Origin: Schmidtea nova
Taxonomy: Eukaryota
Assembly (NCBI GenBank): GCA_044892505.1
Contig: CM097882.1
Location: 204,042,001 to 204,106,000, forward strand
Length of the DNA: 64,000 nt
Reading direction: 5' to 3'
The notes under the pieces are model-generated. The model worked only from the letters and a program-made list of their open reading frames with translations. It made no database searches and was not told where the DNA came from. Positions 1 through 64,000 of the stretch are shown piece after piece. The position numbers and the translations under genes are program-made. Position 1 is the first letter of the stretch, and each line of letters starts with the position of its first letter.

Positions 1-11699: not shown

Positions 11700-14549
11700 T
11701 GTTCTGTCACTATGACAAATACATGAAAAGTTATTATACTATTGAGATAATCACACATATTATTCTTAAATTATAGTACAAATATATCAAAAATATATGA
11801 AATATACATTACATACTTGAAATATTATCACAAAGTATCATTACATACATGAAATAACATTATACTATTGTGCAAATTACATACAAAATATCATCATACT
11901 GCAATTACATCGAAAATCACCAAAATTATACACAAAATATGAAAAGTACATAGAAATTCGTCACATATAAAAACATTACATATATGAACTATTATCAAAA
12001 ATACATACAAAATACATATAAATTTATCACACACGTACAAAATATCACCATACTATAGTGAATAAATATACATACAAAATGTCTGAAATACAAACATACA
12101 TAAAATATCATCTTACTATAGTTTGATAACATAGAAATACATGAAATATCCTCAAAATACAGAAACTTTCACAGATATATCGATTCATCATACAAAATAT
12201 CATATATATATAAGAAATATCTTTACAGATTATCACATGCATGAAATATTATTATAGTGCAAATTACATAGAAAATAGCAAAGATACATGAAATATCATC
12301 ACAAAATACACATAAAATTATAGGAAATTTTCACACATTAGAAATTATAATAATATTATCACGCCAGTACAAAATTATACAGAATATTATCACATTGAAC
12401 AAAAGCTTATCATATATATGAAATATTATTATACTTTTATGTAAACTACAAAGAAAAATACAAACATATACACAAAATATTATCACATTATAGTGTCTAA
12501 ACATTGCAAATACTCACAAAATATGTGAAATATGACCATAAAATATCAAAGAATCACAAAGAAAATATATAAAAGATTATCATATTTTTGTTTGATAACA
12601 TAAAAATACATTGAAATACATAAAAAATTATTAAAATGCATACAAGTATCATTACATACATGAAATATCATTACACAAAATGTTATAACGCATGAAATAT
12701 TACCATACAAAATATCAAAAGTACATAGAAATAAATCCTATACACAAAGGATATCATTACATATATGAAATATCATCATACTTTAATACAAATACAGATA
12801 AAATATTATCATGCTATATTAAAATAGAAATATCATACATACATACATACATATGAAAAGTGGTCATGTTATAGTCAGTCAAATGCATGAATTATTATCA
12901 TACTAGTGTAAAAATACATATATAATATCAAAAAATGTATCATACATACAAAGGATATCATCACAAAGTATCAATACATACATTAAATATCATCACACTA
13001 TAGTACAATTAAATAGATAATCATCAAAATATACAGAAATTAATCAAATTCACAACAATAATCATTAAAGAAATATCTACTTACTTGTGCAATTACATAA
13101 TAAATATACAGAAATACAAAAATTATATGAAATATCATCACAAATATCAACACATATGAAATATTATCATACATACACAAAGAATATAATAACATATTTA
13201 GAAAATTATCACATACAAAATATCAAAAGTCCATTACACATACAAAATATAATTTAACAGTAATAAATGTTTAACTAATGAGCTTTTGCACATAAAAACC
13301 ATCACAGAATAGGTTCTGCTACTAGGGTTCTGTTCGCAATGTTCTGCTAGCAATGTTCTGCTACTGAATAAATTTGATGAAAATGTAACAATGTATTATG
13401 AATGGAAATAAATCTTTCAATCATTACAGTAAATTCTACTTTAAAATGAGGTTGAATGCATGAAATGTCATTATTCTATAGTGCAAATACATGAAATCCT
13501 CTTTAGATACATGACTTTAGATGCATCAAATATTATCTTACTATAGTTTGATAACATAGAAAAAATAAATAGAAATCATCAAAATTATACAAAATATTAA
13601 AATAAAATTATTAAATAAAATATCATCATAAAGTACATAGAAAATCATCACAAATACACAGAAATTCATCAAATTCACAACAATAATCATTAAAGAAATA
13701 TCTACGTACTAGTGTCATTACATAAAAAATATCTGAAAATTTAAGATATATCATCACAAATATCAACACACATGAAATATTATCATATACAAAGGATATA
13801 ATCACATACAAAGGTTCATTACACATACAAAATATAATATATCAACATACCTTAATGTAACAGTAATAATTGTTCAAGTAATGAGCTGTTGCACATAAAA
13901 ACCATCACAAAAGATGTTCTGATACTAGGGTTCTGCTACTAAATGTTCTGCTAGTCATGTACTGCTACTGTATAAAATTAATGAAAGTTATATGAATGGA
14001 AATAAAACTTTCATCATACTAAAGTGCAAATACATTAAAATATTCACAAAATGATATTAGATGCATCAAATATTATCTTACTATAGTTTGATAACATATT
14101 AAAAATAGATCATTTGAAATGTCATCACAAAATACATAGATATTCATGTACAAAATATCACAAAATATCACAAATACAATAGAAATACATATCAAATATA
14201 TATGAAATGTCATCACAAAGTATCATTAAATATATGAAATGTCATCACAAAGTATCATTAAATATATGAAATATCATAATTCTACAGCGTAATTACAAGA
14301 AAATCTCCACAAAATATCACAAATACAATAAAATTCATCAAAAATACATAGCAATTCATCAAACAACAAATATTCACATAATAATTCTCATTAAAAGTGT
14401 ATCAGTAAATGTAATATTCTTTCACAATTTTTCTGTTACATTGATCGAAGCTCATATGCTAATGATTGTTATTTTAGTATATGTGTGAATAATAATAAGC
14501 TTTTGCACATAAAAACCATCACAAAAGATGTTCTGTTACTAAAGGTTCT
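11700..14549 (+). repeat. G-poor, A/C/T-rich degenerate repeat tract with a ~600-bp internal duplication; mirrored at 15083-17930
   Basis: Recurrent aaatatcatcaca/catacaaaatat words; 12990-13400 resembles 13590-14000. Confidence 0.7.
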
Positions 14550-17500
14550 TTGTAATAGATATATACCAACTTTTATTACGTTGTGGTACTTTATAAATAT
14601 TTTACGTTGTGGTATTTTAAATTGTAAAATTTTATTTAGAACATGAATTTTGATAACCCGCATTGTTTTTTACAAGAAATTAAAACTATGATGTACAGTT
14701 TGATATTATTTTAATTTATTTATTTGCGCGTATTTCCAATAATAATTATTTTGTCACAAACTATATATTTCCAATCATTATTTTGTCACAAACTATATAT
14801 TTCCAATAACTATTTCATCATTTTATGATATTAATTTCATGCTAGCAGAACATTTCGAACAGAACCTTTAGAATCAGAACCTATTCTGTGATGGTTTTTA
14901 TCTGCCAAAGCTTATTACTCGAACATTTATTACAATTCATTCAGCATCATTTGTTCTAATATTTTCACCAATTAATATTTTCTCTATCGGTTTTCTTCAT
15001 TTTAATGTAGAATTTACTCTAACAATTTATTGTCACTCGTATAATTTTCATTAAATTTATCCACTAGCAAAACATTTCGGATAGAACCTTTAGTAACAGA
15101 ACATCTTTTGTGATGGTTTTTATGTGCAAAAGCTTATTATTATTCACACATATACTAAAATAACAATCATTAGCATATGAGCTTCGATCAATGTAACAGA
15201 AAAATTGTGAAAGAATATTACATTTACTGATACACTTTTAATGAGAATTATTATGTGAATATTTGTTGTTTGATGAATTGCTATGTATTTTTGATGAATT
15301 TTATTGTATTTGTGATATTTTGTGGAGATTTTCTTGTAATTACGCTGTAGAATTATGATATTTCATATATTTAATGATACTTTGTGATGACATTTCATAT
15401 ATTTAATGATACTTTGTGATGACATTTCATATATATTTGATATGTATTTCTATTGTATTTGTGATATTTTGTGATATTTTGTACATGAATATCTATGTAT
15501 TTTGTGATGACATTTCAAATGATCTATTTTTAATATGTTATCAAACTATAGTAAGATAATATTTGATGCATCTAATATCATTTTGTGAATATTTTAATGT
15601 ATTTGCACTATAGTATGATGATAGTTTTATTTCCATTCATATAACTTTCATTAATTTTATACAGTAGCAGAACATGACTAGCAGAACATTTAGTAGCAGA
15701 ACCCTAGTATCAGAACATCTTTTGTGATGGTTTTTATGTGCAACAGCTCATTACTTGAACAATTATTACTGTTACATTAAGGTATGTTGATATATTATAT
15801 TTTGTATGTGTAATGAACCTTTGTATGTGATTATATCCTTTGTATATGATAATATTTCATGTGTGTTGATATTTGTGATGATATATCTTAAATTTTCAGA
15901 TATTTTTTTTGTAATGACACTAGTACGTAGATATTTCTTTAATGATTATTGTTGTGAATTTGATGAATTTCTGTGTATTTTTGATGATTTTCTATGTACT
16001 TTATGATGATATTTTATTTAATAATTTTATTTTAATATTTTGTATAATTTTGATGATTTCTATTTATTTTTTCTATGTTATCAAACTATAGTAAGATAAT
16101 ATTTGATGCATCTAAAGTCATGTATCTAAAGAGTATTTCATGTATTTGCACTATAGAATAATGACATTTCATGCATTCAATCTCATTTTAAAGTAGAATT
16201 TACTGTAATGATTGAAAGATTTATTTCCATTCATAATACATTGTTACATTTTCATCAAATTTATTCAGTAGAAGAACATTGCTAGCAGAACATTGCGAAC
16301 AGAACCCTAGTAGCAGAACCTATTCTGTGATGGTTTTTATGTGCAAAAGCTCATTAGTTAAACATTTATTACTGTTAAATTATATTTTGTATGTGTAATG
16401 GACTTTTGATATTGTGTATGTGATAATTTTCTAAATATGTTATTATATTCTTTGTGTATGTATGATAATATTTCATGTGTTGATATTTGTGATGATATTT
16501 CATATAATTTTGGTATTTCTGTATATTTATTATGTAATTGCACAAGTAAGTAGATATTTCTTTAATGATTATTGTTGTGAATTTGATTAATTTCTGTATA
16601 TTTTGATGATTATCTATTTAATTGTACTATAGTGTGATGATATTTAATGTATGTATTGATACTTTGTGATGATATCCTTTGTATGTATGATACATTTTTT
16701 GATATTATATATGTATTTTTACACTAGTATGATAATAATTCATGCATTTGACTGACTATAACATGACCACTTTTCATATGTATGTATGTATGTATGATAT
16801 TTCTATTTTAATATAGCATGATAATATTTTGTCTGTATTTGTATTAAAGTATGATGATATTTCATATATGTAATGATATCCTTTGTGTATAGGATTTATT
16901 TCTATGTACTTTTGATATTTTGTATGGTAATATTTCATGCGTTATAACATTTTGTGTAATGATATTTCATGTATGTAATGATACTTGTATGCATTTTAAT
17001 AATTTTTTATGTATTTCAATGTATTTTTATGTTATCAAACAAAAATATGATAATCTTTTATATATTTTCTTTGTGATTCTTTGATATTTTATGGTCATAT
17101 TTCACATATTTTGTGAGTATTTGCAATGTTTTGACACTATAATGTGATAATATTTTGTGTATATGTTTGTATTTTTCTTTGTAGTTTACATAAAAGTATA
17201 ATAATATTTCATATATATGATAAGCTTTTGTTCAATGTGATAATATTCTGTATAATTTTGTACTGGCGTGATAATATTATTATAATTTCTAATGTGTGAA
17301 AATTTCCTATAATTTTATGTGTATTTTGTGATGATATTTCATGTATCTTTGCTATTTTCTATGTAATTTGCACTATAATAATATTTCATGCATGTGATAA
17401 TCTGTAAAGATATTTCTTATATATATATGATATTTTGTATGATGAATCGATATATCTGTGAAAGTTTCTGTATTTTGAGGATATTTCATGTATTTCTATG

Positions 17501-18294
17501 TTATCAAACTATAGTAAGATGATATTTTATGTATGTTTGTATTTCAGACATTTTGTATGTATATTTATTCACTATAGTATGGTGATATTTTGTACGTGTG
17601 TGATAAATTTATATGTATTTTGTATGTATTTTTGATAATAGTTCATATATGTAATGTTTTTATATGTGACGAATTTCTATGTACTTTTCATATTTTGTGT
17701 ATAATTTTGGTGATTTTCGATGTAATTGCAGTATGATGATATTTTGTATGTAATTTGCACAATAGTATAATGTTATTTCATGTATGTAATGATACTTTGT
17801 GATAATATTTCAAGTATGTAATGTATATTTCATATATTTTTGATATATTTGTACTATAATTTAAGAATAATATGTGTGATTATCTCAATAGTATAATAAC
17901 TTTTCATGTATTTGTCATAGTGACAGAACATTTAGTAGCAGAACATTGCGAGCAGAACCCTAGTAGCAGAACCTATTCTGTGATGGTTTTTTTGTGCAAA
18001 AGCTCATTACTTGAACATATTTCTAATAATAAATATACTGTTACCTAATTTTCAATGTCACTTATCATCATTTCAATGTAACAGTTTAGCAAAACTTTCA
18101 ATCATTGGTTGGTCAATAAAATGTTTGGTTATTAAATTGGTTGATTTTTGCAATATAAATACAACTTGTAAATAGTATTGATTGATGAAAATGAATAAAG
18201 AAACAAATAAAGAAACAAATAAAGTTAGTTTTAAAAATATATATATATATTTAAATTAATTATTTTAAACTAGGTTACAGATAATTTCATTACT

Positions 18295-18789
18295 TTGGAC
18301 AATTGGACCCAGTCCTTTTTAATACTTGATGACCTTTTAACATCGATTGAGAAATGCGATATCGACATTCTTTCAAAATTATTCAAATCCTTCAATAATA
18401 AATTAATAATTGGTTTAACAGAATCATTCGGATATGATAAATCCATGATGAAATTATCCAGTTTTATTATGATTCTTAATGATATCGATTCTACTGAATT
18501 CAATTTGAATACCATTTTCTGGTCATGTATGGAATTTCGACTTGGAAAATATCGTACTATTATTCGAACTTTCATGCTGAATGTGGATATTTTAGAGGTA
18601 AATGTAACCAAGAAATTGGAAGAAATCAAACAAAGATTTCTCACATGTTCAATATGTAATATCAATAGAGTTGGCATTTTATATTTACCTTGTGGACATG
18701 TCATTATTTGTTCAAAATGTTTAAAAAATATTGATAAGTGTGAGTCTTGTGGTATTAATATTGATGAATATCATGTGATATACATATAA
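18295..18789 (+). CDS. IAP-type RING finger protein; right-arm copy, identical translation
   Basis: Same 164-aa translation as 10843-11337. Confidence 0.75.
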   Translation: MDNWTQSFLILDDLLTSIEKCDIDILSKLFKSFNNKLIIGLTESFGYDKSMMKLSSFIMILNDIDSTEFNLNTIFWSCMEFRLGKYRTIIRTFMLNVDILEVNVTKKLEEIKQRFLTCSICNINRVGILYLPCGHVIICSKCLKNIDKCESCGINIDEYHVIYI

Positions 18790-18879
18790 TGTCGTACAAA
18801 AATATATGTATTTTCATTTAATTTATTTTTATCATTGGCTAAGAGAATGCATTTGTGATTAATAATTAGTCTTTTTTGA

Positions 18880-19053
18880 CATCTTGTCTTTGTTAACTTG
18901 GCTTGCAACTGCAATGTCTTTGTTAACTTGCATCTGTTTTGCAATGTCTTTGTTAATATTGCACATGAATTGCAGCGTCAAAATGGGTAGGAAAATTAAA
19001 ATATATTACGTTGTGGTAGTTTAATTATTTTATTTTGACATCTTGAAGGTTTG

Positions 19054-19096
<43 letters not shown>

Positions 19097-20640
19097 CTCA
19101 AATATCTTTCGCATGCTATTTATATAGTTTTAAAAAATTTTGAACCCTTGAATATTTTTGAATATTTTTGAATATATTTTATTAACTTGCATGTATGTCT
19201 TTGTTAACTTGTATCCACATTGCAATGTCTTTGTTAACTTGCATCTGTATTGCAATGTCTTTGTTTAGTTTGCATACGTGTTGCAATGTCTTTGTTTAGT
19301 TTGCACATGGATTGCAGTGTCAAAATGGGATTATTATTATTATTATTAATAAATTGCGTGTGTGTCTTTGTTAACCAGTATCTGTATTGCAATATCTTTG
19401 TTAAGATGTTTTGGCATTACAATGTCTTTGTTTAAAAAATTTTGAATCCNNNNNNNNNNNNNNNNNNNNNNNNNNNNNNNNNNNNNNNNNNNNNNNNNNN
19501 NNNNNNNNNNNNNNNNNNNNNNNNNNNNNNNNNNNNNNNNNNNNNNNNNNNNNNNNNNNNNNNNNNNNNNNNNNNNNNNNNNNNNNNNNNNNNNNNNNNN
19601 NNNNNNNNNNNNNNNNNNNNNNNNNNNNNNNNNNNNNNNNNNNNNNNNNNNNNNNNNNNNNNNNNNNNNNNNNNNNNNNNNNNNNNNNNATGTCTTTGTT
19701 AACTTGCATCTGTTTTGCAATGTCTTTGTTAACTTGCATCTGTATTGCAATGTCTTTGTTAATATTGCATATGTATTGCAATGTCTTTGTTAACTTGCAT
19801 ATGTATTGTTTTGGCATTNNNNNNNNNNNNNNNNNNNNNNNNNNNNNNNNNNNNNNNNNNNNNNNNNNNNNNNNNNNNNNNNNNNNNNNNNNNNNNNNNN
19901 NNNNNNNNNNNNNNNNNNNNNNNNNNNNNNNNNNNNNNNNNNNNNNNNNNNNNNNNNNNNNNNNNNNNNNNNNNNNNNNNNNNNNNNNNNNNNNNNNNNN
20001 NNNNNNNNNNNNNNNNNNNNNNNNNNNNNNNNNNNNNNNNNNNNNNNNNNNNNNNNNNNNNNNNNNNNNNNNTTACAATGTCTTTGTTAACTTGCATATG
20101 TATTGCAATGTCTTTGTTTAGTTATTTTGGCATTGAAATGTCTTTGTTAAGATGTTTTTGGTATTGAAATGTCTTTGTTTAGATGTTTTGGCAATGATAT
20201 GTCTTTGTTATGAAAAGATTCTATGTTTAGGAGTACATATATAATCTTTGAATTGTAATAAATGTTCGAGTAATAAACTTTGGCAGATAAAAACCATCAC
20301 AAAAGATGTTCTGATAGTAAATGTTCTGCTAGTAAATGTTCGTGTCTCTGTTTAGTTAATTTGGCATTGAAATGTCTTTGTTATGAAATTTGGCAATGAA
20401 ATGTCTTTGTTTAGTTTTTTGGCATTGAAATGTCTTTGTTATGAAATTTGGCAATGAAATGTCTTTGTTTAGTTTTTTGGCATTGAAATGTCTTTGTTAT
20501 GAAATTTGGTAATGAAATGTCTTTGTTATGAAATTTGTCAATGAAATGTCTTTGTTTTGTTTTTTGACATATAAATGTCTTTGTTATGAAATTTGGCAAT
20601 GAAATGTCTTTGTTTAGTTTTTTGGCATTGAAATGTCTTT
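18880..20640 (-). repeat. Mirror AACAAAGACAT array, two N-gaps
   Basis: atgtctttgtt cores; Ns at 19450-19689 and 19819-20072. Confidence 0.9.
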
Positions 20641-20789
20641 TTTTAATATTGCACATGGTTTTGCAATGTTTCTTGATGACTCTATTTGTGTTAAAAAATT
20701 TGTATTAAAAAAATTTGTGTTAAAAAAATTTGTGTTAAAAAAAATTTAAAAAAAAAAAATATTTGAACACATAACCACATGAATATGAC

Positions 20790-21011
20790 CACCATACTCA
20801 ACTTTCAATTACCTTTTGTTTGATACATATATTAAATAGTTCTGAACCTTGGACCCTTCAAGGGTCGACCACCCACCTTCAATAGTATGTCCATTAAACT
20901 CATTTATCAATTACCTTTTGTTTGATACATATATTACATAGTTTTAAAAATTTTGAACCTTGGACCCTTCGAGGGTTGACCATCATACTCAACTCTCAAT
21001 TACCTTTTGTT

Positions 21012-21066
<55 letters not shown>

Positions 21067-21531
21067 GGTTTGAAAAGATTTGAAGGTTTTTGACCCCTTG
21101 AAGGTTTAGCACCCACCATAGACCTTCGATGGTATGACCATTGTGTGCACATCTCAATTACCCTTTGTTTGATATATAACTTGTAATGTTTAAAATTTTT
21201 TGAAGGTTGAGCACCCCTTGAAGGTTTAGCACCCACCATAGACCTTCGAGGGTATGACCATTGTGTGCACATCTCAGTTACCTTTTGTTTGATATATTAC
21301 ACACAAGGTTTAAAAAACGTTGAATGTTTTGGACCCTTTGAAGGTTAAGCATCCACCATAGACCTTCGAGGGTATGACCATTGTGTGCACATCTCAGTTA
21401 CCTTTTGTTTGATATATTACACACAAGATTTAAAAAACGTTGAAGGTTTTGCACCCTTTGAAGGTTGAGCACCCACCATAGACCTTCGAGGGTATGACCA
21501 GCATAACTACCTCTCAAATACCTTTTGAATG

Positions 21532-21564
<33 letters not shown>

Positions 21565-22145
21565 GGTTTAAAAAAGGTTGAAGGTTTTGCACCCTTTGAA
21601 GGTTGAGCACCCAACATAGACCTTCAAATGTATGAACAACATACCTACCTCTTAAATACCTTTCGAATGATATATATATTATTAGGTTTAAAAAAGGTTG
21701 AAGGTTTTGCACCCTTTGAAGGTTGAGCACCCACCATAAACCTTCAAATGTATGAACTACATACCTACCTCTCAAATACCTTTCGAATAATATATATTAT
21801 TAGGTTTAAAAAAGGTTGAAGGTTTTGGACCCTTTGAAGGTTAAGCACCCACCATAGACCTTCGAGGGTATGACCAGCATACCTACCTCTCAAATACCTT
21901 TCGAATGATATATATATTATAAGGTTTAAAAAAGGTTGAAGGTTTTGCACCCTTTGAAGGTTGAGCACCCACCATAGACCTTCAAATGTATGAACAACAT
22001 ACCTACCTCTTAAATACCTTTCGAATGATATATATATTATAAGGTTTAAAAAAGGTTGAAGGTTTTGCACCCTTTGAAGGTTGAGCACCCACCATAAACC
22101 TTCAAATGTATGAACAACATACCTACCTCTCAAATACCTTTCGAA

Positions 22146-22226
<81 letters not shown>

Positions 22227-22630
22227 GGTTTGAAAAAGGTTGAAGGTTTTGCACCCTTTGAAGGTTGAGCACCCACCATAGACCTTCGAGGGTATGACCA
22301 GCATACCTACCTCTCAAATACCTTTCGAATGATATATATATTATAAGGATTAAAAAAAGTTGAAGGTTTTGGACCCTTTGAAGGTTAAGCACCCACCATA
22401 GACCTTCGAGGGTATGACCAGCATACCTACCTCTCAAATACCTTTCGAATGATATATATATATTATAAGGTTTAAAAAAGGTTGAAGGTTTTGCACCCTT
22501 TGAAGGTTGAAGGTTTTGCACCCTTTGAAGGTTAAAGACCCTCCATAAACCTTCGAAGGTATGACCATTGTATAGACCTCTCCAAGACCTTTCGAATGAT
22601 ACCCTTGTTTGAAGGTTTGACCTTATTTAA
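20790..22630 (-). repeat. Mirror copy of the ~120-bp minisatellite
   Basis: Reverse-complement units; variant order differs from the left arm. Confidence 0.95.
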
Positions 22631-25600
22631 CCTTTGGAAATTCAAATTTAAAATTTAAATTTGAAATGAGTCATCGATGACGTCATAAAATTCAAATTTG
22701 AAATGAGTCATCGATGAGTCATAAAAATGATGAGTCATCGATGAGTCATAATTTTTTCTACCCCCCTCCCCTCGGGGGAGGGGAGGGGGGTGTCTTTGTT
22801 CTTTTTTTCCGCCCACGCAATGAGTCATAATGTCTTTGTTCCCGGCTCCACACATCTACCTACTGTGGTATATTAAAATTTGTTAGTCGGGAAACATTAG
22901 AAGAAATATTGGCAAAATGTTCTGCAAAAAGCGGTTTTAGTATAAAAGGCATAGTATCATCTGAAGCCATATAAGGGTTTATACAGAGTCGCGGTTACAC
23001 CATGCCGAAAAGCGAAACAACAGTAATAAAATACGTAATGAAGTTTTACGAAGACAAGAAAGCCGAAATGAAAGTTGCGTTATCGCTCCAAATTAAATCT
23101 GGAAACAGGTTTAGTATAACTGTAGACGAATGGAGTGACATTAACATGAGAAGGTATATAAATGTTACACTCCACTCATCAGTTAGAGCATATGTTCTTG
23201 GACTTGTTCCTATTATAGGGTCTTGTGATTCTGACGCCACTATTTCGTTAGTTACACAAAAACTCAAAGAATTCGGTATCAATTTAGATTCTGATATTGT
23301 AGCTTCAACTAATGACGGAGCTGCAGTAATGGTGAAATATGGCAGGAATATTGCAGCTGCATGTCAGTTATGCATAAACCATGGAATTCATCTTGGTGTC
23401 ATTGATGTATTTTATAAGAAAAATATGAATATAATAGAGGTGGAGACAAATGATGAAGATGAAGACGCAGAATATGAAGATGATGATGATGGTATAGATT
23501 ATAATGACATAGCTGACAATAACAAATTTGATGTAGATGGAAATTTAAATTTTGAAGTAGAAAATCTAAATGAATTGCCGCAAATACGTGCAGACATTGG
23601 AATAGTTCTTGGTGAGACAAGAAAAATTATAAAGTTTTTCAAAAGATCATGTGTTCGAAGCTGTATTCTTCAAAAACATGTTTTAGAACAGGAAGGTACA
23701 AAATTACGACTACTTCTTGATTGCAGAACTCGATGGAATTCTATTATTCCTATGGTAAATCGTTTCTTAAAATTAATTAATTGCATTAACTTCGCTTTAG
23801 AAGAGCTAGGAAAAGAAAAGTTTCGAGAGGAAAACATTATTATTTTGAAGGGGATATCTGAAGTTTTACAGCCTGTAGAGCTAGCTGTTAATGAGTTGAG
23901 CAAAGAAGACAGCAATTTACTTAAAGCAGAAGGAGTTTGTATATTTCTTTTGAACAAGCTACAAGATGCAAATAAAGATATTGCCACTGAATTAAAAATT
24001 GCTTTGAAAAGGCGATTTGATGAAAGAAGGCAAAAGGATTTAATATCATTAATGTTATTTTTACAAACTGGTACCTATCCACAATCTAATGAACATTTTT
24101 CATATTCATCAAAAAATATAATAAAATCATCGGCTAAAGAATATTTTAAACGATTATTTAATTGTGGCCATGAAGGCGAAAATAGTCAGGAAGAAGATGA
24201 TGATTCAGATTCGCAATCGGATATGACTATGGAACATTCTGCGTATGATGAACTGCAAAAACAATTATGAGTGTTATGAAGGTTCCCAAAGTTAGTTACT
24301 CAAAATTATTATTATTGGAGCGAGAGCTAAAACTATTTAATTGTGATCAATGTAAACGAGGCGAGCATATGGAAAAATTATACCAAGCATTGCTTACAAT
24401 CCCACCAACTTCAACTGCCAGTGAGCGGGTGTTTTCAGTAGCATCAAATTTTATTACAAAACTACGTTCTCAAATGAAAACGAATACTTTAAATGGTCTT
24501 GTATTCCTTAAATACTATTTTTATCTAATAAATAAAACCATTAAATTATATCCGAAATTTTGAATTACATTTTTCATATTTAGTTATTTTTTATATTTCT
24601 TTTCATTAAATACAATATATTTCAGAACTAACCAAATAAAACCATTTAATTAAATACAAATTTTTGAGTTTTGTTTTTTCATTCATTTTTACCCGAAAAC
24701 CCGAGTTACTCGGGTTGTGTAAGTATAAATTACTCGAATACTCGAGTAATCTAAAATCCGAGTAATCTGGATTCTCTACTATGAAAGAATTCGCAAAGTC
24801 GATCGAAAAATGAAAAGTATAAAAACGTGTAAATGACCACTCAAAGAGCAGTAAAAATGTTATATTGAATAATGCTTACAGATTATACTCTATAATAGTT
24901 CGTTGAATTTTACTCTAAATCGTGAACATCATTGATAAAAATTTCTAAGAATTGCATATAGAATTTTGAATATTAAAGATTGCAAAAGAGCCGGCTTGAA
25001 ATTTTATATATGCCTTATTTTTAGAAACCCATATATGGAAATTAATATATGTAAAAATTTATAAATTATTTTTGAAGATAATTTAATTTTTTAGATTGTA
25101 TTATTTAGATTGCGAAATTTGCGAATAAAAATTTTATTATTGTATAATTTTTATAGAATTTTCAGATTTGGTTATAAAAATAAAATTTACTTATTGATAC
25201 TATATTATGTCGAAATTATAATATAAAAATTATAAATCAAAAATTATATTGGAATATATAAAAATTACAAATCAAAAATTTTATTACTATATTGGAATGC
25301 AAAAACTATAAATTATAAATTTTATTATAATATAAATTTATAAAATTCTAAATTTGAAATTTGGTAGGAAAATTATCAAATACTATTGTTATTATTTTAA
25401 TTCTATAATTATTTTATATATAAATATATATATTATTTTATAAATACCCCCTCACGATATCACAAAGATAGTTTCCAAACAATACATCCATACCATTCAA
25501 AAACACCATCATACATAATACCATATAAAATTTAGTTAACTGCCAACACACATACCACATCATTTCAGTCATTAACATTCACTAGCATCACACATACAGA

Positions 25601-26933
25601 ATATTCACAGAATATATCCATTCAATAACATCTGTCTGCATCATACATCCATAATTTACACGATCATTCACATACATAATTAAATTACATATTTCACTTA
25701 ATATTTTATCCAACATATAATCACATGCAATAATCACAATGAAAATCCATAAAAAATCCATAAAACTATGTAAACAATCACAACATCTACATCACCAATT
25801 CATAGCACAGCATAACATCCCATGTAAAAATTTCATTGTACATTACAACATCCCCATTCAAAGGCTCATCCAATCAGTATAATCAACAATCAGCATCCAC
25901 ATCAAATGCTATACACTAAACTTCAATCAACCTTAACTCCATACGAATTATTTTTTTACTCAATAACACCGTTTGTATTCAGTTACCATATTGAAGAAAA
26001 TAATTACTAAAACTATAGATAAACTTCACTACTCAAAAATTCGATATACCACTCAATAGAACCCCTCTCAAATCGAATATATGTATACATGTGATGTGGG
26101 TGTATAGGCATATACGTATCTCATTTATTTTGCATAACATACCACTCCTCTTTCGTAAAATATACATTTTTCATGTGAAACCCCATAGTCAAAAGTATGA
26201 AGATCTTATAACCATTAATAAAACCAGTAAGACACCGCTTTTTAGACACCGGGAAAGGTTAAAGAAAGTTATTAAATATTCCAACCCAATTAATAAAGTG
26301 CCTTATGCATATCCTAGTATAGGTCATTAACACTCTGAATAAATAAAAAGGCATACAATAAGATGAAAAAAATATTTTAAAAAAAATCAAATCAATTCGT
26401 AAATTCTTTTTTTCGAAATGTATTAAAAAGTCAAATTAATCACAACTTGTTCATAAAATAGTTTTTTTTTTTTTCAAATAAATTACATAACGTTTTTAAC
26501 CGAAGCCAACCCAGGGACTGACTCACTGACACCACGAGTGACTCCATAGGTCCGCGAAGGCAGAGAATTTGCATCCGACTGGGGGATGTTGGTTTGGTTG
26601 TGCAGGAAATCGGGAATTTCCTTTAGACCGCTTTGGTTTTTAAAATCCTTATTACATGCTTCGAATTACATAGTGTAGAGGGAGATTATTTGAAAAGAGG
26701 CTTGACAAAAATCAAAGGTCTAAAATCAATTATGATAACCTAGAAATCGAAGTTACGTTGCCACAAAATACAATCCCGTCCATGAATCTTGACTGGCAGG
26801 GAGGAAATTGAACTCATCCCTAAATTAAGAATGATAAAACTATCAGGAAAATAAAATTACAAAATACTTGTATGTTAGGAAAATTTCCGAAAATTTGATT
26901 TGAATTCCCGCTAAAATTATAATTGATAAATGA

Positions 26934-27356
26934 TTATAACAAAAAGATTATTTTTTTAAATTTACCTAATAAGATTTTTCTTACTTGTTTTCTTGGTGTT
27001 GTACCCACGAGACTACGACCATACTTCTGTCGGGTTGAGCAACTTATTCCAAACTCATCCAGAAAAATGACATTATCATCATTTAGTTCCAATGTAATCG
27101 ATACATCTTCGTCTATTTTAGAAAGTATAAATACCTTTGCATCTTCGGTTATAATGCTTTCAACTGGCATTCTTGTTGCAATTCTCGCGATTCTACCTGT
27201 GTTCTTGAAGACTCCGATAATTGAAGCTACCGTTTTCGAGTTTAACTCAAGTTCTGCGGCTATTTGTCCAGGATTTTTATTATCCACATACTTTCGGATT
27301 ATTAAGGCACGCTCATTGTCTGTAATTCTACGTGATTGAGTTTCTCTTGCTGGCAT
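26934..27356 (-). pseudogene. IS630/Tc1-like transposase fragment with internal deletion
   Basis: N-terminal HTH (ERALIIRKYVDNKNPGQIAAELELNSKTVASII) joined to VIFLDEFGISCSTRQKYGRS (first catalytic D). Confidence 0.7.
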
Positions 27357-28047
27357 AATTATTATAGAAATAAAATATTAAAAGGATTAAATTGGATTTA
27401 AAAAAGATTAAATTTCATTTAAAAGAGATTAAATTGCATTAGAAACTTGTATTGGATTTACACATAAAAATTTTATTGTAGAGATCCTAATTGATTATTT
27501 TCATTTATTCGATTAAATAATCTAAATCTTTAGAAATTTTGATTTTTTTACAATGGTTGCCGTTGCCAAGGCCTTGGTGATAATTTAAGATTTTAATGTA
27601 AAATTTTGATAAAAATTAAATATAAGTCGTAAAGCAAGATAGACAATACGATTAGGGTATAAATAAAATTTTACTTGAATTTTGAATATTATAAACATAA
27701 TAATTTAGAAATTTACGAAAATAATAACCGTTTAGATAAAAATAATGACTATTGTATATCCCGGATATATGTCTTTTAAAGGAATATTTGATCCCCGAAT
27801 TGAGATTGTGATAATATATTTGACTATGATCTTGTGAATGAGATAGATGCGCGGATTGCTTGTGTTCTTGGATAGAGTAATGTATAATGATTGATGGAAA
27901 TAATCGATTTTATTGCACTTCAGATGTTGATCGGAAAAATCAAGACTTTGGTGACAGTAGGGTACGAAAACATCTTGAAAAACCCAAAGAACTTTAATAC
28001 TCTTTGTATGAATGATTCTATTGATTTTATTCCATCTATTATTGTGT

Positions 28048-28080
<33 letters not shown>

Positions 28081-28231
28081 TAAATGGGTCATTGTGTGAA
28101 TTGTTGATGTTTTGATGTTGAAAAATATTTTTTTTTCGACGTTGGAGTAATAAATTTATATTGACGTAGATTATTTATTCTAAAATTCCGATTAAAATTT
28201 TATTGAACGTTCTAAATAGATTATTAAAGAA

Positions 28232-28464
28232 GGGACAAAAATGGGCATTAAACCTTCTATCGGTAGCCCTTGGACCCAGGAGATATTCGGTCAATCATAG
28301 TTTTGAGTTTTCGACGCTCACTGATTGTGAATACCAACCCATTTGTTGCATTACCAACGTTACATTGTGACGGACAACAAGATTGTTAATCTAATGTTTT
28401 GTATGTTGAGTTATTGATGGGAGCCATAGTAACGTCAAGGTCATATTGACGATACAACCCACCA
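28232..28464. repeat. Conserved ~230-bp end cassette, copy 1
   Basis: gggacaaaa(a)tgggcattaaaccttctatcggtagcccttggacccaggagatattcggtc...cgtcaaggtcatattgacg..caacccacca. Confidence 0.9.
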
Positions 28465-30537
28465 AAATCATAGACTGGCAACGGAGACGAGAGTAAAAAA
28501 AGGGTCGAGAAGTTTTCGGAAAATGAATTATGTATATGGAGCTTATAATAATGCATTAATAAAGACTTCATATGTCTACTTCATTTCCCGCTGTTAAACA
28601 GTTTATATAAATGTATGTTTAGTGCATTATATGTATAATCTTATTTCAATATAATTAAAATATAAAATTGTTTGTTTTTTATTAGCGAGCCGGTTGTTAA
28701 GTCTTTGGCAACACACCCCTGGCCTTAAGTATATATACTAATGTTATTAATGATAATTGCGTTCTATGGCAATTGTGGATAATGTATATTATAGTAATCT
28801 TAGTATGTTAGTCGTTGTAGAAAGTTGTAGAGCCCAGCCGGGTCACCAGTAAAAATCTGTCTTGGGACAGCTGGGTGCGTGTTATGTATTTGTGTGCCTG
28901 TGTGCGTGCGTATGTAAGTGAATGTATTAACAGATAACAAATAACAAATTTTTAATAAATAAGTTTATTAACGGTATTGTAATAAACGCAATAAAATGTA
29001 CAAACGGTTACTCACGTAGTAACCGGATAATGTCGAATATCAAAAAAGATCTGTATTGTTTCTGTTTTAAAACTTTCGTTTTCTTCTTCGTAATTTTCTT
29101 TTAAAATTCTAAAGAATCTTATTTTTCAATTGATATTAGTCATATTTTCCTTGGTAATTTCAATAGTTCTTGTTTCTTTCGTATTTTCCTTTAGTCATAA
29201 TTCCCAGTTTAGTTGTTTCTTTGTTTTGTCCCTTTGTTTTTCTTTGATTTTTCTAATATCTTTTATATTTTATTTCCAGCCGTTTCTGTAATTATTTTTT
29301 TCTAATTGTCTTGATTTTTAGCCTTCTTAATAGCTTCTATAATTATTTCCTTAGTTGTTTTTCAATCGATTTTATTCAAATCGTCGACTGTAGCATTCTT
29401 TGGGGGGATTTGTTGTTGATTTCCAAATATTATTGCTTCCAAATAATTGAGTTTATTGTTGATTACCAAATTATTGCTAACTTTGACTTGTTTCTTTTTT
29501 TAATTTTCAAATCTTTATTATTTCTATAGTAAATTTTTTAATAATGTATCGATTTCTTCCTTTTGAATTTTTAAGTTTAATTTATAATTTATTATAATTT
29601 CTTTTGTTTGAATTTTTGAATATCATGGAAAAATAACACATAGGTGGGTTATCCGGTGTCCGCTAGGACGCCCGCCATAATAATGACAGTGTTAACAATA
29701 ATAATCATGATAATGACAATAAAAATAATAAAAATAACAACAATATTGATATAATCTTCACAATGGCCAATATCCTCATTAATATTAGAATTACAAATGC
29801 CTCAGTGTTTTAATATGCAGAGTTAAGCGTGGACATTTTGAAATTATGATAGAATTAAAAAATAATATTGGAAGAAGAGTTGAATTTAATTAAATCTAGT
29901 ATTTAGAACAAATTTAATTAAATTTTAAGATGGAATTAAATAATCCAAAATCTTACGAAAGTAATAGCCGCTTAGACTCAAAATTACTAATTAAATACCC
30001 CCGAAAATACATAGTTTTCTTCGAGATTTAGATCCCCGAATTGAGTGGCGTTCCGTCTTTGATTAAAGAATTATGTGGTATGAATAGATGTATGAAAAAT
30101 CAAATTTGTTTTCCGTGGAAATCATTGTTTAACGACCACAATTATGGCAATATTCATTTTAGACGCAGTTGATCGATCAGATTAACATACGATCCGACTG
30201 AGGGCTTATTAAGTAAAACCACAAAATATTTATACAAAATCCAAAAACTTCGACACTTTTGTGACAAAATAATTTTAATAATTTTGTTGTTTTTGTTGAT
30301 ATGTTATGTCTATCTAAAATAAATCTCTGTATGAATTAGGCTTTGTTAATGTTTTGATGTTTTAAGGTGATCCATTTTAATGTAGAAATAAATTTTTATT
30401 GATGTGATTATTTATTTTAAATTGCTGATTAAAGATCTTATTAAATGTTTATGGATTAATTGTTAAATTTGAGACTCAAATGAGCATTTAACCTTCTATC
30501 GATAGCCCTTCTATCGATAGACCACATAATTTGAGTA

Positions 30538-31320
30538 CAGGTAGGGCGTGATTGAACCGGCTCGCACCGGCTCGCGCGAGATAGTTGTTAAAATTTTGAA
30601 AAATCGCCGAGCCGGTTGTTAAATTATTTCGCAAAAATCGTTTTCACGGATTTTTGTGCCGTCCCTTCCCGATATGTGTCTGATAAATGTTAATGAAATT
30701 AATAAAAATTCAATTTTATTGCATTGTTAAAATTAATGCACACTTGATTGTTGACTTTATTTTTCGTAAGATATAAAATATTTTATTGTCATTTACTGAA
30801 AAATAATAAATTTATTTTAAAATAAAGTATGAATAATATAAAACTTTTAGTTCTGTGCGGCACTTTCGTTTGTTTATATGTTAGATCATTTTATGAAATA
30901 CAATGGAATAAAACGTGTTATAGTTTATAAAAAAACTGATAAATACTCGAACAATAGTTTGTGAGTTGGTGCTGTGACTCTATTTTATGAAAATTTTTAC
31001 AGACTAGGTAAGTGGCAAATAACAATATTGCATGTAAAGCTCGTCTATTATTCTTATAACCTATACTATTTTCGGGTGTCAGTAGTGCTGTGTCTAGCTC
31101 TAACGCCAAATTAAGCTTAGGGATTTATGCGTTTTTAGATTTGTCAATAAGGGCATTAATAAGGGTTTCATATGCCTACTTCATTTCCCGCTGTTATAGA
31201 GTTTATATAAATGTATGCTTAGTGCATTATATGTATAATCTTATTTCAATAATTAAAATATAAAATTGTTTGTTTTTTATTAGCGAGCCGGTTGTTAAGT
31301 CTTTGGAAACACACAGGCCT
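30538..31320. mobile_element. Non-autonomous hAT (Buster/Charlie-like) element; its 3' ~150 bp is also present at 28570-28720
   Basis: accggctcgcaccggctcgc / gcgagccggttgttaa subterminal motifs; minus ORF AILLFATYLVC resembles a hAT C-terminus; interrupts a partial cassette at 30478-30520; ends and TSD not resolved. Confidence 0.5.
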
Positions 31321-32489
31321 AATTTACATACGAAGGACCGCGTGAAAATTGAATTGAGAAGATCATTGTTAGTATATTAAATACAAAAAAATCATGATTG
31401 AAAAATAAAGTTGGTATTAAAATATAGAGAATAAATTTTTATAAATTATAGAAGAAATACACATTAAAATATCGTTAAAATAACAAAAATAGAAAAATTT
31501 GATTATTTAATAAATTCACGCGCGCAAAATGACGCCATATTAGACACAAAAATAATTTATTAAAATTAATAATAAATATCTGGAAAATAAATTTAACCGA
31601 AAACAAATAAATAATTCATTAATTAAAATAAATATTTCCATTTAATGAACAGAATACGTAGGTGTGACATAAAAATTGTATAAATAGGCCTTCGAAAATT
31701 CTTATTTTAAACAAGTTTAAACATTAAAAATAAAAACTATTACTTTTGACGACTCCGGTGGAACAAATTTTGACAAGAATGTTTTATTTTGTCTTACTAA
31801 TAATTAAGATGTTTTTCTGTATTGTGTGTAATAAATATTTGAAACATGATATGGGTTGAACTCTGACTCAATTGATTTTACTGATTTTAAACTGATTTAG
31901 AAAGAACTCTGTTGGCCCACCTGCCACCAGTTCCCCGTGCGTTGGAAAAACCAAACCATTTTCTTATTAAATTATATAGATCGGCTAGGGTAAAAGAGAA
32001 TCAAAGGGTGTTATTGGAATGGGAACCAGAATGAATAACTAGGTGTTATTTAAAAAATTTTAGGGATCAAATATGCATAGATGTAAAGTATCATAGAATG
32101 GCGTTATAGGAATTTACGAGTCTACATTTAAGAGGAACTTTAAAGTAAAACATAATTATGGGGCGTAAGACTTTCCATCGGCAGCAAGAATCCGAAAGAG
32201 AGAATGCAATGAGGAATAGTTTAAGCAACGAAACTCACATGTTCATTGGATTCTAGCTCCACTGTGAGCATTACCAATATAGATTACTCTGGAGTAACTA
32301 TGGGTACACGAGTGAGGGAGATTTACCATTTTCATGATGGTGTGTGGGTTACTAAACTAAAATTATTTTAAATAAAATTTTAAATGAAAATAAAATGGAA
32401 TTTGAATGAAACAGATAGATAGAAAATTGTGATCAAGCACAAAACTAGTGGCAAAGGAAGTTATGAAACTGATATGGCAAAGGAAATTA

Positions 32490-35400
32490 TTGTTGGGCAA
32501 AAACTGCAAATTGTTTTAATAAAGCAGTAACCCCATAAGTAGAGAGCGCGCAAGATTCAATTTTAACCCAATCACCCATTAGAAACTGAAGCGATTAAGT
32601 GAAAAACGTCAAAAGGTGAAGTGGACTCAAGCACATCAATCAGTAGAGAGCGCGCTAGCTGTGAATTTGCAAGTCCTTACACTGAAACCTCGAGAAAAAA
32701 TTAAAAGTCGTCAAGAGAAGAACGTTTGAAAGTTAGAATAGGCGGAAAACCCATTGAAAATATCCATAAAAAACGGAATTGTGTTATAAAACCTCAGTGC
32801 AGAAAAAGTTTAACAAAATTTTAGCCGAAAATTGTGATTTTATCACAAAATTTCACGTTTAACAATAAAAAGAACTAATATTGATCGAAATATCGTAAAT
32901 TAAATCAAATCGAACAAATTTCAATTCAAAAATAAAAATTTTGAAATAAAATAAATTATTTGTGTTTTATAAAAAATTATTACACAAAAATATGGATTTA
33001 ATTTTCGGAAAATCATTAGAATTAATTTAGAAAAATTAAAAAGAAAATTCTAGAACAAATTGTTTTACTACACTAGTGAAGGTGACGCAAAATCGATGGT
33101 ATATATACCACTATCAAAATGGCAATAATCAGAATTTGAAAGAATTTGTGAGAATTGGTGAAAATTCTTTTCGTAATTCAAAATTTTGCAGAATTTGAAA
33201 GAAGTTGAAAGAATTTGAATTTAAATTTTTAAAGAATTTGTGGAAAATTTGTAACCAGAGAAATATTACTTGATCCTGAAATATTATCCCTCATCGTGGA
33301 ACATTAATGTAAGGAGTTATTTTTATTTTTTTTGGGGATGAGATCATCAGTCGTCATGCCCGTTGATCATCTCATGCCCAGTATTTTGTTTATCTTTATA
33401 TTTATTTATTTATTATTGATTTAGTTTATTTATATGAAATATCAATTTTTTAGATTGAATTAATTATTCCATTGAATTATTACTTATTGAAATTTATATG
33501 AAAATGTTAATTTTATATGTTTTTATCAAGATACTGTCACAAATACCCATATTAGATTAATATTTATTTCAAATTATTGGCTGTAGAAAGATAAGAATAA
33601 CTAATTTATTTTCTTTTTTGTGCTTCCATACCCCCTGAAACCTGTTTCTGGCCTTGCGCCGAGCGGGTGGAAGTAGTCTGAGCGGATCGCTGGTTCGATT
33701 CGTAATCGATCAGCCCATATTTCCGAGTCCAGGTGAATAGCCCAAACATCCATGTTCACCTCATCCCAACTGGGGAACAGTGGCTTGGCCAAGGGCAAGT
33801 TGTTATACTAATGATATTTGATTTATAATAATGTAGTTTATCCGAATTTATAATTCTGACATATTCATAATAAAAAATTAATACTACATATAAAGGTAAA
33901 GATGATTTCCTCCAGTAATGTCTTTTCCATTATGAAAAATAATTTGTGCAAGAATATTTTACTCGTCGTTCGCCTTCACTCTCACAACAACTGTCATCTT
34001 ATCCGAAAATGCAAGGAAAATGAAAGCTAATATTGAAAAGAGAATCGTTTGAAATAATGCTCAAAGCTGGTATAATGATCACGAAATGAAACGAATTATG
34101 AAGACAAGTATTGACTGATCTGAATTAAACCTCATTCATTATCTAAATAATTTTCTCTAGTGAACCTTGTTTTTGGGAGCCTGAAGTTCCTAAGTGAAGT
34201 GTCTCGAAAAATTCGCGCGCACTTTGGTTAGGAAATTCATGCTCGAACGAAACCGAAGTTCACTTTACTTGATGTTAAAAAATATTCTTTGAAGAATTTA
34301 TAATTTATTTTACTCTCAATTTTATTTAGTATACAAAGATTTTTAGATTGAATTCTTATTTGGATTTCGAAAATTGTGGATAAAAAATTTATTATTGTGT
34401 CGATTTCGTTTTTGATCATAAAAAATAAAAATTTACTTTTTATTATATTGCAAAAAATTTTATAATGAAAAATTGTAAACCAAAAAAAATTTTTTTTCTA
34501 AGAATTTATAAATCAAAACTTATATTGAAACCCATAAAAATTATAAATCGAAAATATTATTATTATATTAAAAATTTTATCATTTTGTAAAATCCAAAAT
34601 TCCGAAATTTCATAGAAAAAAATTTTACTATTAATATATATATACTTAAAATATAAAAATTCGAACCTAAAGATATATATTGTAAAAATCAGAAATTTTA
34701 TTATTGTCTAAATCTTAAGAATTTATAAATTTAAAATTTGTATAAAATTATTACTATTATTTTAATTTGGAAAATATTTTATATATATTATATATTATTT
34801 TTATTGAAACCCCCACGATATCTCAAAATCATAATGCATCCCTATTTGCAAAAACTTACATCCATTTCATTCAAAAGTAACACCCATACTTAATACAATA
34901 CAAAATACATTCAGTTACCAATACACACACTACCACATTTCAATCAATAGGATCTTCTATATTAAACAATACAATAAACAATACATCCACTCAACAACAT
35001 ACACAACGCGATTTCGGCCAACAACCTTCACTAGCGTCATACATCCAGACAATCCCCACAAGTATTCATATAACCCCATCCATTGTTTATAGCCAATTAC
35101 CGCAGTATCATTCCCAACATACAAACACACGCAATCCCATAAAATCATAACAATAGGGCATTTATTTCAAACGTACTATAAAACATATATACACACATCT
35201 CCGAACTTCTCTAAATCACCAAACCAAAAAACGCACAACATCATCCATACCCAAATAATGCATACAAGCTGTATTCATCTTTTTACCATCCAAACTTTAT
35301 AATCTCATTCCTTAACATTACATTTCTCCTCAGACATTGTAGCTCATCCACCAAATCCCATCGGAAAAATAATACTTTTAAACTTAAGAATTGTAGAAAA

Positions 35401-36370
35401 TAAAAATTAAAGACCAAAAGATTTTTTTATCATTATAAATATACAAAATCCAAACTCAAAAGAAAAGGAAATCAGTCCAAATTTATTATTACCCAACTGT
35501 CTACAATAATGAAATATCCTAAAACGATTTAGGGTTGTTTTGAGTTGATTGGATATTCTCGGTTTGATGGAAAGATTGTACTCCAGAATGAGTGATCGTC
35601 TCCAAATAAGAAACCAAAAGGGACGCTGGATGTGGACAATGAATAATTCCAACGATTTGGAGAATAATTGTAAAAGAGACGATTTTTGATTTTTTATTTC
35701 CAAGCGAGAATTTGATGTTTGGTGAAGATTTTCGTTTAAAGTGGGAAATCCAAGGAGATTTTAATAGAATTAAGTGTTTTGAGTTCCTCGAGGCGATCCC
35801 GATATGCATCCTGAATAATTAAAATATGAAATTAAACTGTTTAGAATTAATTAAAAGATTACCAAAAGGAAAATCATTATGAAGGGAAAAAACAAAATTT
35901 CTAAAATTAAATTCACCAAATCAATAAATTGCTATAGCAATTAACCAATAATAGTGGTTTAATTTTTTAATACGTTTATATAGTTTATTTTAAGAATTAA
36001 AATTTATCGTTTTGAGGGTTAAGGGAGCGGGAAAAGACCAAATTTTGTAGTTTAAAATTAATTACCCTATCTCCTCGCTTTTATCTATAGTAAGATTTTA
36101 AGGTTTTAAAACCCAAGTTTTCCTTTTTAGCAATAGCTGTAACCGTTGCCGTTGTCAAGGCCGCGGCAAGAATTCAAAAGCTATGATGTTAAATTTTTAA
36201 TTAAAAATTAAAATCCAAAATATAAAGCAAGATAGACATTAGGTATAGGGGATAAAGAGAGTTGAATTAAATTTATTAACGTAAAAATATACAAATTTTA
36301 AAAGTCTCGAAAATAATAAAGTTTAGTTAAAATCAATAGAAAACAAACACCTCGAATATATGTGTTGATA
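32490..36370. repeat. ~3.9-kb tandem unit A of the modular repeat
   Basis: 32490-35200 aligns by eye with 36378-39200 (period ~3.9 kb). Confidence 0.85.
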
Positions 36371-39300
36371 AAAGATTTGTTGGGCAAAAACTACAAATTG
36401 TTTTAATAAAGCGATAACCCCATAGGTAGAGAACGCGCAAGATTCCATTTTAACCCAAGCATCCATTAAAAATCCAAACGATTAAGTGGAAAACACCAAA
36501 AGGTGAAGTGGACTCTAAACACATCAACCAGTAGAGAACGCGCTAGCTGTGAGTCTGAAAGTCCTTACATTGAAACCTCGAGAAAAATTAAAAATCGACA
36601 AAGGAAGAACGTTTGAAAGTTAGAATTGGCGGAAAACCCATTGAAAATATCCATAAAAAACGAAATTGTGTTATAAAACCTTCAGTGCAGGAAAAATTAA
36701 CAAAACTTTAGCCGAAAACTGTGATTTTATCAAAATATTTCACATTAACAACAAAAAGAACTAATATTGATCGAAATATCGTAAATTAAATCAAATCGAA
36801 CAAATTTCGATTCAAAAATAAAAATTTAGAATTAAAATAAATCATTTGTGGTTTATAAAAAATTATTACACAAAAATATGGATTTAATTTTCGGAAAATC
36901 ATTAGAATTAAATTAGAAAAATTAAAAGGAAAATTCTAGAACAATTTGTTTTATTACACTAGTGAAGGTGATGAAAATCGATGGTATATATACCGCCATA
37001 AAAATAGAATTTATCAGAATTTGTGGAAAAAAATTTTTTTAGTTGAGAATTTGTGGAGAATTTAATAGAAAATTTGCATTTGTTACAAAGGTTGCAAAAT
37101 TTAGTAGAGAATTCACACTCGAGCTTGAAAGAGAAATTCGTCAACTCCGAATATTTGATTTTACCGAAAGAAGGAGAACTATCCAGGAGAGCCACAGCTA
37201 ACAGAATCTATTAAAACTACCTCGAAGAATCCAGAAAACTTAATTTCGTTTTCAAAGAGCCCATTAGGAAGTCGTTCTGAGCGTAAGGATTTCATCCTTT
37301 TATTTTTATTTTTATGTTATTATTCTTTTTATTACATACGCGTTATCGGTAAGGGAGGTCCAAAAAGTCATGCCCTTTGGACACCCCATGCCGACATCGC
37401 TCTTATTTAATTTATTAAGTTATTTATATTTTTATTTTTATTATTTTGTATATTGATAATGAAAATATTATAGTTATATGATTTTATCTCCTAAATTTTT
37501 GTTTATCATTAACATTGTCACAGGTTCTCATAATTTTAAATTTCAGTATGCTAAATGAAAGTTACCAAATAAATATTCTAAAATAAAAGTTATCAAATAA
37601 ATAATTTTTTTTTCTTCCGTACCCCCTGAAGCCTGTTTCTGGCCTTGTGCCGAGCGGGTGGAAGTAGCCTGAGCGGATCGCTGGTTCGATTCGTTAATCG
37701 ATCAGCCCATATTTCCGAGTCCAGGTGAATAGCCTAAACATCCATGTTCACTTCATCCCAACTGGGGAACAGTGGCTTGGCCAAGGGCAAGTTGTTATAC
37801 TAATGATATTTGATTTATAATAAATGTAGTTTATCCGAATTTATAATTTCTGACATATTTATCTTTTAAAAATTAATACCACATGTAAACTTAAAGACGA
37901 ATCTCTCCAGCAATGTCTTTTCCATTATGAAAAATAATTGTGCAAGAACATTTTACTCGTCGTCGCCTTCACTCTCGCAACAACTGTCATCTTATCCGAA
38001 ACGCAAGTAAATGGAAGCTAATGTTGGAAAAGAATCATATGAAATAATGCTCAAAACTGATATAATGATCACGAAATGAAATGAATTTAGGACAAGTATT
38101 GACTGATCTGAATTAAACCTCATTCATTATATAAATAATTTTTCTCCAGTGAACCTTGTTTTCGGGAGCCTGAAGTTCCTAAGTGAAGTGTCCCGAAAAA
38201 TTCGCGCGTACTTTGGTTGGGAAATTCTTGCTCGAACGAAACCGAAATTCACTTTACTTGATGTCGAAAAATATTCGTTGAAAAATTTATAACTTATTTT
38301 ATTTTTATTTTTATTCAGTATATAAAACTTTTAGGTTGAATGCTTATTTGGATTTCTAAATTTATGGATAAGAATTTATTATCATGATTTGGATTTCGTT
38401 TTTGATCATAAAAAATTAAAAATTTACTTGTTATTATATTGAAAAAATTTTTTATAATGAAAAATTGTAAACCAAAAATTTTCCTAATATTGTTATTCTA
38501 TAAAAGATTTTATCATTTCATAAAATTCCAGAGAATTTGTAAATTAAAAATTATATCGAAACTCATAAAAATTTTAAATCGAAAATATTATTATTATATT
38601 GAAAATTTTATCATTTTATAAAATTCAAAAATTTCGAAATTTCATAGAAAAATTTTACTATTAATATATATATACTTAAAATATAAAAATTCGAATCTAA
38701 AAATGTATATTATAAAGATTAGAAATTTTATTATTATATTACTTTCATAAAATTATAAATTTAAAATTTGTAAAAAGTATTATAAAAATTATTATTATTA
38801 TTTTAATTTAAAAAGTATTATTATTATTTTAATTCTAAAAATATTTTATATAACTTATATATAGTATATTATAACTACCCCCACGATATCTCAAAATCAT
38901 AACGCATCCCTAATTGCAAAAAATTACATCCATTTCATTCAATAACATCTTCCATACTAATACACAAGCAACATACATATAAAATACAATATACACACAT
39001 ACACAGTAGCATTTATTAGCATTCAACAATTATATACACACAAGCAAACCATACCGAAAAATCTACACAGTTATGTTAGTTAGCATCATACATCCAGTCA
39101 AACCTACAAGCATTCATATAATCACATCCATTCACTGAACCATTTTTTACCTAACATACAATCACAAATAGTTATGACAATAGAAAATATATCCTTAATA
39201 GTATACAAACACACAAACTTGAAAATCAACAATCTACCTCCTATGCCGAAATGTCATTACAAAATCCGGCATACTATAGTCAAATGTTTTACAAAAATTA

Positions 39301-39919
39301 TCATCCATATAAATTCAAATTTAAACTAGTAGTTTTCCCCTCATCAACTTCCTACGGAAAAATTCCCGGTCAATCCATATTCCTAAGAGCTATACCAGAT
39401 CCATTTTTAAGCATACCGGAATGTTTCGAACTAACAATACCAGCACACATTTCTCTTGTCAGTTGTACTATCATACGCACCATTAAATAAAAGTTCTTAC
39501 AAGTTCACTATCATAAAAAGAAGTTAAAAATACCATAACAAAAAGAAAAACATTTTTATTTATATCATTAAAAAAAAGGGATAAATTAATCTGATTCGAA
39601 AGTTTCCTAAATAATAGTTGGATTCTTCATCAAGGCATCCAGAATTTCGTTGTAGCGAGAATTTTCTTGTAACCCTTGCTGTTCCAAATTTCGATTCATT
39701 TTCTTCAAAACTTCTAAATTTAAAAAAATCAGATTAATGATAATTCTTAAATAATTATAAATGCTAACTTTGCGATAGAATTGGCATTTGTGCTTCGTAT
39801 GGGAAGAAATTTGAGTTTCTTTTGAATTATTCTCGGGAAAAGAGTCCGTGCCTGTTCCCACATTCCCCGACGATGCCAGCCTGTTGTATATCTAAACGTT
39901 AAATTGTTTTTTAATAGTA

Positions 39920-40068
39920 TAATTCATATTATCTAATTCATATTATCTAATTCATATTATCTACTTCATATTATCTAATTCATATTATCTAATTCATATT
40001 ATCTAATAATTCATATTATCTAATTCATATTATCTAATAATTCATATTATCTAATTCATATTATCTAA
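39920..40068 (+). repeat. 14-bp tandem repeat TAATTCATATTATC, ~10 copies
   Basis: Direct reading. Confidence 0.95.
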
Positions 40069-40414
40069 CTTATCCTGATGATTTTTTGGAATTTTGTTTT
40101 TCCTTGAAGATGAATATTAGTGATTTAAAACAAGGGAAATTTATTTTGGTTTAATTTATAAATAAAATTTTCGTGTATACGAATGAAAATTAAGGTCTTA
40201 GAATTTCAAATATAAATTGAAAATTTATTGTAAAGAATTTTTATTTTATTATTTATCATTAGTTTCGATATTCGAAAATTTAAGGGTACATTAGTGTTTT
40301 GACGCTCAGAATGATGTATTTGTATACAATAATAAATTTATAGTTATGTAAAATATTTATGTTGAATTTCCGGTTAAATTTTTATTGAAAGCTTGTAGGT
40401 AAATCGTCGAAGAA

Positions 40415-40648
40415 GGGACAAAATGGGCATGAAACCTTCTATCGGTAGCCCTTGGACCCAGGAGATATTCGGTCAATCATAGTTTCGTATTGACGACGCT
40501 CACTGATTGCGAATACCCACCCACTTGTTACAGTACCAACGTTACATAGTGACGGGTAACAAGATGGTAATTTCAATGTTTTATGTGTTGAGTTGTTGAT
40601 GAGAGCCATAGCAACGTCAAGGTCATATTGACGGTCAACAACTTACCA
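40415..40648. repeat. 230-bp end cassette, copy 2
   Basis: Near-identical to copy 1. Confidence 0.9.
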
Positions 40649-40849
40649 GATTCTTCGATTCCCGAATTGAGTTTGCGATGCTATGTTTGAGCATGAGCTT
40701 GTGGATAAAATGAATGCGCGGAAACTCCTTTTTTTTGAGATAATACCGAGCATAATAATTGATTGGGACAAATTAATAAATTTTAATTGATAAAAATACT
40801 TCATTTTTGTTAATTTAAAATATATATCTGCAGTTAAATCATGTGAGAA

Positions 40850-41084
40850 GGGACGAAAATGGGCATTAAACCTTCTATCGGTAGCCCTTGGACCCAGGAG
40901 ATATTCGGTCAATCATAGTTTCGTATTGACGACGCTCACTGATTGCGAATATTCACCCATTTGTTGCATTACCAACGTTACATTGTGACGGGCAACAAGA
41001 TGGTAATTTCAATGTTTTATGTGTTGAGTTGTTGATGAGAGCCATAGCAACGTCAAGGTCATATTGACGGTCAACAACCCACCA
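40850..41084. repeat. 230-bp end cassette, copy 3
   Basis: Near-identical; ~200 bp after copy 2. Confidence 0.9.
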
Positions 41085-43850
41085 TTTTACTTTTATTTTT
41101 ATTTAGTATTTACGATTTATTTTACTTTTATTTTTATTTAGTATATAGAAATTTTAGATTGAATTCTTATTTGGATTGCAAAATTTGTGGATAAAAATTT
41201 ATTATTATGTAGATTTTGTTTTGATCATAAAAATAAAAATTTACTTTTTATTATACTACGAAAAATTTAACATGAAAAAATTGTAATCCAAAAATTTTCC
41301 TAGGAGTTTGTAAATCAAAAACTATATTGGAACACATGAAAATTATAAATCGAAAATATTGTTATTATATCAAAAATTTTATCATTTTATAAAATTCCAA
41401 ATTCGAAATTTCATAGAAAAATTTACAATTAATATGTATATCCTTAAACTATAAAAATTAGAATCCAAAAACTTATATTACAAAAATTTGAAATTTTATT
41501 GTTAAATAACATTTATAAAATTATTTTAAAATCTAGTAAAAAGAATTGTAAAATTACTATTATTATTTTAATTCTAAAAATATTTTATGTATAAATATAT
41601 ATTGTTTTATAAAATACCCCAGCCCCACGATATCACCAGTCATATTACATCCATATTTGCAAAATAATACATCCATTCCATTCAATAACACCATCCATAC
41701 TAATACCAGGTGCAACATTTACTTAAATACAACACACACACTACCACATTTCAATCAATAGGATCTTCTATGCTAAATAATACAATAAACAATACATCCA
41801 CTCACCAATATACACAACGCAATTTCAGCTAACAGTATCCACTAGCATCGTACATCCAGAATATCCCCACAAATATTCATACAATCACATCCATTGTTTA
41901 TCGCCTATTACAGTAGTATCATTCCCAACATACCAGCACACGCAATCACATAAAATCATAACAATAGGGCATTCATTTCAAACGTACTATAGTATATACA
42001 TACACACACCTCTGAACTTATTTCAATTTACCTCACTAAACCACAACACGCCCCACATCCATACAAATTCGATTATAATTCCCTTCGACAAAAATTGGCT
42101 TTGATATGTACCCATTAGTAACCCAGCTAACCCAACAAAGACCCCTAGGATAATAATTGACCCCTAAAAGCTCTTAAATAAACTCCGAAACCAGAATTAC
42201 CTCTCCCAAAATCGACCATAAACGTTACCTAGTATTCGAAGCATAGTTCAAACTACTCAGTAATCATAATATACAACAATCAGTAGGAAAACAAAAATTA
42301 TTAGTCAAAGGAGCACATATGAGTATAACATATTTTGTTGTAATAAATTTTATCAAAAACAAAAATTCGGCAAATTGAACTTTAATTAGTCCCAAATAAA
42401 CCCCCGGATAATCTGCAAACCAAGAACTCACATTGTAAGTCAACGGCATATGAAATCTATGTCCCATTCATTTGTTAACCTGCTAACGATTTGTATCCAT
42501 ACCTAATAGCAATCTTTATTAGATTAGAAATATGTTTTTGTGTTGCACCGTTGAAAGACGACACAACCGATTCATAATAAAATCATAGATTAGTACTAAT
42601 AATGATAACAATAAAATAAAAGACATTAAAAAAACTTTATTTTCAACAAATTATATACAATTTCAAAACAAAAATTATAGGAATCTGTGTTAAGTTAATC
42701 CAAATCGAAGTTAGGACAAATAGATAAAAATAATTAGGTAACAAACCCTGTTACAGCAAGGGTAGATTTAAATCCAAAGCGAAAAGTTTCATGAAAAATC
42801 TCCAAATGAAATCCAGCAATTGTGGTAAAACGTCATAATAAGTTAAGCTTAAAGATCAAAATTATGTCATTAAATAAAATGAATTAATATTGAAATTACT
42901 TTAGTTCGGAAAACATTAAACAATTTTTTCCCTTCTTTTATCTTCTGATATGTAGGAGCAGTGATTTATATTAACGTTCGCTACCGTCCTGTGGAGAAGT
43001 GATTCTCCACCTCAGGAGATTTGAGCCACTAAAAGGGGAAAACTGTAATTATAAACATAAAAATTTGGATATGACTTACCAGCTTGAAAATAATAATTGA
43101 TGGAAATCTTCTTCCTAAAAATAACTATCTAAAATCAATAGTTATAATATAGAATTTAAATTGTTATAATAGAAATTACCCAATAGAAATCAAGGAATTT
43201 TGCTTACCCGTCTATATAGAATTTCTTTCGATCGGGGGAACATGGATATCCTTGACGGGAAGAGGTAGGAATTTTATTCTATAGGTGAGATAAAATTAAG
43301 GATGTTAAATGTTGACAAAAACCTGTAAAAAACCTTAAAATTTTTTTTAATATTAAGTTAGTAACAAATTATGTAATAACTTGTTGCCGTTGTCAAGACC
43401 TCGGCAAATTTTCGAAAATTAAATAAAATTAAAGTTTAGCAAAATTATAGCTATATTATTTTCGCAAGATAGACATTAGGTATAGGGGATAAGGGAAATT
43501 TTAGTTAAATTTACTGAGATAAAAATATATAAATTTAAAAGTCTCGAAAATAATAAAGTTTGGTTAAAATCGTCAAAAAATCAAATACCCTGAATATGTG
43601 TGATGATCAAGGATTTTTCGATCCTCGAATTGAGCTGGCGATGGTATACTTGAGGATAAGCTTGTAATTAATAGTGAATGTGTGGAAATTCCTGTGTTTT
43701 GAGATAATATTGTGTATAATAGTTGGTTGTGAAAAATCAATAAAGGTTCATCGATAAAATTATTTTATCTAACTAATTTAAAATGAATATTTGATATTAA
43801 ATTATAATGTTAGATGATGACTTAAATGCGTTTTGAATGTGTGATTTTAG

Positions 43851-44396
43851 ATGTCAGAAATGAACCTGGAACAAAATTTTGAGGAGATGCGCCGGTTGAT
43901 TTTGGAAAATGCCCGACATAATCGCCGGGTAGATCAGTGCTTCGCCGAGATGGAAAAGGCGAAAACATCAAACTCCGATGCTTTGCAAATTATGACCTCC
44001 CGGATGGAGAAATTTCGAGCGCGGTGCAGAGATATGGAGTCGACCTGGTCCGACAAGGAGACCGTCGACAAACTGAAGAAGCAGAATCAGATGCTTCTAC
44101 AACAGGCTGCGGAAGACTCAATGAGATTGCGTGCATGCGGTGTTACGTAGCAAGAGCAGGAGCTCTTGATCGAGAAATTGAGGGTGGATAGCTGCATTAT
44201 CACCACAATCTTGCCGAAATTATCGTCGCCACCCCAAGAATTGTTTCCAGTGAGGGTCGAAGAAGAGATCCGGACGCCTCCGGTTCCGGCGAAATTGACG
44301 CGGCAGAAACCCAACAAAGGAGTGAGGGCTCGACGAAGACGTCGTCAGGAAGCGAGATTGCTGGGGCAAATACGCAGAGTCCTCAGAAGTGATTGA
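43851..44396 (+). pseudogene. GC-rich 181-codon reading frame (coiled-coil, proline-rich, then basic tail) broken by one TAG; function unknown
   Basis: ORFs 43851-44150 and 44166-44396 are in the same frame; acceptor-like gattttag precedes the ATG; GC far above flanks. Confidence 0.5.
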
Positions 44397-44646
44397 CATT
44401 ACGTTATTGTGATTTGAATCGAACTAATAATATTTCATCTTGTGAATAATGTTATATTTATTACCTTATTTTGTAGTTTATGTTATTGTTTTTGTTGAAA
44501 TTAGAGTTTTTCTTTTGTGTTTGAAATATTTAATTGTTTGAATGCGTGAAGGGATTAAATTGAATAGAATCAATCTGAAGTTCAGTAGTAAAATTTTAAC
44601 TCGATATAACTTATGATTTTTTTTTGAAATGAAATAATGCATTGGA

Positions 44647-44880
44647 GGGACAAAATGGGCATTAAACCTTCTATCGGTAGCCCTTGGACCCAGGAGATAT
44701 TCGGTCAATCATAGTTTCGTATTGACGACGCTCACTGACTGCGAATACCCACCCATTTGTTGAATTACCAACGTTACATTGTGACGGGCAACAAGATGGT
44801 TATTTCAATGTTTTGTATGTTGAGTTGTTGATACGAGCCATAGCAACGTCAAGGTCATATTGACGATCAGCAACCCACCA
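44647..44880. repeat. 230-bp end cassette, copy 4
   Basis: Near-identical; ends the repeat copy at 41100-44880. Confidence 0.9.
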
Positions 44881-45859
44881 TTATGATAGAAACAGAGATA
44901 GAAACAGTACAGTTAGATTCGAAATTCAAAGTGTGTAAATTTGATGAAAAATGAATAGATGGTTAAATCATTGAAATTGAATGAGGAAAACTTGACAGGT
45001 ATAGATTAGCTAATGGCAAAGAACATGGTGATTAGGAATCGGTCAGAAAATGTTTAGAAAGAGTCGAAAAGCATGCATATGTGTAAAAGCAGAAAATCGT
45101 TAATTAAATAATGGCTAATAAAAAACCAGAGCCAATGGAGAACCCAAGCGATGAAGGAAACCCGACCTCAGCCAACAAAGAGAGTAAACAAAGTGGATTT
45201 CGGAAGGCTATTATCTCGACAGTAAGATTATTGGCATAAACAGAAATTGGTTGTTATCAAGGAACAACACAAGAACGAAATAAATCACTATTATTGCTCA
45301 AACAATATTCGAAAAATCGATGAACCAACCAATGTAAGATTAGGACAATTGGCCAAAAACTTATTAATCAAAATGATTTTTCGCGAAATAAATAAATTCG
45401 AAATTGAGAGCAATCGATTTTTTCGCTTCAGTTAGGAAAAAGAAACGGAACTTAGGAAAAAGGAGATAGAATCAATAAAATATTAAATTGTAGGAAAACG
45501 GCAAATTAGAATATTTGACAAAATAGTAGAAAGTGAAAAAGAGTTGAACCAAGAAGAAATCAAAGTATTAAAGTAAAAAGTTCAATCAAGAGAAAACTAG
45601 TATATGAGGTGATTTTTTTTGTACAGCACACAACGTCAAGATATCACATAGCGGATCTCTATTAAATAATTAAGGCGTGTTGTCATTTTGTATAATCGGT
45701 GGATTATAAAAATGTTGAAATAATTTAAAACAAATATACATTAGAAGTGTTAGTAGTTATTGATTTATAAAATAAAGCGAGTCAGAGATACCAACGACTA
45801 GTATTTAAATTAATTAAAAGTATTTAAATTAGTAAATTAAGTAAAAAGCCTTGTTTTTC

Positions 45860-46690
45860 GATCTTGGTCATTAAGCTCTACATATCAGAAAGCAAATAAA
45901 AGTTTGGATAAACTTAAAGAAAGTTTATTTAATAATGGTTATTCTTAACATTTTGTTGAGAATCTTACTAGGGATACTCTTACAAGACAATTTTTTATAA
46001 AGAAACCTATAAATAATGAAGTAACTGAAGATTTGGAAAAGTTGGGCATACCTAATAAATTTCTCATTTTACCGTATTCAGAAGGTAGTAAAGATTTGAA
46101 AAGAAGTATCTTATCTGTTACGAAAAGAATCCCGAAATTCAAAATAATTTTTAAATCATTCGCATTAAATAACTTGTTCAAGAATAAAAATGTTACACCG
46201 TCAGCCCTTTGTTCGAATGTAGTTTATCAATTTAATTGTAATGGGTGTAATGCCACATACATTGGAGAGACTGCCCGTCATCTCTGTACTCGCATTGGTG
46301 AACATTCTGGACCTAATGGTGTCAGTAATATTTGTGAGCATGTTAAAAAAATCTGTAAAAATACAATTATCGATGTTAAAGATTTTAAAATTGTGAATAT
46401 AAAATTTTCCAGTTACTGGGAAAGAGTGGTTTGTGAAGCTTTGTATATCAAATCTTTGGATCCTAAGATTAATTTACAAAGTGAGACAACAAATCTATTG
46501 AGTGTGTTTAATTAGAAGAGAGGGAAAGAAGAAAAATATTTTATTTTTCATTCTTTAAATTTGCACAATGCGTATAGTAGTTACTTATATTTGACCGCAT
46601 AATTTGTTTAAATAATCGATAATTTTAGGAATGAAGATGATGGTTATACCATCGAAATATATTTCCCATAAATATATTTTGAAATAGCAA
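45860..46690 (+). mobile_element. Penelope-like retroelement 3' fragment (RT thumb + GIY-YIG endonuclease)
   Basis: LKESLFNNGYS*; NVVYQFNCNGCNATYIGETARHLCTRIGEH...ICEH...ERVVCEALYIKSLDPKINLQ. Confidence 0.88.
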
Positions 46691-46734
46691 ATTGGTCTTT
46701 TTAATAATAAATTGCCATTATTTTTCAGATAAAC

Positions 46735-46740
<6 letters not shown>

Positions 46741-46800
<60 letters not shown>
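46741..46800. repeat. (TA)n microsatellite; others at 7481-7557, 8273-8337, 22147-22221, 63127-63184, 63852-63903
   Basis: Direct reading. Confidence 0.95.
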
Positions 46801-46805
<5 letters not shown>

Positions 46806-47601
46806 AGTGTTATGCGCTGTTACGAAATTATTATTGGCATATAGGGAATAATACCCCGCCCCTACCACTTCATGAATGTTAACTGACTCACTCATGTACC
46901 GATAGTTACTCTTGATACCATATTGGTAATGCACACGGATGCGAAATCTAGTGAGTAGGTGAACTTTGTTGCCAAAACTACTCATCACGATTTTCTCACT
47001 TTCGGGTTCCTTCTGCCAACAGAAAGACTTACAGACATATTTATTTTTCGGTCAATTCACACGATTAATTCCAAGCTCTTAATCGCTTTATCCTATCTCG
47101 GATCTATGATTATTTGTTCCCCAAAACGTTTGAATAATCATCCTGCCCGTATCCACCAGACTGCTTAAACCTACTTTTGATGACCTCAAGTTTACCCATT
47201 TAATTATTATATTCTACGGCTTATACCTCGCATTCGCCTGGCGAATGGTAGGACCAAAGCTGCATGGGAAACCGGGCGAATTTACCCTACACGGTGTCAT
47301 AACCAATAATTAATTTAGGTTAGGGAAAATCACGTTGAACATAGAATGAGTACAAATTAATATCATATTTCAAATGTTTATTAAGCAAAATCATCTAAGT
47401 TACATATGTAAATAAATTAACATTAAAAAGTATAAACAACAATTTCACATTAAATTAAAAAAATAGAAAAATAAGTAAAATTTGATCTTTGTTTTAGTAT
47501 TCTAAATTTAAATAAACTTTTGTTAAATTTATATATTTTAATTTCAATTTTTTGTGAAAATTGTCACTTAATATTTATTTCAAATTAATTGTCATTTTCA
47601 G

Positions 47602-48005
47602 ATGTATTTGAATTTCATTCAAACAGTTTCTCCTGATGCCACACTGAAGCATTATTCTAATGAGATAGATTTAAATGTGTTGAAAGAAACGTTTTCAAAT
47701 CTTCAAATCGCAAATTTTGCTATGGATATTGGTGGATCTCTTGTGAAAATTGTCTATCAAACTAAGAAACAATTCAAGAGAAAAATTCCGGTTTGTGAAA
47801 AAGTTTCATACAAATATGTTGACAGTGATGCCGAGCGAAACAGTCTTTGTTTTATTAAGTTTGAAACAAAATATCTTTCAGAATGCCTACATTTCATTAT
47901 TGAAAATATCGTACCACCGTCATTTATGAATGAAAATAAAGATTATAAACCTCATTTGAAAGTGACAGGAGGTGGTGCAACTAAATTCAAAGATTTACTG
48001 TCAAA
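47602..48005 (+). CDS. PANK4: PANK4-like type II pantothenate kinase, first visible coding exon
   Basis: FAMDIGGSLVKIVY, CFIKFETKYLSECLHFI, KVTGGGATKFKDL; cattttcag acceptor before and GT donor at 48006 (phase 2). Confidence 0.88.
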
Positions 48006-48989
48006 GTAAATATAGATATTGATTATGTAATGTAATTATAAAACTTAGTTTTCATTAATATTATAATTTAATTTCAAAGTTTTTTAATAAGATATTTGCT
48101 ACCAGTTATCAACTGATTTAACAAATTGTAAATGAATATTAAAAATTATTACATCAGTAGGATAACAATATATTACAAATTTCAACTTTTCTTAAAGGAC
48201 AATGATGTTATGAGAATTTTTAGAATTAATTAAGTATGCTGATTGTAAATATAGAGGCCGTTTTTGCTCCAAAACAATTATTTTTTTGAAAAATTAATTT
48301 TTGAATTTTATAGGTGTTTTTTGGGAGAATAAATAAAAAAGTATTTAATAGAATATGAAGCCATATTATCTCTTTCGTCATATTGTTTTTATAAAGAAAT
48401 GTGAGCAAAAACTGGTTGCACATAACTTTCACCCCAGGGGCCCTCTCCAAAATGTTGCAGGATCATTTTTTTAATGCACAGGCGGCTTCTATAATACCTG
48501 CACTTTGTACTGGAAAATCTTAACTTTTTGTAATTTTAAATTTATAAATATTTTTCAAGAATTTCTCTTAAATGCAAAGAAAAATTATTCAGGTCATGGA
48601 GAATGACTTACTGATTAAAATGAAGTAATAATAAGAAATCGAAATTTTGGCACTAAAACCAATTACCGGTATTTCGCTATTCAATTTTGTCAAAACCACA
48701 TGTACTGCCTCTGTACTGGCACAATTTAGAATCAACAAAAAACGCTCTGGCACAAATTCGAAAAGCAATGCAATTCAAGATGGAGTTCGAACAGAAGAAA
48801 AACTCAGCACCAATATATTTTCTTTCAAATAAAATTTTGTTGTTATCGATGATTATTTGTTCAATCACGATACCACAATCCAGTTTTTAATATCGGTATT
48901 TCGAAAAAAAACTCTTAAAAAAAACTATTAAAATAAACAAAAAACAATAAGTATTTATTTCAATAAATAATGACAGTAATACAAAAACA

Positions 48990-50740
48990 ATTTAAAAATA
49001 TTCAAAATGCATGCATAATGTTGAACAAGAAATTAAAATCAAATAATTAATTTTGCTTTGCAATAATAAAATATCCCTGTAAAAATAATAATAATTCATC
49101 CAAAATGTTATATAAAAAATCTCCGATTCTACGCTAGTAAATAGTATTGATAAGTGGTAATTGTATATTAATTGTAAATACTTCCCCATTTTGTTTTCAG
49201 TTTCTAAATAACTTATTTCTTGTCGTATGGCTTTTTTATTTATAAATGTTTGCTTCATTTTCCCTAACATTAATTATTTGTTTTAAAATTTCCAGTCCCA
49301 GTTTATCTTTTAACAAAAGTTCCGGTTCTGCTTCTTGATCCGAACCTACACACAACGTTTTATTACCTTAATTTCCAATTACGGATATATCTGAAGGCTG
49401 TAGTTGTTGCAGGTTATCACGAAAGAGGCGTTTCAATAACTTAATTATTTTTATGACTTTTTATTATTGTTTGAAATTTTGATATCAGTATAGTTTCGTT
49501 TTTCATTTGGGTAGTTGCTGCAATTTTGTAAAAATTGTAAAACACTGGTTAATTCAGTTTGCCTTTCAAATATACGATTTTCTAAATGTCTTTTCAAATC
49601 ATCACTTAATTTGTTATTTTGTTTCTTAGGTTCTTTTAACATAAATCTATCGCAGTATCTGCATTAAAAAGATTAGAAGAACGGTGGTGGTGCATGGCCG
49701 TTCTTAGTTCGTGGATCGATTTGTCAGGTTAATTCCGTTAACGGACGAGACTCTGACTTGCTAAATAGTCAATTTATATAACTCGTTGTAAATTGTCACT
49801 TAGAAGAATAAATAGCGTTCAGGTATATGAAATTGAGGAATAACAGGTCTGTGATGTCCTTAGATGTCCGGGGCCGCACGCGCGCTACAATGGCAGTACT
49901 AACAAGTTTTCTAGCTAGAAATAGTTGGGTAATCTCTTGAATCACTGTCGTATCAGGGATTGTGATTTGTAATTATATCACATGAACGAGGAATTCCTAG
50001 TAAGCGCAAGTCACTAGCTTGCGCTGATTACGTCCCTGCCCTTTGTACAAACCGCCCGTCGCTACTACCGATTGAATGAATCTTGCCGAAACCATGCTTC
50101 TGCGGATAATTTAATTGAAAGTAGAGCTGCAATAATTATTGTTACCAAAGAAAAATCAGTTTCTGAAAAATGTATCTCATCATTTAGAGAAATATCAATG
50201 AGTGCTTTTTAATGCAGTTTTTTAATTGATAAAATCATTCTAGCATTGAGAGCGAACTTTTACACTGCGTTTTGATGTCTAATTTCAAAGATAACTTCTT
50301 TCCAAACTCTTCCTTCACATATTTTTGTAGGGCTTTTTTGTCAGTGAACGACGATATATCTTTATCACTTTTCTTATTTTTTTCAATAATTAAATCAACA
50401 TTTGGATGATTAGTTATCAAATAATCACTAGGAACTATTTCATCTAGGATAGGTGTTAGTTCATTTTCAAAATCAGATTCCTTCACATGCATCAGTAAAG
50501 GCTTCGTCACAGTTATCTTTTTAGTTTTTTCTACAAATTTTTCTTTCTCTCAGCTAGTAGTGAGCCATGCACAAGAGCTAACTCCAGATTCCAAAAATCT
50601 TTGAAGTTGAATAAACATTAACATTTAAATGTCGTCTATTTTTAATGGATGCCCGTCCATTCATCAAATATAAGATTGAAACTCTAACCTTTAAGTATTC
50701 TAGGCGAAGATTCTTCAGTAATCTTACCACTAATCTCTAA
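48990..50740 (-). pseudogene. Decayed hAT transposase in PANK4 intron (same broad family as 6405-24563)
   Basis: Fragments FDEWT..NRRHLNVNV, KLSLKLDIKTQCKSSLSMLE, RQD/NLFNADTAIDFML...LENRIFERQ, GKYLQLIYNYHLSILFTSVESE. Confidence 0.75.
49677..50079 (+). rRNA. 18S rRNA 3'-half fragment (403 bp; pseudogenic insert)
   Basis: ggtggtggtgcatggccgttcttagtt, aataacaggtctgtgatg, gattacgtccctgccctttgtac(a)aaccgcccgtcgc; truncated at both ends inside a transposase remnant. Confidence 0.95.
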
Positions 50741-51465
50741 TATAATCCATAACTATTTTTATAGAGTTTTCAGATGTTGGTGTATTTGGAAAACCAATTA
50801 TACTTGAAATTAATCATTTACTTATATCAATAGGCTGAGTTAATAATATTTAAAAGCAGCCTACCTCATGCTGTAATACGAGTTAAAATTAGAGACAAAG
50901 TCTCAATATTTTGAACGTTGAAATTATTTGTAATTTATCTTTACAAGTCAAAACCGGTAACAAATTTATTGATGTGTTTTGCTCAATGTCGATATTCCGG
51001 TATTCCGGTATTGCAGCCCCTAGTTGTAATGTGATATTTGATGCGATTTCTAATGACAAACGCAATTTGAGCGCAAGGGAGAAGTTACGAATACCTGATA
51101 TATTTTCCAATAGATTATCGTGTTTTGGCAATCACATTTAGAAATTTAATAGGTTGAAATATAACTTAGTAATGTCAGTATAAAATATCGTCTAAGATAA
51201 TTTTTTTAACTGATGTCACTTAGTAGTCCGACTATTATATTGTAAAATTTAAAAATGAGAAAGTTGAAAGTAATGCATTGCTGAATAAATATAATATCCA
51301 TTAAATCAATAATTAACTGTGTTTTTACTGTGGTTCTTGGCTCAAGGTTCACATATCTTGTAATTTATAGTTCACTGTATACTTTTTTATATAATTTCAC
51401 AAAAATCTGACTGGGTATTTAAAATTGATCAAATATTTAATCTTAGTAAAAAAAATTTCATTTAG

Positions 51466-51749
51466 AAAATTAAATGTAATTATTGATAAAGAAGATGAAA
51501 TGGAATCCTTAACTAGAGGATGCATATTCCTGTTGAAAAATATTGCAGATGAAGTATTCTATTTTGAAGAGAAAAGTGGACCGAACTTTTCATCCATTTG
51601 TTTGATGAATCCTTTTCCGTTTTTATTAGTTAATATTGGTTCCGGAATCAGTATTCTTAAAGTGGAAAGTGAACAATTATTTACTAGAGTCGGAGGAACG
51701 TCTATAGGAGGTGGAACCTTTTGGGGAATAGGTTGTCTTATTGCTAAAG
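51466..51749 (+). CDS. PANK4: PANK4-like exon
   Basis: tttag acceptor in phase 2; DKEDEMESLTRGCIFLL, FPFLLVNIGSGISILKV, RVGGTSIGGGTFWG; GT at 51750 (phase 1). Confidence 0.92.
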
Positions 51750-53646
51750 GTTTGTTTTATTTGTAGGTTTACATTATTATTTGAATTTATATTAAAATAA
51801 TAATAAATATTATATTAAAAGTATTTTTATTAAATATAAAATAATATCAATTAATTTTTAATGTTAACTTTTTCAACATTTTTCAAGACTCGCTTTAAAA
51901 TAATTAATAATTTTCAGTAATTGTTAATATATACAGAAATTTTCAATAGAATGAAAAGAAAACAATCGAATTGATACCTGTTTGTATATATTTTAAATTA
52001 ATTTTTTAAGTTAAATTCTTGCATCATCCAGACAGTTTGAAGTTGGAAAATTTAATTTTTGGTGAAACATAATCATAAATGCAAGAGAAATTTATGTAAT
52101 TAAAATATTTGACAATAGTGAATGTTTCGGATAATTCTGGAATTGAGTTTATTCTCACCTACAATTAATCAGCTTATAGCTATCCATAAAGTACAACTAT
52201 TGTATACGCGAATTACATCTTTTGGAGCGAAACTCTGATTGCACTCTATCATCTGTCATATTATAAAAATTTTGAAAGACTGCACATATCCAATTACACA
52301 CACACACATTCACAGATAAACCTATCGAAAAAAAGCAAAAGAAAAAACTATTCATATTTCATTGTCAAAGGAATAACGCCCTAATTCTAACCATTTTAAA
52401 TAAACATTTAACCCTACACATACATCTACTCTCAGATAGTTATCACAACAAGCATGGCTAATTACATCATCACTCCGAGGATTCAACTGGATGTGTGTAT
52501 GATGCCACTTACGTTACAATTTCCAGTTTATACAAAGATTATACAAAAAGTATTGACTTCTTCCATAAAACTTCAAAAACATCAAGATGACTTTAAATAA
52601 TTGGCAAATTAGTGCCGTGTTCAGCAAAAAAAGGAAAAAGGACAAAAACTCTTTGTACAATGTGTGGCATTACTTTGCAAGATGTATTTTTTATCTTATC
52701 ATATATTATCATTTTGTAAGGAAGTTTATAAATATTTAATAAATATTTGATACAAATTCTTGTATTTTTTGTGTCACATATTTGTCCATTGATCGTTATC
52801 CAGTCTAAAATTTCGGAGACGATTATGCAAAACAATTAATATTTTAAATGTGGTGACTATGCATAGTTGTATGAACCATTGAGCAATATAAGCACTCACT
52901 TAGGGCATCAAGTGAAGGTGTTACCACAGAAATTTTCCATAGTCGAATTTACAATGAGCTATATAGTGCAGTATTGTAAATGAAGCAGCTGAACTAGGAT
53001 CCGCAAAAGGGGCCCCATATTAACAAGGCAAGCAGGATTAAGTATGGATGTAGATGTATTACATAAGATTAGTTTTGAGGGCCTGATCAAAGACTTTAAT
53101 AATAATATAAATTAAAAATAAAAATTATTTTCCATCTAACTGTACATTTTGTTTCATTTCGATATTTTGAATTACATAAATATTTCGGGTACACCGAAAT
53201 CGTTTAAATGATTAAAGCCTCTTAAGGTATTAATCCGGTTTTATGTCTATTGGTCACTTAAAGTTCAAAAGTACAAATAAATTAAAAAAAACAATAAAAG
53301 TCCTGTCGAAGTGGTTTAAATAACATTTGTTTAATAAAGATGTGAATTAAATAAACAATAATATACGATATTGTACCGTATTGTACCGTAATTTAAAAAA
53401 AAGTTCTACGATTACTCTATTTCGTTTAATTGTCTACGTCGCGCATCTGTTTAGCCAATAAATTTAAATAAAATATCAAAAGCTATTTTTGATGTAACTA
53501 GTAAGTTACTATAAAGCGGTAGTTATTAATATGAATACTGTAACTTATGTCAAGTGTTCTATTGTGCTCTCAGTGACCAATAATTGTCCGATTTTGAATA
53601 GAACTTAAAAATCATAACAAGCATAAGAACTCACTTGAGGAAAAAG

Positions 53647-54253
53647 CAGTGCCGGTTGTGGGTTTTGCGGGGCCTTGAGAAAATATTATATGTGGGGCCC
53701 CTTCCCAAAAAAAGAAGAAATGATAAATGAACATAATTTTTTATTTGCATTTATTATTTGAATTGATATTTTATTGAAAAGGCCCTGCACCTTTGTAGAC
53801 ATCGCGCTTTGATCCGAAGCCATCTGTTATTTAAAGTCTTTTCATTACTTTTTGTGTCTATAGTTCCTTATAAATTAAGAATGCTATTACAATACATTAT
53901 TTTTTTATATATTTTGTTTTTCCACTTTATATTGTGAAAAAATGTCCTTTCTTTATAGCTGAGAATTCAATAGTGGAATTCAATTGTTCAATGTTTAAAA
54001 TTATTTTTTTGTATACGAGTATAATACGCACCCTTATTTTTGCTGACTAAAATGTAAAAAAGTGCATTTTATAGTCAAGATTTTACGGATCATCGATATT
54101 AAAAATGCAGGGAAAGACCTCCATTAACATCCGACTTATAAAAAACGTTGCATTTGGTGTCAAAAATTTGCTTAGCTGCTAATAACTGTTAGAATATGAA
54201 AACGTGGGGCCTCGGGAAAAATCCCCGAAGTCCCGACCTCTGAACCGGTCCTG
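53647..54253. mobile_element. hAT-type MITE
   Basis: TIRs CAGTGCCGGTT / AACCGGTCCTG; exact 8-bp TSD GGAAAAAG (53639-53646, 54254-54261); ggggcc subterminal motifs. Confidence 0.88.
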
Positions 54254-56774
54254 GGAAAAAGTGACACTCAGTTAATAAGTTATTTAAGCTTTTCAACCTA
54301 TAGTAAATCATATTTTTGGCGTCATATCACAACATTTTTTAATCCTCAATTAATCAATTAGTAAAAAGTAACACCCCACAAAACTAATTTCGAGTTCAAA
54401 TTTGAAATTTTGAAAAATACACATGTCCGAAAAATTATGCATTTTGGCTTTAGGCGCGGTTTCTGAATATTCCTGATACACACAAAAATCCAAGTAACAG
54501 ATAAAATTAATTTTAATTTATACTAAAACTTTTCCCAGCAAAGTAATTTGTAAAAAATCTTGGATCAGGTAATAAAAGCCCTGAAACTTTTATTTTTACC
54601 TGTATTTTAATTCGACCCTGAATCTAGAGTTTTCATCCAGTAGCAGAACCTTGTGATGGTTTTTATCTGCAAAAGCTTCATATTATATTTTCACTTATAT
54701 ACCAGTATTGTTACATTTTCATGAATTTNNNNNNNNNNNNNNNNNNNNNNNNNNNNNNNNNNNNNNNNNNNNNNNNNNNNNNNNNNNNNNNNNNNNNNNN
54801 NNNNNNNNNNNNNNNNNNNNNNNNNNNNNNNNNNNNNNNNNNNNNNNNNNNNNNNNNNNNNNNNNNNNNNNNNNNNNNNNNNNNNNNNNNNNNNNNNNNN
54901 NNNNNNNNNNNNNNNNTTTTTAGCACTTTTTTTTTTATTTTATCCTTATTTTATTTTCTGGGGCTTTTTTACCTAATCCAAAAACTTATCTGAAAACTCT
55001 TAAAACATTAAATATCTAGCCTTACTTGCCATATAATATCTTACTTGAAATGTTTCATAAAATTTCCAAATGAATATCGAAAATTATATTTATTAAGTTT
55101 AAAGTTCATATGATAAAATATTTTCACTTAAATAATCTTTATATAATATACTATCAAATTTCGATCACCATTAGTATTATAATTAACTTATAAACTTTAG
55201 GTTACTATAAACTAATATAAAAATTTGTAAAAAACTTCATTTGACTAAAATTAAGTATAAATAAAGTCGATTTTTGTTATAGTTTGAAAATATTGTAGCG
55301 TCAGTTTCTTTCATCGACTTTATGTCTAAATGATACGGTCATGGGCATTCACAAAAGTGTCATTTGTTATTAAAATGATAGTCAACGTTCCTTTTAATTT
55401 CGAGATGAAATACACGACCAACATGTTATCATCTACATTATTTGTTTACATTACTAATATGTCCTGTATGTTTGCTGAATAGTCTATAACGATATACAAC
55501 AGAGTTTCGTTTTACATCTATTCGTTTTGCTTCGTTTTTACTAGTTAAAATTTCTAATTAAATTTTTATCCTGGTAACTTATCGGCTTTACGATAATACA
55601 GTTTTTTGCTTAATTGCTATTTATTCAAGTTCTAATTTATAAAATCATATTCCGGGGAACTATATTGCGATTTTTATTGGATATAATTTTTCTTGAATAT
55701 TAATCGCTTATAATCTGAGCAAATTAATCGTCTTTCGGATGTAATTAGATAATTTCTATAAACATTTCTATTATTTCACTTATATTGAACATAGTGGACA
55801 ATATTTTAAATTATTCGCTACGTTTCGAAATTAAGTTTGTTTTTTCTCTTGTTGAAACAAATAGCAACACAAAGCAAGATTCAGATGTACTTTAAATTAG
55901 CTTGACTATATAAATCATCTTAATTATTATTATCATCATACTTATCTTAATCATTTTTATTTATAACAAGTTTTATGACCCGGTTTAACAACCAGGCAGA
56001 TTCTTTATTCATTATAATTAATTTTACACAACTCTCAATTTCTTCCAAATCACAAACATTTCTCTCTTAACTGGAATATAATAAAATAGGTAGATGTATT
56101 ACTTGGCTTCGCCCTGGTTGAAATTCAAAAGGCAGACACTGTTATTTTGGCACTAACATTGGGTCATTTAGGTTATTTGGTGCTAACTAGTGTTGAAAGT
56201 AAAGCAATTTAATTCTAAATATTTATTAAATAAAAAATTCTGCTAGTTCTTATTTAATATTAAAATACATATTAATCATGAATTTATTAATTATAATATT
56301 TTATTGAAATTATAAATGCGATATGCCACTTCCCCCTCTGACGATCATTTATATCTTAGGTTTCTGTTTCTCGATTCTCTATTATATCTATTAATTATTT
56401 ATTCCTCGTTTCGTGATTCATTGACAGAATTTCTCTCCCTTATATCTGAGAGTCCCTTTTAATGCCTGTACTTACTGTTTCAGTCATATTTCTTCATTGC
56501 TGCTCTTCAGTAATGTTATTTGATTAAAATTTCTCCAACGTGTCTTTCTTAATTGCATGATATACAACAGATATGCCCATTTGTTTTTAATGTCAATTAC
56601 TATAAACAGCCCAATAAACATTCTGTCAAATGTCCCTGAATTCTTTATTCTCAATTATTACTCTATCATCGTTTCTTACTTCAAAGTTCGATATATATTT
56701 TTTTCTTATATTTTCTTTTCGTACTCTTTATTTTTACTCTCTCTATATTAACTTCGCGTTTGATTGATTGTGCC

Positions 56775-56912
56775 ATGCAAATCTTGCGACTGCAAACTAA
56801 CCCACTTCCTATGATAGGATCGAGCTGAAATTTGGCAAGTAGGTTCAATGCTGAGAACACTGCATGATATCAAAATTTCAGATTGATCCGATCACGGAAA
56901 GTGGGTTAATTT
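56775..56912. repeat. Short inverted-repeat element (MITE or Helentron-associated-like)
   Basis: taacccacttcc..gat.ggatc versus gatccgatcacggaaagtgggtta around ctgaaatttggc...aaatttcag. Confidence 0.45.
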
Positions 56913-57789
56913 AAAAAATATTGATATGTCAAATCTAAATTCTTATATTCATTAACTTCGAATTAAATAGATAACGTAATTATATCAAAAATATGTTATA
57001 TAAATTTGAATAAATATTTCAGCATTGAGAACGCATATTGAAATTTCAGTTTTGATTATTTATTTAAAAAACGTTTTGTGTTTAAAAATTATTAAAAAGT
57101 TGATAAATTTTTATTAAATAGTTAACACAAATAATTAAACATTTAATAAACAAATTAAAAATTTAATTATAATTTGATAACATATTTCCAGTATCCATTT
57201 TCTTTGATCCATGGATAAATTTTGAGAATTTCTTGTACTGACCATTTCAAATATTTCTGATGTTCAGTTGGACATAAAATGAGAATTTTTCTAATGTACA
57301 AAAAACTTGTAATAACTTTAGACTAACAGATAACATCTTCAAATAATGAATCAAAGACTTTTCTGAATGCTTTCTCCTTTTCTCTATCGTTTTCTAGAGT
57401 TAAAATTGGAGAGAAATCAATAGTATAATGATGCTCAGCTTCAAATAATATACAATTCAAACATTGAACTATTTTATCTTCGCTTCCAAAAAGCAATCCA
57501 TGAATAATTGTTGCTATATATTCTTCCATAAAAGAAAATAATACAAAATATTATGAAATACACAAATGTTTATGCATAACACTGATTGGTTGTTGTAACA
57601 TACTAACATAAATATGAATGGTTGATGGAATAAAATAGACAAATAAAAATACAGAAGTGTATGTATTTCAGAAAGTATGTATTTGCAAAATATATTTTTT
57701 TCATTATTTCAACTGACGATGAAGCAAACAATTGAGTAGCAGAGGAAGAAGATGAAGTTTAATGAAGAGACTATGAAGAAGGAAGAGGA

Positions 57790-58170
57790 GGTTTCAATCT
57801 TTAAACCAGAATATGTTTTCATAAATTCAAGACGGTCTTGTTAAAAAATCCAATAGATTATATGTTATTAAATCCTGTTCCCTTAGTGAAGAGTAATTAC
57901 AATTACTGGATCGAAGATTTTGAACTAGAAGATCGAGAGGTAATTAGAACGTCATTTAGTTGAATCAACAAACAGCTATTATTAGGTGAAGATGGTGCAT
58001 TTATCGGTCGTCCATCAATAAAACCTTTTGAAGAAAGTATCCAGATTTATTTCAAAGAAAACTTTAAATGGAATTTGGTCGTCCGTATTCAAGGTTACAA
58101 GATAGCTCCAAGCTCTGCCATTTTACCAGTTTGGAAGATTTTAAGTGGTAGAGTTAATAATAATTAGTTG
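57790..58170 (+). pseudogene. Decayed ORF of unknown, possibly viral, type
   Basis: ~110 codons with one TGA: KNPIDYMLLNPVPLV...GAFIGRPSIKPF...WNLVVRIQGYKIAPSSAILPVWKI. Confidence 0.4.
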
Positions 58171-58354
58171 TAATGTTATAATAATTAAAGTTTTTAAAAA
58201 GATATGTCTTTAATTTATTTTCTTAATATGTTTTAAAAATTACATAGAAACCAAAAGCATAACAACAAAATAATTAGTAATATTTCCATGTAATTTATTA
58301 CTATAATATTTGTTTTAACATATCAATTAAATAATAATAAGTTTATTTAATTTC

Positions 58355-58805
58355 ATAAATGTTAATATTAATTATAGAGGACGAGTTCCTATGAAAGTTG
58401 TACAAAACATGAGATTTCCAAGATTGAAACCCCAACAGATTATAGATAAAAATGAAAAATATACAATTAAATTTTTAAAATCTGGTAAATGTAGAATAAT
58501 AAGTTAAAAGAATCCCCTTGAAAGTATACATTATGATATTAAAGATATTTGTCTTCAATTATGTACAGTTAATGTGGATATTGGAGAAAAATTTAATTTA
58601 CATTATCTGTCAAAGAAAATCAAATGCATATATTAACCAGAAATATTTCCTGCTTTAAGACTTTGTAATTATAAACAATTATGTATAAATTTATTTTCCA
58701 GTAGAAAAATAGTTATACTTGGTATAAAAACTCTCAACTTTAATTGGATGGTAAATAAAATTTTTCAAGATATAACAGATTTGATTAGTTCCCCAAAACT
58801 ATAAA
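58355..58805 (+). pseudogene. Intronless divergent TATA-binding-protein-like gene with two in-frame stops
   Basis: TIKFLKSGKCRII and Y*PEIFPALRL...CINLFSSRKIVILGIK echo the two TBP repeat motifs (F.SGK, YEPELFPGL..IF.SGK.V..G.K). Confidence 0.7.
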
Positions 58806-58819
58806 TATTTTCATTGCAT

Positions 58820-59010
58820 TTTTCCAATACAATTTACTCCGCTTCCATTTAAGCGTCTAACTTTGGTGTTGCTCCCATAATCTTTAATGGCACCGTTTTG
58901 GTAATTTAAAAGCCCACATAATTGTTCGCCGATGACATTTAAATCTGCTCCTCTATCGTACAAAACTTTTACTTCATGATTTCCTATTGAATATTCTGCA
59001 ATAGATTTGA
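58820..59010 (-). pseudogene. Retroviral-type aspartic protease fragment
   Basis: IGNHEVKVLYDRGADLNVIGEQL...VRRLNGSGVNCIGK. Confidence 0.55.
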
Positions 59011-59422
59011 TTTTTGCTTTTTATTCCTTTTTTTTGATATTAAAGTGTCTTTGTATGTATAGAGTTGTTTCATCGATTTTGAGGCTTTATCTTAAATAAA
59101 ATTGTCATATTTTTTAGAAATTTTCAAAATTCCTCTATAACTTTAATTTAAAAATTTACCATTTTGTAAAATAATTTAATAAAATTTAGTTACTTTTGAT
59201 TTTTCGAGCTATTCTATAAATGCTTATATGAATTTATTTTATAAAACTTCTATTTGTTATTTAAAAATTTTTGTAGCGTGCTTTCCTTTTTTTCGAATAC
59301 CTTATACCAATATTTAGCACTAGATAAGGCTTAAAATCGTAGAATAGCAGAATATTTATTGGTTAATTGTTCTGAAGATTATTTTTACTAAGGTCAATTT
59401 ACAAATTGTTGAAACGTTTTAG

Positions 59423-59630
59423 GAAAATCATTTGATGAATTATTGGCCATGGCAAGTCGTGGAAATTACATGAATGTTGATATGCTTGTTAAAGATATTT
59501 ACGGTGGTCACAATGAAATATTGAATTTACCCGATAATTTGATCGCAAGTTCGTTTGCTTTTGCGGCAAAATCAGGAGAACATTATACAAAGGAAGATGC
59601 AATGAGCTCGCTTTTATTAACCATTAGCAA
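59423..59630 (+). CDS. PANK4: PANK4-like exon; gene continues, next exon not found in window
   Basis: ttttag acceptor in phase 1; GKSFDELLAMASRGNYMNVDMLVKDIYGG...LIASSFA...EDAMSSLLLTIS; GT at 59631. Confidence 0.92.
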
Positions 59631-60013
59631 GTAATAAATTGTTTTATTTATATTTTTCTAAAATTATCACTAAACTAGATATTTGTAAAGTCTTGAATGA
59701 ATTAGTAATATTTAAAAATGAACATATTTTTTTTCTAAAATACTATTCCATTAAGTTAGTTTTTCATGAATTTATTCCGGTGCTTCACACTATAGCTTTT
59801 TTAAAATTCTCACATCGAGATTTTGACGGAATATTTCCTAGATTAGTTTAAAAATTACATTTTATTATAGTATAAATCAAAAAAAAAAGAAAATATTCAT
59901 CTGAGGAATTTAAGTTTTAGTTCTTTAATTGAAAACTAAATTTCAAATTATAACGTTAATTTAAAATATTACGTGACTTGAAATATTGAGGTTGATATCT
60001 AAATCGAGTAATA

Positions 60014-61386
60014 TTAGGTTGTCCTGAATGAAATGTCCAAATAATATATAATAATTTTAAATCATCATAACTTTTTTATATAAAACGTAATTCTTTATTA
60101 TAAAGTTCATTAGAAAGCGCTTATTTCAAATTCAAACATAAAGTAAGATTTATAATATTTAATTATTATAAATTTCATTTCAAATAGAAATGTTCAAACT
60201 AGAAAATCATAATTTGAGACTTTTTTATTTATATGAGTGGAATTCGAAGAACAATTCAGTTGAGGCAGAGAGGAATATTAATAATGCTTTTGGGAGCGAT
60301 ACAGAAAGAACTATTAGGCGTTGGTTTGAAAAATTTGATGACGGATAAATTGATATCGAAAATATACCTCACGGTAGACCTAATATCAAGCTGTCGGAGG
60401 AAGATTTAAGTGAAACTGTTGCTTAAAATTCAACAAAATTTGTTCGAGAACTTGCTATAAATCTATCTGTCTAAAAACAACCGTTCATGACAATTTATAG
60501 ACAATTGGTATAGTCAAAAAGCTTTAAAAATGAGTCCCACATGAATTGACTGAATTGCAGAAATTAAACAGATTACAAATTTGCTTATCTCTTCAAGCAC
60601 GGCATCGAAAGTCATCTTTTCTTAACAATATAATTACCTGTGATAACAAATGGATTCAATATGATAACCGTAAGCGGTCAGGAGAATGATTGGATAAACA
60701 CCAATGCCCAAATCAGTTTCCAAAACCGGAACTTCACCAAAAGAAAGTCATGCTCTCAGTCTGGTGGCCTAAGTATGGTGTAATAAATTATTGTTTTCTG
60801 AAAATGGGTACAACAATCAATTTTGAACAAAACTGTGTAGAACTAGACAAAATGCATGAAAAAACTCGCCATTAGTCACTGCAATTGTTAATAGAAAAGG
60901 GCCAATAATCCTGCATGATAACGCCAGGCCTCACGTATCGAAAGTCACTGTAAAAATCTACACGACTTAGGATTTGAGGTATTACCGCAATCACCTTAGT
61001 CACCCGATCTATAACCAACTGATTTTCAGTTATTTAGACATTTAAGTCTTTATATGAAGGGCAGGAAGTTCAAAGATTTGGAGGAGATAAAATCGACAGT
61101 TATCACTTTCTTGGACTTCAGACATGAGGCTTTTTTAAAGAAGGTATATAAAAACTGAGTCTAGGACATATCCTCCCGGACTCCCCCCCCCCCCCGACAT
61201 CTCCCCCAGTCACCCCCCGGACTTCCCCCATCAAGTGTAAGGGTAGATGTCACGATACCATAAAAACTCCCGCCACGATGACAAAAGTTTATTAATCTTG
61301 ATGGATCATATTTTGATTAAATAATATATGTGTACGTCTTTTGAATTATAATCCATTTAGCGAACATTTCATTCCGGACAACCTAA
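60014..61386 (+). mobile_element. Mariner (D,D34D) element, decayed
   Basis: TIRs TTAGGTTGTCC(T/G)GAATGAAATG; TA flanks; ERTIRRWFEKF, VPHELT, ITCDNKW, LHDNARPH, SPDL*PTDF, GSYFD* with many stops. Confidence 0.93.
61157..61259. mobile_element. 103-bp C-rich insertion with a 9-bp TSD (Mutator-like MITE?)
   Basis: ATAAAAACT duplicated at 61148-61156 and 61260-61268; mariner frame resumes after it. Confidence 0.6.
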
Positions 61387-63120
61387 TACATAATTCTTGT
61401 TCCTTGGTAAGAGCATAAAATAAATGTTAAATAACTAATAAATTACAAGATTAGCGTTTACAGCAAATTTTCACCTGATAGCATTTGAAGCTAATGTTTA
61501 TATTATTATTTATTAATTTATATCTAATACTAGTTGTAACTAATGAAAAACTAAACGGTTTACTGATAGAATTTAGATTATATCACTCATAGATCATGAA
61601 TTATATCTTAATTATACTGTAATATTTTAAAAATATTCCGCTACCGACAAACAATAAAGATTTAATTTTGAATTAATTTTAAAATTCACACTTGATAAAG
61701 GCTGCGCCGAAATAATGTGTACTTTAAAAAAAAATTTGATCTATACAAATAGATCAAAATTCTATAGTCTTACCATTATGGAAATTGTTGATATAAATAA
61801 AAAGAAATTATGATAAAAAGATAATTATGATAAAAATAATTAAATTAATTATAAAATTAATTTATAACAATTAATTATTGTAATTAATTACTCATAAATA
61901 TTAACTAATTCAAAATTACTTAAATATTAATTTTTTCATAGATTAATTATAAATTTTAACAATTTTAACCAAAAATCCTATTTTACTTTTGAATTACCAA
62001 GCTTTCAATATATTTTCTAATTAATTCATTCAGTTGCATACTCAGAAAATTTTCATAAGGGGGTTTGAAACAAAAAAAATATTTTGATTTTCAAAATTTT
62101 ATTTAGCATTCAATTTGAAAAATTTTCTGAAACCCAACTGCTTTGAATCATCTACATTTGTTTTATCCTCATTTTCCAAAATTGGCCAAATTTCTATTTT
62201 TCTTTGAAATTTTTTAATAAATTGTATTAAGTTGACAAATATAATTGGAACATTTAATTGCTTGTATAAATTAAGTGTTATAATTAAATAAATACTGAAA
62301 ATTCAACATACCAAATAATATTTTAACAACAAAAGATAATAATATTTAAAAATTTTTAAACCATTTAACATCTTTCCATACCACCTTGGGAGCCAGTTGT
62401 TCATAGTTGTTCATTAGATGCACATACATTTCAATATTAATTTGTGTAATACAGTTTATAAATATCGTCTAAACAAAATATAATTGCAGTATTTTGACAG
62501 AATTATTATAGGCATTAAAAAGTTTTGAAATTTAGTTAAAGTTTATTATTTTACATTAAAAGTTGCAGGAAAAATTATGAGCTCAGTTGTATTTTAAGCT
62601 TGAATTAAGGGTCGGTGTAATGTGAAATGTAATTTCCGTTTATTTTTGGAGCTATTGTTATAATAATAATAATAAATGACTTATACTTGAATTTCATAAT
62701 AGATATAATTGTATTCAGAATATTAAATGCAACTTGTAAATAAGTCACAAAATCCTCGAAATACGGGAACAAAACCGGAAATAGAAATTCCTATTTGAGC
62801 TATATTTTGTATTCTCAAATCAAAAATTTTGATATTCTTGACACAGAATATTTTTTTAAAGTATCCATATTAAATTATGGGGTCCTCGTGGTCATTTTCA
62901 ATCATGGCAATTTTGGAATTATGATTTAAAATTTTTTAATTTCCATGAATCTCGAAGTTCTTTAAACAAGCATCTTCCTTTTAAATAATATCATTCATAG
63001 TTTTTTTAAAATCTGAAGCTCTTTGATGAATCCTCTATTAAAAAATTTCGGTATTTCCGAATTAAATTTTTAACAAAAATTATTTATCTAACTTTCAATG
63101 GTACATCTGTTTATTTAAAT

Positions 63121-63187
<67 letters not shown>

Positions 63188-63838
63188 TCAGAGAATTAAA
63201 GAACATCTTGATCTGTCGTTGATGCTGTCGTTATATGCTGTTGAATCTGAAAAATTTTCGATGATTAATATTATTTGTGGAAGTGAAAGAAGTTTAGGAA
63301 CAAATTACAAATCAAATATAGAATTCTTAAAAATTTAATTTTAATAAGTCTGCAAAAAAATTAGTTTTTATTTCAAAATATTGAGCCTAAAAAATAAATC
63401 ATCTATTCTATTTAGAAATTCTATTAGAAATTCTATTCTAAAATTCTATTTAGAATATTGAGATCTGGATTGTAAATTATTTCTGGTACAATATTCTTTA
63501 AATGATTTTCTACAGGACTACTTGGTTTTAATTTTCGCGAATTGAAAAATAAAATAACAATTTCCAGCTTATGTAAAGTATATTGATGATGACTCAAGGA
63601 AATCAAGGATGATATTTTACTTTTTATTAAACATTTAACTGTCAGCAAAAATAAAGACCATGACTTTCTTTTTTGAAATTTTTTAAGTGGTTGCTAAACC
63701 TAACTAAAGGTAGAATTCTCAAAGTATGTATGATGTAATTTTAATAGGTTATTTATTTTTCCCTAGTCCCTATGTTATGTAATATATAATTCTCGTGTTT
63801 GCTTGATTAATCTTGAATGTCTGGGCCCTCAAATTCCA

Positions 63839-63906
<68 letters not shown>

Positions 63907-64000
63907 CATGTGGCCTCTCGTGAATTTCCTTTTTTAATGTGGTTCATATATTGTTTAAGGTTGGGCATTTGGTTTCTGTATTAGTACTTATTGTATGACA

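Follow-up and report, generated by a model that had tools for sequence, protein, structure and literature searches.

The 64,000-nt window of Schmidtea nova DNA analysed here, meaning the whole stretch at its full length, contains a non-autonomous Polinton-like element of which one end has been duplicated and whose arms, at approximately 7.9 kb each, are unusually long (Table 1). The duplication of the end is one-sided, its single junction lacks motif homology, and the palindrome is bounded by a 6-bp target site duplication. In the explanation that we tentatively prefer, though with less than even confidence, one-sided copying during the repair of a chromosomal break may have cost a Polinton-like element its interior and one of its inner ends.

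Table 1 Positions of the palindromic element, its parts and its host gene in the window
Feature	Position	Strand	Remarks
Host hAT element, split by the insertion	5846..24778	+	8-bp duplication CTATGAAA
hAT BED finger	6408..6620
hAT dimerisation domain	within 24252..24563
Left target site duplication, 6 bp	6616..6621	+	GTGGTA
Palindromic Polinton-like element	6622..22864	.	Delimited by arm pairing and termini; host hAT frame continuous at the empty site
Left arm, putative copied arm	6622..14549	+	Ends within the truncated motif copy
120-bp tandem arrays, outer arm	6884..8281	.	Mirror ~21052-22510
29/30-bp tandem arrays	8708..10747	.	Broken by N runs 9455-9693 and 9823-10178
Outer motif copy	9186..9278	+	Mirror 20249-20341
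RING frame, left arm	10843..11358	-	171 codons; C-terminal RING finger, Pfam zf-C3HC4_3, E 2e-9
Truncated mirror motif copy	14493..14549	-	Cut after the second GTTCT
Single new junction	14549..14550	+	Spacer side without motif remnant
Spacer, 533 bp	14550..15082	+	14798-15082 continues the right-arm repeat type
Spacer motif copy	14840..14933	+	Same orientation as 15064-15139
Complete motif copy	15064..15139	+	Spans 15083, where symmetry resumes
Right arm, putative template end	15083..22864	-	Colinear with the spacer
Three further right-arm motif copies	15663..18018 (~15663-15769, 16269-16372, 17921-18018)	+	Facing the RING exon
RING frame, mirror copy in the right arm	18274..18789	+	Translation identical to the left-arm frame
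Right target site duplication, 6 bp	22865..22870	+	GTGGTA

The element and its insertion site

The element has a length of 16,243 bp, with four N runs counted in, starts with AGTAGGTAG and finishes with CTACCTACT. Its terminal 262 bp have no occurrence beyond the two ends in the 64,000 nt searched. Polintons, also known as Mavericks, carry the end motifs (AGT)2//(ACT)2 or (AG)3//(CT)3 (PMC8097293), and the ends AGTAGG...CCTACT match five of the six bases of (AGT)2 at either end, so that the AG...CT termini are one base off the first of these motifs. Moreover, a 6-bp target duplication serves as a criterion for Polintons (PMC8097293), and the size of the element falls inside the range of 13-25 kb given for them (PMC8097293, PMC10748475). 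In contrast to Polintons, no pPolB, integrase or capsid module was detected, a probable spliced RING exon is present in both arms, and the 7.9-kb arms compare with Polinton repeats of 46-1500 bp according to the same two sources. The polymerase, integrase and capsid core genes were absent from the ORFs of at least 100 aa, and 32 shorter frames of the left arm and the spacer, which are a selection from the ORF lists rather than every frame, gave no Pfam match at the curated cut-off. An Rfam scan of positions 6600-15200 also yielded no matches. It is the ends that suggest a derivation from Polintons, and the element is classed here as Polinton-like rather than as a proven member.

The insertion is clean, as there is a target duplication and the frame of the host hAT gene is uninterrupted. 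With the element removed, this frame is continuous, having a single stop at codon 106 and being open thereafter to codon 537. A chromosomal fold-back inversion was ruled out because the flanks are unduplicated and the hAT frame is continuous. A read-level fold-back chimera as the whole explanation was likewise ruled out because the symmetry halts exactly at the target duplication. The surrounding host DNA is A+T-rich and bears introns, and a search with one of its exons, which encodes a pantothenate kinase, returned no close relative bearing a name.

The RING frame, of which there is one per arm, is the sole recognisable coding stretch in the arms. It is probably a spliced exon because it opens at AG|GT, the point from which it resembles P0029. 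A word-indexed sequence search with this frame returned no matches, and a full search returned 292 matches at E <=0.001, of which nine had E <=1e-10. The names and the context of the nine best relatives were uninformative and the Atlas offered generic RING clusters only. Therefore, the RING frame neither links the element to Polintons nor sets it apart from them.

Each arm carries the sequence TTACGTTGTGGTA approximately 217 nt behind its RING stop, and two further copies (14576 and 14602) are located at the left of the spacer. This placement looks as if a lost gene might have ended just left of 14550. Together with the orientation of the five inner copies of a dispersed motif, all of which face the RING exon, it fits the view that the spacer and the right arm constitute one natural end.

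The centre of the palindrome holds a single junction

The preliminary description had located the stop of the arm symmetry at 14549 and its resumption at 15083, both within the dispersed motif GCAGAAC/TGTGATGG, and had reported a further forward copy in the spacer (14841-14930). Each of these observations was borne out: both positions, with 533 nt between them, lie within a motif copy, and the spacer contains a copy at 14840-14933 that has the orientation of the right arm and is 89% identical to the outer copy at 9186-9278. The motif itself is real, with 12 core matches in the window, 11 of which belong to the element while one lies outside at 54652. The mirrors of the three further right-arm copies have their cores at 13897, 13294 and 11639 in the left arm, and the outer copy is oriented opposite to the inner copies of the same arm.

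It had also been proposed that the break in symmetry falls at two inverted motif copies that were there beforehand, and this part did not hold. Position 15083 is not a junction, the right copy is complete, and the centre contains one junction, 14549|14550, instead of two. The likeness to the higher-order repeat of the arm runs through 15083 into the spacer to approximately 14997 (70-76% identity), and from 14798 on, the spacer motif copy and its flank align to another unit of the arm. Judged by this continuity of the repeats, not by comparison with a parent element, the right arm and the spacer form one colinear end of 8.3 kb, which the left arm mirrors down to 15083.

At the junction, the left motif copy is 100% identical to the right copy over its full length and then stops. 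The 40 nt following the other motif copies of the element resemble the continuations of further copies in six of six cases (shuffle p 0.002-0.004), whereas the 40 nt following the junction gave a score of 10 against motif continuations, at a shuffle mean of 14.0 and a p of 1.0, and contain no remnant of the motif. No hidden homology was detected at the junction; inverted matches between the two sides of the spacer are short, and even the closest, such as one of 19 nt at 74%, are probably within expectation for DNA with 77% A+T. Moreover, folding of 14450-15180 yielded the stem formed by the arms and no stable loop structure.

These results bear on the mechanism suggested earlier, according to which end-initiated, protein-primed replication switched template by homology from one to the other of two motif copies that already stood in inverted orientation on either side of the spacer, and copied back over one end. 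In favour of such a switch, the break lies inside a motif copy, and an inverted parental copy is conceivable given that each arm has the motif in both orientations (9186-9278 versus the inner copies). However, a homologous switch should leave a hybrid motif and a remnant on the spacer side, and neither is present: the left copy matches the right copy throughout, nothing motif-like follows position 14549, and the spacer copy has the same orientation as the template arm. Homologous switching between inverted motif copies is therefore unsupported, and we consider it highly improbable. Of the copy-back origin as it was originally put forward, the geometry has stood, with one end and the spacer being colinear and joined once, while the switch at inverted motif copies has not.

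A related route is known from adenoviruses, whose genomes with two left ends arise through inverted repeats, and it also leads from a protein-primed linear replicon to products of the type end-spacer-end. It requires, though, that the spacer be enclosed from the start by two inverted repeats, and of a second repeat no trace is left at the junction described here. Palindromic derivatives exist for adenoviruses as well as for protein-primed linear plasmids.

That the symmetry stops inside a motif copy is probably incidental. When the bounds of the copies were set by the analyst from the repeat and alignment results, the motif covered 7.3% of the arm and spacer taken together (572 of 7821 bases, N runs excluded) and 12.9% of the inner 3.7 kb (479 of 3721 bases). 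The location of the break within a motif copy is no significant enrichment because there is a single junction that was noticed post hoc, the arm is rich in other repeats and the motif occupies 7-13% of the sequence.

The left half of the spacer raises the question of an ordinary internal deletion, in which the parent would already have had terminal repeats of 7.9 kb and the spacer would consist of two joined interior stubs, its boundary with the arm being old. Apart from the two copies of TTACGTTGTGGTA and a 32-bp tandem pair (14741-14804), the segment 14550-14797 is unique, and its longest exact match to the arms is 15 nt, so that it could derive from the other end. Non-autonomous DNA transposons are also usually internally deleted copies (PMC3014272). 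However, no junction was identified inside the spacer, and the arms, at 7.9 kb, exceed the longest published Polinton repeat more than fivefold (46-1447 bp, PMC8097293; 100-1500 bp, PMC10748475). An internal deletion would, in addition, only shift the duplication of the end further back in time, and we regard this explanation as quite unlikely.

Divergence of the arms and assembly gaps

The divergence between the arms amounts to 1.7% in the outer, 0.08% in the middle and 0.6% in the inner part. There are 49 substitutions in 2833 bp (6622-9454), 2 in 2448 bp (9694-12497), 12 in 1525 bp (12498-14022) and none in the 527 bp adjoining the spacer (14023-14549), and the outer zone thus differs from the inner one (49 in 2833 bp versus 14 in 4500 bp; Fisher p 3e-10). 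The longest run between the arms that is free of substitutions measures 2045 bp (p 5e-5), and small indels differ between the arms. After 13 of the 63 differences had been dropped as tandem-unit polymorphisms, both alleles of which recur in other tandem units, 36 differences in 2833 bp of the outer zone were left versus 12 in 2052 bp of the resolved inner zone (p 0.018). Among these, the transitions differed (21 outer versus 2 inner; p 0.001) and the transversions occurred at equal rates (15/2833 versus 10/2052; p 1.0). The inner differences are rich in transversions, with 2 transitions and 10 transversions as compared to 30 and 19 outside (p 0.009), and this odd spectrum could come from consensus errors.

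The step in divergence coincides with the first assembly gap. The edges of the gaps 9455-9693 and 9823-10178 mirror exactly those of 19819-20072 and 19450-19689 (4/4) while the lengths differ (239/254 and 356/240), and the 129-bp island between the gaps is identical in both arms. Given general assembly behaviour, mirrored gaps are read as collapsed repeat contigs that were used in both arms. Because of the mirrored edges and the identical island, a single collapsed sequence probably stands for the middle of both arms, and this part cannot be dated. The 12 substitutions at 12498-14022 fall in both arms, as judged by comparison with paralogous repeats, and the inner zone was therefore assembled separately. 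Furthermore, the sequence from 10179 to 19449 is free of gaps and contains the junction and the intact motif copy.

Might the palindrome be an assembly artefact, in whole or in part? In that case, the outermost 2.8 kb on either side would be specific to the locus and the interior would derive from collapsed repeat contigs used twice, such that the locus may hold a different interior. The mirrored gap edges with their differing lengths, the identical island, the 2045 bp devoid of substitutions and the transversion-rich inner differences all agree with this explanation. It is nevertheless unlikely: the junction and the intact motif copy lie in gap-free sequence, the arms are not duplicates of a single string, as their 12 substitutions are split between them and their small indels differ, and the palindrome ends precisely at the target duplication, which would not be expected of a read-level fold-back. 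The uneven divergence counts against a one-step origin of the palindrome, but assembly collapse probably explains part of it. On balance, it leans towards a later extension of the arm without proving it.

Possible routes to the duplicated end

According to the repair mechanism that we tentatively favour, a break would have occurred in the interior of an integrated copy and the left broken end would have paired with the opposite terminal repeat. Copying would then have proceeded inward, beyond the native boundary of the repeat and across both RING exon and motif array, until the copied strand was released and joined to the other broken end by end-joining or a short microhomology. This would yield a non-autonomous element whose terminal repeats have been extended. 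The single junction, the complete right motif copy, the colinearity of the spacer with the right arm and the clean insertion count in favour of such a repair event, and a later extension of the inner arm would leave the outer arms more diverged than the inner ones, as observed. Several points speak against it. Only transitions differ between the outer and the inner zone, a pattern that a simple age difference leaves unexplained, and the step in divergence lies at the first assembly gap, with the middle of the arm being probably collapsed. Moreover, if the older zone were the native repeat, the latter would measure at least 2.7 kb, which is above the published 100-1500 bp (PMC10748475).

The same route and a product of the structure TIR1-F1-F1-TIR2 have been proposed for Galileo copies with extended repeats, for which repair from the opposite repeat was put forward as the cause (PMC3573991). 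As in these Galileo copies, which are of the 2RT type with recombinant terminal repeats, the element is non-autonomous and consists almost wholly of long, internally repetitive inverted arms, inner sequence of one end having been recruited into both arms (PMC3573991). Galileo is a cut-and-paste transposon of the P superfamily with 7-bp duplications and repeats of up to ~1.26 kb (PMC3573991), in contrast to the 6 bp and 7.9 kb found here. Thus, the element resembles these Galileo copies in its working, but it is not a member of Galileo because its target duplication has 6 bp rather than 7 bp. According to PMC3573991, an expansion of Polinton repeats has been reported earlier.

The single-junction layout fits repair from the opposite terminal repeat and copy-back equally. 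In the latter case, the polymerase would have started from one end of a free protein-primed replicon, abandoned the template at 14550 and, in the absence of motif homology, re-primed at 15083 on the strand that it had just made, which it then copied back; the two-ended product would have been integrated by an integrase supplied in trans, and the motif may or may not be the rejoin site. As in copy-back and snap-back defective viral genomes (PMC13506859), two complementary ends derive from one end and a single junction is combined with a short unpaired loop, which here is colinear with one arm. Furthermore, the hotspots of RSV are the points of rejoining and not those of breakage (PMC13506859), and in the present element the rejoin point sits inside the motif. 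From the target duplication it follows that two ends of this kind either were integrated jointly or were already present at insertion. The geometry of the junction fits several known DNA-copying accidents, and by geometry alone copy-back is not shown. In addition, copy-back predicts arms of the same age, whereas the divergence is uneven and includes the clean 2045-bp run, a finding that is confounded by the mirrored gaps and would stop counting against copy-back if several copies had been collapsed into one consensus interior. Nor can a hotspot be demonstrated from one junction, the chance of a location within the motif being 7-13%. Finally, copy-back genomes have been described mainly for negative-strand RNA viruses (PMC13506859), while the element described here is an integrated DNA fossil. 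Taken together, we consider copy-back without motif homology rather unlikely.

Significance

The replication of Polintons has been modelled on the protein priming of adenoviruses and phages, mostly from sequence features (PMC8097293), and Polinton repeats drive local rearrangements in C. elegans (bioRxiv 10.1101/2024.01.15.575659). The consulted portions of PMC3014272, PMC6431247 and PMC3185507 contain nothing on palindromic Polintons, and a literature search found, in the papers that it covered, no description of copy-back or palindromic Polintons. An earlier description may possibly exist in the founding paper, in the 2007 review cited for the expansion of Polinton repeats or in repeat databases.

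One locus in a gapped assembly cannot separate an origin on a free replicon from one in the chromosome, and the value of the element is for now that of a testable lead. It is doubtful that the element is the germline fossil of a Polinton copy-back defective genome that arose on a free replicon with protein priming, was re-primed at a motif serving in cis as a rejoin hotspot, and was then integrated by the integrase of a helper and perhaps amplified as a palindromic family. If true, such a fossil would show that genomes of the defective-interfering type and extrachromosomal replication exist for an animal Polinton. If a family of palindromic copies shared one junction and each copy was flanked by a target duplication of its own, this would directly document, at the genomic level, replication accidents on the free element as well as mobilisation in trans. 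If the arm was instead extended in the chromosome, the element would represent an extreme (7.9-kb) case of the terminal-repeat extension that is known from other transposons with long repeats.

Features of the palindromic element

The RING-finger frame, an open frame of 171 codons that occurs as mirror copies in the palindromic Polinton-like element, belongs to a small unnamed protein family, of which 9 relatives reach E-values of 1e-10 or lower, the best of them being 50% identical across the whole frame. The frame likely begins at a splice acceptor; an exon upstream of it was not found. Each arm carries the 13-mer TTACGTTGTGGTA once (10614, 19006), some 217 nt past the stop codon of the RING frame, and two further copies are located at 14576 and 14602 in the spacer between the arms. 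This 13-mer is a candidate for a 3'-end signal. Moreover, comparison of 12498-14022 with 15610-17132 revealed 10 transversions and 2 transitions between the arms, while the outer arms differ by 19 transversions and 30 transitions.

Surrounding genes and repeats

The hAT element carrying the insertion is young, and its frame contains one premature stop within the first 537 codons (for positions, see the table).

Annotated features of the window
Feature	Position	Strand	Remarks
Degraded LTR-retrotransposon frames	228-4054	minus	zinc knuckle, reverse transcriptase, RNase H
CAP-Gly domain frame	4735-5115		immediately left of hAT element
hAT element	5846-24778		8-bp duplication; split by Polinton-like insertion
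RING-finger frame	10843-11358 and 18274-18789		one per arm
Helix-turn-helix frame	26934-27377		weak Pfam match only; resembles a Tc1/IS630-type transposase fragment
GIY-YIG endonuclease frame	45949-46515		presumably Penelope-like
Pantothenate kinase (Fumble) gene exons	47572-59634		

The region 32490-42059 harbours several direct repeats of 0.65-1.4 kb with 75-91% identity (for instance, 33614-34929 and 37605-38999); an ancient tandem duplication, or else repeats nested in one another, may account for them.

A single copy of the dispersed GCAGAAC-type motif, which is shorter than the copies within the Polinton-like element, lies outside of it at 54639-54728. This copy shares a 22-nt match with the arm sequence 13371-13392 and is directly adjoined by an N run (54729-54916). 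Thus, the motif or a repeat related to it is dispersed beyond the Polinton-like element.
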